Below, one piece after another: positions 1-64,000 of a stretch of DNA of 64,000 nt (position 1 is the stretch's first letter; each line of letters starts with the position of its first letter). The stretch lies in the IMG/VR virus record IMGVR_UViG_3300027974_000023, positions 32,001 through 96,000 of that record. The stretch is one strand, 5' to 3'. The notes beneath the pieces were generated by a model, which had not been told where the DNA came from, ran no database searches, and saw only the letters and a program-made list of their open reading frames with translations. Both the position numbers and the translations under genes were made by a program. The DNA comes from a virus.

Positions 1-1204
1 CATTATCTTTTGCTTGTTGCATCATTCTTACCTGCTCATCATCAGAAGGAACTTCTCCAGTTTTTGCATAATGTTCATCATACAGTTTTTTGTAAGTTGC
101 TTGTTCTGAAAAACCACCTTCAAGCCTACCTTCAGATAAAGCCATGTTAATATTTTTAACATCATGCCAGAAAGCACCAACAGATCTAGCAGAACGTGCT
201 AAACTTGTTATGTCTCCCATATCTTTCCAACCTCTGATTAAATCAGTTGTATTATCTAAAGGATTTAATCCATTTGCTAATTTACTACCAGCATTTGTCC
301 AAAAACTTTTTGCACTACTTATGTTAGACAAACTTTTCAAAGAACTTGCAATTTTACCCATGTTCTTAGCTGTGTTAAACAAAGCTCCTGGTAATTTTGC
401 TAAACTTTTTACTGTACCTGTAATACCACCAATTGCCGCTCCTGGAATAGCTCCAAAACCACCTTCAGCAAAACCCACAGCTCCTCCAATAATTGCACCT
501 TCAACTAATCCTTCTGCAAGAATACCTACAGAATAAGCAGCTGAATTTTGCAAGTTAGTCATGAATCCTCCAAGACCACCTTTGGTAGAATTACCAATAG
601 CATTAAAGTACTCATAATCTCTTGCTTCTTGCTGATTAGCTCCAACATCACCATGACCTAGCATTTTAGCATATGAATTAACAGGACTCATAAATCCTAA
701 TTTAATCATTGGCCAAGCAGCATGAGTCATCATTCTTTTCCAGTCATCAAACTGAGTTGTATTTTGATTATACCATGTTTCTGTATCTGAAGTTGGATCA
801 AAACCTAGTTTATTATATGTCTTTTCTCCATATCCACTATATCTTGCTTTGAAGGAACCACTACCAGGAGAGTTATCAAATGAATACATTTTACCATATG
901 CATTTGGATCATGAGAATTATTAAATAAATTCTGCATGAAATCTGCTTGAGCTTTACTACTTGTACCAGGTGTAGCAACTCTTTGATTTAATTTTGCAGA
1001 ATATGTGGGAGATGAACCTACAGTAAAATCCTTAGTAGCATAAGTTCTATTTGGAATACTTGATCCACCAGGTAATTGTTGTATATCTGTTGGTAATGGA
1101 GCTAAAGGTGTATATTCTGTAAGTCCTGATTTTACTGGTCCTGTAAATGTATTAATATCCGTTAACCCATTTAATCCATCTTGTGGTATAGTGTTTTCTG
1201 CCAT
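1..1204 (-). CDS. Large virion cargo/ejection protein, N-terminal part (runs off the window)
   Basis: Not in the ORF track because it is truncated. ATG at 1204 (MAENTIPQDGLNG...) lies 5 nt after the stop of the 1077-aa gene and the frame appears open to the window edge. It has a Gly/Ala hydrophobic stretch. The position matches the giant ejected proteins of crAss-like phages. Confidence 0.7.
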   Translation of the reverse strand, partial: MAENTIPQDGLNGLTDINTFTGPVKSGLTEYTPLAPLPTDIQQLPGGSSIPNRTYATKDFTVGSSPTYSAKLNQRVATPGTSSKAQADFMQNLFNNSHDPNAYGKMYSFDNSPGSGSFKARYSGYGEKTYNKLGFDPTSDTETWYNQNTTQFDDWKRMMTHAAWPMIKLGFMSPVNSYAKMLGHGDVGANQQEARDYEYFNAIGNSTKGGLGGFMTNLQNSAAYSVGILAEGLVEGAIIGGAVGFAEGGFGAIPGAAIGGITGTVKSLAKLPGALFNTAKNMGKIASSLKSLSNISSAKSFWTNAGSKLANGLNPLDNTTDLIRGWKDMGDITSLARSARSVGAFWHDVKNINMALSEGRLEGGFSEQATYKKLYDEHYAKTGEVPSDDEQVRMMQQAKDN

Positions 1205-1209
1205 AATTA

Positions 1210-4200
1210 TTAATGTTTCCAACCAAAGTTTTTAGGTATATATCCAAGTGCTTTTTCAGCATTTCTCATTGCATCAGTATTACCAGTTGCATGAAACTCT
1301 TTATATTTTGCTAAATTTTTTTGAATTCTTATTGCCATTTGTTGATTTGCTTGATATACAAGTTGATCAACATTATTTCCTAATTGTTCTGAACTAAGTA
1401 TAGAACTATTAGATATCAATCTACCATCTGGACCAAGTTCATTAAATGTAATATTAGCTCTGTATGACTCATCACCCATTTTCTCTATAGTGTAGCGTCC
1501 TGCATTACTTGGATCTTTATAGTTAAGTCTTCCATCAGGAGAACTGTTTATAATAGATTGAACAGGTGTTGTTATATTACCTTTAAACAAACTATTTTTC
1601 CATTCATGTCTAGGAGCAACAAAAGTAATTCCTTCACCAACAATTTTGTTTACAATTTCATTATCAACTTTACCCTTGTCATCTTTAAAGAATTTTTCAG
1701 CAAAACTTCTAGGAACTTTAACAGTCATTGAACCAAGATTTTTATTTTCTAAGGCAATTTGACTTTGAGCTAACATAAAGTCTTCAGGTTTAGTTTTATC
1801 TCTTATAGTATAAGACAAGGCTCTTAACATGTCTTTGTATTTTTGAGCATCTACATTTAAGTTTTCTGCTTCACCAAGAGTTTTATTACCAATAGTTACT
1901 CTATACTTAGTATTATCATTTTTAAAATTGATACGCTCCAAGTCATTTAAGAATTCAAAATAAGCAGTATTACCATATGTTCCTACTGCTCCTATATTTA
2001 CAACAGCAGCTGTTTGATTTGCAGCCATAGTAGCTCTACCATCTTTTCCATTTATAAGAGTTGGAAAAGGAGATAATAATCCTGATTTTTTATCTGCATT
2101 AGAGACAATGTTATAGTATGCATTGTCCATATCTGTTATTAAACTTTTTAATGTACCTTTTGCAGCTATCTTTGGAGATGTATAACCAGCTTTACTTTCA
2201 AATTGCTGTGCATATTGCTTTACTTCACTATTTGTTAAATTATTAAATCTAACATCATGCATTTGTCCAGGAGTTTTACGACCTTTTGCTTTATCTTTTT
2301 GTTGTAGATAAGCAAATAGTTTTTTATCATAATCAGCAGATTCTTTAGCACTACCTGTTGGCCCAGTTTTTAATGGCTCTTTATTTTTAAAATCAGGTTC
2401 ATATTTTTCCAGTATGTACTTAGTTGCAATATTAACAAAGTCATCATCATCATATTGATGTGTTACAACTTTTCTTTTATATAAATCAACAAGAGCTTTT
2501 TTAGTTTGTTCACTATAACCAGAGTTTGCAATGTTTTTCATCAATGCATTATCTATTCTTTCATCATTTGTAGCTTTAGTTTTATAGTATTGTTTTGCAT
2601 ACCATTCAAATTGCTGAACATCTACATCATGATTAGCCAATCTATCAGTAGCCTGATCTGGTGCTAATATTAAAGCAGCTTCCTCTTTACCACTATTTTT
2701 AACAGCCCATTTTTTTAACTGATCTCTGTATTTAAAAAGTTTACCTGATGTTGCTAAATAATTTGTACCAGCAGCTTCATCTTTTTTAAATTTGCTATAT
2801 TCTTTATAAAACTCACCTTTTGCTTGACTAAAGTCTTGATTAGCTTTAAGAGTTTCATTAGGATGCATAATTGCCCAAAGTTCATCATTTTGCAATTGTC
2901 CTGTTTCATAAAGATTAGCTACAGTAGAATACATATTTTTAGCATAACCACTTGTTAAGCTAGATACTTTTTCAAAGTAATCACCAGCCATCAATGTTGG
3001 AATATTTTCAATTTTAGTTTCAGTACCATCTGGGTTTACACCTAGATTAATTGTTCTTGTATATGCAGGATTAGGTTTAATATCACCGTTTATGTCATAT
3101 ACATAAGCACCACTTGTTACTAAACTTTTGTTACGTTCAATTAACTTAGCAGCATTAGCTGTTTTTTCAGCTCTTTGATCAGCTCTTTGATCACTTATTG
3201 CTTGTCTCTGCATTGCATGTTGATGACTAACATTCTCCATGTAAAGTTTACTGAAGTCTTGTTTAAACACCATGTCTTGACGTGCATGAATATCAGCTGC
3301 ACCCATAACATCTTGTTCAGCATCAAAAGCAGCAATACCAGAATCTATCTTTAATCTAGCAAGCTCCATGTTAGTAAGATCTAAACCAGCAGCATTAGTC
3401 GGTCCTTGTGTAGTTAAAGTTCTTGATTCACCATTAAGTTTTTCATTAAGACTAGAACTATGAGCACTTACTTTTGTGTTTATCTCATAAAGCTCATTAA
3501 GCTTTCTTAAGTATTCATTTTGAGATGGGTTTACATCACCTTTTTCAACAGCTACTTCAACATTATTTTTCTTAGTTTCTGTCACCTTAACAGCCTCAGC
3601 ATGATTCTGAGCTCTCTTAGCTGAATACGCACTTAGTTCATTGTACTTAGTTTGTAAGTATTCTTTTTCAGCAGCTAGTTTATCACCTTTAAATCTTTCA
3701 GCATTTTGGTTAACATAATCATTTCTGTTTACATATGCTTGTGTTGCATATACTTTTTGAAGAGCTGGGTTGCTAGTGTATTCTGCTAAGAATAGTTTTT
3801 GTAAGGTAGGAAGTATTAAGTCTCCGTTCTTTTGTCTTACCATGTACATACCTGAAGCATCTGGCTTTTCAATATCTACTGATAAGTTCATTTCTTTTGC
3901 AAGTTCTCTATATACTTTAGCAGCATTCACATAAGGAGTATATTGAGCAGTACCAATATTTAAAGTTTTTTCTAAATCAGAATTTCTAAACTCTTCTTTT
4001 TTATACTGTAATTCTTTAATACCAGTATCCCAGTATTGACCGCTCATTTTTTCATCAGGATTATTTTGTAAAGCCTGAGCACTACCTAAAGTACTATTCC
4101 AATTTTTTGTCCAAGCCATATCTTTCATCAAATACTTATCTTCATAGAAAGGTTTGAATACTTGTTTTGCTTGGTTTACATTTTGATCCAATGACAAATC

Positions 4201-4443
4201 TAGACCAGAAACTCTTTTAAGTTCAAAATCTAAATTCTTTAAAAGTTGATCTTTCTTCTGAATGTTTTTATCATGAGTCAAATCAGAATCATATAGTTCA
4301 CCATATAAGTTATTAATCGCCTTATAATTAGTATCATACTGATTTTGCTTTGTCTGCATTGCATTAGCATAAAAGTTTAAGTCAGGTTGGAATGGTTGTA
4401 GTTCCGGAATAAAGTCTGTGACACCTTGAAGATAAGTACTCAT
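1210..4443 (-). CDS. Putative virion cargo/ejection protein (1077 aa)
   Basis: Long helical-looking ORF with a QPFQP-type N-terminus. Synteny downstream of the muzzle and cargo genes. Confidence 0.6.
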   Translation of the reverse strand: MSTYLQGVTDFIPELQPFQPDLNFYANAMQTKQNQYDTNYKAINNLYGELYDSDLTHDKNIQKKDQLLKNLDFELKRVSGLDLSLDQNVNQAKQVFKPFYEDKYLMKDMAWTKNWNSTLGSAQALQNNPDEKMSGQYWDTGIKELQYKKEEFRNSDLEKTLNIGTAQYTPYVNAAKVYRELAKEMNLSVDIEKPDASGMYMVRQKNGDLILPTLQKLFLAEYTSNPALQKVYATQAYVNRNDYVNQNAERFKGDKLAAEKEYLQTKYNELSAYSAKRAQNHAEAVKVTETKKNNVEVAVEKGDVNPSQNEYLRKLNELYEINTKVSAHSSSLNEKLNGESRTLTTQGPTNAAGLDLTNMELARLKIDSGIAAFDAEQDVMGAADIHARQDMVFKQDFSKLYMENVSHQHAMQRQAISDQRADQRAEKTANAAKLIERNKSLVTSGAYVYDINGDIKPNPAYTRTINLGVNPDGTETKIENIPTLMAGDYFEKVSSLTSGYAKNMYSTVANLYETGQLQNDELWAIMHPNETLKANQDFSQAKGEFYKEYSKFKKDEAAGTNYLATSGKLFKYRDQLKKWAVKNSGKEEAALILAPDQATDRLANHDVDVQQFEWYAKQYYKTKATNDERIDNALMKNIANSGYSEQTKKALVDLYKRKVVTHQYDDDDFVNIATKYILEKYEPDFKNKEPLKTGPTGSAKESADYDKKLFAYLQQKDKAKGRKTPGQMHDVRFNNLTNSEVKQYAQQFESKAGYTSPKIAAKGTLKSLITDMDNAYYNIVSNADKKSGLLSPFPTLINGKDGRATMAANQTAAVVNIGAVGTYGNTAYFEFLNDLERINFKNDNTKYRVTIGNKTLGEAENLNVDAQKYKDMLRALSYTIRDKTKPEDFMLAQSQIALENKNLGSMTVKVPRSFAEKFFKDDKGKVDNEIVNKIVGEGITFVAPRHEWKNSLFKGNITTPVQSIINSSPDGRLNYKDPSNAGRYTIEKMGDESYRANITFNELGPDGRLISNSSILSSEQLGNNVDQLVYQANQQMAIRIQKNLAKYKEFHATGNTDAMRNAEKALGYIPKNFGWKH

Positions 4444-5084
4444 TATAAATATATTAAGTTTGTATTATTTTTTCTCTTACCTAAGAGTCTTCTAGATAAT
4501 TCATATTTTGGTATATTCAATATATCAGAAGCAACTCTAAGTGATTCATATATTTCTCCAGTAATTGTATTTTTTACCTGTTTTCTTTTAATACTATGTA
4601 CTTTATAGAAATCTACATTTTTTAATTTTTCTCTAGCTTTAGCTAAATTTATTTTGCATTCTTCTGAATGATTATATTTTTTACCTGCTTCATAACAGTT
4701 AGGATGTAATTTTTTACCTTTAAAATGTTGTCTAAGTTTTTCTTTTGTTTCTTCTGAATGTAAAGAACAACCGTCTGGATCAGTAGGTTTTAAGTTATAA
4801 CCTATTTCTCTATCTAAACAACTATAATAGTCAACCCAAAAATGTTCTTTTTCATGTAAAAGATCTGTGTCACATAACTCAACAACTTCAAACTTAAAAT
4901 TTAATTCTCCATATTTATTCCAAGCATGTTGTAAGTAATCATTCTTGTGAACACCTTTTCTTAAATCATATAAATGACCATTTTTTCTTGTTCTGATATT
5001 TGAAGCACATCCAATATAAATCTTATTATTAACAAGATTAGTAATCTTGTATATACCAGGTGAAGATTGTAAGTACGTTGCCAT
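4443..5084 (-). CDS. Free-standing GIY-YIG homing endonuclease (NUMOD3-type repeats)
   Basis: GIYKITN...YIG motif, HSEETKEK NUMOD3-like repeats, C-terminal HTH (YESLRVAS). Confidence 0.9.
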   Translation of the reverse strand: MATYLQSSPGIYKITNLVNNKIYIGCASNIRTRKNGHLYDLRKGVHKNDYLQHAWNKYGELNFKFEVVELCDTDLLHEKEHFWVDYYSCLDREIGYNLKPTDPDGCSLHSEETKEKLRQHFKGKKLHPNCYEAGKKYNHSEECKINLAKAREKLKNVDFYKVHSIKRKQVKNTITGEIYESLRVASDILNIPKYELSRRLLGKRKNNTNLIYL

Positions 5085-5143
5085 AGTTTAAATGTATAAT
5101 GTAAAACTATTAAATTTTTATAATTTAACTAAACCTCAAAAGT

Positions 5144-8041
5144 TTAGTATATGAATGGATATGTATTATCACCATATATGAAACCTCCTGATTGACCTTT
5201 TACTGCTCCAGGATAACCATTAGGGTTTTGTACAGCTTCTTTACTGTTATCACCATATAGTTCTTTATAAGCTGCAGCATGAGCTTTATCAGGATCCATT
5301 TTGTAAGTTTTAATATAATCATCCATCTTCTGTCTCATTGATGCAGCTTGTTCAGGCTTATTTGACTTACCCTGTGTAAAGCTCATTTTACCTCCAGAAG
5401 CAGCAGATGTATTATATTGTGGAAACATTTGGTTTAATGCATCTGTCTTCCATTTATTAGTGATAGAGTTTGCATATTGATTTCTTAAGTTACCTCTTAA
5501 TGCCATTTTTGAATTATCATACTGTTGGTTAGCCATAGTATTTTGATCATATAATCTAGACTTAATACCTTGATTAGCAGCAGCTTCTTGATTCTGAATA
5601 TTTGCATTATTAGTTTCAAACTGATTAGCAATATTTACATTGGCATTATTATATTTACCTAGAACATCAGCAGCATTTTTAGCAGCTTGTCCTTGAATAC
5701 CAGAAGATCTAGCAGACAATGCTTGAGGTCCAGCAAACTGCGCCATACCTGCGGTTTGTATATTTGCTTGTTCAGCATTAGCAGCAAGCTCTCTAGTTGG
5801 ATCTAAGAATGTAGGTTTAGGTGTTTGAAGATCTACAGAAGGAGCCCAAGGCATGTATTTTTTAACTTTCATTAAATCACCAAGTGCACCTGTAGTTTTA
5901 ATAGTATCTTGTAACCAAGTTTCTGCAGGTTTTTCAACATCAACAGTTACATCTTCTGTACATTCATTACATTCTCCTGTATTAGGATCAGTACCAGTAT
6001 CAGTTTTTGTACCATCAGATTTTTGACAAGGACATTTTTTTTCTACTTTAGTATCTTCTTCAGGTACTTCTTCATAAGTATCTTCAGCAGCAATTGAACC
6101 ATGTTTTTGTTCTAAGAAAGTATTACCCGCATCTCCTTCAACAGGAGATATAACAGCACCTTTACCATTACCATAGATATCTTTTTCATCTGCTCTACCA
6201 GTGTTCATTTCACTATTTTGAGTAAATGTGCGAAGTCTATCTTGTTCTTCTGGTGAATAATCTTTATAAGTTCCATTAGAAATAGCTTCACCTACTCTTC
6301 TATAAGCATGTGTTGAAATTTGTTGTTGAGCAACTTTAACTTTATCCACTTTTCCATCAGGTCTAAGCGGTAATGCTGGAGCTCCAACATCCTTAATCAT
6401 TTTTTCTCTACTTGTCCAACCTTTTGTTTTGTACTCTTCAAGTTTCTTTTTAGCACTAGCTAAATTAAAAGGTTGACCAGTATCAGGATTAATAGTACCT
6501 TGAGCAACAATATGAGCTGGTGTATCAAGACTAAAACCATCATTAGTTAACATTCTAGGATTAGCACCATTTGCACTTAACATAATATTTCTTTTATTGC
6601 TTTCTAACAAAGCATTTATTTTATCATCTGCTGATAAATTAGCTTCTGTAAGTTTACCTTTAAAATAATCACCAGTCTTTTCAGTAAAAGCTTTTGGATC
6701 ATTTATAGTTTTATCATATTGTTCAAGATATGCTTTTCTAACTGGTGACTTTGGATCTTTATATTCTTTTTCAAGAAGTCCTATTTGAGCAGCAGCAATT
6801 CTATTAGCTTGAGTATCTTTTTCTATTCCTAAACCTTTAAGTTGCTCAGGAGTAATACCTTTTGCTTGTTCTTCTGGTGTTAATGCTTTACGCTCTTTTG
6901 CTTTTAAAGGTTTACCATTTCTAGTAATATTAAATTTAGCATTAGGATCAGTCTGTTTTTTAATTCTCATTTGTTGATTAATCCATGCATCATCTTTATC
7001 AGATGCATCTAAAGTAATTGGTTCAGCACCACCAGTAGGTGCTACAGTACTTGCACCTTTATCACCTTGATATTCATTTAATCCACCACCTCTTGCATAT
7101 CTTGGAGTATGAGGTCTTCCAACATAGTTACCAGAGTTAATACCCATTGGCATACTATATTGTGCTTGCTCTAGAAAATCTCCTGTTTCTACATCAGTAT
7201 ACGGAACATCATAACCACCCATGCTCATACCAAACTGAGCCATTGGTTCAGCAACTGGTTGACCTTGGTTTAATTCTTGAGCCTCTTCAAAACTTGGTTG
7301 TTGACTTTCAGCAGCTTCATTCTCTTGGTTTTCTGCCATGTCAGTTTCATCACCATTCATTTGTTGAGCTCTTTTTAATTGCCCATCAACTTGAGAACTT
7401 AATTGTTTTATTTCAGGAGAGATTAATGCATCTTCCTTAATTCCATTAACTTCCATGTATGGTTTAGCTGCAGCTGGAATACCTTGCGGGAATCCTTTCT
7501 TAGCTTCTTGTGCTAATGCTAGAGCTCCAAGTTTTTGAGTATAATTTTTTATCATTAACTCAGCAGTCTTTCTATCTATTACATCAGAATTTGGATCTTC
7601 AAGAAGTTTTCTGTATTTCTCAATATCATATTGTTTAGCTAATTCTGCAGGAGTATAACTTTTCTTACCTGTAGAACCTTTACCAAACTTATTTAAGATA
7701 TTAGGATCTTTCATATTCATCCCTCTGAAGTCACTATATATAAAAGTATCATCAGGAAGACTAAGTGGAACACCTCCGCCTGAGTGTCTAGGACCTTTGA
7801 TAGTTTTATATTCTGGCATTCCATCACCATTAAGATCACCCCAAACACCTTCACCTCCTTCAGCTTCTAGATTAGCGTCTTCTCTAGGAACAGCTGTGAT
7901 ATACTTACTAGTTTTTAGTTTTGGTTGACCAGTATAGGTATTGTAATCTGCACCACCCATAGCTGGTACATCATTAGCTAAAGAACCTTGTACTTGGTAA
8001 CCTGTTCTAGCTTGTGGTACTTTTGTAATTCTTACTTTCAT
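5144..8041 (-). CDS. Putative cargo protein 1-like virion protein (965 aa)
   Basis: EAEGGE...GPRHSGGGV motif typical of crAss-like cargo proteins. Gln/Asn/Ala-rich helical C-terminus. Confidence 0.6.
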   Translation of the reverse strand: MKVRITKVPQARTGYQVQGSLANDVPAMGGADYNTYTGQPKLKTSKYITAVPREDANLEAEGGEGVWGDLNGDGMPEYKTIKGPRHSGGGVPLSLPDDTFIYSDFRGMNMKDPNILNKFGKGSTGKKSYTPAELAKQYDIEKYRKLLEDPNSDVIDRKTAELMIKNYTQKLGALALAQEAKKGFPQGIPAAAKPYMEVNGIKEDALISPEIKQLSSQVDGQLKRAQQMNGDETDMAENQENEAAESQQPSFEEAQELNQGQPVAEPMAQFGMSMGGYDVPYTDVETGDFLEQAQYSMPMGINSGNYVGRPHTPRYARGGGLNEYQGDKGASTVAPTGGAEPITLDASDKDDAWINQQMRIKKQTDPNAKFNITRNGKPLKAKERKALTPEEQAKGITPEQLKGLGIEKDTQANRIAAAQIGLLEKEYKDPKSPVRKAYLEQYDKTINDPKAFTEKTGDYFKGKLTEANLSADDKINALLESNKRNIMLSANGANPRMLTNDGFSLDTPAHIVAQGTINPDTGQPFNLASAKKKLEEYKTKGWTSREKMIKDVGAPALPLRPDGKVDKVKVAQQQISTHAYRRVGEAISNGTYKDYSPEEQDRLRTFTQNSEMNTGRADEKDIYGNGKGAVISPVEGDAGNTFLEQKHGSIAAEDTYEEVPEEDTKVEKKCPCQKSDGTKTDTGTDPNTGECNECTEDVTVDVEKPAETWLQDTIKTTGALGDLMKVKKYMPWAPSVDLQTPKPTFLDPTRELAANAEQANIQTAGMAQFAGPQALSARSSGIQGQAAKNAADVLGKYNNANVNIANQFETNNANIQNQEAAANQGIKSRLYDQNTMANQQYDNSKMALRGNLRNQYANSITNKWKTDALNQMFPQYNTSAASGGKMSFTQGKSNKPEQAASMRQKMDDYIKTYKMDPDKAHAAAYKELYGDNSKEAVQNPNGYPGAVKGQSGGFIYGDNTYPFIY

Positions 8042-8051
8042 CTTATCAAGA

Positions 8052-10082
8052 TTATAAATATTCTACTTCACCTCCATTAGCAAAGAAATCAGCTAATTCT
8101 TCTTCAGTCATTTCAACTTCATCCCCTTCAGTCATTCCACCTTCTTGCATATAACCTCCATATTGACCATATGCAAATCTACCAGCTGTTTGTTGACCTG
8201 TTTGATCTGGTCTAAACATTCCTGTTTGTTGACCGTATGCTACATAGTCACCTTTATCTTTATCTGATGAAGCATCATAAATGTTATCTGAATTAAAGTT
8301 ATTTTTTAAAAAATCAGAATTTTGTTTTGCTTGATCAATTCCAGCAAGAGCTCCTGTTAAAGTATCTGCTCCCGCATTAAATACATTTACAGCTTTTTCA
8401 CCATTAAAATTCATAGCTCTTTTTCTTTTATTATCAACACCAATAGTATTATACTCAGGAGTTTTTGCTTCTGTTTCAGGAGTTTGCCCAACTGCTTCTA
8501 CAGCTCCAGCTAAACTCTGAAAACTTTTTGGTATTGATGAAGGTGCTGGTGCTAAAATTGGTCCTAACGATGCTGTTGCATCAGATGCTGCATTTAATTT
8601 ATTTGTAGGAGATTTGACTGCTCCTGCAATTTGATACTCACCTAAAGCACCACCATATGCAAACTCAACTGGCGTATATTCAACCGGTGTAGGTTGATTA
8701 TACCAGTTTGGATTATCCATACTTAAATTTGAGGGCTTTGATTTTTGATATTTTGCGTTTAAGTCAAGTTGTTCTTTTTCTTTTTCTTTGTCTAAGTCAA
8801 CAAATTGGTGAACACCTTTATCAAAAGCTGCATTATCTCTTTTATATCTAGCCTCTCTTCTATCATACATTTTATCACGCATTCTTTGTACTAAAGAAAC
8901 ATCATAATCTTTCTTAGACCCTGTATCTTTTTTAGACTCAGTGTCTTTTTTACTTGCATTATCTGTTTGAGGAGCATTAGAATAAATATCAGTCCATTCT
9001 TTCGGTCTACCAAAGATTCCTGTTTTAGTTACTCTTCTTTCAATAGGATGATAACCTTCCATACTGCCTTCATATTTTTTATGATCAGCAACATGATAAG
9101 GATTGGATTGTAGTAATTGTTTTTCTGAACTAACAAGTCTATTCCAAGGTATAAAGTTTCTTAAACCACCATCCGTTGTAACATATTTAGGAACATAGTT
9201 AATTCTAGCTTTTCTTACCTCAGCACCTTTTTGAGCATATTGTTCATCATAACCACCTTCTTGTGCTACTGGAGCAAATGGAATTGGTTTTGCATTATCT
9301 CCTTGACCTAATGTATCTGCTATTTGCATTAAAGAAGGATCACCAGACTGCATCATCTTTCCATGCAATTCTTCAGTTTTAGCTGTGTCAGCTTGATTCT
9401 TTAATGTAGCTAAGAAATCAGATTTTCTTTTACTTACAGTATCTGTATCTGTATCTTGTAAATTTCCTCTACCTAATGGTTGATTCGGATCTACTTCTGC
9501 AGCATCACCTTCACCACCAGTTTGTTGTTTTTTAAGGTAATTCAATACATTTTTAGCAAAAGATTTTTTAGTTCCTCCTCTTTCAAATGTAACATTTCCA
9601 TAAGCATCAACATTAGTTTGATCCCATCCTATAGGAGTATAGCTTGGTACATATTCTTCAAGACCAGGAAATTCAAATGTTTGAGTACCTGGGGTATTTG
9701 CTATCATATTATCTATATCATAAGACTCAGGATCTTCTTGACCTTGATCAGTCAGTGTAGCATATTGATCTAATGCTTCTTGTTCACCACCATCTTGATA
9801 TTGAGCAGGTTCTGCTTCTTGTGGTTGAGACATACTTTGCATGATTTGTTGAATCAAGCTTTGTGCATTCTCTTCAGGTAAACCTGCTTCAACAAGCTTT
9901 TGATATATCTCTTCTGGAGCAGTTTGATTTTGTAATTCAGATTGTATATACTGAACATATTGATCCATACCACCATCAACTTGTGCACCTTCTTGAGCTC
10001 TGTGCAAAAATTGATTTGTTTTGTTTATGTATCTACCTTTACCGTCTGGTGCTTTGTAAATTCTTACAGTTCTTTTTTCCAT
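8052..10082 (-). CDS. Putative internal virion protein with repeated xQxGG motifs
   Basis: Low-complexity acidic ORF with AQEGA, YQDGG, FERGG, AQEGG, FAYGG, MQEGG motifs. Lies in the cargo cluster. Confidence 0.55.
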   Translation of the reverse strand: MEKRTVRIYKAPDGKGRYINKTNQFLHRAQEGAQVDGGMDQYVQYIQSELQNQTAPEEIYQKLVEAGLPEENAQSLIQQIMQSMSQPQEAEPAQYQDGGEQEALDQYATLTDQGQEDPESYDIDNMIANTPGTQTFEFPGLEEYVPSYTPIGWDQTNVDAYGNVTFERGGTKKSFAKNVLNYLKKQQTGGEGDAAEVDPNQPLGRGNLQDTDTDTVSKRKSDFLATLKNQADTAKTEELHGKMMQSGDPSLMQIADTLGQGDNAKPIPFAPVAQEGGYDEQYAQKGAEVRKARINYVPKYVTTDGGLRNFIPWNRLVSSEKQLLQSNPYHVADHKKYEGSMEGYHPIERRVTKTGIFGRPKEWTDIYSNAPQTDNASKKDTESKKDTGSKKDYDVSLVQRMRDKMYDRREARYKRDNAAFDKGVHQFVDLDKEKEKEQLDLNAKYQKSKPSNLSMDNPNWYNQPTPVEYTPVEFAYGGALGEYQIAGAVKSPTNKLNAASDATASLGPILAPAPSSIPKSFQSLAGAVEAVGQTPETEAKTPEYNTIGVDNKRKRAMNFNGEKAVNVFNAGADTLTGALAGIDQAKQNSDFLKNNFNSDNIYDASSDKDKGDYVAYGQQTGMFRPDQTGQQTAGRFAYGQYGGYMQEGGMTEGDEVEMTEEELADFFANGGEVEYL

Positions 10083-10139
10083 ATTTTGGGTATATAACTA
10101 ATATACTAAATTTTAATTTATTATGTAAACTTCAAAAGT

Positions 10140-11633
10140 TTAGTGTTCTTCAACAATATAACCTTGGTTAATGTACTCTTGTATTTCTTTAGGAGTGAGT
10201 TTTGCAACCATTCCGCCTTTTTGTTTTTTCCATGGATATTGACCAGACTTTCTGTATGTATCCATTTTTGCTTTGTGTCCATAAGTATCAGCAAACTGAG
10301 ATACCTGTACAGGTTTGCCATTAAGTGATTCAGCATAACCATATACTTCAGGATCTAGTACTTTACCATATAAAGAGTATGGTTGATAACCTTGAGGATA
10401 CTGTGCATTATTAACTTTAACTGATTTTGCTGTATTATTTGGTTTATCAACTATAACATCTTTTGGTTTAGATGTTTGTGAACCTTTAGGTTTTATATAG
10501 TCTTCTAAAGAAATTATTGATTCACCCTTAGGGTATACAAATTGTTTTTTTATTGACTTTGTTTTTGCAGCCAATGATGGATTAGTAGGATATTTTAAAT
10601 TTTCTTTGTTTAAGAACTCATCAAGTTCTTTTTTTGATTTAAACTGATCTTTTTTTAAATTAGCTAATATATCTTTTCTTTGCACATAGTTATTATATGC
10701 AGTAAGACTATCTTCATAAGAATTAACAGAATTTCTTGTTTCTATATTAGGAATTTTTTTTGTTTTTTCTACAGATTTTTTATTACCAGATTTAAAATCT
10801 ATTGGCTCAACTTCTGGCTTATAAGGTTTGATTATAGTTTGTGCAGGTTTAGTTTGTTTACCATACACATCTCCAAATTTTGTAAGTGCTTGTGATTTGA
10901 TTTTTTTCATTTTTTGAATGTAAGTATCATTCTTTTTTGCATAGTCCATTTGTTCTTTTTCTGAAACATTAGGATCTTTTTCATAGTTATTTGCAAGCAT
11001 ATTATTCAATGTACTTAAATTATACATTGATAAACTATCATCATAAGCTTTTTTTCTAAATGCATAATCTTTATCATTTTTTGCTGTATATACGCTTGGT
11101 TTTGGTGATTTGCTTGTATTAACACTTTTACCTTTCTTAGCTTGATTAAGTTCTGGTACAGATATGTCTTCTACAATGAATCCACCTTTTACATATTGGT
11201 CAATTTCATCTTGTGTAAGATCTGCTTCTACATCACCACCATCTTGAAAGTGTTTTGCTTTAGGATCAAATTCTCTATGCTTATAATTCTTAAATAAAGG
11301 ATGAACCTTAAGTAATTTGTTAGTTCCAGAAATACTTTTAGTTTTCTTTTTGCTACCTCCTTTTTTCATTTGTGGATATTCATCTACATAGTCTGCTCCT
11401 GGAAAAGTATAGTCTGCTCCAGGAAGCATAATTTGTCTTTGACCTGTATCAGTTACACCAACAACAGGATAACCCACACCTTTCATGGTAATATCATTAC
11501 CAGGAATTCTAGTAGGTAAACCAGGATATTTCCACTGACCCATTGGATCAGTGATTATATCTTTAGGTTTTGCAGGAGCTTTAGCTTTGTCCAACTCAGC
11601 TGTAGCTTTAGATAGAGCTTTTTTATTGTACAT
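10140..11633 (-). CDS. Putative internal virion protein (ITMKGV...PG.DY.F.G N-terminal domain, GG motifs)
   Basis: Compact N-terminal domain, then MKKGG, FQDGG, KQKGG motifs and an internal Y(D/E)DSL repeat. Confidence 0.55.
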   Translation of the reverse strand: MYNKKALSKATAELDKAKAPAKPKDIITDPMGQWKYPGLPTRIPGNDITMKGVGYPVVGVTDTGQRQIMLPGADYTFPGADYVDEYPQMKKGGSKKKTKSISGTNKLLKVHPLFKNYKHREFDPKAKHFQDGGDVEADLTQDEIDQYVKGGFIVEDISVPELNQAKKGKSVNTSKSPKPSVYTAKNDKDYAFRKKAYDDSLSMYNLSTLNNMLANNYEKDPNVSEKEQMDYAKKNDTYIQKMKKIKSQALTKFGDVYGKQTKPAQTIIKPYKPEVEPIDFKSGNKKSVEKTKKIPNIETRNSVNSYEDSLTAYNNYVQRKDILANLKKDQFKSKKELDEFLNKENLKYPTNPSLAAKTKSIKKQFVYPKGESIISLEDYIKPKGSQTSKPKDVIVDKPNNTAKSVKVNNAQYPQGYQPYSLYGKVLDPEVYGYAESLNGKPVQVSQFADTYGHKAKMDTYRKSGQYPWKKQKGGMVAKLTPKEIQEYINQGYIVEEH

Positions 11634-14600
11634 TATCTTTGAGATATTTCATTTTTACTATCACTAATTTTCAAAATGATATTAGTGTTACCTGATATTT
11701 TTTTCTTTAAGTTAATAAAACTCATGTAATGTCTGAATTTTTTTCTTTCTAATTCTGGTTTTGTATAGTCAAGATTATTTGAATTAAGTACTCTTCTGAA
11801 TCCATCAGGTTCTGTAACCCATGTGCTTTCATTTGAATAGTTACCAATCAAAGTTGTAGTTCCTGGTATATACTGACCTTGTCCAGCAGGATAAGGAGAA
11901 CCAATTGGGAACTCACCTCTATTATTAGTTATATCCCAAAACTGATTAAATCTATATTTGTTTTCTTCTTTTGTAAATAAAATATCAAATGAAGTTCCTG
12001 TAGCTGGATTTAATCTTGGAAATTGTCTTGTAAGAGGTAGGTCATTCTTAGGATATATATTAAGATTTAAGTAACCAGATACTTGCTCTGAATTATATAT
12101 CACAGCACTATCAAAGTTATAATCTAATACATGATAAGAGTCAACACAGTTATCAGTTTTTCTGTATGCTTCCATGATATATTCAATGGATCTTGTAGTA
12201 GTAACTGTCTGACCTGTTGTGATTGGAATATCAATTTCACATGCATAATCAACACCATAGTAATTACAGTAGTTATCACAAATCCAGTTATGTCTCCATC
12301 CACCAGTACCTTTTGTAGATATGAATACATCTTTTGTAGGCAATAATAGATCAGGATGCCAGTCATGGAAACTAATCCAGAACTGATTCTTAGGGTCATA
12401 ACTTACAGTCCATGAGGCATCTCTAAATAAAATAGGATCACCTAATTTAAACTTAGCTGATATGTTACCATTAATCATAAAGTAATCACCTGTATTATCT
12501 CCTTTAAGCGGTACATAGGTTACTTGTCCTTTATACTCATCTTTAAGTTGATAATCCTTTTTACAGAAATATAAAATAGTATTTGTATTATCAAATACAG
12601 ATTGACATCCAATACCTGCTACAGGATTATCTTGATAAGGATATAATGGGAAATCTTGTAAAAGCTTGTAAGGTAAGAACAGGGTGAACCACCATTTCAT
12701 ACCTTGCTGAGAAATTTCTTGTAATCCGTCTCCAATTGAGAATATCTTACCTGCCGCTTGAGACATATAGTATATACCTACTGGTGTAGATATAACGGAT
12801 AGTCTATTTTGAGATGCTCCATACTCATATGGTTTATCAGCATTAGTTAATTGTTGAGGTGGTTGACTAAATAAACCTCCATCACCTAATGTAACTTTAG
12901 TACCTAAATCAGTTTGAAGAGTATCTACACCCTGATACATTATAGGACTATCATTTTTAAATGTAATTACAATACCAGATTTGTTTATTGCTTTAACTCC
13001 ACTTACTTTAGATTTAAAAGTTTTATAGTTGTTTACTAAATAAATAAACCAACTATCTTTTACCATCTCATCTTGTTGTGGCAATGAATAAATAATTCTG
13101 TTTGGGTAATAAGTATAACATAAGTCAGCTACATTTGGATTGTAATATCTACTTTGTATAGTACTTAATGAAAAGTATTGATTATATAACTTAGATACAC
13201 TTAATGAATAGTCATATTGATTATAACTATTTACACCAAGTATAGTTGGGTTAGTATCAAACATTGAATTATAATCTGTGAAATTATACGGGTTATAATA
13301 TTTTCTTGCTATTTCTTCTGGTTGTGTTCTAAAATCTACAAGAACTTCAGATTCTACAAAGAAGTCTTTTATAGAAGAAACAGCTAAATAAAATGCTGAT
13401 TGTTTACAAACAAATAATCCAGGATAATTTGATGCTACATCATTAGAATAATTATATTTTTGACCATCGTCTACATAGTAATCAAGATTGTAAAAATCAG
13501 AAGGTGTAACACCTTCTCCAGGAGGAGCTGTTATACTACTACCAGAAAGAATAGTAACAATGTTTTTAAAATCTACAGCCCCTGCTAAATCTTGAATATC
13601 ATATTTTCTACTATTCAATCTGAATCTTGGATTAGGAATCATACTTCTTAAATAATAGTTATATTCAAAACCATCAGGTTGATCATATAACCAATCATAA
13701 AAAAAACACATGCTGTCTTTTTCAGTATATCTATTAATATATGTATCACCTCCAAACATTAAAGGAGATCTGTAAATTGTATTCTTAGTTTTGTTTACAC
13801 CATTACAAACTACAGTTGATGGATTAACTATAGTATTAGCAATCTTTTGCTCACATGTACCAACCGGTAATTGTTTAATAGAATCTAATTGACCATACTG
13901 GTTTCTCACTCTACCTCTTATAGCACCATAGTGACTTTGAATAGGTAATGAAAAAGTACGATCAAGATGTGTAAAATCTGGTTTGACTGTACCTGTAGGT
14001 AAGTAATTATTAAAATCAGATGCTTGTAACAAAGTACCTAATGTTGTTAATGACTTATCACCAGATAATAACTTAGGACCTATATTTTGATTATTACCAG
14101 CTTTTGTTCTTACAACTACTTTAGGTGATCTTTTTATATTATTAAGACTATAAGATCTCCACGCACCTGTGTTATCTTGATATCTAGAAACAGTTTGTAT
14201 ATTATCTCTTAAATAAAAACCATCTTCCATTTTAAATCTTGTGATATCTGTATTTAAGTTTTTATCCATATTTGAATAAAAACCGTATGCTTTTTGCTGT
14301 AATGCAAATTGTTTATATCCTACTACAGCATAAATCAAATCTAATGTTACTCTTGCTCCTTCAGAAAAGTAAAAAGCAATTTTTGCAAGATTATTAAGAA
14401 CAGCAAGAGCTGTTGGTAAATATTGTGAAGGTGCAAATTCTGTATTTAATTGTGAACCTGTGTACACACCACCATCGGCCGATAGTCCAAGTGCTGCATT
14501 GGTACTGTATATAGTTTCTAAACCACCACCACCAGCCATTGCATCTGCAATTATTACACCACCTACTCCATAAATTGTTTTTGATTTTGTAAAGTCAGCA

Positions 14601-17122
14601 AGTATATTAGCAAATATACCAGGCTCAGATGCTTGTTTAGGTTTAGTTGTTATTTTACCACTTTCAGCACCCGGAAGTGAGTAATTAACATTAACATTAT
14701 AAGAAGTAGCTGTACCAGCACCATTTATACTTTCTTGTCCTGATGCACCGCCCGTAATTGCCTCACCTGTCATATCAGGTATCTGAATATCTTGATAAGC
14801 AGGCCCTGGAGACACAGAACTTCTTTTACCTACCATTGATATTATAGCTTCAGCTAAACCACCAAATATCATTGGTACTATAACTGCATCTGATAATAGT
14901 TTGAATTTAGGATGATCAGATGGAGTATTAAAATTTTGCTGACTATATCCTGATAACGGACCATATGTTTTAAATTCTGTTGTAGATAAAAATGGTGTTG
15001 TCATCATAGTATCCGGTGAATGGAAACTAAAAATATCACTAGGTACAGTTTGATTATATAATGAATTTATACCAGCTTTAATAAATGGATCATTATATCC
15101 AGCTACATTTGTACCCAGTGTATTACTCAAAGGTTCAATTGTATTAAATGGATAATTTGCATATAAACCAGTAGCACTAAGATTACCTGTTCCAGGAATT
15201 TCATATGTTCTAAAGTTATTTACCATACCTTTAGCAACAATGGTTTTGTTTCCTTCTCTTGATCCTCTTAGAATTTCATAACCTACAATACCAGCAATAT
15301 CATCACCATCATTATCTTTCGGTAATGCAATGTTTTCAAAGTAAACCCCCATCAATCTAATAAAGTAATCATTAGAGTTATTTTGAGGATTTGTATTTCT
15401 TCTAAAGTGTGTTACTGTATCTGCGGCACTTCCTGCAGTATAGTCTTCAGGAAATTTATGATGTCTGATATGCTTACCACATAAATCATAAGTAGTACTT
15501 GTCTCTCCTGTCCAACAATGAGCAGAAGTATTCCATATATCATCACGGTTATCTGGATACTTTTCAGTTGATTCCCAGTATCCCATGTCTCCTGTTGCAA
15601 TAACTTTTCCACCATCATCACTAAAAGTACCAACTACAGCAGATGCATTATCTATTGTAGCAGTATTATACACTTCAAATACTTTGTCATCTGAGTATAG
15701 TGTATTTTGGTTACCTACTAATAGAGCATCTTCTAGTAGAGATCCTCCATTAGGAACGTTAAAGCTTCTAGGAGGTCTTCCTGGAATATGATATGTAGAA
15801 GTTTTATCTCCAGTGTCATAAGCCCATCTAATGAAAAAAGAATATACTTCATCTCTCATGTAGTTAGTTTTATTACCACCTTTCATATAATACTCAGCAG
15901 GGTATTCTACAGAAGCCCACTTAGTTTTAATTAAGTTAGCTAAAGGTTGATAATTAAAATCAAACTTACTTCTTGGACCAACTCTTAATAAATAATTATT
16001 AACCTCTGCCATTTGATCAGAAGTTTCAAATACTGGAGTTTGTAAAGGTAATTGTTCAAGAGGTATAGTTATATTACCTCCATTATCAATTTGATCAATA
16101 CTTATAGTTGATGTATTAGTAGAGTATATACCCATTAACTGAGCCACAGTCTGTTGATTAACACACTTTACAATAACTAATTGAAACTCATCAAAGTTTT
16201 TATTATCTGCTGATACATTTAAAGTAAGAGATCCTTGAAGATCTTGTGGAGAATAAATAAATTGGTAGTTACTTTGAGCAAAGTAATCAGTTACTTTTTG
16301 ACCTTTTATTGTATAAGCAATAAGAGCAAAATAAGTTCCGTTTGCTAAAGTACCACCTTGTTGTCCTCTTGTTAAATTTAAACAAGGAGTGGTCATAAGT
16401 CTTGCTAGTCTTATATGCTCACAATCTAATTTGTTTGTATTTGTGCATGTAATACAACCTATTGGTGTATAACCAGTTTTTGGAACAATTACATCAGCTT
16501 CATCTTTACATTTTTTTATCCACTGTACATTTGGCCAAAGCATTTTAGTTCCTCCAGGTCCTTGGTAGTAATTTGCATTTGTTCCAATTGAAGTTACGTA
16601 AAAATATTCAGGACCAGGCCATGTTTGAGGATCTCCAATATTTAAGTATCTATCAGGGTTTAAACCATCTGACCAATATACTTGCCAAGTACAATCCTCT
16701 TTTAATCTTGATACACCAGATATTAAATATCTTTTATCAAAAGCTAAACATACATCAATAACAATTGGTTTGTAACTACAATTTTCTTCTTCAAACAAAC
16801 CAATTTCAGATGATACTGGTTGACCATTTGTATTATGACCAGCTGTAAAAATTAACCATTTATCTGAAAAAAGATATATAGCGCCTATTACTAATTTTTC
16901 AGTAGCGTTAACAGGCATAAAATTACCTGCATTAAAACATAAGTAATTAGCTGATTCATTAGATATAGAACCTACTTTACCTGTCTTAGAGTTATTAACC
17001 ATGTTGACAGCATGGGTCCACATTCCTTCTGTTACATATGATGGATCAGAATCTTTATTTAGACCCTTTATGAAACTATCATTTATAACTTGAGAGCTAT
17101 TTTGCATATTGTTATCAGCCAT
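11633..17122 (-). CDS. Tail muzzle/stabilization protein (crAss-like, P22 gp10-related)
   Basis: 1829 aa. N-terminal F.KGLNKD motif, RDEVYSF, GGDTYI, WISFHDW.P segments. Beta-rich, follows the ring proteins. Confidence 0.8.
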   Translation of the reverse strand: MADNNMQNSSQVINDSFIKGLNKDSDPSYVTEGMWTHAVNMVNNSKTGKVGSISNESANYLCFNAGNFMPVNATEKLVIGAIYLFSDKWLIFTAGHNTNGQPVSSEIGLFEEENCSYKPIVIDVCLAFDKRYLISGVSRLKEDCTWQVYWSDGLNPDRYLNIGDPQTWPGPEYFYVTSIGTNANYYQGPGGTKMLWPNVQWIKKCKDEADVIVPKTGYTPIGCITCTNTNKLDCEHIRLARLMTTPCLNLTRGQQGGTLANGTYFALIAYTIKGQKVTDYFAQSNYQFIYSPQDLQGSLTLNVSADNKNFDEFQLVIVKCVNQQTVAQLMGIYSTNTSTISIDQIDNGGNITIPLEQLPLQTPVFETSDQMAEVNNYLLRVGPRSKFDFNYQPLANLIKTKWASVEYPAEYYMKGGNKTNYMRDEVYSFFIRWAYDTGDKTSTYHIPGRPPRSFNVPNGGSLLEDALLVGNQNTLYSDDKVFEVYNTATIDNASAVVGTFSDDGGKVIATGDMGYWESTEKYPDNRDDIWNTSAHCWTGETSTTYDLCGKHIRHHKFPEDYTAGSAADTVTHFRRNTNPQNNSNDYFIRLMGVYFENIALPKDNDGDDIAGIVGYEILRGSREGNKTIVAKGMVNNFRTYEIPGTGNLSATGLYANYPFNTIEPLSNTLGTNVAGYNDPFIKAGINSLYNQTVPSDIFSFHSPDTMMTTPFLSTTEFKTYGPLSGYSQQNFNTPSDHPKFKLLSDAVIVPMIFGGLAEAIISMVGKRSSVSPGPAYQDIQIPDMTGEAITGGASGQESINGAGTATSYNVNVNYSLPGAESGKITTKPKQASEPGIFANILADFTKSKTIYGVGGVIIADAMAGGGGLETIYSTNAALGLSADGGVYTGSQLNTEFAPSQYLPTALAVLNNLAKIAFYFSEGARVTLDLIYAVVGYKQFALQQKAYGFYSNMDKNLNTDITRFKMEDGFYLRDNIQTVSRYQDNTGAWRSYSLNNIKRSPKVVVRTKAGNNQNIGPKLLSGDKSLTTLGTLLQASDFNNYLPTGTVKPDFTHLDRTFSLPIQSHYGAIRGRVRNQYGQLDSIKQLPVGTCEQKIANTIVNPSTVVCNGVNKTKNTIYRSPLMFGGDTYINRYTEKDSMCFFYDWLYDQPDGFEYNYYLRSMIPNPRFRLNSRKYDIQDLAGAVDFKNIVTILSGSSITAPPGEGVTPSDFYNLDYYVDDGQKYNYSNDVASNYPGLFVCKQSAFYLAVSSIKDFFVESEVLVDFRTQPEEIARKYYNPYNFTDYNSMFDTNPTILGVNSYNQYDYSLSVSKLYNQYFSLSTIQSRYYNPNVADLCYTYYPNRIIYSLPQQDEMVKDSWFIYLVNNYKTFKSKVSGVKAINKSGIVITFKNDSPIMYQGVDTLQTDLGTKVTLGDGGLFSQPPQQLTNADKPYEYGASQNRLSVISTPVGIYYMSQAAGKIFSIGDGLQEISQQGMKWWFTLFLPYKLLQDFPLYPYQDNPVAGIGCQSVFDNTNTILYFCKKDYQLKDEYKGQVTYVPLKGDNTGDYFMINGNISAKFKLGDPILFRDASWTVSYDPKNQFWISFHDWHPDLLLPTKDVFISTKGTGGWRHNWICDNYCNYYGVDYACEIDIPITTGQTVTTTRSIEYIMEAYRKTDNCVDSYHVLDYNFDSAVIYNSEQVSGYLNLNIYPKNDLPLTRQFPRLNPATGTSFDILFTKEENKYRFNQFWDITNNRGEFPIGSPYPAGQGQYIPGTTTLIGNYSNESTWVTEPDGFRRVLNSNNLDYTKPELERKKFRHYMSFINLKKKISGNTNIILKISDSKNEISQR

Positions 17123-17124
17123 AA

Positions 17125-18183
17125 TTATATAACTTTAGTATTATAATTTAATCTTGTATAGTTACCAACTGTTGGAGCCTTGAACATATCATAGTATTTA
17201 GAATACTGTGCTCTTCTGTTAGTCCACCATAGTTGCTCCATCTCTTTAAAGTTTGGAGTATTAACTAAACTTAATGCATTCACTCTAGATTCTTTTAACT
17301 CAGGTAGGATGACCTGCAGTCTTTGAGCTACATCCTCACCATTTAAATATAAATTCTCAAGAATTCTTTTCTTGAAAGCATACTCATAGTAATCATTAAG
17401 TCTTGGATGATCAGGAACCATTAAGTTTCCATTCTCATCTTGTAATTCTCCTTGGTAGTTTACATACACATGACCATCTTGGAAAGTAGTAAAAAGAAAT
17501 CCATCTTTAAGCCATCCTTCATCTGGACCATTATGATATAAATTTGGACAATCACCATCAATGTTCTGACTAGCTTTCATTCTTAACTGAGTCATCACAG
17601 TATATTTTCTTGTAAGTCCTGGATGTACTACTTGTATTAGCTCATAAGATTCTCCTTTACAATTCATAAATACTCTTGGAGCAATACATGTATCACCATA
17701 AGGATTATTAGGATCATATTCTGTCGGAATAGAATTTGTAACTGGAGTATTTAATTCACAACCTGCTGTATGATTACATGGATTTGAATTACATGTTCTA
17801 CAGTTTACTGTTTCTGGTGTGCATAAATCTATACCTCCTGGGAATTCTTTGTATTTTGCAGGAGCAGGAAATGGTCTTTCTTGTATATTAGTACCACCCA
17901 TTCTACCATCATAACCAACATGCTCGGTTCTTTCATGACAAGACATACCATAATTCCACACATAGAAGTCATCTGGAAGCTTAACTCTTCCATGACAGAT
18001 ATCTAGTACAACTTCTTTAGTTTGATTGATTCTAAGGCCTAAATCATAATTAATCTTTCTAGCAAGTTTGATTAATTGTTGAGGCTCTATCATGTTTTCT
18101 AAAGCAAAACTTGATAAGTCAATTTGAACATCTTCCATCAATTGGTCAAATGTTCGGAAGCGGAGTGTGTAATTAAAATCCAT
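17125..18183 (-). CDS. Tail ring/tubular protein (R1-like) with Cys-rich insertion
   Basis: VKLPDDF and DENGNLMVPD motifs of crAss-like ring proteins. Adjacent to the muzzle gene. Confidence 0.65.
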   Translation of the reverse strand: MDFNYTLRFRTFDQLMEDVQIDLSSFALENMIEPQQLIKLARKINYDLGLRINQTKEVVLDICHGRVKLPDDFYVWNYGMSCHERTEHVGYDGRMGGTNIQERPFPAPAKYKEFPGGIDLCTPETVNCRTCNSNPCNHTAGCELNTPVTNSIPTEYDPNNPYGDTCIAPRVFMNCKGESYELIQVVHPGLTRKYTVMTQLRMKASQNIDGDCPNLYHNGPDEGWLKDGFLFTTFQDGHVYVNYQGELQDENGNLMVPDHPRLNDYYEYAFKKRILENLYLNGEDVAQRLQVILPELKESRVNALSLVNTPNFKEMEQLWWTNRRAQYSKYYDMFKAPTVGNYTRLNYNTKVI

Positions 18184-18854
18184 TATCTTAAGATATTTTG
18201 ACCATCATCAGAACCATCTGTTGGAATCTGTGCAGCCATGGTTAATTCTTTAACAACATATTGTTCTATTTCAGAAAATAAATATTCTGGAAATGGTAAT
18301 GCATTATCTTGTCTAAGTTTACATTGATCTTCTTTAGAACATAAGTAAGCACTTTTATCAGCATCAAATATTGCTTCAACTCTGATAGCATCCCAATCAA
18401 TATTAGGACAATATAAGTAACCTTCTGAAAACCAGAAGTATCTTCTTTTATTATATTTAAAAGTAGTTGATTTTGTAATAGATACCCATGTACCTGGTTG
18501 AGTTCTGTACATAATATCTGTACCATCAATAGAAGACACAGTACGGATAATAGGACCCATTATACCAGATAGTATTCCAGGGATTTTTTCTTTACTTCTC
18601 TTAAAGTAACATCCTGAATATACACCAGTACAGCCAGCCTCTATCTTATCTACATCAATAAGTTCTACATATGGTAATACAGTGAATATAGAACTTATTT
18701 TCATAAGTCTATACTGGTTGTCCTCTCTCTTTAAGAGAGTCTGCCCATACTTCAGTAAAGAATAATATATAGTTCTGTCAGTTAAGAAAGGATCCTCCTT
18801 AACAGCTTTTAATGTATTTCTTACTCTTGATATAGCTTCTCCAATTGTTGTCAT
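18183..18854 (-). CDS. Tail ring protein (R2-like)
   Basis: Size, synteny and C-terminal D...N motif of head-tail ring proteins. Confidence 0.55.
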   Translation of the reverse strand: MTTIGEAISRVRNTLKAVKEDPFLTDRTIYYSLLKYGQTLLKREDNQYRLMKISSIFTVLPYVELIDVDKIEAGCTGVYSGCYFKRSKEKIPGILSGIMGPIIRTVSSIDGTDIMYRTQPGTWVSITKSTTFKYNKRRYFWFSEGYLYCPNIDWDAIRVEAIFDADKSAYLCSKEDQCKLRQDNALPFPEYLFSEIEQYVVKELTMAAQIPTDGSDDGQNILR

Positions 18855-19432
18855 AGGTCAAATTCATTATATGTTTTTAAAGCTTCAGACTGCTCTTTAG
18901 TTTTTCTATCTTTATATACTTCTTTATTATAAGTAAGCTTAACTTGTCTTCCATTTTCAACTACAACATATATGTTCCAGTTCTCAGGATATGTTTTTGC
19001 TACACTTCTTTTAAAATCTCTACAAGCAACAAAAGTCCAAAACTCTCTATTCTTTATCTTATGTTTTGGTGCAAAATTGCTATAGAATATCTTTGCTAAT
19101 TTTCCATCAGTGGCAAAGTTGTTATTGGAAACTTGCACACCATATGTTTTGGATTTATTAAAGTCAACATTATATTTCTTACTTTGCTGACAGGTTCCAA
19201 TAAAAAGCCATCCTATTTGTTCCGGTAACTGAACACCATCTCTGGTATCTATTACTGTATTATATACATATTGATTAAATGTTTTAGCTATTTTCTTTAA
19301 AGCTGCATTTGTCAACTTAGCATATTTAGGATGCTTCTTTCTAAAATTATCAAAGAACTTTTCATTTAAAACATTGTAAACTTCTGGTCTAAATCTTGGA
19401 GCTGTTAAATCTGGTTTCTTAAATTCCTTCAT
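18851..19432 (-). CDS. IHF/HU-like protein of crAss-like phages
   Basis: Start re-assigned to MKEFKKP (19432) because the upstream extension crosses a terminator. GVQLPEQIGWLFI resembles the HU/IHF beta-arm. Confidence 0.5.
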   Translation of the reverse strand: MKEFKKPDLTAPRFRPEVYNVLNEKFFDNFRKKHPKYAKLTNAALKKIAKTFNQYVYNTVIDTRDGVQLPEQIGWLFIGTCQQSKKYNVDFNKSKTYGVQVSNNNFATDGKLAKIFYSNFAPKHKIKNREFWTFVACRDFKRSVAKTYPENWNIYVVVENGRQVKLTYNKEVYKDRKTKEQSEALKTYNEFDL

Positions 19433-19461
19433 AATAATATAGTAAAAATATGTGATATTAG

Positions 19462-19469
19462 CAAATATA
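19462..19469 (-). promoter_or_regulatory. Bacteroidetes sigma-A -7 element (TATATTTG)
   Basis: Matches TAnnTTTG, 30 nt upstream of ATG 19432. Confidence 0.55.
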
Positions 19470-19474
19470 GCTAT

Positions 19475-19504
19475 AAAACAAAACCCCCGCAAGTGCAGGG
19501 GTCT
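19475..19504 (-). terminator. Intrinsic terminator
   Basis: GACCCCTGC-ACTT-GCGGGGGTT hairpin followed by a U-rich tract on the minus strand. Confidence 0.8.
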
Positions 19505-19542
19505 GTCCGTAGTTGTAGAATAAACCAACAAACTTCAACTAA
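19475..19542 (-). ncRNA. Candidate 3'UTR-derived small RNA (stem-loop with UUUGUUGGUUU loop plus terminator)
   Basis: Stem 19510-19518/19533-19541. The loop is antisense to the AAACCAACAAA leaders of other genes (see findings). Confidence 0.4.
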
Positions 19543-19552
19543 CTAATTATAT

Positions 19553-21382
19553 TTAATCTTTAACAAGTCTGACAGAGTGACCCCAGTTTTTTCCATAGGA
19601 GCCTCTAAATAAATTAGGATTTGTATTATCTAAATCATAACTTCCTGCATCAAGAGTATCAACTTCTGTAGAAGTCCACCAACGAGTAACTTTCCCAATA
19701 TTTGAAAAATTTCCACCATTTACACGGTAACCTGCTGGAAGTGCTGTAAATCCTGATTCATTTGTGGCAGCGGTATTGGGAGCAATCCAATAACTTAAAC
19801 CTATTTCTTTCATCTTACCTCCTGCTACTGAATCGCCACCTAAATAAGTTGATAATGTAGCAACTTCACCATCGGTAGGAATATGATAACCTACTGGTGA
19901 AAGACCTCTAGGATCGTTTACAGCATACCAGTTATATAATTTACCATATAAAGGTTCAGTTAAAGGATCATTATTATAGTAACACCAAGCACCTGTTGTT
20001 AATGATGCCCACGCAGTAGGATCAGTAACCTGAGGAATTACATCTCCGTTTCTGTATGTTGTTATACCTAAATTACATCTAGTCCATACTTGAGATCCAA
20101 TAGTAACATCATCAGCACATGTTGGATCTTTTACAGCTCTAACTGATAAACCAAATTTTTTAGAATTATTAGTGCTATAAGCTTCATTTGTATTATAATT
20201 CAAATTACCATACCATGCATTATTTACACTTTCTTCTGCAGTAGTCCACCAATAAGCAAGATAACCAGAATAAAGATAATCACCATTTTGTGTACGTTCT
20301 CCAGCCGGTAATGCTGTGAAAAAACTTGAATTAGTTGGAGGATCAATAGAAGCATATTGCCAATATGAAGCATTTATTTCTGTAACACAAGTTCTATCCA
20401 ATGAACCAATTTGTTTCAATGCTATTCCTGCAGTTGCATTTCCACCTACTGTATCAATTAAAGTTTGCCATTCATAACGTGTTGGTATATGATATCCTTC
20501 TGGAGTTAAACCTCTAGAATCATTAATTGCATACCAATTGTATAACTTACCAAATGCAGGTTCAGTATCTGGATTATTGTCATAGTAACACCAAGCACCC
20601 GTAGTCAAAGCAGCCCATTCAACCGGATCTTCCACATAAGGAATAGGATCACCATTCTTATATGTTGTTACACCTAAATTACATTGATTCCAAGTTTGAT
20701 CACCAATAACTACATCACCTGAACACATTGGAGGAATCTCAAAAGGTGTTAAAGGATGATCAGCTGTAGCAGTCATAAGTTTTTTAACAAGTTGCATTAG
20801 ATCCCCTAAAACAGTTCTATATTCTAAATAGTGATTATAATCAGGTGCTTGATAATCTGTAAAATCTACTGTATATGTATATATTATACCTGTTGATTGC
20901 GGTGAAGTTTCAATAAGTTGAGTAAAAGAATGAATACCTGTAAGTTTATTAGGATCAGTATTAAGTTTAAATGAGTTTCTAATTTGCATTTTCTTTGCTT
21001 GAAATGCAATATCTTTCATGTAAAACCCATCAGTTTGATTATAGAATAAATTACATAATTTATTGTATTCATCACGTGGAATACACCTTTCATTTAAAAC
21101 TTGTGGAATAATTATTTCTCCAGTTACAGGATCTTGATAATCAGCTTCTCTATAAAAAGCAATTGAAGCTGTAAAATATTCTATAACTGCTTTTGCCCAT
21201 ACATCATGTGTTGCATTAGCAGTTGTAAACATATCACCATTTCCTGTCATATCTGGAGCTGCTGTATTTTCAGTACAAGTGTTTCCTACAGCACCATAAT
21301 AATAACAATAATCATCTAAATCAAAAGAACAAACTCTTGGTCTTTGATTATTCCAAATTTCTATATTCTTAATAAATCCCAT
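19553..21382 (-). CDS. Fibre/receptor-binding protein with two FISUMP (Fibrobacter succinogenes major paralogous) domains
   Basis: Two copies of IG.Q.W...NL....Y.NGD.IP...GAWCYY...GKLYNWYA...GYHIPT...G.SVR.VKD. Confidence 0.85.
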   Translation of the reverse strand: MGFIKNIEIWNNQRPRVCSFDLDDYCYYYGAVGNTCTENTAAPDMTGNGDMFTTANATHDVWAKAVIEYFTASIAFYREADYQDPVTGEIIIPQVLNERCIPRDEYNKLCNLFYNQTDGFYMKDIAFQAKKMQIRNSFKLNTDPNKLTGIHSFTQLIETSPQSTGIIYTYTVDFTDYQAPDYNHYLEYRTVLGDLMQLVKKLMTATADHPLTPFEIPPMCSGDVVIGDQTWNQCNLGVTTYKNGDPIPYVEDPVEWAALTTGAWCYYDNNPDTEPAFGKLYNWYAINDSRGLTPEGYHIPTRYEWQTLIDTVGGNATAGIALKQIGSLDRTCVTEINASYWQYASIDPPTNSSFFTALPAGERTQNGDYLYSGYLAYWWTTAEESVNNAWYGNLNYNTNEAYSTNNSKKFGLSVRAVKDPTCADDVTIGSQVWTRCNLGITTYRNGDVIPQVTDPTAWASLTTGAWCYYNNDPLTEPLYGKLYNWYAVNDPRGLSPVGYHIPTDGEVATLSTYLGGDSVAGGKMKEIGLSYWIAPNTAATNESGFTALPAGYRVNGGNFSNIGKVTRWWTSTEVDTLDAGSYDLDNTNPNLFRGSYGKNWGHSVRLVKD

Positions 21383-21383
21383 C

Positions 21384-22736
21384 TTAAACTGTAAATTTTA
21401 ATTCATATTTGTATCTGTGAAATAGTGCATAATCATTAGCCCATACAAAAGGTGTATTTGCTAAAATAAATTCATCAAGTGCTTTGTACCATGCATCTCT
21501 TCTTGCTCTAGTATCAACATTTAAGTCACTTATTATACCACCTAATGTTGCACTCCACATATTTGTGACTGGATCCCATGCATATTCACTAAAGTATGTT
21601 GGATCTAACGGGTCAGTTGCCCATTTTACTAATTGACCAGGTTGTCCAGTAGGGGGTGTATTACCAAAAGGTACTGCAAGAATCCAATAAAACTTAGCTC
21701 CTGTATTTACATTAATAGTAGGAAATCTTTGTGCTAATGTTTGATTATTCAATTGAGGCCAAGGAATTTCTGACCAAATTCTAAATGAACATTCCGGACA
21801 TCCCCATAAAACATTATAATTTTGTAAACCACCTTTGTATAGCACTAATTGATCACCTATATTACCTTGTTGCCATTGTGTGTAATTTAGAGCTTCATCA
21901 GGTACAGGAGTACCTACATACTCATTCATTAAGTTTTCATTTGTGTTTTTAAGAAACTCATCTCTATTTCTTCTATAATTTGAAGCAGCACCTTCATAAC
22001 CCGGTTCAAAACATTCCATACAACACATGTTTTTTATTTCAGTACATGTTGGCATATATAATGGATCATCCATAAAGTCTAGTGGTGTATTGGCAAATTT
22101 AGTTTTTTTACCATTATTTTTAAAATTTCTTCCTCCTAAAAATGCTTGTCTTGGTTGAGGTGTATCAACTATCATTGAATAACAATCTGATGCATATACA
22201 AAATGAACTACTTCTTTACATCCATTTGCATCTATAACTGTTAATTGAACATTGGTTACTTTTATATTTTTATCTATATTACCTGTCATAATAGAGTTAG
22301 CGGCAATACATGTTAATGTTAAAGTAGGTAATGTTGTAGAACCAGAAATGAAATGACCAACAAATTCTCCTTGAGCAATGTCCCATTGATAAGTATACGG
22401 TGCTAGTCCATTTGTAATTTCTGTTGATAAAGATGGACCATCTACTTCTTCATCATTTGTAATTATATTTACATTTAATTCACATTTTTTGCATATTAAA
22501 TCTAACACACTTTGTAATGCATTTTCTAAACTTTCAGAATTATCTACTACGCTAAATGTAGTACCGCAGTACATAATATCTCCAGCAGTATATTGTATAC
22601 ATGCTGTGTCAAGTATCTCAGAACAAATATAATCTTCTGGACAAGTTCCAGGATCAGGACATATTGTATATGATTTAGGTGTATAGTTTAAAACTACTTT
22701 TTTATTACTACCACCACAGTTTCTACAAATTGGCAT
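21384..22736 (-). CDS. Cys-rich putative tail fibre/adaptor with SprB/PKD-like Ig repeat
   Basis: DTACIQYT N-terminal module. G.APYTYQW...LTVIDANGC Ig-like repeat. Confidence 0.5.
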   Translation of the reverse strand: MPICRNCGGSNKKVVLNYTPKSYTICPDPGTCPEDYICSEILDTACIQYTAGDIMYCGTTFSVVDNSESLENALQSVLDLICKKCELNVNIITNDEEVDGPSLSTEITNGLAPYTYQWDIAQGEFVGHFISGSTTLPTLTLTCIAANSIMTGNIDKNIKVTNVQLTVIDANGCKEVVHFVYASDCYSMIVDTPQPRQAFLGGRNFKNNGKKTKFANTPLDFMDDPLYMPTCTEIKNMCCMECFEPGYEGAASNYRRNRDEFLKNTNENLMNEYVGTPVPDEALNYTQWQQGNIGDQLVLYKGGLQNYNVLWGCPECSFRIWSEIPWPQLNNQTLAQRFPTINVNTGAKFYWILAVPFGNTPPTGQPGQLVKWATDPLDPTYFSEYAWDPVTNMWSATLGGIISDLNVDTRARRDAWYKALDEFILANTPFVWANDYALFHRYKYELKFTV

Positions 22737-22738
22737 AG

Positions 22739-23290
22739 TTAATCTAAATTAGTAAGTGTATAATATATTGTTTTCTTAATACCATTAGCATCAGTAACAT
22801 CTAATCTTATATGTGACATATACACAGCTCCCGTAGCACCACTGATACCACCTACTTGTAAAGAGTTACCAGGTATAGGAAGTAAAGTAACACTTGAAAA
22901 AGTATATTCATTATTTTGTATTTCATGGCAAACAAAGGCACCTTGTGATATTGACCATAAATATTGATATGGGCCTTGACCACCTGATACTGTTGCAGAT
23001 AAACCGTAACCCTGATTATTAATTATAATATTTATACCATCTCCTTTTAAAGAACAAACTTCATCAACAAGGTTTTGTAATATATCTTGTAAATTTGTAT
23101 TAGTAGCAACAACAGTAGTGTTACCACATTTAAGATCTAGTCCTGTATATATAACACATGAGGAATCAAATGTGTCTTCACATTTTTGAGGTGAAGGACA
23201 TATAGCAGGATCTGAGCATGGTGCTACCGGTAAGAAAGTATCCTTGCATCCGCAATCTTGGCATCCACAATCTTTACATTTATTTTCCAT
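22739..23290 (-). CDS. Cys-rich putative fibre adaptor, paralogue of the 21384 N-terminus
   Basis: DSSCVIYTG module and GG.GPYQYLW...VTDANG repeat. Confidence 0.5.
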   Translation of the reverse strand: MENKCKDCGCQDCGCKDTFLPVAPCSDPAICPSPQKCEDTFDSSCVIYTGLDLKCGNTTVVATNTNLQDILQNLVDEVCSLKGDGINIIINNQGYGLSATVSGGQGPYQYLWSISQGAFVCHEIQNNEYTFSSVTLLPIPGNSLQVGGISGATGAVYMSHIRLDVTDANGIKKTIYYTLTNLD

Positions 23291-23322
23291 TATGTTTAAT
23301 TATTTATATTATACAATTTCAT

Positions 23323-24963
23323 CTAATCTTTTATAAGTCTTACAGAAAATCCAGCTGTTTTAAGATAGGGGCTTCTGTTTATCTGACCACTGTAACTGTA
23401 AATGAAGTGGCTCCAAGCACTGACCGTATTTAAACTGTAATTTGTAGAAGTCCACCACATACCGACTTCATTCATGTTACTATTAAAATTTCCAGTATCA
23501 AAACGGAGTGAACCCCCAAGAGCAGTAAAACACACGCTATTTATTGCACCTGTATTAGGAGAATTCCAATGTGTATTTCCAATCTCTTTCAATTCGCCCC
23601 CTGCAACAGTTGTTCCACCTACATAATTTATTAAAACCGTCCATTCATCATCTGTCGCTACGTGATAACCAGTAGGGGCTAATCCGCGAGGATCATTAAC
23701 AGCATACCAGTTATATAATTTTCCATATACGGCATTATTTGCAGGATCATTATCGTAGTAACACCATGCACCAGTAGTTAAAGCAGCCCACGCAGTAGGA
23801 TCCGTCACTTCAGGTATGGGGTCTCCATTTCTGTAAGTTGTAACATCTAAGTTTTTACAAGTCCAAGTTTGTGTTCCAATAACAACTTCTCCAGTAATAC
23901 AAGCACAAGGATCTGGTGTACCGCCACAAGGATAACTAAGATCAAGTGTACATTGTGGTGCTCCATAACATTCTGTAAACGTATAACCGCTTGGACAGGA
24001 ATAGGTTATTCCTGTACTACCTGCCTGAGGTAATCTAATTGGAGGATCTACAATTAAATCTTTTGTTTTGAACATTATATAAGGCTCAAGATCATCAACA
24101 GTTGCTGTACTTGAAGCCATTAAATTTTGTAAATCTAAAACAGGTATATCATAAACTTCAGCAGCAAACCCGTATAAATCAAAAAAGTTATAACCAGATA
24201 ATTCAAAAACATGATCCCCTACAGGTAGATTTATAGGAAACATATGCCAATAATTAAAAGGTCCTGTATTTGATGGATCTGGAGGAGTTCCTGAAGAACT
24301 AGGTGAAGCCCAAAGATTAACTAAATTTAAACTTGTTACACCTCCCTGAAATGTTGTTGATGTTATACCAGCCTTTACTTGATTATCTCCAGCTAATGCA
24401 AAAATATAAGTTTTATCTTGTGTAATTGTAATACAAAATCTAAGAGTAAACCATGTATTAAATGGATAATCAGTTCCCCATAGTGAATTATAATTCAATC
24501 TACCTCCTGTAGTTGTACCATTTGAATTAAATATTTGGTTACCAGCTACAGATAATGTAGGCGAATATGTTAGACCAGTACCTGCAGCATCTTTAACTAT
24601 ATATGTAGGACTACTGTAGCCATTGATTGGAAACGTAGCTCCTGTAATATTTGGATATAGTGCTCCACCAAGATTTCCATATACAACGGCTTTATTACCT
24701 ACAATAATAGGATAAAATGTACCACCACTTGCTGTAGCAGGAATTCTTTCTACTTTTTCACATATATTAGTTAATGTGTTTAATGTATAACCTTCTGCAC
24801 AGCTACAGCATACAATTTCACACCATTCAGTACCTGTCCAATATTTTGTTACACAATTTGCAGGATCAAGTAATTGCCAATTATCATTTGCATTTCTTAT
24901 ATGAACATTGCAATCACATATATCTACCCAATTAGAACCATTAAATACTTTATATTTTCCCAT
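23323..24963 (-). CDS. Fibre protein with C-terminal FISUMP domain
   Basis: C-terminal IGTQTWTCKNL...GKLYNWYAV...GFSVRLIKD. Central beta-rich domain flanked by C.EGY/CPSGY linkers. Confidence 0.8.
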   Translation of the reverse strand: MGKYKVFNGSNWVDICDCNVHIRNANDNWQLLDPANCVTKYWTGTEWCEIVCCSCAEGYTLNTLTNICEKVERIPATASGGTFYPIIVGNKAVVYGNLGGALYPNITGATFPINGYSSPTYIVKDAAGTGLTYSPTLSVAGNQIFNSNGTTTGGRLNYNSLWGTDYPFNTWFTLRFCITITQDKTYIFALAGDNQVKAGITSTTFQGGVTSLNLVNLWASPSSSGTPPDPSNTGPFNYWHMFPINLPVGDHVFELSGYNFFDLYGFAAEVYDIPVLDLQNLMASSTATVDDLEPYIMFKTKDLIVDPPIRLPQAGSTGITYSCPSGYTFTECYGAPQCTLDLSYPCGGTPDPCACITGEVVIGTQTWTCKNLDVTTYRNGDPIPEVTDPTAWAALTTGAWCYYDNDPANNAVYGKLYNWYAVNDPRGLAPTGYHVATDDEWTVLINYVGGTTVAGGELKEIGNTHWNSPNTGAINSVCFTALGGSLRFDTGNFNSNMNEVGMWWTSTNYSLNTVSAWSHFIYSYSGQINRSPYLKTAGFSVRLIKD

Positions 24964-24976
24964 TTTTAGTTATTTA

Positions 24977-26086
24977 TTACACACATGGTTCAATCCAAAT
25001 ATCACCAGGTAATATTTGATTGTTTCCAGGTATAAAGTTAACAGTAAATCCTTCTTTACCTGCATAATTAGCATCAAAATTTGCTTGAGTTGGTGCAATT
25101 GATTGTGAAAATACAGCAATACCTCTACCTGATTTACCAGCTCCTGGATCAACACTTATTGAAAATGAAATTTCAGGACCGCATGTTCCAGGAGTTGTTG
25201 TTGGTGTAACAGTAACATTAGAACTACCAGAAACTACGTTATATCTTTTATAGGCATCTCTGATATCTTTAACAGTGAACCATAAATCAATAAAACTCTG
25301 ACTTAAATTTTGTGGTGTATTAACCCATATTGTACTAAACAATTGATTTAATGTTAATGCACAATTAGATAAAGAACCATCCGTACCATTAATTGGTTGT
25401 AAATTGTAAGCCTGTTGAATAACTGCAGGTTGTCCTGTAGAAGAAACTAATGCACAGTATCCATGATCAAGATCATTAATAAGTGCGTCAAGAACAAAAT
25501 TTAATGGAGCTGAAACACCTCCAGGAATACTAGGAGATAAAGTACAAATAGGTGTAACTGGAGGAAGTACATATGGAGGATTAGGAGGAACAGATTCTAA
25601 TTCAATCACTCTATTTGTTAAATTTGTAATTGAATTATTAATTGTTGCAATACTACTTAAGATTGAACAAACTGTGTTACCAATTAATTGAACATAGTCC
25701 AACAATTTCATTGTTGTTTGGCCACCTGTTTGTAAACAAGTAGCAACCGGTACAATACAATTTGTAGGACATGAACTATTTCCACGAGTAGGAAATGCAC
25801 TAGGTGTTGGTACATTATTTAACTCACATATCTTATCAATTAATATTTGAAGTAATTGATTAATATTAGTTGGTGTACCAGTTGTAATATCTAAACAAGA
25901 TAAATCAAGTGTAGAAATATTAACTTGATCAAGAATAGTACACAATTGTGTTGCTAATGCATATACTACATCTGTAACAGTATCACCTGTACATAACTTT
26001 ATACAAGAAATATTTGGGCCTTGCCAAATAATACAGTTACTTGATACTGGACTGCAAGGACTATTATCTAAATTAAGTGGTTTCAT
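24977..26086 (-). CDS. Cys-rich putative tail fibre protein
   Basis: Start MKPLNL downstream of a TATATTA motif. SSNCIIWQG module, short coiled coil, C-terminal GDIWI. Confidence 0.5.
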   Translation of the reverse strand: MKPLNLDNSPCSPVSSNCIIWQGPNISCIKLCTGDTVTDVVYALATQLCTILDQVNISTLDLSCLDITTGTPTNINQLLQILIDKICELNNVPTPSAFPTRGNSSCPTNCIVPVATCLQTGGQTTMKLLDYVQLIGNTVCSILSSIATINNSITNLTNRVIELESVPPNPPYVLPPVTPICTLSPSIPGGVSAPLNFVLDALINDLDHGYCALVSSTGQPAVIQQAYNLQPINGTDGSLSNCALTLNQLFSTIWVNTPQNLSQSFIDLWFTVKDIRDAYKRYNVVSGSSNVTVTPTTTPGTCGPEISFSISVDPGAGKSGRGIAVFSQSIAPTQANFDANYAGKEGFTVNFIPGNNQILPGDIWIEPCV

Positions 26087-26117
26087 ATCTTTACTTCTTA
26101 GTTTAATATACAAAATA

Positions 26118-27692
26118 TTATTGACTTATACAATTTCCACAACTACATTGTGAAGGTGTACAACAAGACAAAGGCTCAGTACAATTGAAATTTGGATCAT
26201 GTAATGATTGCAAATCAATTACTTCTTTTTTAAGGATTAAGTTTTCATCATCTTCCGAACAACAGTTGCTTATACCATATCTTTGTTGTAAAACTTGTTT
26301 GTATAATACTTCTGCTGTTGCACATGTAATTCTTTCAAATTTTTCAGTATTACAATTAGGTGTGGTATAACCTGGTTTCATCATTCTACCAGTTATATCT
26401 ATTGGACATACTTTATCTGAAATATTGTTAGGATCTTCTATACATTCACCATACTCATTTACTATATCTGTGGCAGGATGTTTTAAAATCCATTGATTAA
26501 CACAATTCTTAGTACTTGATGCTCCGGAAGCTAATGTAAAAGATTGTTGCATGCCTGAACAATCTTTATATGTATAATTTAATGTTTCTGTTGTTGTATT
26601 TTTAATTTTTGTACAAATACATCCTGAAACAGTTAAACATGTTGGACAATCTTCAAACTGTTTACTTATAGATACCCCTACAGCATTTTCATAATCTGGA
26701 GTAGGAGAGCTTTGAATTGACCAACAACTTGAAAATCCTGCAAGTTTTACAATACTGTTTTCATATACTGTTAAATCTGTATATGTAGTAATTGGTGCTA
26801 AGTCACCAGCACAATCATATAATACCCAGTATGCTCTTGAACATTGATCACATGAATCATATACATGTTCAATTACAAAAGGTTGTGTTTGTGGTGGCTT
26901 AAAATCTATTTCTTCAAGATACCAACAGTCTCCACAATCAAGTGAAACTGTTTTACCAACATATGCTGATAAATCTTCTTCAGAATATTTTTTTAATGAT
27001 TCATTTTCACAATTTGTAAGGGTATAAGCTACAATAGGTAAACATGTTTCACAACTACTGTATATAAGATTTATACTTACATCTTCAAAACATATACATT
27101 CAATACCTACTGCTACGGTCCAGCACCCATCAAATTCATTTAATGTTATTGTACTTTGATTAGCATATGCTGAAAATAAACTTTGATTATTAGAATTGAT
27201 AATTTGACCTGTTGCACAGTTCGTCAATACATAACATGAAATTTCACAACCAATTCCTGATGAACAGTTAGGATTAATTTCAGTTATTACCGGAGTAGCT
27301 ATTGAAGTAAATGGTTTTGACTTAGTACATATTTTAGCTGGTAAAGATGTAGTATCTTCTATGTTATCATAGTTAATGTATGTTACATAACCATTTCCAC
27401 CACCAACAGCAATACAATGTGTTTCACAGTCACCACATGCAGTTCCTATATAAAAAGCATTATTATGTACTATTCCATAAGCAGGAGGAGTACCTGAAAA
27501 TAACTGTACGTTAAAGCAACCTAAGTAATCAGTTCCTCCATTATCAAGTGCTACTTCAATTACTGTGTTTACATATTGACCAAATAAATCTACCTGTGTA
27601 AAAAATACAGATTGTGAAATATCATTAATACAAGGATATAAAATATACCACTGATTACCTATTGGCTCAACTGTATTTACATTATCATTCAT
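26118..27692 (-). CDS. Cys-rich repeat structural protein (tail hub B-like C-terminus)
   Basis: About four ~70-aa Y.L..C...CW...C..C repeats. Helical C-terminus with RYGISNCC. Confidence 0.5.
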   Translation of the reverse strand: MNDNVNTVEPIGNQWYILYPCINDISQSVFFTQVDLFGQYVNTVIEVALDNGGTDYLGCFNVQLFSGTPPAYGIVHNNAFYIGTACGDCETHCIAVGGGNGYVTYINYDNIEDTTSLPAKICTKSKPFTSIATPVITEINPNCSSGIGCEISCYVLTNCATGQIINSNNQSLFSAYANQSTITLNEFDGCWTVAVGIECICFEDVSINLIYSSCETCLPIVAYTLTNCENESLKKYSEEDLSAYVGKTVSLDCGDCWYLEEIDFKPPQTQPFVIEHVYDSCDQCSRAYWVLYDCAGDLAPITTYTDLTVYENSIVKLAGFSSCWSIQSSPTPDYENAVGVSISKQFEDCPTCLTVSGCICTKIKNTTTETLNYTYKDCSGMQQSFTLASGASSTKNCVNQWILKHPATDIVNEYGECIEDPNNISDKVCPIDITGRMMKPGYTTPNCNTEKFERITCATAEVLYKQVLQQRYGISNCCSEDDENLILKKEVIDLQSLHDPNFNCTEPLSCCTPSQCSCGNCISQ

Positions 27693-27702
27693 AGTTTAAT
27701 AT

Positions 27703-27897
27703 TTATTTATTAGCTGTAAATCTATCTGATCCCCAGATATTTTTATTTGTAGTGTTTGTTGCAGAACTAACAGGTTTATTATTTCTTAAACCTTTTTCAT
27801 AAAGACTTAAACAATTTGCACAACATGATTTTCCATCACTTGCTGTTTTCTTTTGACATCCACAAGATAGTCTTGCATTACAATTATTACAATTCAT
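27703..27897 (-). CDS. Small Cys-rich (zinc-binding-like) protein
   Basis: CNNC...CGC...CCANC. Well spaced in the operon. Confidence 0.6.
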   Translation of the reverse strand: MNCNNCNARLSCGCQKKTASDGKSCCANCLSLYEKGLRNNKPVSSATNTTNKNIWGSDRFTANK

Positions 27898-27915
27898 TTT
27901 GGTTGGTTTTTAAGG

Positions 27916-28485
27916 TTAACAATTATTACATTCAAATTTATTCAAAAGTTTTAATGCATAGTTATATAAACTCATTCCTTTTTGAGATTCATGACAAAAT
28001 TCTACTTTTGATTTTGCAGATTCTAAATACATCTTTATTAATCTTAGCTTCTCTAATTTCTCCTTAATCTTTGCTGGAGGATCACATGCTGCTAAATCAA
28101 CATTACATAAAATCTTATAATACTTATTCAATGCTTGAGAAATTCTTAAATGATTATACTCAGCAAATACTAAATTATTTGGTGAAACACTATATTTAAT
28201 TGCATAAATACCATCAGGTATATTTGCTAACTGTGTACCACAATTTTCTTTTTGTAATCCTAGATCACATGCTGTTATATTAATATGCCCAGTTTCAACA
28301 AAGTCTAACATTCTGTTTCCAATAAGTTCTACTGAGGTACTGAAGCCAGGAACTGTAATTGTTAATGTAGGACATACAATAGGGATATTAGGAGATGATG
28401 TTTGATACACACTAGTATCAAATATTTTCATTACACAGGTATTTGTTACTGTAGGTACTTCTAAACTTAATACATGATTTGCCAT
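27916..28485 (-). CDS. Putative tail hub A-like structural protein
   Basis: DTSVY and PDGIY.IKYSV motifs. Synteny after the auxiliary capsid protein. Confidence 0.5.
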   Translation of the reverse strand: MANHVLSLEVPTVTNTCVMKIFDTSVYQTSSPNIPIVCPTLTITVPGFSTSVELIGNRMLDFVETGHINITACDLGLQKENCGTQLANIPDGIYAIKYSVSPNNLVFAEYNHLRISQALNKYYKILCNVDLAACDPPAKIKEKLEKLRLIKMYLESAKSKVEFCHESQKGMSLYNYALKLLNKFECNNC

Positions 28486-28500
28486 AGCTTTATTAAAATA

Positions 28501-28539
28501 AAAAAAGGAGAGAAGAGTTTGAAACTCTCACTCTCCTTT
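28501..28539 (-). terminator. Intrinsic terminator
   Basis: AAAGGAGAG...CTCTCCTTT hairpin with poly-U on the minus strand, after the 528-aa gene. Confidence 0.85.
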
Positions 28540-28560
28540 AAAGTTATTAAATTTTTGTTA

Positions 28561-30147
28561 TTAAACTGTTTCTGGAATCTCAATAACTGGAGTACAATCA
28601 GTACCACAAGCAAAAGTTTCTAGATCACCACAGTTACCACCACAACCATTCAACCAGTCATTTACAAATTCTGCAAATAATTGTCCTTGTCCACCATCTG
28701 TTGGAGTAACATCAGATGCAACGATAACTTCTAATAAGTATTGATCATTGTCAAAAGTACTAGATGCATTGTTGAAACGTGGAACATGGTGTTGAATGTA
28801 GAATCTGTTGTAAGAAGCAGATCTGTCAATTGCATTCAAAACTTGGTTTCCTTGAGTGATCTCACGGATACGGAAGTCAGAATGGAAGAAGTTTTGGCTG
28901 TAACGCTCAGAAAGAATCACATCTCTAAGAACTGTTTCACCTAAACCATTTGCTTGTCTTCCTTGACACTCAGTAATCACACACAATCCTTGGAATGCAC
29001 ATGGGTCACCGTTTAAGTCAGTTTCAGAAGCATACAATCTTACTGGCTCTTTTTCATAGAAATCAGAAACTTGGAATGTACAATCACCAAATTTAGTATC
29101 TACATAAGCACCAAATAATGTGATACCTGCATATTGATTAGCAGTATGTCCTGGAGATACATATTTATCCCAAGTACCACCAATTGTGTAACCAGCAGGA
29201 GCAGCTAAAGCAGATGTATCAGTTCCTGGTTTGTACCATAATGTATTATCTTCAGCAGTAACTACTGGATAGATAAATGGAGCAATTAATGGAGAGTCAA
29301 TAATTTGTTGAGCCCATTTGATGTATACTTCAGTAGCATCTACTGCAGTTGGAACAATTGTTCCTTCTGGACAACATCCTGTGTTAGCAGTTAATGTCAA
29401 GTAAGCATTGTGATTCAAGAATCTTAATGCAGGAGAACCTTTAACATCTAAACGTAAGTTATAAGTTTCACCACATAAGAAGTCTTTTTTACAACCATCT
29501 TTAGCACCAGCTGTAGCAACAGTTAATTGAACTTGTGTAACAGGAGATCCATTAGATAATAATTGACCAGCAATAGAAGTTAATACATCACTAGCTAAAT
29601 ATCCAGTACCACCGTTAGCAATTTCTACTACAGTAGCAACACCACCAACAACAGTAACTTTAGCAATAAAACCTGCACCAGCACCACCAGAAAAAGCAAC
29701 ATCATTATAAACACCATCAACGATGTTTGCACCATCATTAGTGATTGTAAGTGTTAATACTTGGTCATCAGTGTATGGAGTATATCCAACATGAATAACA
29801 TTGTTTGATGGAGCACAAGCAGGAGCAAAATAAAATTTGCTTACATACTTAGGATTAATTTCTTTAGACTTGTTAGACTCTTTGTATCCTCCGTGGAAAG
29901 GTCCAATTTTATCTTTTGCATATAATGATCCAGCAGCCAAAATTAATGGGCAACATGCTTGACCAGAATAAGAAGTAGATTGGATTTTCCAATCTTTAGG
30001 GTTTACAAATGCAAATTGACCAGTAGCCAAAATGTTACCTGTAGTTCCCAATACACCTTGATTTAATTCAGTGTAACCTTGCCCCATTGGAGCTGCAGCA
30101 TTTACACCAACAAAGGCTTTTTGAAAGGCATGATTAAAATAACTCAT
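28561..30147 (-). CDS. Putative auxiliary capsid/major structural protein with inserted Gly-rich beta domain
   Basis: Own promoter and terminator, suggesting high expression. Synteny with the crAss auxiliary capsid protein. Insert ITNDGA...GGTGY resembles phage structural repeat domains. Confidence 0.5.
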   Translation of the reverse strand: MSYFNHAFQKAFVGVNAAAPMGQGYTELNQGVLGTTGNILATGQFAFVNPKDWKIQSTSYSGQACCPLILAAGSLYAKDKIGPFHGGYKESNKSKEINPKYVSKFYFAPACAPSNNVIHVGYTPYTDDQVLTLTITNDGANIVDGVYNDVAFSGGAGAGFIAKVTVVGGVATVVEIANGGTGYLASDVLTSIAGQLLSNGSPVTQVQLTVATAGAKDGCKKDFLCGETYNLRLDVKGSPALRFLNHNAYLTLTANTGCCPEGTIVPTAVDATEVYIKWAQQIIDSPLIAPFIYPVVTAEDNTLWYKPGTDTSALAAPAGYTIGGTWDKYVSPGHTANQYAGITLFGAYVDTKFGDCTFQVSDFYEKEPVRLYASETDLNGDPCAFQGLCVITECQGRQANGLGETVLRDVILSERYSQNFFHSDFRIREITQGNQVLNAIDRSASYNRFYIQHHVPRFNNASSTFDNDQYLLEVIVASDVTPTDGGQGQLFAEFVNDWLNGCGGNCGDLETFACGTDCTPVIEIPETV

Positions 30148-30213
30148 TTTGTTTTTGTTTTAGTTAATAAATAAATACTATATAATATAGTAAAAGTTTT
30201 TATAATATCAAAA

Positions 30214-30672
30214 TTATTTAAGGAAAAGTAACTTGTACTTGGTTGAATTAAGTGTAGACTTAATTGTGTCAAGATCATTTACAATTTCTGAATATGGCAT
30301 CTTATCTTGTAATCCACAAACCATATCACAAATATCACGGATGTATTTTAATGCATCATCTACACTGTTTAATACTCTTGGTGATGACTCACTGTATGAT
30401 AATAGTTTCTCACTTGCTCCTTGGTAACCTTCTGCTAAATCATCAGCGTGTCCAGGTAAAGCATCATACAATTCATTTAATGCTTTATGAGCTGCATAGG
30501 AGCCTGCTCCTGTAATCTTTAAGTGTAGCTTATGAATACTAGTAGCAGCATTCATTAATTCACTTACACAAGCTGCGGTCATAGTATCTACTGATGCACC
30601 TGCTTCTACAGTAGGATAACTTGCTGCTGGCTTACTTGTTCCAGGATTTCTTTTTAACATTCTTGGTTCCAT
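30214..30672 (-). CDS. Ferritin/Dps-like protein (DUF5856-like)
   Basis: H.LHL...SYAAHKAL.ELYD....D.LAE.YQG and terminal KYKL.FLK signature. Confidence 0.75.
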   Translation of the reverse strand: MEPRMLKRNPGTSKPAASYPTVEAGASVDTMTAACVSELMNAATSIHKLHLKITGAGSYAAHKALNELYDALPGHADDLAEGYQGASEKLLSYSESSPRVLNSVDDALKYIRDICDMVCGLQDKMPYSEIVNDLDTIKSTLNSTKYKLLFLK

Positions 30673-30677
30673 TATTT

Positions 30678-31376
30678 TTAGTTGTTACGTTCAGCACCTT
30701 GAGTACCTCTAGAGAATTGGTTTCCTGACTCAATATCTCCAGCAAGTAATGAAACTGCTTCATCAATTATTAATTCAATTATATCATCTTTCAACTCACA
30801 CTCAATATCAGCTGTTGATGCAACTCCTGTATAAGGATCAGAACAATTTAAAAATTGTACTTTTCTTGGTTGTCTGTAATAAACAAGTGAAGCACTTTCA
30901 ACATCAAATTCATCATTAGTATAAATATGAATTGTATTGTTTATTAATGTTGCAAATGTTTCTCCCCACTCAAAACTGGGTTGTTTAGATTTATCTCTTA
31001 GAAGTTGAGTAAGGTTACCTTCTTCTGCAAGATATACAGCCATTCTTCTTTTATCACAACAATCCTTTTTTGCAAAAGTATCTATCCTTTTCCATTGTAG
31101 ATAATCACCTGGAATATTACATTGGAAATAAGATTCTCTTTTTAAAGGATTCAAAGTAAGTAGGGAAAGTAATACTTGAAGATCATCTTTTCTTCTTGTA
31201 GATTGCTCATCCCCTTCTTTAACCAAGTTAATACCATGCAATTGTCTTCTTACCCATTCTACCTGAGCTTTATTAAATACCTCAACAATCTGCCAACATT
31301 GAATGTTGTCATAGTCTTGAGAATCTAATTTATTGATACGCTGCTTAATTTTTATTTCAATTGCACTGTTTAACAT
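30678..31376 (-). CDS. Head-tail ring protein (R3/R4-like)
   Basis: NKLDSQ..FNKAQ, EQS..R.DDL, Y.RQP..V, CEL motifs of crAss-like ring proteins. Confidence 0.7.
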   Translation of the reverse strand: MLNSAIEIKIKQRINKLDSQDYDNIQCWQIVEVFNKAQVEWVRRQLHGINLVKEGDEQSTRRKDDLQVLLSLLTLNPLKRESYFQCNIPGDYLQWKRIDTFAKKDCCDKRRMAVYLAEEGNLTQLLRDKSKQPSFEWGETFATLINNTIHIYTNDEFDVESASLVYYRQPRKVQFLNCSDPYTGVASTADIECELKDDIIELIIDEAVSLLAGDIESGNQFSRGTQGAERNN

Positions 31377-31379
31377 ATC

Positions 31380-31775
31380 TTATTTTTTTCTTTTTACAAC
31401 GCCTCCTTTTTTCTTACTATTATTATAAGAATTCAAAATATCTGAAGCAGATTTGCCAGATTTTGTTGAAATTGATTTTGGCCCTTCAAACTGTGAAGAA
31501 GCAGGAGGGTTTGAATTATAATTTGGATCCATTCTAGGATCAGCATATTTTCTAGTAGGTTTTAAATAATCAGGTGTTTCTTCTTTAACAGTTGGTGTTT
31601 TAAGTTTAACATTTCCTTTCCAAGGATAATATTTATTGACAGGTTGTTGTGCAGCAGTTGTATCTTGTGCAATACCCGCCTGAGCTTTTTTCAAAGACTT
31701 CATGACTACAGCTTTTCTAGCTTCATTAGCTTTTCTAAAAGCAGTAATAGGATTAAGTGTTTCTTTCTTTGCCAT
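31380..31775 (-). CDS. Small basic protein ending KKGGVVKRKK
   Basis: ORF track. Lys-rich, contains AQAG and KKGG motifs. Confidence 0.6.
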   Translation of the reverse strand: MAKKETLNPITAFRKANEARKAVVMKSLKKAQAGIAQDTTAAQQPVNKYYPWKGNVKLKTPTVKEETPDYLKPTRKYADPRMDPNYNSNPPASSQFEGPKSISTKSGKSASDILNSYNNSKKKGGVVKRKK

Positions 31776-31777
31776 AA

Positions 31778-31936
31778 TTATTTCTTTTTAGCCATTGCTT
31801 TAAATGTCTTAGCTAACTGCTTAGCTTTACCTTTACAACCAGGTTTAGTTATAGGGGTGCATTTACCTTTTGTACCCCTTTTCTTAATATCAGCTGTAGC
31901 TTTTTGAATCCAGTTTTTATCTTTTTTCTCAGCCAT
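31778..31936 (-). CDS. Small basic protein (52 aa, MAEKKDKNWIQKA...LAKTFKAMAKKK)
   Basis: Translated by hand. Fills the gap exactly with 2-nt spacers. Confidence 0.75.
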   Translation of the reverse strand: MAEKKDKNWIQKATADIKKRGTKGKCTPITKPGCKGKAKQLAKTFKAMAKKK

Positions 31937-31938
31937 GA

Positions 31939-32304
31939 TTAGCACTTCTTTTTAGTTGCACCACCCATTTTTTTCTTGCTCATTTTAGCACCAGCAATTC
32001 TATCAGCAGCAGTAGCTTTAGGATTTTTATCTACACCCGCTTTAACTGATAACATACCAAAAGATGAACCACCTTTTTTAAAGCTTGGTCTTTCAGATAC
32101 ACATCCACCAGTAGCAGATCTAACTGTACCTGGAGGGCATGAATGTTTAACAGCAGTTACTTTAGAACCACCTTTTTTCATTGTTTCAGGTCCTGTACCT
32201 CCTGCATTAGGAATACCAAAGATTCCCATTTTTGCATTACTACCACCTTTTGTAGCTCCACCAGATTGCATCTTAGATCCACCACATTTCATACACTTTG
32301 CCAT
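31939..32304 (-). CDS. Small Gly/Lys-rich protein with repeated xKKGG/xQSGG
   Basis: MQSGG, MKKGG, FKKGG, KKMGG motifs. Confidence 0.65.
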   Translation of the reverse strand: MAKCMKCGGSKMQSGGATKGGSNAKMGIFGIPNAGGTGPETMKKGGSKVTAVKHSCPPGTVRSATGGCVSERPSFKKGGSSFGMLSVKAGVDKNPKATAADRIAGAKMSKKKMGGATKKKC

Positions 32305-32316
32305 ATTATATAAGTT

Positions 32317-32592
32317 TTAACAATTCCATTTTCTTAAAGCTAATGCTTTTCTTGTTGGTCTTCCCTTCTCATCTTTCATAGGTCCATCAACCCCTGACAT
32401 CCTGCTACAAAAACTTTTTCTTCTCTTAGCATCTTTGCTATCTGGATCAAGCTTTGATGGCTTAGTAGTAACAGCTGTCTTCATATTTCCTCCAGTAGCA
32501 TTATTGTATTTAGCTACCCCTTTTGCTGTAAGACCTCCAGACTTTGATTTTTCACCCCTAGAAATTGATAGTGACACACTTTTCTTGCTCAT
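32317..32592 (-). CDS. Small basic phage protein (DUF6321-like)
   Basis: GGLTAKG...RRKSFCSRMSG...ALRKWNC signature. Confidence 0.65.
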   Translation of the reverse strand: MSKKSVSLSISRGEKSKSGGLTAKGVAKYNNATGGNMKTAVTTKPSKLDPDSKDAKRRKSFCSRMSGVDGPMKDEKGRPTRKALALRKWNC

Positions 32593-33286
32593 AATCTTTT
32601 AAATATTTAAAATTATATTTATCACTTGTTTTTTTTCCAGTGCAAACCATGCTTATAAATGAATGACTAATGTTATATACTTGTTTTGCTTCATTTATAC
32701 AAGAATAAACAATATTAGTATTTAAATCTATAACTTTTTTTGCAAAACCATTATTACCTAATGTTTGGCTAATACTCATTTTTTGTTTTGATAAGTCACT
32801 AGTTTTCTTTCCGTAATTCCAATGTCTATCACCTCTTGGTCTATCTGTTCTTTCAGATGCTAACTTACTCATTACTTTTTTAGTTTCTTCTGAATGTTTT
32901 TTTCCTTTTCTTGGGTCTGGATTATTTAATCTATAAAGTCTATTTTTTTCTTTTATTTTTTCAATAGTTGCTATTGTATGTTTTACAGAATAGTCACCAC
33001 CTTTTGTTCTATTATATCCATTTGGAACCATAGAGTTTAGTTCTTGAATAAACTGTACTTCAAATAGTTTTGCATCTTCTAAAGTTAAATTATCTTTTAG
33101 TATTTCAAATTTAAATTTTTCAAACCCATACTTTTTAATAGCCAAACAAAAAACAACTGCTCTGCTTCTCATTCCTTTATGTTGCTTAAATCTTCTTTTT
33201 ACATCAGAAGTAATACCAATATACTTTTTATTATTAATATTATTTGTAAAACAATACACTGAATAAAGTGCTGCTGTCTTTGCCAT
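32558..33286 (-). CDS. Free-standing GIY-YIG homing endonuclease (NUMOD3/NUMOD1)
   Basis: VYCFTN...YIGIT...R..QH, GYN..GG, GKKHSEETK. Likely start MAKTAA at 33286. Confidence 0.9.
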   Translation of the reverse strand: MAKTAALYSVYCFTNNINNKKYIGITSDVKRRFKQHKGMRSRAVVFCLAIKKYGFEKFKFEILKDNLTLEDAKLFEVQFIQELNSMVPNGYNRTKGGDYSVKHTIATIEKIKEKNRLYRLNNPDPRKGKKHSEETKKVMSKLASERTDRPRGDRHWNYGKKTSDLSKQKMSISQTLGNNGFAKKVIDLNTNIVYSCINEAKQVYNISHSFISMVCTGKKTSDKYNFKYLKDYEQEKCVTINF

Positions 33287-33297
33287 AGTTATTAATT

Positions 33298-34245
33298 TTA
33301 TAAACCTGCTAAAAATGATGTAGTTAAATCTACCCATCCACCAACACTATTATATTTTTTAAATGATGTAACATTAATATAAGCATTATATCCATCATCT
33401 GTATTAATAAATGTTCCCGAACAATAAAATACATCAATTTCTGTTCCAACATTAGCATCAATTATTCCTGTTGCACCTGTTAAAAAAGTATTTGAAGCTA
33501 ATCTTATTTTTTCAGTAGCATAAACCATTTTAGCTCCATAAGTTGTTATAGCTGCAAGAGCCGCTTTAAATGGAAATAGTATAGCACATAGAGTATAGTT
33601 TTGATAATCATTTGGAAAGTTTGTTACAACTGGAGCAACAGCATTTGCTGCTACCCATGTAATTGCTGTAGCAACTGCACCACAAGTATTATCCGTTAAA
33701 GATTGCGTTTCACTCTTTCCTCTTCTCCAAATCCTTCCTACACTACCTGTTCTTGATATTCCAATATGCGGTGTATTAATCATAAACAAACCACCATTTG
33801 TACTTGTTGTAACATGTGATCCCCAAGCTTGTATACCTAATATACCTGTGTGAGGATAACCAGCTAAACCACCTGCCATGAATGCACCTAAAAACTGATT
33901 CTGAGATGCAGGAGTCTGACCAATGTTTGAAATATCTGAATAAATAGGACCATCTATATCATCAGAACAAATTGAATCTGATAAAACTATATTATCTGGA
34001 AAGTAACCTTTTTCTTGTATAAAAGATTTAGCATAATCACCAAATCTTTGAACATTAACTGCTCCAGGATAAGTTACTTTAACTGTAGTATCATAGTCTA
34101 CAGGATTAATTGTATTTCTTTCAACACCTTCTACAACAGGAAACCAATCTCCTGATACCGGTTTAATACTAGAAAGAATTAAAGCACCAGGTACAACAGT
34201 ATCTGTTTTTGGATTTTTTAATGCATAAGGAATTAATTTTGCCAT
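33298..34245 (-). CDS. LCIB/LCIC-family beta-carbonic anhydrase-like protein
   Basis: S.CSDD, F..GGLAGYP..G..G, PHIGI...G.VG...RRG and TCGA motifs, giving Cys/His/Cys zinc ligands. Confidence 0.75.
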   Translation of the reverse strand: MAKLIPYALKNPKTDTVVPGALILSSIKPVSGDWFPVVEGVERNTINPVDYDTTVKVTYPGAVNVQRFGDYAKSFIQEKGYFPDNIVLSDSICSDDIDGPIYSDISNIGQTPASQNQFLGAFMAGGLAGYPHTGILGIQAWGSHVTTSTNGGLFMINTPHIGISRTGSVGRIWRRGKSETQSLTDNTCGAVATAITWVAANAVAPVVTNFPNDYQNYTLCAILFPFKAALAAITTYGAKMVYATEKIRLASNTFLTGATGIIDANVGTEIDVFYCSGTFINTDDGYNAYINVTSFKKYNSVGGWVDLTTSFLAGL

Positions 34246-34247
34246 GA

Positions 34248-34400
34248 CTATTTCTTTTTTGTAGTTGCTTTAATCTTTTTCTCTTGTTTCAGCATTTGAG
34301 CTGTAGGTTTCTTTCCAGAACCTTTATTATCACGGATGTTATCCCAGAGACCTCTCTGGGAAACACTACCGTCTTTTCTTTTTAGCATTTGCTTTGCCAT
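34248..34400 (-). CDS. Small basic protein (50 aa, MAKQMLKRKDGSVSQRGLWDNI...)
   Basis: Translated by hand. Fills the gap with 2-nt spacers. Confidence 0.75.
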   Translation of the reverse strand: MAKQMLKRKDGSVSQRGLWDNIRDNKGSGKKPTAQMLKQEKKIKATTKKK

Positions 34401-34402
34401 TA

Positions 34403-34705
34403 TTATTTTTTCTTAAATAAGTTTTTAAAAAAAGATTTAATTTTAGCAGCTGTTGATACTGATTCAATTACTATTTCTTCAATCTCCTCAGCTTTTTCTT
34501 CAACTAATTCTTTGTGTTCAGAAATAATTTTAGTTGCTTCATATGTAGCATTTTCAACTATTGCTAATACTTCTTGTTCAACCTCTTCTTTAACTATAAC
34601 AGGTTTAGCTTTCTTAACTCTAGGTTTTCTTACTGATGCTTTTTTAGCAGTTGAAACTTTCTTTACTGTTTCATCTTTAACTTCTTCTCTTACTTTCTTT
34701 GCCAT
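34403..34705 (-). CDS. Small protein with basic N-terminus and acidic helix
   Basis: ORF track. Operon context. Confidence 0.6.
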   Translation of the reverse strand: MAKKVREEVKDETVKKVSTAKKASVRKPRVKKAKPVIVKEEVEQEVLAIVENATYEATKIISEHKELVEEKAEEIEEIVIESVSTAAKIKSFFKNLFKKK

Positions 34706-34722
34706 AATATTAAAATAAAATT

Positions 34723-34751
34723 AAGCATCCCCTTATTTAGAAGGAGATGCT
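34723..34751 (-). terminator. Putative terminator hairpin overlapping the stop of the 59-aa ORF
   Basis: AGCATC.CCTT...AAGG.GATGCT inverted repeat followed by a U-rich tract on the minus strand. Confidence 0.6.
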
Positions 34752-34912
34752 GATTTAGGAGCTTTAGATATTCCACCTACTTTTCCTTTTGCTACTTTTT
34801 GTGCAGATGCTTTTGGATTAACTCCAGATTTAACACCTTTACTTCCAGCAACTTTAGAAGCGGAAACTTTTGCATTTGGGTTATTCATTTTCCCAGTTGT
34901 GTAATTTGCCAT
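34733..34912 (-). CDS. Small Lys/Ala/Ser/Gly-rich histone-tail-like protein (59 aa)
   Basis: Translated by hand: MANYTTGKMNNPNAKVSASKVAGSKGVKSGVNPKASAQKVAKGKVGG... Confidence 0.7.
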   Translation of the reverse strand: MANYTTGKMNNPNAKVSASKVAGSKGVKSGVNPKASAQKVAKGKVGGISKAPKSASPSK

Positions 34913-34924
34913 TTTATTTTTAGT

Positions 34925-35941
34925 TTAAGAGTTCCAATACTTTTCACAAGCAGCGTTCAAGTCTTTTAAGATATCCTCATTTAAAGGGTTCTTCATATGC
35001 TCAACTACATCAGACACATTTCTTCCAAGCATAGCACCTGACTTAGTGTGGTAGATATAACCATCTGCCTTATTTATAATATACTTAAAAAATACGGAAT
35101 CTCTAACAATTGATTTAATTTTTAGTGTTTCCATATCAAGATTAGCTACATCCATAAATGATTTAGCTGCTCTTTCTTTGTTACTTTCTCCTCCTAAACC
35201 GTTGATGAATACATCCATGTTTTCATAGATTACATCATTAGGAGTTGATTTTCTATATTGTGTACTGTTGATATCCACCACCTTAGCAATGTAAAACAAC
35301 TTAGTACTGTTTTTGTCAAATAATTTCTGAAGTTCAGCAAGTGCTTTATTACGCAGCTTTTTGTATTCAGTTCTTACCATTACTGTTTCTTCTTCTTTAT
35401 CTAAGTAAAACTTAGGTGGAACAGCTTTGGATCTAGCATCATCAAAACTTTTTGATACAAGAGAAAATCCTCCTGCTTCAATTGCATAAAGTTTGATTCT
35501 ATCATAAGGATCTCTTGGGTCTAAGAACAAAGGTTCATTACCACAAGAAATGGAAATCTTATTCCAAAAATCTTTATTGTTTGGTTGTAGTAATTTTACT
35601 TGATTCCAAAACATTGGATCTTCAATATCAATTACATTTGCAGCTAATTCTTTTTCTAACTCAGCTACAGCACTTCTTATCTCTCTTACCTTTGCAGCTC
35701 TATCTTCTTCATTAAGAAGTTTTATTTCCGGTGCAAATTCATTCAGTCCAGTAAGGTATCTTACTACACCATTATTGTCTAAACAAGCAATTTGTTCAGA
35801 GTGTGTTACCCCATCAAATAAACTCATCCCATAATCTTCTAAACCCATGTTAGAAGAGGAATTGTCAAAGAAAGGTCTTACAGCTATTGCTGTTTTTTTA
35901 ACTGAGCCCTTACCGGTCTCAACCATTGTGAAATTATCCAT
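34925..35941 (-). CDS. Conserved crAss-like protein downstream of the MCP
   Basis: YLTGL...FW...L.LD..DP.D pattern. Synteny. Confidence 0.55.
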   Translation of the reverse strand: MDNFTMVETGKGSVKKTAIAVRPFFDNSSSNMGLEDYGMSLFDGVTHSEQIACLDNNGVVRYLTGLNEFAPEIKLLNEEDRAAKVREIRSAVAELEKELAANVIDIEDPMFWNQVKLLQPNNKDFWNKISISCGNEPLFLDPRDPYDRIKLYAIEAGGFSLVSKSFDDARSKAVPPKFYLDKEEETVMVRTEYKKLRNKALAELQKLFDKNSTKLFYIAKVVDINSTQYRKSTPNDVIYENMDVFINGLGGESNKERAAKSFMDVANLDMETLKIKSIVRDSVFFKYIINKADGYIYHTKSGAMLGRNVSDVVEHMKNPLNEDILKDLNAACEKYWNS

Positions 35942-35974
35942 TGTTTTGTTGGTTTTTGGTTTGTGTAAATTTAA

Positions 35975-36823
35975 TTAATTATTCTGGCACATCTCCAGAT
36001 AAGTGTTATATTTTCTATCTAAATAGATAGTTGCATCTTGATACAATAATTCTAAAACTTTTTTACAATCACTTGAATAATAGTGAACTTGAAATAAGCT
36101 ATTTTTTAAACCTCCTTCTTTATTACTATGACTTGGATATTTACTTTTAATTTCCAGTTCCTTAGTACAAAAAATAATAAATTCAAAAATTGTTTCAATT
36201 GTTCCACATAATGAAATCTGAGGTTTAATGTCATAGTTATAAACTCCACCATCACCGTCAACAACACCTCTCCAAAAATCTTTTGAATTTTTTAAAGAGT
36301 CATGTGGTACAGCTGTCCAACTTTTTTTATTATTAAAACCTAACTCTTTAAGTTTACTATGTAAAACTTTAGAAAAAATTTTAATTGAACAAGAATTTTC
36401 TGCATAAAATTTTATCTCTTTATTACAATTAAAAAAAAGTTTAAACTTTTCTAAATGTTCTTTATCCTTTAGCTCAATTTCTAATTCAATAGAATATTCT
36501 TTTTCTTTTCTAATGTGACCATCTGCATATAGAAAACCTATCCAATATAAAGCTTCTGGTGTTAATGTATCAAAAACAGTTTCATCTAACGTAGAACCTC
36601 TACTGAGTCTCCATTGTGTAGATTTATCTCTTATTAACCCAGATTGCTGTAGTATTGTTCTAATAGTTTTTCTAGTCATCTTCATGACTTCCTCAATTTT
36701 AGTTTGAGGAAGCCCTTGAAGATACATACTTTTAACAGTTTCTTTTTGCTCTGTTGTAATTTTACTCAAATTAGCTACCGCATTATAAGGTCTATGCGGG
36801 TAAATTCTTTTCTTTTTGTCCAT
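35975..36823 (-). CDS. Free-standing LAGLIDADG homing endonuclease with N-terminal HTH
   Basis: YWIGFLYADG and FWRGVVDGDGG motifs, LDRK terminus. Start at MDKKK after a TATATTTG promoter. Confidence 0.9.
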   Translation of the reverse strand: MDKKKRIYPHRPYNAVANLSKITTEQKETVKSMYLQGLPQTKIEEVMKMTRKTIRTILQQSGLIRDKSTQWRLSRGSTLDETVFDTLTPEALYWIGFLYADGHIRKEKEYSIELEIELKDKEHLEKFKLFFNCNKEIKFYAENSCSIKIFSKVLHSKLKELGFNNKKSWTAVPHDSLKNSKDFWRGVVDGDGGVYNYDIKPQISLCGTIETIFEFIIFCTKELEIKSKYPSHSNKEGGLKNSLFQVHYYSSDCKKVLELLYQDATIYLDRKYNTYLEMCQNN

Positions 36824-36841
36824 GTTTTTATAATTAAAACA

Positions 36842-36872
36842 CAAATATAAAAAGAATATTTGAGAAATCCAA
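36842..36872 (-). promoter_or_regulatory. Bacteroidetes sigma-A promoter (TTG-N20-TATATTTG) of the LAGLIDADG gene
   Basis: Matches the TAnnTTTG -7 element with a TTG about 20 nt upstream. Confidence 0.6.
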
Positions 36873-36883
36873 TTACTGTCTGA

Positions 36884-38503
36884 TCAAAAACTTCCTCCTG
36901 TAATAGGGTTTCTCATAACAATTTTCAATACTTTAGTTGGATCTTTAACCCAAATAGCTGGCATTGTTTGAGACATCATTACACGGTATCCATTGAATTG
37001 ACCTGAAGATTGGAACCCTTGAGTTCTACCCATGTAATCCATAGTACCATTTTGATACCACCATTTCAATTGATTATCCCAAGATAATTTCAATAAGAAG
37101 ATGTTATCATTAGTATTATCAGTAATATCAAAGATAATGAATGAATAAGAAGATAATGGGAAACCATCAATAATTGGGTTTTCAATATCATTTGTGTGAA
37201 CATTGTCAAATGCTGGATTCAATACAAATTTCACGTTAGCCAAGAATGGGATAACATATGAAGTGTATGCAAATCCAAAGTTCAAGTCCATACCTTTACC
37301 AGTGATTGCACCTATATCAGCAGCTTGAATCAATAAACCTGAAGATACTGCCTCACGTTTGATAGCCTCATTTACCATTCTCATACCACCCATACCAGTT
37401 TGTACAACTAGAGAGCGTTTTGGATCTGGACCTTGGAACTCAACTTTACCATTAAAGAAGTTGTAGATCTCTCCACGGAATAAATCCAATGTAAAGTTGT
37501 TTTTGTTGTAGATTCTTTTGAAAGAGTTATCCAACTGTTTCCAAAGACCCACTGACAATCTTAAATCATCTGGACCATCTTGTTTAACTTTACCACCTTG
37601 ACCCCACATTAAGTAAGTTTCAATATCTGTAGCAATTTTAGACAAGTGAGCAGATTCCATTGTAGTTAAGAATGTTCTAGATAAATCACCATTGTCAAAA
37701 GCTTTTTTAACTTTGTCTTTACCTAATTTCTTAACCATGTCATCTAAGTTAGCAATAGATGGATCATTTAAGTTAGAATCAAATGTTCTCCAGATTTCAG
37801 TTACAGGAACTGTTCCATCTGCATTCATTCCTCCTTTGATCATCAAATCTGCTCTAGAAGAGATAGAATAATGTACGTGAGCTTCAGCACCACCAACAAA
37901 GTTGTAGAATTCACGGAATCCTGCTCTTGTTTGGATATCAGAGAATCTTTCTCCATATTCACCACGTGCAGAACCTTTACGGAATACTTTAGTACCATTA
38001 GACAAATACTTGTTATCCAAGAATTTGAAATTGTCATTGTTCACTAATTGAACTGTGTAGATGAAACCATCACCAATTGGAAGAATATCTTCTGCAGTAA
38101 TGTACATCTCAACACCGTTGTATTTGTCATAAGTGATGATATCACCATGTCCAAACTCACGTCTGTTCAATTTAATACGGAATGTTGAACCTTCAATTCC
38201 TTTGAATTCATTGTCTGGTTCAATGTCTTCAATTACATAAGGAAGGTCAATAGAAACCGGAGTTTGCCATCTATACTCACCTCTTGCATTGTCAACCATA
38301 ATTACATTCTTTCCACCGAAAGAAGACATTTGATAAAGTGGCATCTCAACTTTTTGAGCCATAGCCCATAAGTCAACTGGACCTAAATCCATTGGTTGCG
38401 CATCCTTTAACATGTTTACTAAGTGGTAAGAATCCACATGTGAACTTGCATTGTATGCAGTATCACGTAGGAATATACCATTGTTTAAAACTGGAGTACT
38501 CAT
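36884..38503 (-). CDS. Major capsid protein (crAss-like)
   Basis: 539 aa, follows the acidic scaffold-like gene. GL..QL, VQTG.GG, Y..P....V.F..NP.FD motifs. Codon usage looks highly expressed. Confidence 0.8.
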   Translation of the reverse strand: MSTPVLNNGIFLRDTAYNASSHVDSYHLVNMLKDAQPMDLGPVDLWAMAQKVEMPLYQMSSFGGKNVIMVDNARGEYRWQTPVSIDLPYVIEDIEPDNEFKGIEGSTFRIKLNRREFGHGDIITYDKYNGVEMYITAEDILPIGDGFIYTVQLVNNDNFKFLDNKYLSNGTKVFRKGSARGEYGERFSDIQTRAGFREFYNFVGGAEAHVHYSISSRADLMIKGGMNADGTVPVTEIWRTFDSNLNDPSIANLDDMVKKLGKDKVKKAFDNGDLSRTFLTTMESAHLSKIATDIETYLMWGQGGKVKQDGPDDLRLSVGLWKQLDNSFKRIYNKNNFTLDLFRGEIYNFFNGKVEFQGPDPKRSLVVQTGMGGMRMVNEAIKREAVSSGLLIQAADIGAITGKGMDLNFGFAYTSYVIPFLANVKFVLNPAFDNVHTNDIENPIIDGFPLSSYSFIIFDITDNTNDNIFLLKLSWDNQLKWWYQNGTMDYMGRTQGFQSSGQFNGYRVMMSQTMPAIWVKDPTKVLKIVMRNPITGGSF

Positions 38504-38530
38504 TTATTTATTTTATTTATTAGTTACTAA

Positions 38531-39799
38531 TTAAAAAGTCCTTCTGAATATGTTAGTATTCTGTCTGGATATTGTTTTTGGTTTATTAGCAGAAGGTCTG
38601 TTTTCTTCTAATGAACCTGTGTTTGTAGAAGAGCTAGATAATTTTCTAGATTCTTCTGTTTTCAAAGTTCTTACTGTTTTTTCTACAGTTTCTTTAGAAC
38701 CTTGTTCTCTAATTTTTGATTCAAATCCTTCTGGATCTTGAAGCAACCAAAGAGCTTTAGCAATCAATCCATGGTTTGGTTCTACAAACTGATACTTTTC
38801 TAACAAGTGTCCAAGTAAATTAGTTTGTTTTCCAGAGATAGAAGGGTAGTTTGGTTGTACCAATCCTGAATAAAGCATGCTTTGAATCTTCTTGTCAAGC
38901 TTAATTCCTCCTAGCTCACCAGTAGCAAGTGTATTATATACATTATCAGTATATGCTTTTGCTTGCTTTTGTTGCTGTTCTTTTTTATGTTCTTGCTCTG
39001 CTAACTGTCTTGCAATAATCTCTTCTTGCATTCTGTCTAGCTTAGGCTTAAACTGATTTGCTTTTTGCTCTAACTTATTCATGTCAGCCCAATCTTGAAT
39101 CTCTGATTCAATTTCTTCTGCTGTACCAAAGTTAGTAGCCCAAAGATATTGTCTAGCAATTTCTTCTTGGTCTCCTTCATTACTAGGATCTAATTGCACA
39201 ATTTCTTCTACATGTGCTAATGATCTGAAAAGACCTTTTAAATCTTGTCCACCATCTGCTACATATTTTGCAGCAATCTGAAGTTCTTCAGGTAAAGAGT
39301 TAAAGAATTCTTTTGGAGTATCCTCCTTAATCTTATTCTCTTTCTCTTGGAAGTTAGCTTCAAATAATTCTCTGAAATCTTTAGTGGTGTATTCTTCTAA
39401 TGGTTTGTCATCATCAAAAGGCATTAAAGACCCTTCTTCAATCATTTTTTGTGCTAAGTCTAAAAGACCACTCTTGTCTACTTTCGATCTACCTTTTCCA
39501 CTGTTGTCTTCTACTTGTGAAATAAGATTGTCAAGTTCTGCAATTGTTTCTTCTGTTTCAGCTTTAGCTTCTTCCTTTTCCTTTCTTTCAGCAGAGGTTA
39601 ATGGATTGTTGTCAAGGAACGAAGTGTCAATGTTCTCCTTTGAGAACATACCTTTTGGTTTTTCTGGTTCTCCATCTTCAGGAAGCATAATGCTTTCTGC
39701 ACCAGGGTTACCAAAAAGCTCATCAATGTTTATGTCTATTTGTCCTACCGCTGTAGTTTCTTGAACATCCTCATTGAGGTTTTTTGTTTCATCAGTCAT
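38531..39799 (-). CDS. Putative scaffolding protein
   Basis: Acidic, coiled-coil rich, between portal and MCP. Confidence 0.6.
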   Translation of the reverse strand: MTDETKNLNEDVQETTAVGQIDINIDELFGNPGAESIMLPEDGEPEKPKGMFSKENIDTSFLDNNPLTSAERKEKEEAKAETEETIAELDNLISQVEDNSGKGRSKVDKSGLLDLAQKMIEEGSLMPFDDDKPLEEYTTKDFRELFEANFQEKENKIKEDTPKEFFNSLPEELQIAAKYVADGGQDLKGLFRSLAHVEEIVQLDPSNEGDQEEIARQYLWATNFGTAEEIESEIQDWADMNKLEQKANQFKPKLDRMQEEIIARQLAEQEHKKEQQQKQAKAYTDNVYNTLATGELGGIKLDKKIQSMLYSGLVQPNYPSISGKQTNLLGHLLEKYQFVEPNHGLIAKALWLLQDPEGFESKIREQGSKETVEKTVRTLKTEESRKLSSSSTNTGSLEENRPSANKPKTISRQNTNIFRRTF

Positions 39800-39905
39800 C
39801 TTTGTTGGTTTTGGTTTATAATTTAATATACTAATTAAACTTGATAAATTTAAAGCAGCTTATAAAATTTTTCACACTATATAGCTAAGTATTATTCTTT
39901 TCTTC

Positions 39906-40244
39906 TTATAAATATTTAAAATAATGACCTTTTGTTAAACCTGATTTAGATTTACCTTTACACACTCTTGTTATATGTGTAGGTTCAATTTTAAAAAACC
40001 TTGCTGCTTCAGTAACACTTTTAAATTCAAATAATACTACACCTTCCTTAGTTATATTACAAACAGGTTTTTTATCTTTTAATGAAAGATGTTTAATCCA
40101 ACTATTTACTTTAGTAAGTCTTATAGATCTTTTCCATTGGTAAATATGTTGATTATACCTGTTTTGAGGTTTCACATTAGTTTTACCAACATATCTTACT
40201 TTATCAGTTTCAGGATCTACTAAAGTATAAATATAAGTTATCAT
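39906..40244 (-). pseudogene. Internally deleted GIY-YIG/NUMOD1 homing endonuclease
   Basis: YIY.L.DP...RYVGKT...R..QH joined almost directly to a NUMOD1 HTH (EFKSVTEAARF). Only 112 aa, and the catalytic Glu/Asn half appears missing. Confidence 0.65.
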
Positions 40245-42982
40245 ATTTTTTTATCTGCTTTTAATTCACTTTTTGTTTTATTTTCTCTTGCAACCTGCAA
40301 TTGTTTATCTGCTATTTCTCTTTGAGCTTGGATCTTTTCTCTTTCAATTTGAGCTTTCTGAGAATCATTATTCATTCTATTAGTTTCCTTTTCTCTCTGT
40401 AAGTTTGTTTGATCTTGAAACTCTTCAGTAGCTCTGATCTCTTTCATAGCATCTAAGAAGTCTGATTGTTTATTTTCATTAACATCAGTCATAGCACCCA
40501 TACCTGCCGCGCGTATTTCAGCAACAAGAATATCTTTTTGTCTATTTTTCTCATCTCTCAATTCAGCTGCATCAAGTTCCATTTTCTTTTGTTTCTCTTG
40601 AGAATCAAGTTGTTGCTGTTGCATTTCTTGTTGATGTTGTTGCTCCTCTTGTTTTTGCTTGTTCATTTTTTCTTCAGCAGCTTTAAGTGTACCTGTAACT
40701 TCAGATATACTATCAGCTTGAACAATTTTACCAAGATCAAAGATTGTTGCTCCAGTTGTATTGTTTGTTAAAGCCATTTGTTTCAATTGCTCTAATACAG
40801 CTCTGTTATTTGCATTTGTACTACAGAAGATATTAAGATCTCTCATTAATAAATCAGTACCATTTATTTCAAAATTTACTTTTTCATCCTGAGATGTCAT
40901 GTATGTAAGTCTTGCAGATGGTTTTGTTGAATTATAGTATTGAGCTAAGTCAGTTCTCATCTGGTGTACTCTTGGCATTAAGTAATCACAGTGCTGCATG
41001 AAGAACATCTCAGTTTGTGCATAAGAAGCACTCTTAGCCTGTTCTACACCTGTAGCTGTAGTTTGTGTTAACTCTTGTCCTAATCTTTGAGGGTTGATAC
41101 CAATTACTTCATAAGCTTGTTGTTTAAAGTGCTCTGCTAATTTGATTCTTGACATTAGCCTTTCTGTTTGTGAAAGATCTAATTTCTGAAAGTGCTGGAA
41201 GTTAAGAGGGTTTTCTGTATTGCTTATTGAGGTATCCAAAGGAAGCATCTGGAAATTCTTCATTGCCACATATGCTTTTGATAAATTGTTCTTACCCCAG
41301 TCTTCACCCATTGAGTGTCTTGGTAGTGAATTCTGATCAAGTAAAATTACTGTTCCTAACTCATCAACTAGTATATCAGCAATCTGATTGTTTACAATGT
41401 TGTATCCAATCTGGTATGGCTTCATTAAGTCTAACAAAGCTGTTGACTTAGTATTTCTATCAGAGAATACTGCTCCTTCTACAGGAAGCTTGCATCCATA
41501 CAAACTGTTATCACCTTTAAATTGAAACTTTAATGGACCAATATGATTCTTATCTGTACCAATATAGATTGGAGAGAAACCTCCAGGATTGTTCATACCC
41601 CAGAATGAAGGAATATTTGGACCAATTTTAACACCACCCCAAACTTCATTAATCCAAATCCAGTCAATATGTTCTCCAAAAAGCAAAGTGTCTTTTGTTT
41701 TGTTTTTGAATAATCTATTATCATAGATTGGTTTATCAGTAATCTTGTAATCTTCTGTTACTATTTCATTGATCACCTCACCGCTTTCAGCAATTTTTGT
41801 AAGATGTCCAATTTTTCTTTGAGACTTCCAGTACGCTGTAGTTACTCTCAATAAGTAAGCTGTACCTTGATCATAATAATCTTCTCCTTCAGAAAGTATT
41901 TGGTTAACAATATCTCCACCATCATAAACTGAACCAGCCATCATACTAGTATACTGTCTGTATGCTAATGAAGGCATGTTAGTATTCCATTCATGAGACT
42001 TAGTAGCATCATAGAATGTACCATCATTTTGCCCTCCAATAGTATAACCTGCAGATCTGATTGGATAAATTGCTTCAAGACCTTCATGCTGTTCTTCTGT
42101 CAACATGTAACCATACTTATCAATAACATCAGCTACGGTGAGCATATCCACTTTACCAACCCAGTTACCTTGTGAAATGTATCTTGCATCAGGAGATTTG
42201 TGGTAGAAAGTTACTGGAGGATTCCAAAGTTCAACTTCATAATCATCTTCCATCATTCTCATGTGCCAAAATTCTCTGTCTGTAATAAGCATATCTCTGA
42301 ATCCTCTTTCTTCAAGCTCATCCATATGAAATCTTTCACTATCCACTTGATGTTGATGTATAGCCCATTGTTCTATCATGGATCTATAATCTTTCTGCAT
42401 ATATTTTTCAATCTCAGGAAGAGACTTTAAATTTTCAGGAGACAATTGTTGTTGTGCTTCTTCTGATTCAGGATCTAAACCTTGCTCAAGCATTGCTGCT
42501 TGAATTTTCATTTTAGCATCATCCATTAATGTATCCTCAACTAGCTTTCTTTTTTGCTCTAACATTTCATTATAGGAGAATTCATCAATACCTCTGTATG
42601 AAAGTTTGGTAGTTCTTTTTGCAAATTCAGCTACTAGAACATTAATAACATTTGGGATAATAGGATAGAACTTTAATTCAAGTGCAGACCAGTCTTCTCT
42701 AGTTAATACATCAACAATATCTTTCATCTCATTGTTTTCTTCAACTATATAGTCAGACTTATCAATAATACCTTTAGCCAACTTATAGTTTTTCATAAGT
42801 CTGCGGGCATTTCTACGGATCTGTTTCAGTCCATTCCATTCTAACCAATCCAAGCACCATGCTGCCCACTCCTCATCCTTTTCAACACGTAGTATAAATT
42901 GAAGTGGTTGGGTGATTGAACCCATTCTATTATGAGATGCTTTAGCTCCCTTTTTGAGTTGCAAACTATTATATACTTGCAT
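40241..42982 (-). CDS. Portal protein
   Basis: 913 aa, follows the terminase. YPIIPN, MKPYQ..YN, GI..QR.G motifs and a Gln-rich coiled-coil C-terminus as in crAss-like portals. Confidence 0.85.
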   Translation of the reverse strand: MQVYNSLQLKKGAKASHNRMGSITQPLQFILRVEKDEEWAAWCLDWLEWNGLKQIRRNARRLMKNYKLAKGIIDKSDYIVEENNEMKDIVDVLTREDWSALELKFYPIIPNVINVLVAEFAKRTTKLSYRGIDEFSYNEMLEQKRKLVEDTLMDDAKMKIQAAMLEQGLDPESEEAQQQLSPENLKSLPEIEKYMQKDYRSMIEQWAIHQHQVDSERFHMDELEERGFRDMLITDREFWHMRMMEDDYEVELWNPPVTFYHKSPDARYISQGNWVGKVDMLTVADVIDKYGYMLTEEQHEGLEAIYPIRSAGYTIGGQNDGTFYDATKSHEWNTNMPSLAYRQYTSMMAGSVYDGGDIVNQILSEGEDYYDQGTAYLLRVTTAYWKSQRKIGHLTKIAESGEVINEIVTEDYKITDKPIYDNRLFKNKTKDTLLFGEHIDWIWINEVWGGVKIGPNIPSFWGMNNPGGFSPIYIGTDKNHIGPLKFQFKGDNSLYGCKLPVEGAVFSDRNTKSTALLDLMKPYQIGYNIVNNQIADILVDELGTVILLDQNSLPRHSMGEDWGKNNLSKAYVAMKNFQMLPLDTSISNTENPLNFQHFQKLDLSQTERLMSRIKLAEHFKQQAYEVIGINPQRLGQELTQTTATGVEQAKSASYAQTEMFFMQHCDYLMPRVHQMRTDLAQYYNSTKPSARLTYMTSQDEKVNFEINGTDLLMRDLNIFCSTNANNRAVLEQLKQMALTNNTTGATIFDLGKIVQADSISEVTGTLKAAEEKMNKQKQEEQQHQQEMQQQQLDSQEKQKKMELDAAELRDEKNRQKDILVAEIRAAGMGAMTDVNENKQSDFLDAMKEIRATEEFQDQTNLQREKETNRMNNDSQKAQIEREKIQAQREIADKQLQVARENKTKSELKADKKI

Positions 42983-42983
42983 A

Positions 42984-43661
42984 TTATAAAAATTTTAAAT
43001 TAAATTTATTTTGTTTAATTAATCTTGTCATGTGTGATGGTGACTTTTTAAATACCAAAGCTACATCTTTGATTGAATCATAGATAACATTATTTTTTAA
43101 ATCAATAACTTTTTTCTTTAAAAATTGAATTCTATGACTAATTTGATTCTCGCTTTGTTTTTTACCTAACTGAGTGTTTCTATTTATCTCTTTATGCCAG
43201 TTAGGTATTTTTTTACCATAGTTAGGATTATTTACACCACTCATTAATAAAGACATTGCTTGTTTTCTTTCAGGTGTGATTTTTTTACCATACATTGGAT
43301 TTTTACTACCTAATCTAGATATGGATATTTTATTTCTTGTTTCATTGCTTATATTGCAAACTCCTTCACCACCATCAGTTAAATTAACAAGTGTACCCTT
43401 ACCTATATCTTTTCTTCCATATAGAGCAATAAACTCAATTTCTTTAGAAACACATTCTTCTTTTGTCAAGTCTTCTAAAACTATTTTAATTTTATATTCA
43501 GGATTATTTTTAACAATATTCAACCAATAATTATTTCTACCAGTTTTATGATAGGCTCTATTATATTTCCATTTTTTTTGATATTTACCTATACCGATAT
43601 AAAAAACCTCATTTTTATCAGGTCTTATATGTCTGTATATATAGTATACATTTTCTTGCAT
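42984..43661 (-). CDS. Free-standing GIY-YIG homing endonuclease (NUMOD3)
   Basis: YIYRH...FYIGIG, L.NLTDGGEG, NPMYGK/NPNYGK repeats. Confidence 0.9.
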   Translation of the reverse strand: MQENVYYIYRHIRPDKNEVFYIGIGKYQKKWKYNRAYHKTGRNNYWLNIVKNNPEYKIKIVLEDLTKEECVSKEIEFIALYGRKDIGKGTLVNLTDGGEGVCNISNETRNKISISRLGSKNPMYGKKITPERKQAMSLLMSGVNNPNYGKKIPNWHKEINRNTQLGKKQSENQISHRIQFLKKKVIDLKNNVIYDSIKDVALVFKKSPSHMTRLIKQNKFNLKFL

Positions 43662-43663
43662 AA

Positions 43664-46600
43664 CTATCTTATATTTTTAAATGGAGATCTATTTATATTC
43701 TTTCCTCCTGATGAACTACCTGCACTCCTACCCATGTGACGGAAAGGACTACTACTTAATTTATACAAATTTTCTGACTTTTGCAAGTTTTTAGCCGTAT
43801 CATCCATGATAACTCTTTTACTATAACCTCTATTAGCTTGCTGAATTCTCATGAAAGCAACCATTGCACAGAAGGCAACAAGTCTATCCACATTGACTCC
43901 ATCTGAGTATGCAGCCATTTCTTTTAATAACATAATGTCTGGTATTCTTTCAATACCATATTTAGTTCTTACAATAGTACCATCAGATTTAGTTTCTACA
44001 TCAAGTTCTTCTTTAGTGTACTCAATAGCATAACTTAGTAAGTGAGCTTTAAATAATGTTCCAGTATTCTTCCAACCATACTCCTGATACACTGAATTAT
44101 TAGATCCCAGGTCTTTTAAGAACATTATTTGACTTTTTGGTACTAAGTACTTCTGCTTCTTTCTAGAGATCATATACTGAATAAATAATGAGATGTTATT
44201 CTCAATTACTGTCCAGGCATTATACCACTCAATAATTGTCTCCAGTCTTTGGTGTGTTTTGTTAATATCATCAAACCTTCCGCACCATGCAGCTACAATC
44301 TTATCTGGTTCTATGTATGTTTCAGTTTCTATACCGGTAACCTTTGTTACTTCTACAGGAGCTTTCATAATATAGATAGAACATAATGATTCAGATGTGG
44401 TTGTATTATGTGTAACCAAAGCATGTTCTGTAACATAAAGATTATCTGGTGCATCAACTGATATACAAATCGCTTCTCCATCATTAATGCATTCTATATT
44501 TGTTATGTATCTGCTAAATACTTTTGATGGTTTGTATATATCTCTTTTTCTTTTCAATCTAAAAGGTGTCAAGCCTTCAGGTAATAAAACTCTTACAATA
44601 TATGAATTTAGATGAGTTGTTTTTTTACATCTTATTTTTGCTATTCCTCCAAGTGATTGTACTAATTCAACAACTTGATAAGCCATTATTTTTGATGATG
44701 AATAAAATTCAGCACCATGATTTGAATAAGAACCATCTGTATCCATTAAACCTTGCAATAAAAGAAATCTTGAGTATATAGTTGAATACATATATTGATG
44801 AGGTATATGTTTATCTTCAGATCTTCTACCTTTTAAATCTAAGGCTTTTAATTTTTGTGTTAATGAATTTCTTGAACCAGTTTTTTTTACAATTGTATAA
44901 TCACAATTTGAATTTTTTACTTTTTTTATTAATAGATCATCATCTAACAGGTGTTCAATATAAGTAATTAATTCTTCATCAACTGTACTAAATCTAATAG
45001 ATTTTTGTGATAACCCTCCATCACCTAAAAGTAAACCTAACAAGTAAGGATGAATAGATAACTTTGCTGAACCCTTAAAGAAAACTGGTTTAGTAATAGG
45101 GATAGACCATTTATTTCTATTTTGCTTATCCTTATAATAAGTAGAAATTGTGTATTCTTTTTTAATATTTTTACCCGTGCCTGTATAAGTAATTGTTTTA
45201 GTATTGTCTAATAAATCTTTTACAGAAAGAGTAATGTATCCTTTTGTACCACCATTCAATTTTACATTCCATAAGTGATCTTCACATACTTTAATACTGT
45301 GTCCATCACTAAATGTAATTTTACATAATTCTTTAATACCTTGAGGATATACACCAATTACATTTATAGGTTGACCATCAGAACCAATCACTTTATCTCC
45401 TATTTGTATATCACCTATTCTTTTTCTACCTGTTGGTGTATATAACATATTATCAACATATTCAGCTTTACCCTCAGCTACGGGGTCAATACTTGCATAG
45501 TACATTCCAAATGTAGGATTCTCTACTGGTCTTTCCCATACTACAAGAACTCCTGTTTTATCTTCAGTATTTTTTGTAATTGGAAATTCTATAATAGGTC
45601 TTTTGTTACTGTGCTCAGGAAGTATTTTACCGTTGGCATCTCTGCCTAAATCTAAGAATTCATAAGCATATTCTTTATCTTCAATTCTTCTTTGTTGTGC
45701 TGTTACAAGATGCATTGGGAACTTAGATATAGTTCTGTTAGCAAAAGCTTCTTCAATATTTCTTGGGTGCTGAGAGATCCTTAACTGGTAAGTTTCTGGA
45801 GCAAGTTCTTTTTTCCATTTTTCAAACTGATCATCTAATGCTTCTAAGGCTTCTGCTACTTGAGAATTACCAAAGTTATCAATATAGGGAGGCATAGACC
45901 ATTGCTCAGGTATGAATAACCCGGATCTTCCTACAGAACCTTTATTATCTAATAAGTCTGTTTCTACAGAATAGATATCATTTTCTTTTGGATACAGAAT
46001 CATTTTTCTCAATGGTTCACACTGAGACAAATCCCCTACGGATCCTGCTGCTATAAATACACCAGTAGTAGTTAAACCAGATCTCATGGCTGGGCGCATG
46101 TACTCATAAGTATTATCCATCCTTGGAGCAATCCCTGCTTCTTCATGAAAGAAGTATTTAACCGGACCCCCTACACCATTTGTTGGATCTTTTTCAAATG
46201 ACATACCTTGGATAGTACCTTTAAGACCTACTTCTGTTTTTCTGTCTCCTCTTCTTACCTCAATCTTCTGTTGCCACATCATTACCTTGTCTGGAGACAT
46301 AGGTCTATACCATGCTGTATGTTCATTAAGAAAAGCCGCGTACTCTTGTAAAAACTTCCAGGAACCTTTCTCATTAATGTAGTCTTTAAGACTAGCACCA
46401 ATCTTTAGAGTAACCCCTTCTTCAAACCATTGTTGGTTAAGAAGCTTAGCCATGTGATAATAAGAAGAAGCTATCTGTCTTTTTTTAAGAATGGCAATAT
46501 GATTATAGTTTAGTTCTGCTAGTATCTCATATAGAGCCATGTGATATTGAGCATCCCGGATATCAGCAAAACCAAACTTTTGAATTTCTTTGTTAAAGAT

Positions 46601-46939
46601 AGGTAAGAAGTTTAACCACATATAGTAATCTCTAGTCATATACCACACCTTACCTTTTTCTTTAATAAGAACACCTCTTCTGCATTTTGCTTTTTGGTCA
46701 TCCCAATAACTTATAAAATCTTTAGATTTAAAAGGAGCTGTACAGTAAACTTTGTCTTTATTAAACTTTGCAGACTCTTGTGTAAATAAACTTGTAGTAG
46801 TATCATTAAACTCATACTTACCAGGTTCTTTAAAAACATTGGTTAGCAAGTATTCATATAATTCTTCTCTGGAATTAAAGTCAGTAGAAGTCCATGTACC
46901 ATTATCCCATGTAGGTATGTCTTGATATATTTCTCTCAT
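43664..46939 (-). CDS. terL: Terminase large subunit (intein-containing)
   Basis: LKKRQIASS Walker A variant, FFHEEAG Walker B, SIDP nuclease motif, IENN and NVDRL. Confidence 0.92.
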   Translation of the reverse strand: MREIYQDIPTWDNGTWTSTDFNSREELYEYLLTNVFKEPGKYEFNDTTTSLFTQESAKFNKDKVYCTAPFKSKDFISYWDDQKAKCRRGVLIKEKGKVWYMTRDYYMWLNFLPIFNKEIQKFGFADIRDAQYHMALYEILAELNYNHIAILKKRQIASSYYHMAKLLNQQWFEEGVTLKIGASLKDYINEKGSWKFLQEYAAFLNEHTAWYRPMSPDKVMMWQQKIEVRRGDRKTEVGLKGTIQGMSFEKDPTNGVGGPVKYFFHEEAGIAPRMDNTYEYMRPAMRSGLTTTGVFIAAGSVGDLSQCEPLRKMILYPKENDIYSVETDLLDNKGSVGRSGLFIPEQWSMPPYIDNFGNSQVAEALEALDDQFEKWKKELAPETYQLRISQHPRNIEEAFANRTISKFPMHLVTAQQRRIEDKEYAYEFLDLGRDANGKILPEHSNKRPIIEFPITKNTEDKTGVLVVWERPVENPTFGMYYASIDPVAEGKAEYVDNMLYTPTGRKRIGDIQIGDKVIGSDGQPINVIGVYPQGIKELCKITFSDGHSIKVCEDHLWNVKLNGGTKGYITLSVKDLLDNTKTITYTGTGKNIKKEYTISTYYKDKQNRNKWSIPITKPVFFKGSAKLSIHPYLLGLLLGDGGLSQKSIRFSTVDEELITYIEHLLDDDLLIKKVKNSNCDYTIVKKTGSRNSLTQKLKALDLKGRRSEDKHIPHQYMYSTIYSRFLLLQGLMDTDGSYSNHGAEFYSSSKIMAYQVVELVQSLGGIAKIRCKKTTHLNSYIVRVLLPEGLTPFRLKRKRDIYKPSKVFSRYITNIECINDGEAICISVDAPDNLYVTEHALVTHNTTTSESLCSIYIMKAPVEVTKVTGIETETYIEPDKIVAAWCGRFDDINKTHQRLETIIEWYNAWTVIENNISLFIQYMISRKKQKYLVPKSQIMFLKDLGSNNSVYQEYGWKNTGTLFKAHLLSYAIEYTKEELDVETKSDGTIVRTKYGIERIPDIMLLKEMAAYSDGVNVDRLVAFCAMVAFMRIQQANRGYSKRVIMDDTAKNLQKSENLYKLSSSPFRHMGRSAGSSSGGKNINRSPFKNIR
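44405..45466 (-). mobile_element. Class 3 intein (354 aa) with LAGLIDADG endonuclease in TerL
   Basis: Begins with Ala (GK|AEYVD), ends THN|T. Block B CEDHLW, block F AICISV. LLGLLLGDG and LQGLMDTDG motifs. Confidence 0.9.
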
Positions 46940-47634
46940 ATATTTATTCTTTTATAATGAAACCACTCAGGAGGATTAGTAGAACCATTTAAATATCTTC
47001 TAACTGTACTAAATGGAATATTAATATATTCTGATAACTCTTTACCTGAAGCAAATATAGTTTTTGTTATAGAACATATAATAGGTTTAGCATTATAATG
47101 TTTACCACCACTTGTAGATTGTTTAATTTTTAATTTAGTATTTTCACTTAACAGCTTGCCTTTTCTATATTCACTTAATTTAAGTTTAGAATTTTCATTA
47201 TGATGTTTACCTAACCATCTTGTATTACCTTTAGCTTTTATAGAAATTCTTTCTTTTGTTTTTTCAGTATGCTTTTTTCCATAAAAAGGATTATTCAAAC
47301 CTTTTGAAAAAACAATATAAGTTTTTCTTAAAGATTCATAAGTTTTTGAAGAAGGTTTATATCTTACATTTTGTTTTGTAATCACCATGCTCCACAAAGC
47401 TTTTTGCATTGCTGAAGAATTTGGATAAATTTTAGTTAACAATAAATGTGCAATATAATGTTCTTTGGGGGTTAATAAAACAATATTAGGATGATTTGTA
47501 TTTCTACAATCACCTTCACCACCAAAAGATTTAGGTTTAATATGATGTGCTTCAAAATAAGCTAAATCAGATTTATTTCTATTTTCTGATTTAGCTTTTA
47601 ACATTAAATTGTAATATACTTGTCTATAGTCCAT
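46936..47634 (-). CDS. Free-standing HNH homing endonuclease (NUMOD3)
   Basis: EAHHIKPKSFGG...N.V.LTPKEH..AH.LL, then GKKHTEKTK repeats. Confidence 0.9.
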   Translation of the reverse strand: MDYRQVYYNLMLKAKSENRNKSDLAYFEAHHIKPKSFGGEGDCRNTNHPNIVLLTPKEHYIAHLLLTKIYPNSSAMQKALWSMVITKQNVRYKPSSKTYESLRKTYIVFSKGLNNPFYGKKHTEKTKERISIKAKGNTRWLGKHHNENSKLKLSEYRKGKLLSENTKLKIKQSTSGGKHYNAKPIICSITKTIFASGKELSEYINIPFSTVRRYLNGSTNPPEWFHYKRINI

Positions 47635-47655
47635 AACTGTTTGATTAACAAAATA

Positions 47656-48171
47656 TTACTGGTCGTACCCCAATCCAATTCCACCTCTTACTTTGCTGGA
47701 TTGTTCTTCTTGTAAGTCTTTATATACTCCTTTAAATGAAGCTCTGATATCATTGAAACTTTTTGCAGCGGCAATAATAGAGTTCATATTACCGTCCCTA
47801 CCTGTTGTAAGAGTTGATGTTTCCATAAACTTTGCTAATCTATCTAACATAGTTGCAATACCTTTATATGCTCTGGATGTTGGTGTTTCATACATTCTTT
47901 GACAAAATAACAAACCAATAGCAATGTCATCATCCTCTGTAGAAAACTCAGCTTGTATTTCATGAAGAATTATAGATTCTTTATCTATTTCCGGAGTATG
48001 AAAAAATGGATTCATATCTGGATTAGGACAAGTCATGTAAAAAAAATACTGATAAATCTTTAAGTAATCATCCGGATAATTATCCATGATATCTTTTAAA
48101 GCTTTCAGTGTATAACAATGCTCTGTAGGAATTACTGCACCATTTTGTACATCAAATAATCTTACTAACAT
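47656..48171 (-). CDS. Conserved protein upstream of TerL (possible small terminase)
   Basis: Helical C-terminus ending ..RGG...YDQ. Position. Confidence 0.45.
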   Translation of the reverse strand: MLVRLFDVQNGAVIPTEHCYTLKALKDIMDNYPDDYLKIYQYFFYMTCPNPDMNPFFHTPEIDKESIILHEIQAEFSTEDDDIAIGLLFCQRMYETPTSRAYKGIATMLDRLAKFMETSTLTTGRDGNMNSIIAAAKSFNDIRASFKGVYKDLQEEQSSKVRGGIGLGYDQ

Positions 48172-48172
48172 A

Positions 48173-49012
48173 TTATTTCTTTTTAATTACTATTTTGTTG
48201 TCTTTGATATAATGCATTAAAGCATTAACCTCATCTACAAGATACGGAATTACCATGGGAATTACATCTTTTATTACAGGATCTCCATTGTGATCTAGTT
48301 TAATAACTGGATATCCATATTCATCTTCTGAATCAACTTCAAATAAAACATGATGAATAAACATCTTTCCAGGTTTTAATCTAGGATTATGTTTAAGTAT
48401 AATGTACATATAGATACTTAACTGTAAAGCATAATGATAGAAATGACAATCATCAAGATTATCTACAGGAGGTATCAATTTAGTTGATTTACCTTCCCAA
48501 TTTATATAGGACTCCGTTTTAATTTCTTTAGATGTTTTATAATCAATAATATTTACTTTACCATTCACTACCTCAACTAAATCTGATTGACCACATATGC
48601 CTGCAGATTTAAGATATACCATATGTTCAGGATATACTCCTTCTTCTAGCTTCTGACTAGGTGCAAGTTTTATACCACTTTCTGTTGTTGCATTAGGAAT
48701 AAAAATTGGTATATTCTTCCCGTCAACTTCAAGAGATGCTAATGCACAAAGATCTGCTTCTCTCTGGTTGTGGTAATATGTTCCCATTGTAACAGCTCTT
48801 TCAGATTCAGTTTCCCAAATTTCTTGTATTTTCTTTGGCTCAATACCAAACCATTTAGATCTCTTGTTTTTAGAAACTTTTGCAGCAATAGACTTAGCAT
48901 CAAAAGGTTTTTTAAAGTGAGCAACTAATGTTGTTACACTTATCCAATTAAGTTTATCCTCAGCTTCTAAGCTTTTGTAAGTATGATCTGTTGCACTAAA
49001 GTATATACTCAT
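48173..49012 (-). CDS. PD-(D/E)xK exonuclease
   Basis: SVTT, GT..H, GQSDL, IIDYKT, Y.LQLS.Y motifs. Confidence 0.85.
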   Translation of the reverse strand: MSIYFSATDHTYKSLEAEDKLNWISVTTLVAHFKKPFDAKSIAAKVSKNKRSKWFGIEPKKIQEIWETESERAVTMGTYYHNQREADLCALASLEVDGKNIPIFIPNATTESGIKLAPSQKLEEGVYPEHMVYLKSAGICGQSDLVEVVNGKVNIIDYKTSKEIKTESYINWEGKSTKLIPPVDNLDDCHFYHYALQLSIYMYIILKHNPRLKPGKMFIHHVLFEVDSEDEYGYPVIKLDHNGDPVIKDVIPMVIPYLVDEVNALMHYIKDNKIVIKKK

Positions 49013-49013
49013 C

Positions 49014-49319
49014 TTATTTAAGTTTATCTAGTTTGTCTTCATCTTCTTCTGATACTACAGCTTTCCATCTTAGATCCGGACAATCTGATGAAAGAGATCT
49101 TACTTTAAATTTTAATGAGCACCCACATAATTGACAACATGGTTGTGTTCCTGTTAAAGCACAAGAATCACCTTTATCATCTTTTCTTACACATGCATTA
49201 CAATGCTGCATTCTAGCTGCAGCTATCTCCTCAACAAATCTATCTCTAATAATGGAATTCTTAATACCCTCCATTATTTGTGTTCTATTTTTCCAAATTT
49301 CTTTAATTGTTGGTTTCAT
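49014..49319 (-). CDS. Zinc-finger-like protein
   Basis: C..C, C..CGC, CP...W pattern. Confidence 0.6.
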   Translation of the reverse strand: MKPTIKEIWKNRTQIMEGIKNSIIRDRFVEEIAAARMQHCNACVRKDDKGDSCALTGTQPCCQLCGCSLKFKVRSLSSDCPDLRWKAVVSEEDEDKLDKLK

Positions 49320-49674
49320 TCTTTTTGGTTTTAAATTCTTGTTTCCTTTGTTCTTCAGCTGCTATCATTTCTTCTAATTTAATAAGAGCTTTAACTTTAA
49401 CATCTAACTGCTTCTTATTATGATATGCACTGAAGGTAGAAGTATCATGATTAGATAATACTTTTTCTGCCCTCTCAATACCTTTTCTTACTGAGAAAGG
49501 TCTTGCTGTAAAATGACCTAAACCATCTAAGTTTATTCTTGGATGGGTTAAACCGGATAAGTTTTGTCTTAGTGTTTTATACATAAACTCTACTAAATCT
49601 TCTACCAGTGATTCCTCAATATGTAGTTCTTCAGCTACAGGTCTGTATAGTTTGTTAGATCTCTTGGGATTCAT
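49303..49674 (-). CDS. HU/IHF-like DNA-binding protein
   Basis: Helix-helix then INLDGLGHF. Confidence 0.6.
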   Translation of the reverse strand: MNPKRSNKLYRPVAEELHIEESLVEDLVEFMYKTLRQNLSGLTHPRINLDGLGHFTARPFSVRKGIERAEKVLSNHDTSTFSAYHNKKQLDVKVKALIKLEEMIAAEEQRKQEFKTKKNETNN

Positions 49675-50032
49675 ATCCTAAAAATTTAAAATCTAACAAT
49701 ACAGTTCCTTGAGTTTGTATTTTTAAATCTGGGTTCAACATAATTAGTTTTTTGTTACTCCCATCTTTTATTACTAAATTGTTTTTTTCAGCTTTATTAA
49801 TACAGTTCCTTACAGTCTGTGGTGTTTTGAATATCCAATCTTCTTCTGCAGATGCATCATAACAAAAGTGTGTTAATTCAATTGGCTGATTAAAGCTTAG
49901 TAATGTAAGACAATTAAGATCAGATTCACTCACTGTTATATGATTTACATAACAGTGAGTCAAGATCTGAAATTTAACCACATCCCATTTAGGCATCTTA
50001 ACCTTTTTCTGAACTTGGTTAACTATTGCCAT
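49655..50032 (-). CDS. Putative winged-helix DNA-binding protein
   Basis: SESD...L.LL, TPQTVRNCINK...NNLV.K, wing ..I.LNP. Confidence 0.55.
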   Translation of the reverse strand: MAIVNQVQKKVKMPKWDVVKFQILTHCYVNHITVSESDLNCLTLLSFNQPIELTHFCYDASAEEDWIFKTPQTVRNCINKAEKNNLVIKDGSNKKLIMLNPDLKIQTQGTVLLDFKFLGYESQEI

Positions 50033-50035
50033 TGC

Positions 50036-50326
50036 TTAAGATTTTTTAAGTTTTCTAGCTGAAGTATCTTCTTGTTCAAAAGCTCTTTCTTCTTCCTCTT
50101 CTTCTTCACTTTTCTCTTTTGGTGATGTATTCTCAATAAACTGTGCCCACTGATAGTTTAAAGTAGATCTTTTGAATCTTGCTTCATCAATCTCAGTTAG
50201 AAGCTTTTCATACTTTGCTTGCGCTTCTAAGTAAGGAATTGATTCCTCATAGAACTTTTTCATTTCTTCTTTTCTTGCAGTTAACTCTTCTTGAGTTAAT
50301 TCTTGCTCTTCTAGTTGGTTTGACAT
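50036..50326 (-). CDS. Small acidic coiled-coil protein
   Basis: ORF track. First gene after the promoter at 50350. Confidence 0.6.
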   Translation of the reverse strand: MSNQLEEQELTQEELTARKEEMKKFYEESIPYLEAQAKYEKLLTEIDEARFKRSTLNYQWAQFIENTSPKEKSEEEEEEERAFEQEDTSARKLKKS

Positions 50327-50330
50327 ATTT

Positions 50331-50385
50331 TATACTTTTTAAGTTTAAACAAAGATACTAATAAAGTTTAAATTTTACAGGTTTA
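50331..50385 (-). promoter_or_regulatory. Sigma-A promoter (TATCTTTG, 50350-50357) flanked by two TAAAC-N7-GTTTA-like palindromes
   Basis: TATAC-N7-GTTTA at 50331-50347 and TAAAT-N7-GTTTA at 50369-50385. Confidence 0.55.
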
Positions 50386-50420
50386 AAATAAAAAATCCAG
50401 ACACTAATAGTACCTGGATT
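50386..50420 (-). terminator. Intrinsic terminator after the lysis cassette
   Basis: AATCCAG...CTGGATT hairpin plus U tract. Confidence 0.8.
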
Positions 50421-50448
50421 ATAGTAATGTGGGTTACGGTAATGGAAG

Positions 50449-50607
50449 TTACCTATTTTTAATTGTAAAATTTAATACAGTAATTGAATAAAAGTTTCTA
50501 GTTGCATCTATTTCTATACTGAATAAATCAAGACTAGATAGTCTAAGTTTTATGATCAACTTATCCCATTGTTTAGTTGGGGATTTCCAATTGTTTCTAA
50601 ATTTCAT
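50449..50607 (-). CDS. Small protein after the endolysin (52 aa, MKFRNNWK...)
   Basis: Translated by hand. ATGA overlap with the endolysin stop. Amphipathic beta pattern. Confidence 0.65.
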   Translation of the reverse strand: MKFRNNWKSPTKQWDKLIIKLRLSSLDLFSIEIDATRNFYSITVLNFTIKNR

Positions 50608-51197
50608 ACTTCAAATTCATTTAATAAAACATAAGTAATTTTTTTCTGAGGTTTTAATAATTTGATCCATTCTAAATGTTTTTGCTTGTTATTAACAACC
50701 TGACAACCAGCAGACCAACTTCCAATGTTTTCCTGCAAACCTTTAAAGTTATTGTCATAAGTAGCAGCATGAAAGTTAATACCATAACCAGCACCAATAA
50801 TTGGAATCCCAATTTCTTCTGATTTTTCATCCATATCTCCATCACGAAAAACAATAAAGTTTCCTACTTGCTTTAATGCAGGCATCTTACCCATGTGTAA
50901 ACCATAAGTCCACACATCATAATACCATTCATCTGATTTAACTATTGCTGCTCCTGCTTTGTTGTATTTAAGGAAACCACCTTCTAAAATTGGAGTACCA
51001 GGATTTGTTGTACCAGATGTAACACCAACAAAAGAAGCTTCATTAAACAAATAAAATTTATCATCAAATTTGTTTGGTGCATCTTCATTTGATCTTATAC
51101 CAAGTATCCAATATCCTTTTGGGAGAGCTGTAAATGATTTTAATGACTTAACTTTATTTAAAAGTTGTACATCATTATATGTTCTTACATTAATCAT
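50604..51197 (-). CDS. Putative endolysin with L,D-transpeptidase-like H...SxGC motif
   Basis: GINFH...WSAGCQV motif. Follows two membrane proteins. Confidence 0.6.
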   Translation of the reverse strand: MINVRTYNDVQLLNKVKSLKSFTALPKGYWILGIRSNEDAPNKFDDKFYLFNEASFVGVTSGTTNPGTPILEGGFLKYNKAGAAIVKSDEWYYDVWTYGLHMGKMPALKQVGNFIVFRDGDMDEKSEEIGIPIIGAGYGINFHAATYDNNFKGLQENIGSWSAGCQVVNNKQKHLEWIKLLKPQKKITYVLLNEFEV

Positions 51198-51203
51198 AAA
51201 ATT

Positions 51204-51434
51204 CTATTTTATTTCTGTTGATGAATCATCAACTGTAAACTGAGACATTGCTGCTAACAAGCCTCCACCAAATGCTGCATAACCACCTGCTGTTATGATT
51301 GCTACTGGTAATGCTACGGGAGCTGTAGCTAAAACTGCTCCTATTGCTGTTAAAATTAAACCTACTCTTTGTACTTTCTTCCAAAACTTAGGTGTAGGTG
51401 CATTAAATCTTTCTTTTAAACTTAACTCTTTCAT
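51204..51434 (-). CDS. Putative holin
   Basis: 76 aa, two hydrophobic helices, R..APTPKFW start. Confidence 0.7.
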   Translation of the reverse strand: MKELSLKERFNAPTPKFWKKVQRVGLILTAIGAVLATAPVALPVAIITAGGYAAFGGGLLAAMSQFTVDDSSTEIK

Positions 51435-51438
51435 ATGT

Positions 51439-51738
51439 TTATTTATTGATTACAAACTGTCTTACAGCATCTGAAAGCTCACTTACATTTCTTGCAAGAT
51501 TTTTTATTTCTAACTGTGTTTGTTCTTGGATAGCTTGATATTTAAGTCTTGCTTCTTGCTCAACTAGTTCAATCTTTCCTTTTAATTTACCAAGTTCCTC
51601 AGCATGATGTTGAGCTCCCTTTAGTAAAATTTCAATGTCTTTTCTTGTATCATTATAGGCATTCTTTAAAAAGAAACCAAAAGCAGTAATAATTGTTGCT
51701 GCTATGAATATTACAATTGTTAGTGTACTTGCATCCAT
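51439..51738 (-). CDS. Membrane-anchored coiled-coil protein (holin/lysis-associated)
   Basis: N-terminal transmembrane helix plus coiled coil. Confidence 0.55.
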   Translation of the reverse strand: MDASTLTIVIFIAATIITAFGFFLKNAYNDTRKDIEILLKGAQHHAEELGKLKGKIELVEQEARLKYQAIQEQTQLEIKNLARNVSELSDAVRQFVINK

Positions 51739-51793
51739 GTAAAATAAGTTTATAAAATGTATATAATAATATACAAAAAATTTTAAAATAAAC

Positions 51794-52273
51794 CTATAAA
51801 AAATACGTATCTCTTACTTCTACAGGAACATTATCCATAGCTTGAAACATCTCAAATAAGATAGGTCTCTGAGTAATAGCTAATTCATAAATTTCATCTA
51901 ATGCAGCTTGCTCATTAGGAAAAGTAAAATTGCTTGCAAGGTAATCTGATATTTCAGGATCAGATGGTCTTAAACAAACAGTAGCCTGTAAATCGGGCTC
52001 AATAAAATAACTTGTTTCTAATGTAAATTGTTTTTTCTCTATAGGAAATTGAATTACAACAGGATTATGGTCAATTTCAGGAAGCGTTAATAACCACGCA
52101 TCACAACCAATTAATTGTGCTTGTTGTAAAGTACATCCGTTTACTTCTTCATTTGAAATAAACTTTTTACCATCTGCATCAATTTGTATGTTAAAAAATT
52201 GACCGTTAAAACCCCAAACTTGACCTTCTAAGGCAGTTGCTTGTGTTTCGTTTAATTGTCTTACTTTAATCAT
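51794..52273 (-). CDS. Hypothetical fibre-associated protein
   Basis: ORF track. Follows the LamG gene. Confidence 0.5.
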   Translation of the reverse strand: MIKVRQLNETQATALEGQVWGFNGQFFNIQIDADGKKFISNEEVNGCTLQQAQLIGCDAWLLTLPEIDHNPVVIQFPIEKKQFTLETSYFIEPDLQATVCLRPSDPEISDYLASNFTFPNEQAALDEIYELAITQRPILFEMFQAMDNVPVEVRDTYFL

Positions 52274-52276
52274 AGT

Positions 52277-53686
52277 TTAAAATGTTGGGTAGAACTTACC
52301 TGTTCCACTATTATATAATGTTGTTATTTCTGTAGATGTTAACTCTTTACTATATGGAGTTACTTCATCAATTTTAGTTCCGTTTCCTGCGTAATATTGA
52401 AGCCCTGCCCCACTTGAATTTCTGACACCTATATTTGTACTCATTGGAGATGTGTATGCAATAACATTTGTATCTGAATTTGAAGTTGACAATGCTCCGT
52501 TATAATAAATCTTTGTACCTACACCTGCTTTATGAGTTACCGTAACCATATACCAAGTGTTATACGGATTTGGACTTGATTCTGATAAATTAGTATATCC
52601 AGTTGGTGTACCATAACATGTTTGAACTGTTGTACCTCCATAATTCCAAATAGAAAACCCATAAAAATTTCCACCTGTATATTGAAAGCATGTTAATAAC
52701 GCTTGATTAGCACCAGTGTTAACTATATACACCCACATATTTACAGAAAAATCACCAGTAAACGTATTAAACATATTATTTGGTAAACTTATATATGAAC
52801 TTCCGTTAAATATAAAAGCATTTCCACTCTTACCAGCACTATAAGTCAATCCACCTACTGCCGTTCCGTTGTAAACACCTAGTGAATCATTTGCTATTGT
52901 AGAATAAAAAGCATTTCCTTGGTAGAACTTGCCAGCTCCACTATTATATAAATCTGTTACTTCTGTAGAAGTTAATTCTTTTGTATTATAAAATACTACT
53001 TCATCTAAAGATGCTGAATTGAAATACTCATAATTAACCCCATCATATCTTTGTGCTAATAATGTTGGGTAGTGGGTAGTATCATACGCAATAGCTGTTA
53101 CGTTTGAATCTGACGTTACCATTGACCCGTCAAAATAGATTTTCCTTCCTGTTGTCGTTGAGTAAGTAAATACAAATAAGTGCCAAACATTTATGGTTAG
53201 AGCAGTAGTTAAATCATATGCCAAAGTAAGTGGTGTGCTAGTTCCATCATACTTTTGAAACCTAACCTCTGTATTATTTAAGTAGCAACCCCAACCATGT
53301 TGACGTGTAGGGCTTAGGAGTAATTTATTATTTGATACGATAGTTTTTAATCCTGCGCTTGTTGATGGAACTTTTACCCAAGCAACTACTGAGAAGTTAC
53401 CTGTAAAATTTATCGCATTATTAGGTAAATTTACACACGCAGTAGTACCATTTCCTACAAAAGCATTTCCACTCTTACCAGCACTATAAGTTAATCCACC
53501 TACTGCAGTTCCATTATAAACACCTAATGAGTCATTTGCATTTGACTCACCTTTGTATACAGCATACAAATTAGTTGTTAAACTAGCTAAAGCATTAGAT
53601 TCACCTTTGTATACGGCATACAAGCCAGTAAGTAATGAGCTTACTGTTGATTTTAACATTGAACTTATTAAACTATAGTAATTCAT
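52277..53686 (-). CDS. Concanavalin A/LamG-domain protein (two domains)
   Basis: FSV..WV, W.....T......KIY..G, IDEV..Y..ELT..E...LY twice. Confidence 0.85.
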   Translation of the reverse strand: MNYYSLISSMLKSTVSSLLTGLYAVYKGESNALASLTTNLYAVYKGESNANDSLGVYNGTAVGGLTYSAGKSGNAFVGNGTTACVNLPNNAINFTGNFSVVAWVKVPSTSAGLKTIVSNNKLLLSPTRQHGWGCYLNNTEVRFQKYDGTSTPLTLAYDLTTALTINVWHLFVFTYSTTTGRKIYFDGSMVTSDSNVTAIAYDTTHYPTLLAQRYDGVNYEYFNSASLDEVVFYNTKELTSTEVTDLYNSGAGKFYQGNAFYSTIANDSLGVYNGTAVGGLTYSAGKSGNAFIFNGSSYISLPNNMFNTFTGDFSVNMWVYIVNTGANQALLTCFQYTGGNFYGFSIWNYGGTTVQTCYGTPTGYTNLSESSPNPYNTWYMVTVTHKAGVGTKIYYNGALSTSNSDTNVIAYTSPMSTNIGVRNSSGAGLQYYAGNGTKIDEVTPYSKELTSTEITTLYNSGTGKFYPTF

Positions 53687-53687
53687 A

Positions 53688-55334
53688 TTATGCTTGCTGA
53701 TTTAAACCTAAAACATCCCATTTTGCATCCGTAGAATTGTATATAATTCCAAGATACATTGTTTTACTTATTACAGTAGTAGTAGGTAAAGTTATTCCAA
53801 TTGCTCTATAGTTAGTTCCAAAAGTAATTGCTCTAGCTGTAGCATTATCTTTTATTCTAATCATTAATGATTGACCTTCTACGAAAGTACCAGTAGGATT
53901 AGCAAGTGTAAGTCCAGTGGCTTGTGCTGTAATAATTACTAAATCATTTGTAGATGTAGGAGTAACCGTAGCTGAACTAGCAACTGTTTGAACTCTTGGG
54001 TTAAGTGGAGCATATACGCTTAAATCTTGATCTCCAGTATTAGAACCAGACAAAGTTGCGATACCCAACTTAGTTTTGATAGTTGCTGTAGTTTCATCAC
54101 CTGTATTACTTCCAGATAATGTTAATCCAGAGTCTTTAATAATTTTTCCAGTAGTACCATCAAAAAATACTACATTGTTACTTACTGAAGAAGCAGGACC
54201 AGTTACAGCACCTACAATATTTTTTTGTATTACATTCCAGTATTGACCTACAGTAGCTTGATTACCTGACACAGTTCCATCTGTATTACAAATAATCATA
54301 TCTCCTACCTCAACATCTGTACCGCTTGCTCCACCTATTTTACCGGCAACACTTGCAATATACATATAACCTGCATCTGCTGCAGGATAATTAGGGTTAG
54401 TTGAACAGTCAATTGTTCCTTTGTAAACTAATGCATTAGCATTGCCTAGTAAATTATCAGCATAAACCTTAACTGCATTCTGTGTTGGATATAATGTATC
54501 TGATGTACCTAATGAAGTACTAGTAGATTTATTTGCTACATTTTCCGGAGTATATCCTAGAGCAGTAGCTATTGATTTATGTTCCCATAAACTGTTAGAT
54601 GAGTTATAGAACAAACCATCATTGTTAGATGCATTTAAAGCATCTACATCATGTAGTTCTCCTAATTCAAAACCATTTTGTACTTTAACAAAGATTTCTC
54701 CTACAGTAGCACTTGATCTGGTAACAATACCAAGAAATACTAAATGTGCTGGAGCTACTGGTTTATTTGCTAAACCAAAAATTAAGTTACCATTAGTACC
54801 TAACCATACAGGATCTCCCGCATTAGCAGTACTAGTATTTAAAGGTGCACCACCTGTTCCGGTAAGTAAACCTTCAGTGATAACAAATATAATTCCATTT
54901 AATGCGGCTGAACTTGCTACAAGCCCCATTGTTTTACTTGATGTTGATTCTGATGCATTAGATGCTTTAGAAACAATCATGTTTGTACCATTTGCTGAAC
55001 TAACATAAACTGCTTGTCCTTTTGTTAATGCAACTCCGGCTTTTACTTCATGTTGTACTGTACTAGTGTAGTTACTTATCCATTCTACATCATAATCAGT
55101 ACCACTTGCTTTTGCTAAAATATCTCCTGTTGCTCCACCAGTTGGTAAGTTTCCACTTCCACCTAATGCAATCCAAGATGTTCCATTTGAATAATAATAT
55201 TGGTCAGACCAATACACTATTCTTTTAGTATTAGCACTTGCTAAATTGGATGTAATATCTAATGTATCCGCTTTTAAGTTATTGATGTTATTCCCTTGCA
55301 AGTTAACATCAACAAAAAACTTCTTCTCTGCCAT
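53688..55334 (-). CDS. Head/tail fibre protein
   Basis: Start MAEKKFF. Typical fibre modules: LPTGG.TG.IL.K.S, EL.ELHDV, LGYTPEN.ANK, SGSNTGD repeats. Confidence 0.7.
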   Translation of the reverse strand: MAEKKFFVDVNLQGNNINNLKADTLDITSNLASANTKRIVYWSDQYYYSNGTSWIALGGSGNLPTGGATGDILAKASGTDYDVEWISNYTSTVQHEVKAGVALTKGQAVYVSSANGTNMIVSKASNASESTSSKTMGLVASSAALNGIIFVITEGLLTGTGGAPLNTSTANAGDPVWLGTNGNLIFGLANKPVAPAHLVFLGIVTRSSATVGEIFVKVQNGFELGELHDVDALNASNNDGLFYNSSNSLWEHKSIATALGYTPENVANKSTSTSLGTSDTLYPTQNAVKVYADNLLGNANALVYKGTIDCSTNPNYPAADAGYMYIASVAGKIGGASGTDVEVGDMIICNTDGTVSGNQATVGQYWNVIQKNIVGAVTGPASSVSNNVVFFDGTTGKIIKDSGLTLSGSNTGDETTATIKTKLGIATLSGSNTGDQDLSVYAPLNPRVQTVASSATVTPTSTNDLVIITAQATGLTLANPTGTFVEGQSLMIRIKDNATARAITFGTNYRAIGITLPTTTVISKTMYLGIIYNSTDAKWDVLGLNQQA

Positions 55335-55348
55335 ATTATTATTTTTTA

Positions 55349-55356
55349 CAAATATA
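55349..55356 (-). promoter_or_regulatory. Sigma-A -7 element (TATATTTG)
   Basis: TAnnTTTG 14 nt upstream of ATG 55334. Confidence 0.55.
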
Positions 55357-55364
55357 GTAAATTT

Positions 55365-55395
55365 AAAAAAACCCACCCCTATTATGGAGTGGGTT
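55365..55395 (-). terminator. Intrinsic terminator
   Basis: AACCCAC...GTGGGTT hairpin with U tract on the minus strand. Confidence 0.75.
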
Positions 55396-55416
55396 AAAAA
55401 AAATCCTAAACTTTAT

Positions 55417-56565
55417 TTATTTAGAAACTCTAACATTAACCTCTGTAGATGGTAATACATTAGAATAAATTTGAATTAAATTAGGTAACATACTTATTAC
55501 CTCAAACTCTGCAATTTTATATTCTCCTGTAACAGCTCGTAAATAAGTTGTTACATTAGGACTAACTACGTTTAAATTATGAGTAACACTAACACTGTAT
55601 ATACCACCACCAGCTTCCCAATCTTCTGGTGCAAGAGTTTGTAAAAAAGCTAAAGCAGCAATTTCTGTATCAGTATAAGCATTAGCATTAGTTAATGCTT
55701 GAGCAGCAGAACCAGCAGCGTCATAGTTAGGAGCTAATGAATCAGCATAAGCTTCAGCATTTGCTTGTGCAGTTGAAGCAGCATCATCAACATATAGTTT
55801 GTTAGTAGCTTGTCCATCTAGGAATGGAGTGGCTAAATTAACTATATTATGATTCGCTAAGTTTAAATCAGTATCTACATAAATATTACCAATACCATCT
55901 TTATCAATAAGAGTACTTATTTGTACTTCTGAAAATGTACCAATAGCAACATTACTAATGTCATTGAATCCCATGTCAATGCTACCAGTCATAGTACCAC
56001 CTGCTAGTGGTAGTTTGCTAGAAATCTCAGGAGTAATTTGAGCATCAATTTTACCTTGTAATGTAGCTGGAGTAATAACAACTGCACCACCTTCTGTACC
56101 ATCATTAGCTTCAGTTTGTGTAGCTAAACGAGAAATACCGTCAACTGTTTCTGTTGCAATAACTACGTTACCTTGTAAGATTAACCAGTCTGCAATTGTT
56201 GCACCAGCATTATCAACTTTAGCAACAATTGAATCACCAACTTGTACTGACTCTCCTAAAAAAGTACCTGCTGCAGTTACTGCCCAAAAGAAACCTTTTA
56301 ATGCTGATCCATCAGTAATATCAGGAGTGTTTGTTGTTGGATCATAACCACCTTGAAAAATCAAACCACCTGTTACTGCAGCAATATCAGATAAGTTAGC
56401 TACTTCTTTAGTAGCAGTACCATCAAAATATTGTAATCTATGTGCTGCTGAATCATATCCAAAAGCACCTTCCGTTGAACCAATACCTGAATTAGTTCCA
56501 ATTTTTGCATTTGTTAATGCACTACCTTGTAGATTAATGTCTACAAAAAACTTTTTTTCTGCCAT
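55417..56565 (-). CDS. Fibre protein, paralogous N-terminus MAEKKFFVD.NLQG
   Basis: ATETVDG..RLATQ, LPLAGGTMTG, ATNK.YVD and THNL fibre motifs. Confidence 0.7.
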   Translation of the reverse strand: MAEKKFFVDINLQGSALTNAKIGTNSGIGSTEGAFGYDSAAHRLQYFDGTATKEVANLSDIAAVTGGLIFQGGYDPTTNTPDITDGSALKGFFWAVTAAGTFLGESVQVGDSIVAKVDNAGATIADWLILQGNVVIATETVDGISRLATQTEANDGTEGGAVVITPATLQGKIDAQITPEISSKLPLAGGTMTGSIDMGFNDISNVAIGTFSEVQISTLIDKDGIGNIYVDTDLNLANHNIVNLATPFLDGQATNKLYVDDAASTAQANAEAYADSLAPNYDAAGSAAQALTNANAYTDTEIAALAFLQTLAPEDWEAGGGIYSVSVTHNLNVVSPNVTTYLRAVTGEYKIAEFEVISMLPNLIQIYSNVLPSTEVNVRVSK

Positions 56566-56621
56566 TTTGTTTTGTTTTTAGTTTAAATTTAAGTTATAAT
56601 ATAATATACAATTTTATTTTA

Positions 56622-56873
56622 TTAATTACAATAAACATATCCAGAAACTGGAATATTAAATGTTATGTTTACAGTGTTGTTATTTATCCAGTCAATCTGA
56701 GCAATGATTTCATTCTTATCCTCATCAACTACCTGCACAGAACATTTAGTATTTAGATTATGATTAACAACCCATGTAGTTTCTGGAACAGATTGAGTGT
56801 GTACATAACTTATGTCTTGAAGTGAGTTTACAAGATCAAACTCACCAGATACCGGATTGTATTTATTTTTCAT
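56622..56873 (-). CDS. Small fibre-associated protein (HTQ...W.V.HNL domain)
   Basis: Motif recognisable in phage structural proteins. Confidence 0.6.
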   Translation of the reverse strand: MKNKYNPVSGEFDLVNSLQDISYVHTQSVPETTWVVNHNLNTKCSVQVVDEDKNEIIAQIDWINNNTVNITFNIPVSGYVYCN

Positions 56874-56875
56874 AA

Positions 56876-57241
56876 TTATGAGTATTGAATTTCTGTTACA
56901 TTTCTGTTTTCATCATAACTGAGTGTTTCAATGATAGTTTCTACACCATACTCAGTAGTTCCAGTATGAGTAACACTTGTTACATCATTATTAACATTGT
57001 AAGCTAAAACTCTATTATAATTTGCTGATCCTTGAATCCTGCCTATTTTAGATATAGAATTTTTCTTAATTATTTCTACATATGCCTCAACTAGTAAAAG
57101 AGTTGTTTCTGTAGCTGCCCCACCAGGAGGTGCAATACCAGAAATACCATCTACTATTTGCTGAAGACCTAGTAATGTTTTCATTTGATATGGGAAATTA
57201 TTTCCTTGATTTCCTGTATCCTTTAAGTTTCCTATTGACAT
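56876..57241 (-). CDS. Hypothetical structural protein
   Basis: ORF track. GAATETTL fibre-like motif. Confidence 0.5.
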   Translation of the reverse strand: MSIGNLKDTGNQGNNFPYQMKTLLGLQQIVDGISGIAPPGGAATETTLLLVEAYVEIIKKNSISKIGRIQGSANYNRVLAYNVNNDVTSVTHTGTTEYGVETIIETLSYDENRNVTEIQYS

Positions 57242-57257
57242 TATTTTTATTTTTTAA

Positions 57258-58403
57258 TTAAACTGTTGTAAATGATGTATCAACTGGAATAAGACCAGCA
57301 CCAATAACCGCATCAACTTTATCTGTAAACGCTCCTGGGTAATATGCATTATAAGCATAAAAAAAAGCTGTTCCTAAAATACCATGTACAGCACGTGAAT
57401 TAATATTAGCAGAGCTTACTTGAAATAAAGATTGTCCAACATTAGCTACACTTCCTATATCATGTAACCAAATACCATAACAAGCAGTTGATCCAAATAA
57501 ATTAGAAATACTAGATTGTGTTACAGATAAAATACCTGTACCATAAACTTCTAAGCAAGCTTCATTTTTTGCATTTAATTGAGATTGTACAAATGCTAAT
57601 GTAGCTCCTGTTTGTACAACAGCTACTTTTGTTGCACCAGATGTATCTACAAATGTAAAATCAGCAGATCCTTTTATTATATTAAAACAATATATATTAC
57701 CCGATCCAGTATGACTTATTTTAATTTGTGTACCATAACATCTAGATTTAAAACCATCAGATATTCTTACTCCTGTATTATTACATAAAATTCCTGTACC
57801 TGTACCACCTACTTGTATCCAAATATTTTCTAAAGAAAGTCTTTGAGCATTTGATCCTGTAAATACTATACCATTATTACTTCCATTAGGTAATACTGTA
57901 ATACCTTGAATAGAAAAATGATTATTATCTAAAGCACTTGCCGATGTATCATCACCATTTACAGTAATGGTACCTATTAAATAAATAGGATTAGCTATAC
58001 TTCCATTCTCACCTACTAAAAATATATGACCTTTTGTTAAAGTTACATCTTCAGTAACAGCTCCTTGTAATCTAATAAAAGCTGGATTAAGTTCAGTAGC
58101 TATAGTAACACCTTCAGCAATTAAATTATTAATTGCAGTTTGTGCTGCACTAATAGTTTTAAATGGAGTAATGATACTACCATTAGCTACATAACTATCA
58201 GTTCTGTTAGGATCTACAAAAAATTGATTTGTTGGTTCATATAAAATATTGTTTGCAAAATCTTCTACAGTCATTGCAACAGCTAAATAACCATCATCTC
58301 TTTTAGAATCATTAATTGCTATAGGTAATAAAACTTTAGAAGAATTAAAAGTTTTTACAACTCTACCTTCTTTAATCCAACTTATAAAATTTAGAATATC
58401 CAT
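57258..58403 (-). CDS. Beta-helix (pectin-lyase-like) fibre/spike protein
   Basis: FVDP......GS...PFKTI.AA cap followed by beta-helix-like repeats. Confidence 0.65.
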   Translation of the reverse strand: MDILNFISWIKEGRVVKTFNSSKVLLPIAINDSKRDDGYLAVAMTVEDFANNILYEPTNQFFVDPNRTDSYVANGSIITPFKTISAAQTAINNLIAEGVTIATELNPAFIRLQGAVTEDVTLTKGHIFLVGENGSIANPIYLIGTITVNGDDTSASALDNNHFSIQGITVLPNGSNNGIVFTGSNAQRLSLENIWIQVGGTGTGILCNNTGVRISDGFKSRCYGTQIKISHTGSGNIYCFNIIKGSADFTFVDTSGATKVAVVQTGATLAFVQSQLNAKNEACLEVYGTGILSVTQSSISNLFGSTACYGIWLHDIGSVANVGQSLFQVSSANINSRAVHGILGTAFFYAYNAYYPGAFTDKVDAVIGAGLIPVDTSFTTV

Positions 58404-58452
58404 AATAAATATTTAGGCTATATATTAATATAACTAAAAAAAATCACATAAA

Positions 58453-58483
58453 CAAAAAAACCCTAGAAGTTAATCCAGGGTTT
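58453..58483 (-). terminator. Intrinsic terminator
   Basis: AAACCCT.GA...TC.AGGGTTT hairpin with U tract. Confidence 0.7.
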
Positions 58484-58502
58484 AAGATGTTTGCTGTAGG
58501 AA

Positions 58503-58667
58503 TTACTCAGTTACTAATTCCGGAATAGAAGCTTTTACTTCTTCTAAGTTACGGAAAGTACTTACTGCTAATAATACTTTATTAACATCTGGTAAAGAAT
58601 ACACACCTTTTAAGTTAGCAAGGTTTAATGCTTGTTCAATTACATTTAATGCTTCAGCTGGAGTCAT
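58503..58667 (-). CDS. Small helical protein (54 aa, MTPAEALNVIEQALNLA..KGVYSL)
   Basis: Translated by hand. Clean ORF between the 58720 gene and a terminator. Confidence 0.7.
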   Translation of the reverse strand: MTPAEALNVIEQALNLANLKGVYSLPDVNKVLLAVSTFRNLEEVKASIPELVTE

Positions 58668-58719
58668 AATTAAATTTTTTTGGTTTATATTATTTTCTGT
58701 AAATATAATAAATTTAAAT

Positions 58720-58956
58720 TTATTTTATAGCTTCTAGTTCACTTTTTTGTGCTGGAGTTAATGCATTTGCAAACCATTCTTTACCTAACATGATTGCAAT
58801 GTGATCTACATTACGTTTTACTGTAGCTGTTTCTTCTTCAGATAATGTTCTTTTTCTTTTTAACTCTGCAATTAATTTTACACTATCATAAGCTGCTAAC
58901 ACAGACTTTGCTGCTTGCTCAACTGTTACTTCTTCTTTAAATTGTTCTACTGACAT
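58720..58956 (-). CDS. Small fibre-associated protein (DSV.LI...RN..H...ML)
   Basis: Follows the adhesin-like gene. Confidence 0.55.
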   Translation of the reverse strand: MSVEQFKEEVTVEQAAKSVLAAYDSVKLIAELKRKRTLSEEETATVKRNVDHIAIMLGKEWFANALTPAQKSELEAIK

Positions 58957-58979
58957 TTTAGTTTAATTTTAAATTATTA

Positions 58980-59777
58980 CTAAGCTAATAAAATTTTTCT
59001 ATCTACACCATTGATTCTAACATTCCATACTTTACTTGAAGTATTTACTTCATTTGTTACAGAACCTGCATTGTTTGTACTTGAACCAACTACAAATTGA
59101 TTTGTTGTTGATGATGATGCATTAATACCAATTACAATTGAATTTTCATGATTTGCCCTTGCGTTTGAACCAATTGATATTGTAAAACTTGATGTATCAG
59201 AACCAGAACCAGCTCTAGAACCTATTGCTGTATTCTCAGATCCAGTAGTATTATTTCTTAATGCCCACCAACCTAACGCAACATTATTAGAACCAACAGT
59301 ATTGGTATAAAATGCTCCTTGACCTATTGCTACATTAATTGAACCTGTTGTAGTATCATAGCCACAAAGAGCTCCCATAATAATGTTTCCGCTACTTGTT
59401 GTATTAGCTGCTAATGTATTTTGCCCAATTGCTATATTTGTTGAACTATTAACACCACCAGGTAATGCGTTGTGTCCAATTGCTATATTATTACTACTAC
59501 CACTTGTAAAACTTACTCCAGAACCAGAACCAATTGAAACATTAGCAAGAAAATTACTATCTGCATTAATCCCTGTATTGTAACCAATATTAACATTTTG
59601 ATCAGCTGCATAAGTTGTAATAAAAGTGCTTGCAAAATCAGCTACAGTAATTCCTAATATGTTACCTTGTAAGCTAGTACCTATTGATAAAGGTAATACA
59701 GCATTATCTGGTACATTTGTAATAATGTTTTGGGACGTTATAGGGTACCCAAAATTAATTTGTCCTTTAAAACTCAT
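58980..59777 (-). CDS. YadA/trimeric-adhesin head-repeat fibre protein
   Basis: ~14-aa N.AIG..A repeats. C-terminal VRING...KILL. Confidence 0.75.
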   Translation of the reverse strand: MSFKGQINFGYPITSQNIITNVPDNAVLPLSIGTSLQGNILGITVADFASTFITTYAADQNVNIGYNTGINADSNFLANVSIGSGSGVSFTSGSSNNIAIGHNALPGGVNSSTNIAIGQNTLAANTTSSGNIIMGALCGYDTTTGSINVAIGQGAFYTNTVGSNNVALGWWALRNNTTGSENTAIGSRAGSGSDTSSFTISIGSNARANHENSIVIGINASSSTTNQFVVGSSTNNAGSVTNEVNTSSKVWNVRINGVDRKILLA

Positions 59778-59789
59778 ATCTATAATTTA

Positions 59790-60083
59790 TTAGTTCATTG
59801 CTTGCCATGCTGAGCCATTGTATACTTTAGCCTTATTTAATGTAGTATCAAAATACATTTGACCTTTTTCAGCAGTAACAACTACAGCATTAACAGCAGC
59901 ATCATTTGTATAATTTGGTAACTTAGGAACAGTTGGTAAAAGAACAGATCTTTTAACAGCAACTGTTAAATACTTATCATCTCTGTTTGGATCAGGTTCA
60001 CCTACCGCAATTAATGCATTGTCACTTACTGATGTAACTACTCTATTTTGTTTAGTCCAGCTAAACCAATTTAATATGTCCAT
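59790..60083 (-). CDS. Short fibre/decoration protein
   Basis: MDILN..SW.K module plus GQMYFDTT....VYNG.AW. Confidence 0.6.
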   Translation of the reverse strand: MDILNWFSWTKQNRVVTSVSDNALIAVGEPDPNRDDKYLTVAVKRSVLLPTVPKLPNYTNDAAVNAVVVTAEKGQMYFDTTLNKAKVYNGSAWQAMN

Positions 60084-60134
60084 GATTTTTTATTTTATTA
60101 TAAATACTATTAATAATATACAAAAAAATTTCCA

Positions 60135-60165
60135 CAAAAAAAAGCCCTTAGTAAACTAAGGACTT
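60135..60165 (-). terminator. Intrinsic terminator
   Basis: AAG.CCTTAGT/ACTAAGG.CTT hairpin with U tract. Confidence 0.75.
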
Positions 60166-60186
60166 GATTTCTTTGGCAAGAACTAA

Positions 60187-60378
60187 TTACATATGTAGTC
60201 CAAGAATAAATGCCATGATTAACATTACTGTTACAATAGCATTTGCCATAAGGATACTATCCTTATCTTCATTCCATACATTGTGCATTCTACTATAGAC
60301 AGGTTTTCTTAACTTATCTTGTAATTGAAATAACACAATCAGGACTATAATTCCCATTATGTAAAAGGCTGTTTTCAT
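60187..60378 (-). CDS. Small membrane protein (two TM helices)
   Basis: Two hydrophobic segments. Confidence 0.55.
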   Translation of the reverse strand: MKTAFYIMGIIVLIVLFQLQDKLRKPVYSRMHNVWNEDKDSILMANAIVTVMLIMAFILGLHM

Positions 60379-60734
60379 AAACTATCAATTCTTCTCCGCA
60401 AATATACTAAAGCTTTTTGTAAATCTTCCTTTTCTTTAGCAGGATTTTTCTTTCCCGCGCGCGCAACGTACTTAATTACATTACCGAGATAAAAGTCTTT
60501 ATCTAAGTTCCACGCTTCTAATACTGCAAATACTTCGTAAGGATTATCAGCTCCACCATAATGCGCTGGTCTGATAGCTTCCATCTTTTCACAAAAGAGT
60601 TGTGCGGTAGGAGCAGGTTGTGGGTTAGTTACTACATGTAAACTATTTGCACTCCTAACTGCTTCCTCAGCTCTTTCCTTCAGCAACTCATTACGCTGCT
60701 TGTTTATATAAGTGTCATAATCAGCTGTTACCAT
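60375..60734 (-). CDS. DUF3310 family protein
   Basis: P.HY...E......F.LGN.IKY..RAGKK....EDL.KA..YL. Confidence 0.85.
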   Translation of the reverse strand: MVTADYDTYINKQRNELLKERAEEAVRSANSLHVVTNPQPAPTAQLFCEKMEAIRPAHYGGADNPYEVFAVLEAWNLDKDFYLGNVIKYVARAGKKNPAKEKEDLQKALVYLRRRIDSL

Positions 60735-60735
60735 C

Positions 60736-61011
60736 TTAGTACTTAAATGCTATGTCAAACTCTTTTACTAATAGTTTCATCTCTGTACCTACTATGATCT
60801 TCTCAGCAGACTCCAATCCAAAAGCTTGTACATATACTTTGTCACCCACCTTTACTTTCTCTACCTCATCTCCAATTGCAAAGATCTCAAGCTCTGTCCA
60901 TTTTTTAACAGCTTCTTTCTCGCGCTCTGCTTCTTGAGCTGGGCTTAATTCAATCACCGGTTTCTCAATCACCGGGATGTTAATCAAAATTCTTTTTCCG
61001 AATAGTTCCAT
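60736..61011 (-). CDS. GroES-like co-chaperonin
   Basis: L.G.RILI...AIG.EV..VKVGDKV...E.DI pattern. Confidence 0.7.
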   Translation of the reverse strand: MELFGKRILINIPVIEKPVIELSPAQEAEREKEAVKKWTELEIFAIGDEVEKVKVGDKVYVQAFGLESAEKIIVGTEMKLLVKEFDIAFKY

Positions 61012-61019
61012 TTTTCTTT

Positions 61020-61220
61020 TTATTTATTATTTAATTGTTTTGCAATATACTCAATACATCCATATTCTGCTTCTTCATAGCTATCATATTTGGCACCTAT
61101 AACTGAAAGTGCTTTTTCATCAGGTTTATAATATACTTTATAACCCCATTGGTTGTCACCATCTAAGGTTATTAAACCTATCCAACCAAATTCTTTTCTG
61201 AATAATTTTAATGTATGCAT
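61020..61220 (-). CDS. Hypothetical protein
   Basis: ORF track. YDSYEEA motif, operon overlap. Confidence 0.5.
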   Translation of the reverse strand: MHTLKLFRKEFGWIGLITLDGDNQWGYKVYYKPDEKALSVIGAKYDSYEEAEYGCIEYIAKQLNNK

Positions 61221-61501
61221 TATTTAAACGTGATTACTTTTACTACTGCCATTTGTGCACTTACTAATTCCCCAATTGCATGATCAAATAGCAAACTCTT
61301 TAAAGCGCTGCTATCAGTGGTTGAGTAGTTATCTTTAAGAATGTTTGCTGCTTCTGCAAATAACTCTTTTACTTTAGCTACCTCATCATCATTAGAAGGA
61401 TTAAATTCAATACCTACTAATTTCTCACCAAATGAAAGCACCTTAGCTTCATTCAGTTTAATATCCGTAGCTGGGATATCTATTATTGATTTCTCACTCA
61501 T
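61220..61501 (-). CDS. Acb2/Tad1-like helical hairpin protein (candidate immune-signal sponge)
   Basis: GE..VG..FNPS.DD.V..VK...A...A....AQM..VK..T pattern. Confidence 0.55.
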   Translation of the reverse strand: MSEKSIIDIPATDIKLNEAKVLSFGEKLVGIEFNPSNDDEVAKVKELFAEAANILKDNYSTTDSSALKSLLFDHAIGELVSAQMAVVKVITFK

Positions 61502-61587
61502 TACTTATATTTTTTAATTGTTACTGCTAAGCTTTGCAACCATCCTTTCAAAGCTTCAATCTTACTTTTGTTACTTGTTTTACTCAT
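61501..61587 (-). CDS. 28-aa peptide (MSKTSNKSKIEALKGWLQSL...)
   Basis: Translated by hand. TAATG overlap with the next gene. Confidence 0.55.
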   Translation of the reverse strand: MSKTSNKSKIEALKGWLQSLAVTIKKYK

Positions 61588-61591
61588 CTTC

Positions 61592-62008
61592 TTATTTATT
61601 AAATTTAGATAATAATTCTGATATTACATAACCACCTGCTTCCAATAACTCTCTGTATTTTTTAAAAGAAACTAGTTCTTCTTCTGATATACTAGCCAGA
61701 AATTCTTCATCAGCAAATAGCTTTCTTATATTTACTAGTTTCATTGTAATATCTCCAAAGTCATTTGCAATATTTTCTTGATATGGTTTTAAATTTTCAA
61801 GATTGCTACGGTCAACTTTTAAGAAATCAACTTTAGGGGTAAATTTCATATGACATGATTTACTAGTAGCAGGATAAGAATCTAAACCTGTACTTAAATC
61901 AGTAATATGATATCTATCACCAATTATTGTAACTTCAACAGTTGTTATTCCTACAGCAACATGTTTATTAGGTGTCAATGTTTTTTCAAATTCTTTAGTA
62001 TCCATCAT
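61592..62008 (-). CDS. Hypothetical protein
   Basis: ORF track. Confidence 0.5.
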   Translation of the reverse strand: MMDTKEFEKTLTPNKHVAVGITTVEVTIIGDRYHITDLSTGLDSYPATSKSCHMKFTPKVDFLKVDRSNLENLKPYQENIANDFGDITMKLVNIRKLFADEEFLASISEEELVSFKKYRELLEAGGYVISELLSKFNK

Positions 62009-62213
62009 TGTTTGTTTTTGGAATTCCTATTGCTATGTAAATTCTTGGTTTATACTCTTCAAAACTTCCCGGATGAATACTCATCTTTTTATTTCTAGCC
62101 ATTTGTTTAATCTTACTAAAAGCATGTTTACGATCTCTACAAGCTAGAACAAAATATGTTCTCCTATGAGCAGGAATCAAACAACATGTTGCCAAATCAC
62201 TTCTCTCTGGCAT
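61995..62213 (-). CDS. Hypothetical protein
   Basis: ORF track. Overlaps both neighbours. Confidence 0.45.
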   Translation of the reverse strand: MPERSDLATCCLIPAHRRTYFVLACRDRKHAFSKIKQMARNKKMSIHPGSFEEYKPRIYIAIGIPKTNNDGY

Positions 62214-62481
62214 GGCTTTTAACTTTTAAAAAACTATTTTCTAATTGCTCTTCTGTTAATACACTCAAGACACCTTCATTATCCTTTATAATGTAATTAT
62301 CAGGATTACACTTCTTAGGGCCCAGATCAGTATGCACATATAATGTCAATTGCTTTGTATTTATTGGTATGATAAACTCTGCTTTACCATTTGCAAAAGC
62401 AAACACAGAATCTCTATCATCATCTATATACTTTAATACATCAACATATGCAGGTTTACTCATATATCTTTCAGCCATCAT
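62197..62481 (-). CDS. Divergent PGDYG-like phage protein
   Basis: Y..KP..V....T..G...C.P..YIIK...G........E..F pattern. Confidence 0.5.
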   Translation of the reverse strand: MMAERYMSKPAYVDVLKYIDDDRDSVFAFANGKAEFIIPINTKQLTLYVHTDLGPKKCNPDNYIIKDNEGVLSVLTEEQLENSFLKVKSHAREK

Positions 62482-62705
62482 GCATCATATTTATTATTCA
62501 TACTAACCATAGGTGATATTTCTTCAGCCTCACCATCTTCATCAAAGTCTCTAGCAAGCAAATCAAATTTTGCTTTCTCTAGTAACCCTACTAAAACTGG
62601 TATTGCTTCTTTCTGAAATTGAGCTATTCTTATCTCATAACTCCCTTTGTCATAAGATAGAATTTCTAAAACTCTAATAGGTTCTTCCGCTTTCTTTTTT
62701 GCCAT
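62478..62705 (-). CDS. Hypothetical protein (MAKKK..., GLLEKAK)
   Basis: Start re-assigned to ATG 62705, downstream of the TATATTTG promoter at 62730-62737. Confidence 0.55.
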   Translation of the reverse strand: MAKKKAEEPIRVLEILSYDKGSYEIRIAQFQKEAIPVLVGLLEKAKFDLLARDFDEDGEAEEISPMVSMNNKYDA

Positions 62706-62753
62706 TGTTAATCTTGTTTGTTGGTTGTACAAATATATGAATTATTTTAAATA

Positions 62754-62798
62754 AAAAAACCCAGGAAGTAATTCTTGATCAGAGAAACTTTCCTGGGT
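62754..62798 (-). terminator. Intrinsic terminator
   Basis: ACCCAGGAA...TTCCTGGGT stem followed by poly-U. Confidence 0.8.
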
Positions 62799-62952
62799 GT
62801 TGCTAACAGTTATATGACTGACTAAGCGGGGTTCGTCAACCAGACTTAGTGCACATTCATTTTCCTGCGCAGAGAAGGCCAGATCTAGTGAGCAGTTCTT
62901 ATGGTATGCTTACCTGGCACTGAACCTGCAGATCCTATCTACAGGGGAAGAA
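62754..62952 (-). ncRNA. Candidate structured non-coding RNA
   Basis: GC-enriched, no credible ORF, several hairpins, ends in a terminator. Confidence 0.4.
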
Positions 62953-62956
62953 CAAA

Positions 62957-62994
62957 TAAAAAGCCCCGGTGTGACAAGAAGGGCACCGGGGCTT
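62957..62994 (-). terminator. Intrinsic terminator
   Basis: AAGCCCCGGTG...CACCGGGGCTT perfect 11-bp stem plus U tract. Confidence 0.85.
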
Positions 62995-63034
62995 AAACAT
63001 ATAAGGAAGCGGAAACAGCCTTTTAATGTTGGAA

Positions 63035-63042
63035 CAAATGTA
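63035..63042 (-). promoter_or_regulatory. Sigma-A -7 element (TACATTTG) driving a non-coding transcript
   Basis: TAnnTTTG about 40 nt upstream of a terminator stem, with no credible ORF between. Confidence 0.5.
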
Positions 63043-63059
63043 ATAACTTTTTTAATATA

Positions 63060-63602
63060 TTACTTAAACGAAAACAATTTTCTCTCTTTTATTTTTTTAG
63101 CTGGTACTCCTGCTACACACATGTTAGCTTCAACACTATTTAATACTAAAGAATGTGCATATACACAACTATTCTTTTCTAGAATTACTCCGGGTAATAT
63201 ACTTGTATTGGTTCCTATTGTTACAAATTCATTTAATATTACTGGGCTAGATCTTACATTTCTAAATTCATCTGACACACATGGATTAGATAAGTATTCT
63301 CCTGTAAAATCATCTGATGAAGAGTATATGGAAACTCTTGATGATAAACCAGAATAGTCTTTCATTACTATCTTTTCTTTTCCGACAAGTAAACTATAAC
63401 AACCAATGTGTACATAACTACCAATCTCAATACCTTTTTCACCAGCACTTAATATACAAAAGTCATCAATCCTTACATCATTACCAATATGTATATTACC
63501 AGGATTATAAATACTACACTTATCAGATATCAGAACATTCTTACCGTAGGAACCAAACCCTATCTTACTTAATGCTTGATCATCAAGAAACATATATATC
63601 AA
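63060..63602 (-). CDS. Hexapeptide-repeat sugar acetyltransferase (VioB-like)
   Basis: GF...G.NVLIS.K.SIY....I.IG..VRIDDFCILS, ILPGV, AGVPAK.IKER. Confidence 0.85.
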   Translation of the reverse strand: MIYMFLDDQALSKIGFGSYGKNVLISDKCSIYNPGNIHIGNDVRIDDFCILSAGEKGIEIGSYVHIGCYSLLVGKEKIVMKDYSGLSSRVSIYSSSDDFTGEYLSNPCVSDEFRNVRSSPVILNEFVTIGTNTSILPGVILEKNSCVYAHSLVLNSVEANMCVAGVPAKKIKERKLFSFK

Positions 63603-64000
63603 ATTTAGAAAGATCAGGATAAGCTAGTTCCAAATCTTCATTACTTATTTTACTTCCGTCACCTTTATAAAACTGACCCATTAGTTGCAAACCTTTTGCT
63701 GCTATCTCTGGCATCATATAAAAGTTCCATCCTAACATAGTGAAATCATCTTCTAAATAAGAACATTCATCTCTACCACTAAATCTAGCTTTTTTAAACC
63801 AGAGATATGCCTCATAGTTATCAGTAAGAATAGCACCGCCTTTACCAAGTTTCAAATGTTTGTATGGCCCAGTAAAAGAAACACACATATGACTTCCTGG
63901 AATATACATATCTGCTGTAAACCGTAAAGCAGAATCCCATACACGTGTCGGTCTCAGTTGATAACATCCTTTTATTGTATCCCCCGGCACATTATAAAAC
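63583..64000 (-). CDS. DegT/DnrJ/EryC1/StrS-family aminotransferase, C-terminal part
   Basis: WDSA, SF...KHL..G.GGAILTD, G.NFYM motifs. The 5' end lies beyond the window. Confidence 0.8.
   Translation of the reverse strand, partial: FYNVPGDTIKGCYQLRPTRVWDSALRFTADMYIPGSHMCVSFTGPYKHLKLGKGGAILTDNYEAYLWFKKARFSGRDECSYLEDDFTMLGWNFYMMPEIAAKGLQLMGQFYKGDGSKISNEDLELAYPDLSKFDIYVS

What the first reader, a model, noticed from the sequence alone, without database searches (positions are those of the whole stretch)
19475..19542. Candidate phage small RNA whose loop is antisense to a leader motif shared by several genes
Seen: between the 19553 stop and the terminator, the minus-strand RNA folds into a 9-bp stem (one mismatch) exposing UUUGUUGGUUU. 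Its exact complement AAACCAACAAA lies 1 nt before the scaffold ATG (39801-39811) and 3 nt before the ATG of 34925-35941 (35945-35955). An 11-nt match lies in the leader of 62478-62705 (62716-62726), a one-mismatch copy before 27897, and an 8-nt match in the first codons of 50326. Here the motif is in the opposite orientation to all those leaders. Inference: a trans-acting seed RNA that co-represses translation of a regulon, in a phylum that largely lacks Shine-Dalgarno sequences.
Basis: partly seen in the sequence, partly recalled or inferred. Interest (0 to 1): 0.8.

Follow-up and report, generated by a model that had tools for sequence, protein, structure and literature searches.

The report
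Conserved phage hairpin mirroring leader boxes
A small RNA hairpin kept at the end of the tail-fibre operon of a large group of uncultured crAss-like phages has an unchanging loop that is the mirror image of a short A/C-rich box placed just before the start codons of several virion genes, so it is a good but untested candidate for a phage RNA that controls translation by base pairing.

Summary
The window is part of a 128.8-kb crAss-like phage. The hairpin (19510-19541, minus strand) plus intrinsic terminator lies in the 3' UTR of a fibre gene. A hairpin with the same loop core (GUUGGUU) occurs in 51 of 51 related loci and in 23 of 25 whole phage records examined, down to 28% capsid identity. 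Its stem covaries (7 of 7 pairs) with many G-U pairs, so it is an RNA of the sense strand. The complementary box AAACCAAC(A) sits 2-3 nt before the ATG of conserved virion genes. It is the most leader-enriched A/C word of 56 tested. Best reading (0.55): the 3'-UTR hairpin pairs with these leaders and masks an SD-less ribosome-loading region, much as GcvB does.

Weaknesses:
- No transcript ends were seen.
- Loop and boxes do not covary in my sample.
- One cultured relative (Lbo-JY46) keeps the loop without boxes.
- U-rich loops match A-rich leaders easily.

No Rfam family or paper describes it. This scan had already noted the same element on other phage genomes.

The parts
19510..19541 (-). Conserved RNA hairpin. 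5' arm 19533-19541, loop 19519-19532 (UUUGUUGGUUUAUU; the core GUUGGUU is invariant in relatives), 3' arm 19510-19518.
   Evidence: fold. (51 of 51 related loci). (7 of 7 stem pairs with changes on both sides, 97.8% paired, 0 of 500 shuffles). (45 G-U cells of 273; 81.3% paired if read on the other strand).
19472..19504 (-). Intrinsic terminator: GC-rich stem, 4-nt loop, U-tract. It ends the transcription unit that starts near 34.7 kb.
   Evidence: Terminator helix covaries: 6 of 8 pairs in helix 2 with changes on both sides, 98.4% paired.
19462..19469 (-). TATATTTG, which fits TAnnTTTG (the Bacteroidota -7 promoter element; consensus recalled from my own knowledge). It is conserved just 3' of the terminator and is the promoter candidate for the next gene.
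   Evidence: TATATTTG or TACATTTG in the relatives listed.
19553..21382 (-). Upstream gene: 609-aa fibre-like protein with a Fib_succ_major (FISUMP) domain. The hairpin lies in its 3' UTR.
   Evidence: PF09603, E 6.2e-74. In relatives the upstream gene differs.
18851..19432 (-). Downstream 193-aa gene of no known family. It was used as the anchor to fetch related loci.
   Evidence: (no family).
39801..39811 (-). Leader box AAACCAACAAA, 1 nt before the ATG of the 422-aa gene that lies upstream of the major capsid gene.
   Evidence: (AACCAACA in 78 of 80 homologous loci; 2-3 nt from the ATG in 73 of the 76 where a spacer could be read).
35945..35963 (-). Leader of the 338-aa virion-module gene: AAACCAA followed by AAACCAACAAA, 3 nt before the ATG.
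   Evidence: (tandem boxes at the orthologues in G001, G003, G005). (AAACCAA in 78 of 80 loci of a second clade).
27899..27909 (-). Box AAACCAACCAA, 1 nt before the ATG of a 64-aa Cys-rich gene.
   Evidence: Orthologues in G001, G005, G006, G009 carry AACCAACA 2-3 nt before the ATG.
62716..62727 (-). Box CAACCAACAAAC in the leader of 62478-62705, directly after a TATATTTG promoter-like element.
49306..49316 (-). Box AAACCAACAAT inside codons 2-5 of the 101-aa gene 49014-49319.
   Evidence: The orthologues in G001, G003, G005 carry it within the first codons.
50314..50321 (-). 8-nt partial box AAACCAAC in codons 2-5 of 50036-50326.
   Evidence: duplex -9.9 kcal/mol; weak.

Best explanation
The hairpin is made as the 3' end of the sense-strand mRNA of the tail-fibre transcription unit, roughly 34.7 kb to 19.5 kb, which ends at the terminator right behind it. 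It may be trimmed to a ~70-nt RNA. Its exposed U/G-rich loop (UUUGUUGGUUU, invariant core GUUGGUU) base-pairs in trans with the A/C-rich box AAACCAAC(A). That box occupies about -4 to -14 before the AUG, where a Shine-Dalgarno would otherwise be, on a small set of phage mRNAs: the 422-aa gene before the capsid gene, the 338-aa gene after it, a small Cys-rich protein, and a few others.

Pairing covers the ribosome-loading or enhancer region and lowers translation of these messages once the tail operon is transcribed.

Shown: the structure, the strand, conservation of loop and boxes, their complementarity, and the position of the boxes.

Inferred: that the RNA accumulates, that it pairs, and that the effect is repression.
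For: (1) Conservation. A hairpin with loop core TTGTTGGTT lies upstream of all 51 of 51 homologous loci, 38 of them distinct. It is also in 23 of 25 whole records looked at. These include Leptolyngbya phage Lbo-JY46, whose capsid protein is only 28% identical. There is one strong covariance-model hit per genome in 5 of 5 genomes (48.6-90.7 bits; next best 24 bits).

(2) It is RNA of the sense strand. 7 of 7 stem pairs have changes on both sides. 97.8% of cells are paired, against 39.7-52.3% for the whole structure with partners slid by 1 to 3 columns, and 0 of 500 shuffles reach this. 45 of 273 stem cells are G-U, so only 81.3% would pair on the other strand. Nine loop columns are invariant while the arms change.

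(3) The boxes.
- AACCAACA is in 78 of 80 leaders of the 422-aa gene, 2-3 nt from the ATG in 73 of 76, and 16 of 80 carry a second copy.
- AAACCAA is in 78 of 80 leaders of the 338-aa gene of a second clade, with two or more AACCAA in 66 of 80.
- 30 of 79 AACCAACA copies in six genomes lie within 30 nt of a start codon on the sense strand, a zone that is 3.4% of the sequence.
- AACCAAC ends at -7..0 in 31 of 49 cases in nine genomes.

(4) Match between the two. Among all 56 A/C 7-mers with 2-3 C, the two most enriched in leaders over 13 genomes are AAACCAA (78 seen, 5.8 expected) and AACCAAC (37 seen, 2.8 expected). Both are loop complements, and 4 of the top 7 are.

(5) In this genome the best duplexes of the loop with 145 start regions are the 338-aa and 422-aa genes (-13.1 kcal/mol), the 101-aa gene (-12.3) and the 75-aa gene (-11.5). 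Three regions reach -12 or lower, and 0 of 200 shuffled loops reach three.

(6) Shine-Dalgarno-like words are in only 3 of 145 leaders, so the box sits where ribosome loading must be specified otherwise.
Against: - No transcript boundary, abundance or processing was seen. The one RNA library found is held as contigs only.
- No covariation between loop and boxes. In the second clade the 338-aa leader is mostly AAACCAAAC repeats (70 of 80 lack AACCAACA). Yet the loops stay UUUUGUUGGUUU (G006-G008, G010, G017, G018) or UUUAGUUGGUUUU (G009, G015), with no matching change in the boxes.
- Lbo-JY46 keeps the loop (UUUGUUGGUUG). Its start regions are not enriched for AACCAAC (1 of 20), AAACCAA (2 of 57) or CAACAAA (4 of 59).
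- A plain count of start regions with 8 or more complementary bases is not above shuffled loops: 37 against a mean of 30.4, and 22% of shuffles reach it (in this test the G006 11-mer was taken from a neighbouring site, not the hairpin loop). Any U-rich loop matches A-rich leaders.
- The best single duplex energy is reached by 8.5% of shuffled loops.
- Given the loop's letters (8 U, 3 G), a chance match to the 7-8-nt box has a probability of about 2-3% by my own count of arrangements, which is not negligible.
- An 11-bp helix cannot form inside a closed 11-14-nt loop without opening the weak stem.
Confidence: 0.55

Rival explanations
1. The hairpin is a protein-recognised or structural 3'-end element, for example an mRNA-stabilising, processing or termination-factor site at the boundary of two late operons. 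Its invariant loop is read by a conserved phage or host protein. The complementarity to the leader boxes would be coincidental or secondary.
For: - The loop is conserved far beyond the boxes: Lbo-JY46 has it without box enrichment.
- There is no loop-box covariation.
- The shuffled-loop control is not significant.
- The element always sits directly before a strong terminator and a conserved promoter.
Against: - It does not explain why the top two leader-enriched A/C words of 56 are exactly the loop's complements.
- It does not explain why boxes are duplicated next to the ATG.
- It does not explain why hairpin and box enrichment co-occur in 12 of the 13 whole genomes tested, and again in G019.
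- No candidate protein was identified.
Confidence: 0.25
2. The loop does pair with the boxes, but the effect is positive, or it acts on other partners. Options: the hairpin RNA stabilises or recruits the boxed mRNAs for translation, acting like an anti-Shine-Dalgarno supplied in trans. Or it also targets host mRNAs with C/A-rich leaders for host shut-off.
For: The evidence for complementarity and position is the same as for the main reading. The boxed genes are virion genes that must be made in quantity. The box sits where an SD would sit, in a phage with almost no SD.
Against: There is no precedent that I know of for a trans RNA acting as ribosome adaptor. The leaders look unstructured, so there is nothing to unmask. 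No ribosomal protein S21 gene is in the genome. The host is unknown, so host targets could not be examined.
Confidence: 0.1
3. The 11-mer is a double-stranded DNA site, for a transcription factor or a promoter element, that works in either orientation. The hairpin would be incidental.
For: Boxes lie 10-15 nt downstream of a conserved promoter-like block at the 422-aa gene. One site is in opposite orientation.
Against: - The arms flanking the hairpin copy covary and use G-U pairs, which only makes sense for a single strand of the sense polarity.
- Box position is fixed relative to the ATG, not to one promoter type. The upstream contexts of the 422-aa, 338-aa and 64-aa genes differ.
- Boxes also occur inside the first codons.
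Confidence: 0.04
4. Chance: a U-rich loop next to a terminator in an AT-rich genome whose leaders are A-rich.
For: (shuffled loops do as well by a simple count). (the hairpin alone folds no better than 20 of 200 shuffles).
Against: Conservation of the loop in 51 of 51 loci and 23 of 25 records with a covarying stem. The conserved box at orthologous genes. The ranking.
Confidence: 0.02

Closest known systems
GcvB sRNA of enterobacteria silencing C/A-rich (ACA) translation-enhancing elements. PMC3879156: I read the abstract and outline only. The wider G/U-rich-seed picture is from my own knowledge.
   Same: A G/U-rich single-stranded seed pairs with A/C-rich sequences just upstream of the start region of many mRNAs. 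The target sequence is itself a feature that promotes translation, so pairing silences an enhancer. There are several targets per seed.
   Different: GcvB is a free-standing, Hfq-dependent chromosomal gene. Its seed is linear, not a hairpin loop, and its targets also have SD sequences. Here the element is phage-borne, sits in a 3' UTR, the context lacks SD, and no chaperone is known. There is no sequence or Rfam relationship.
c4 antisense RNA of phages P1/P7
   Same: A phage-encoded small RNA whose exposed loop sequences pair in trans with the leader of phage genes and block their ribosome-binding region.
   Different: c4 is processed from the 5' part of its own target operon and controls one operon (icd/ant) for immunity of a temperate phage. 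Here a lytic-type crAss-like phage has one loop and several dispersed virion-gene leaders. No Rfam family, C4 included, reaches its gathering score anywhere in the window.
3'-UTR-derived base-pairing sRNAs of bacteria (CpxQ, SroC, DapZ, MicL type; from my own knowledge, no paper read here)
   Same: The seed-bearing element lies between a stop codon and the mRNA's own intrinsic terminator, has no promoter of its own, and would share the 3' end of the parent mRNA.
   Different: Those are released by RNase E and act with Hfq in Proteobacteria. Processing is unknown here. In Lbo-JY46 the element follows a separate upstream terminator and a ~200-nt spacer, so there it may be an independent gene.
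Trans-acting sRNAs of Bacteroides such as GibS
   Same: Hfq-less Bacteroidota context, with seeds pairing at start regions of mRNAs that lack SD.
   Different: Those are host-encoded and unrelated in sequence. The host of this phage is not established.

Membership tests
Trans-acting base-pairing small RNA (seed + terminator) | A discrete, stable transcript with defined ends | not testable with these tools
   Only one RNA library holds related sequence, and only as contigs without ends or strand.
Trans-acting base-pairing small RNA (seed + terminator) | Conserved single-stranded seed presented by a conserved structure, followed by an intrinsic terminator | tested here: met
   Nine loop columns are invariant. 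The stem covaries in 7 of 7 pairs. A terminator follows. Present in 51 of 51 loci.
Trans-acting base-pairing small RNA (seed + terminator) | Complementary target sites concentrated at translation start regions of several mRNAs | tested here: met
   Caveat: the simple 8-mer count against shuffled loops is not significant.
Trans-acting base-pairing small RNA (seed + terminator) | Seed and target change together across relatives | tested here: not met
   The loop stays the same while the 338-aa leader shifts from AACCAACA to AAACCAAAC. The loop variant UUUAGUUGG (G009, G015) has no matching box change. Other boxed genes in the same genomes keep AACCAAC, which could hold the loop fixed.
3'-UTR-derived sRNA | Lies between the stop codon and the terminator of a protein gene, with no promoter of its own | tested here: met
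   The stop at 19553 is followed 11 nt later by the hairpin. In relatives, different upstream genes end directly at the conserved element. Exception: Lbo-JY46.
3'-UTR-derived sRNA | Released from the parent mRNA by endonucleolytic processing | not testable with these tools
   Needs 5'-end mapping.
Any Rfam family (including phage C4 antisense RNA) | Covariance-model match at the family's gathering score | tested here: not met
   0 matches in the whole window at gathering thresholds. The best sub-threshold match on 19380-19640 is 27.3 bits against a cut-off of 55 (rnk leader), a generic hairpin-plus-terminator likeness.
Intrinsic (rho-independent) terminator | GC-rich stem-loop followed by a U-tract at the end of a gene | tested here: met
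   19472-19504 only. The first hairpin is AU-rich, lacks a U-tract directly behind it, and is not needed for this.

The most novel reading that the evidence does not exclude
The A/C box is a phage-private replacement for the Shine-Dalgarno sequence, and the hairpin is the RNA that reads it. A phage-made RNA would gate or recruit ribosomes onto a chosen set of phage, and perhaps host, messages. This would couple transcription of the tail operon to translation of head genes in a host lineage whose ribosomes do not use SD pairing. It would be a translation-selection system built from a trans RNA rather than from rRNA.
Probability: 0.07. Interest if true: 0.95.

Novelty: new variant of a known kind. 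Interest (0 to 1): 0.72.

Why it matters
crAss-like phages are among the most abundant viruses known, yet I found no regulatory RNA described for them. My searches of the held literature found nothing on this element, and Rfam has no family for it.

A single ~70-nt element conserved across phages whose capsid proteins have drifted to 28% identity, paired with a conserved box at the start of orthologous virion genes, would be a phage-wide post-transcriptional regulon. It would also show how translation starts are marked and controlled where Shine-Dalgarno pairing is not used.

The prediction is directly testable with compensatory mutations. One carrier of the hairpin, Leptolyngbya phage Lbo-JY46, is in culture.

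Tried and rejected
- Phage GenBank collection. No DNA match for 18800-21400 and no tblastn match for the 422-aa protein. The capsid protein's best hit is Lbo-JY46 at 28%.
- Identity of the boxed genes. PHROGs and Pfam gave nothing for the 422-, 338-, 193-, 64-, 75- and 96-aa proteins. PDB sequence search gave nothing meaningful. The protein atlas gave only 'hypothetical protein' clusters and a weak 0.83 lead to scaffolding proteins for the 422-aa protein. So 'scaffold' stays a guess from gene position.
- Expression. One run, X1, an RNA library labelled marine metagenome, held 0.16 of the sampled words. Laid at 85% likeness, 264 contigs fit, 14 of them at 99% or more, and all 30 bins had some depth. 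Contigs cannot show ends, strand or level, and DNA carry-over is possible. This says nothing about a discrete small RNA.
- Loop-box covariation. I looked in 4 contigs holding both loci and in whole genomes G001-G009, G014, G015, G017, G018. No consistent compensatory change was found. The G001 pair (loop GGUUGUUGG, 423-aa leader AACCAACAAC) fits, but its other boxes do not.
- Count of start regions with 8 or more complementary bases against 1000 shuffled loops per genome: not significant. I rejected it as a test because poly-A matches dominate, and replaced it with the ranking of A/C words. In that script the 11-mer taken for G006 was a neighbouring site, not the hairpin loop.
- My crude hairpin finder missed most known cases and was dropped.
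- The idea that the box pairs with 16S rRNA and the loop mimics it was considered from memory only. It was not tested because no host is known.
- A pseudoknot between the loop's UUGUUG and the AACAA that follows the stem in many relatives was considered. That AACAA is absent in L049, L052 and the window, and fits better as the A-tract of the terminator.
- Ribosomal protein S21 gene: none in the genome.
- Supplementary files of papers were not consulted.
Full report
WHAT THE WINDOW IS. The window is bases 32001-96000 of a 128,825-bp virus record that CheckV rates complete. The gene at 36884-38503 (minus strand) matches the Crassvirus major capsid family (PF23898, E 8.6e-30) and a PHROG 'major head protein'. 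Nearly all genes of the window are on the minus strand. It is therefore the structural arm of a crAss-like phage. No close relative is in the GenBank phage collection. The nearest isolate by capsid protein is Leptolyngbya phage Lbo-JY46, at 28% identity over 99% of the protein.

THE OBSERVATION. Read on the minus strand, the fibre-like gene 19553-21382 carries a Fib_succ_major domain (E 6.2e-74) and ends in TAA. Eleven bases later comes a hairpin:
- arms UAGUUGAAG and CUACAACUA (19533-19541 and 19510-19518), with one A-A mismatch;
- a 14-nt loop, UUUGUUGGUUUAUU.

A GC-rich intrinsic terminator follows at 19472-19504. After it comes TATATTTG, which fits the TAnnTTTG promoter element of Bacteroidota (consensus recalled from my own knowledge). 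The ATG of the next gene is at 19432.

The hairpin alone is unremarkable in energy: -6.3 kcal/mol, and 20 of 200 shuffles fold as well. The pair of hairpins is remarkable: z -3.89, 0 of 200.

The loop's exact complement, AAACCAACAAA, occurs only twice more in the whole genome. Both copies are in mRNA sense, 1 and 3 nt before the ATGs of 38531-39799 and 34925-35941. The reversed control word occurs 0 times. With up to one mismatch there are 14 sites against 4.85 expected, and 0 of 100 shuffles reach 14.

THE HAIRPIN IS CONSERVED AND IS AN RNA. Homologues of the 193-aa downstream gene brought in 51 loci at 42-93% protein identity.
- All 51 carry the nine loop bases TTGTTGGTT inside a hairpin, followed by a terminator. 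50 do so within about 90-140 nt of the start codon, and one (L049) at 1.5 kb. There are 38 distinct sequences.
- The genes upstream of the element differ from locus to locus, and their stop codons abut it.
- The arms change while the loop does not. Examples are GUUACAG/CUGUGAC, GUUGCAG/CUGUAAC, AUCACG/CGUGAU, GUCACG/CGUGAC, UCAGAAU/AUUCUGA, and later GGAGG/CCUCC, AUAUAAA/UUUAUAU and CUAUGA/UCAUAG.

I built a covariance model and realigned 39 distinct sequences to it. In the first helix:
- 7 of 7 pairs have changes on both sides;
- 97.8% of cells pair, while the whole structure pairs in 39.7-52.3% of cells when partners are slid by 1 to 3 columns;
- 0 of 500 shuffles reach the observed values.

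45 of the 273 cells are G-U pairs, so on the opposite strand only 81.3% would pair. The structure therefore belongs to the sense-strand transcript and not to an antisense RNA or to duplex DNA.

The model finds one strong hit per genome in 5 of 5 whole relatives, at 48.6-90.7 bits, with the next best at 24 bits. Going outward, I found the hairpin in 23 of 25 whole records.
- The two without it, G016 and G022, are 77% and 89% complete.
- In G010 and G019 the model scored poorly, and I found the element by eye or by pattern.
- The core GUUGGUU is the same in all 23. Loop variants are UUUUGUUGGUUU(U), GGUUGUUGGUUU, UUUGUUGGUUA/G/C and UUUAGUUGGUUUU.

THE BOXES ARE CONSERVED TOO.
- Upstream of 80 homologues of the 422-aa gene (69-99% identity, 66 distinct leaders), 78 have AACCAACA.
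- The spacer to the ATG is 2-3 nt in 73 of the 76 cases where it could be read. 16 have a second copy, often in the first codons.
- The box follows a conserved promoter-like block, TTTAAATTTNTCAAGTTTA-N5-6-GTATATTA.
- In six whole genomes the box sits just before the ATG of the same orthologues: the 338-aa gene (often two tandem boxes), the ~420-aa gene and a 63-71-aa Cys-rich gene. It also sits inside the first codons of a 101-aa gene.
- 30 of 79 copies lie within 30 nt of a start codon on the sense strand, a zone that is 3.4% of the sequence.
- AACCAAC ends at -7 to 0 in 31 of 49 cases in nine genomes, with a peak at -4. That is where a Shine-Dalgarno would lie, and only 3 of 145 leaders of this genome have an SD-like word.
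- A second clade, fetched with the 338-aa protein (69-75% identical to the G004 protein), has AAACCAA in 78 of 80 leaders and two or more AACCAA in 66 of 80, but AACCAACA in only 10 of 80.
- Over the 13 whole genomes tested, AAACCAA is enriched at start regions at p<0.05 in 12. G019, added later, shows it 14.4-fold (7 copies) and G022 10.9-fold (4 copies).

HOW GOOD IS THE MATCH BETWEEN LOOP AND BOX? This is the crux, and the answer is: good, not overwhelming.
- For. I ranked all 56 seven-letter words made of A and C with two or three C by their enrichment in leaders (-20..-1) over 13 genomes. The top two are AAACCAA (78 seen, 5.8 expected) and AACCAAC (37 seen, 2.8 expected). Both are complements of the loop, and 4 of the top 7 are.
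- For. In this genome the loop's best predicted duplexes among 145 start regions are exactly the boxed genes. Three regions reach -12 kcal/mol or lower, which 0 of 200 shuffled loops achieve.
- Against. The best single energy is reached by 8.5% of shuffled loops.
- Against. A plain count of start regions with 8 or more complementary bases is no higher than for shuffled loops: 37 against a mean of 30.4, and 22% of shuffles reach it. A U-rich loop always finds A-runs in these leaders.
- My own estimate. Given the loop's letters (8 U, 3 G; 165 arrangements), a chance match to a fixed 7-8-nt box has a probability of about 2-3%.

Added to the independent deep conservation of both partners and their co-occurrence, I take pairing as the most likely link. 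I hold it at 0.55, plus 0.10 for pairing with a positive or other effect.

WHAT SPEAKS AGAINST A SIMPLE sRNA-REGULON STORY.
1. Loop and boxes do not change together. Where the 338-aa leader has become AAACCAAAC repeats, the loop is still UUUUGUUGGUUU (G006-G008, G010, G017, G018). Where the loop has become UUUAGUUGGUUUU (G009, G015), the boxes are still AAAAACCAAC(A). A possible reason is that other boxed genes in those genomes keep AACCAAC, so that several targets hold the seed fixed. That is an excuse, not evidence. Two earlier notes of this scan report matching changes on other genomes, and I could not reproduce this on mine.
2. Lbo-JY46 keeps hairpin and loop (91578-91645, minus strand) in an unannotated 410-nt gap, behind a separate upstream terminator. 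Its start regions show no enrichment of any loop-complementary word. Its relatives G020 and G021 do have the box: 11 of 40 and 4 of 32 AAACCAA copies at starts. So the hairpin is older or more general than the regulon, or Lbo-JY46 lost the boxes.
3. No transcript data. The only RNA library with related sequence is held as contigs.

ANATOMY OF TRANSCRIPTION. A scan for terminators on the minus strand finds six intergenic ones, at 60136, 58453, 55364, 50388, 34717 and 19476.
- The 422-aa gene, the capsid gene, a LAGLIDADG endonuclease gene and the 338-aa gene form the unit that ends at 34717.
- The hairpin closes the next unit, about 34.7 to 19.5 kb, which holds the fibre genes.
- The hairpin is therefore not on the same message as its two best targets, so the action would be in trans. 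The 64-aa boxed gene is on the same unit as the hairpin.
- There is no conserved promoter between the upstream stop codon and the hairpin. In this clade the element is a 3'-UTR part of the fibre mRNA that may or may not be cut free.

COMPARISON WITH KNOWN SYSTEMS.
- No Rfam family matches: 0 at gathering scores in the window, and the best sub-threshold match is 27.3 bits against a cut-off of 55.
- In mechanism the closest is GcvB, whose pairing just upstream of the start region silences ACA-containing enhancer elements in several mRNAs (PMC3879156, abstract read).
- In biology the closest is the c4 antisense RNA of P1/P7 (own knowledge).
- In genomic position the closest are the 3'-UTR-derived sRNAs of enterobacteria (own knowledge).
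- It is a member of none of these families by sequence. I file it as a new variant of the known kind 'trans-acting base-pairing RNA', with the defining feature 'a discrete transcript' untested and 'seed-target covariation' tested and not met.

PRIOR NOTES AND LITERATURE. Five full-text searches found no description of this element or of a regulatory RNA of crAss-like phages: plus for the motif itself, which returned only primer-like hits. A search for Lbo-JY46 found no paper. This scan has noted what is evidently the same hairpin-and-box pair on at least seven other phage genomes, with follow-up reports reaching much the same reading. Those are unchecked AI notes and not independent evidence. 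The GcvB comparison came to me from one of them, and I then checked the paper's abstract myself.

VERDICT. The element is a deeply conserved sense-strand RNA hairpin with an invariant loop, complementary to the most enriched leader box of the same phages. Trans pairing that masks an SD-less ribosome-loading site is the best explanation (0.55). A protein-recognised 3'-end element is the main rival (0.25). The direction of the effect is open.

Noticed in passing
G003 (IMG/VR relative), about 119290-119330, minus strand (locus L140): In an intergenic region behind a promoter-like TATAAGTATAGTATTA, a leader-like RNA has the box AACCAACAAU paired in cis with AUUGUUGGU in a local hairpin. Box and anti-box are in one molecule.
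   Followed up: no
window 39812-39870, minus strand, and loci L055-L134: A conserved promoter-like block, TTTAAATTTNTCAAGTTTA-N5-6-GTATATTA, lies 10-15 nt before the box of the 422-aa gene in nearly all 80 relatives. A similar ...TTTTTAGTATATTA lies directly before the ATG of the 193-aa gene, suggesting a near-leaderless message.
   Followed up: partly
PP438436.1 (Leptolyngbya phage Lbo-JY46) 91491-91900: A 410-nt unannotated gap holds an upstream terminator, a ~200-nt spacer, the conserved hairpin and its own terminator, so there it may be an independent small RNA gene. A TACCTTTG element (TAnnTTTG type, typical of Bacteroidota by my recollection) follows, although the recorded host is a cyanobacterium.
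   Followed up: partly
G004 (IMG/VR relative, 134,893 bp): My crude ORF caller gives 207 ORFs (156 on the plus strand) against 117-145 in the five other genomes called with it. Possible causes are fragmented genes, many small genes or a different genetic code in part of the genome.
   Followed up: no
window 35975-36844, minus strand: A LAGLIDADG-type homing endonuclease gene (PF14528; PHROG endonuclease, E 1.9e-41) sits between the capsid gene and the boxed 338-aa gene.
   Followed up: no
genome coordinates 1044-2216 and 125171-126343 (outside the window): Two 390-aa genes near the two ends of the record have near-identical leaders and first codons, each followed by a similar GGGGGTGATTACATCCCC terminator. 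This is either a terminal duplication or paralogues.
   Followed up: no
window 12001-32000: An RNA library labelled marine metagenome holds contigs 99% or more alike to parts of this stretch (14 of the 264 contigs laid), so a close relative of the phage was present in that sample. It cannot be told whether as RNA or as carried-over DNA.
   Followed up: partly
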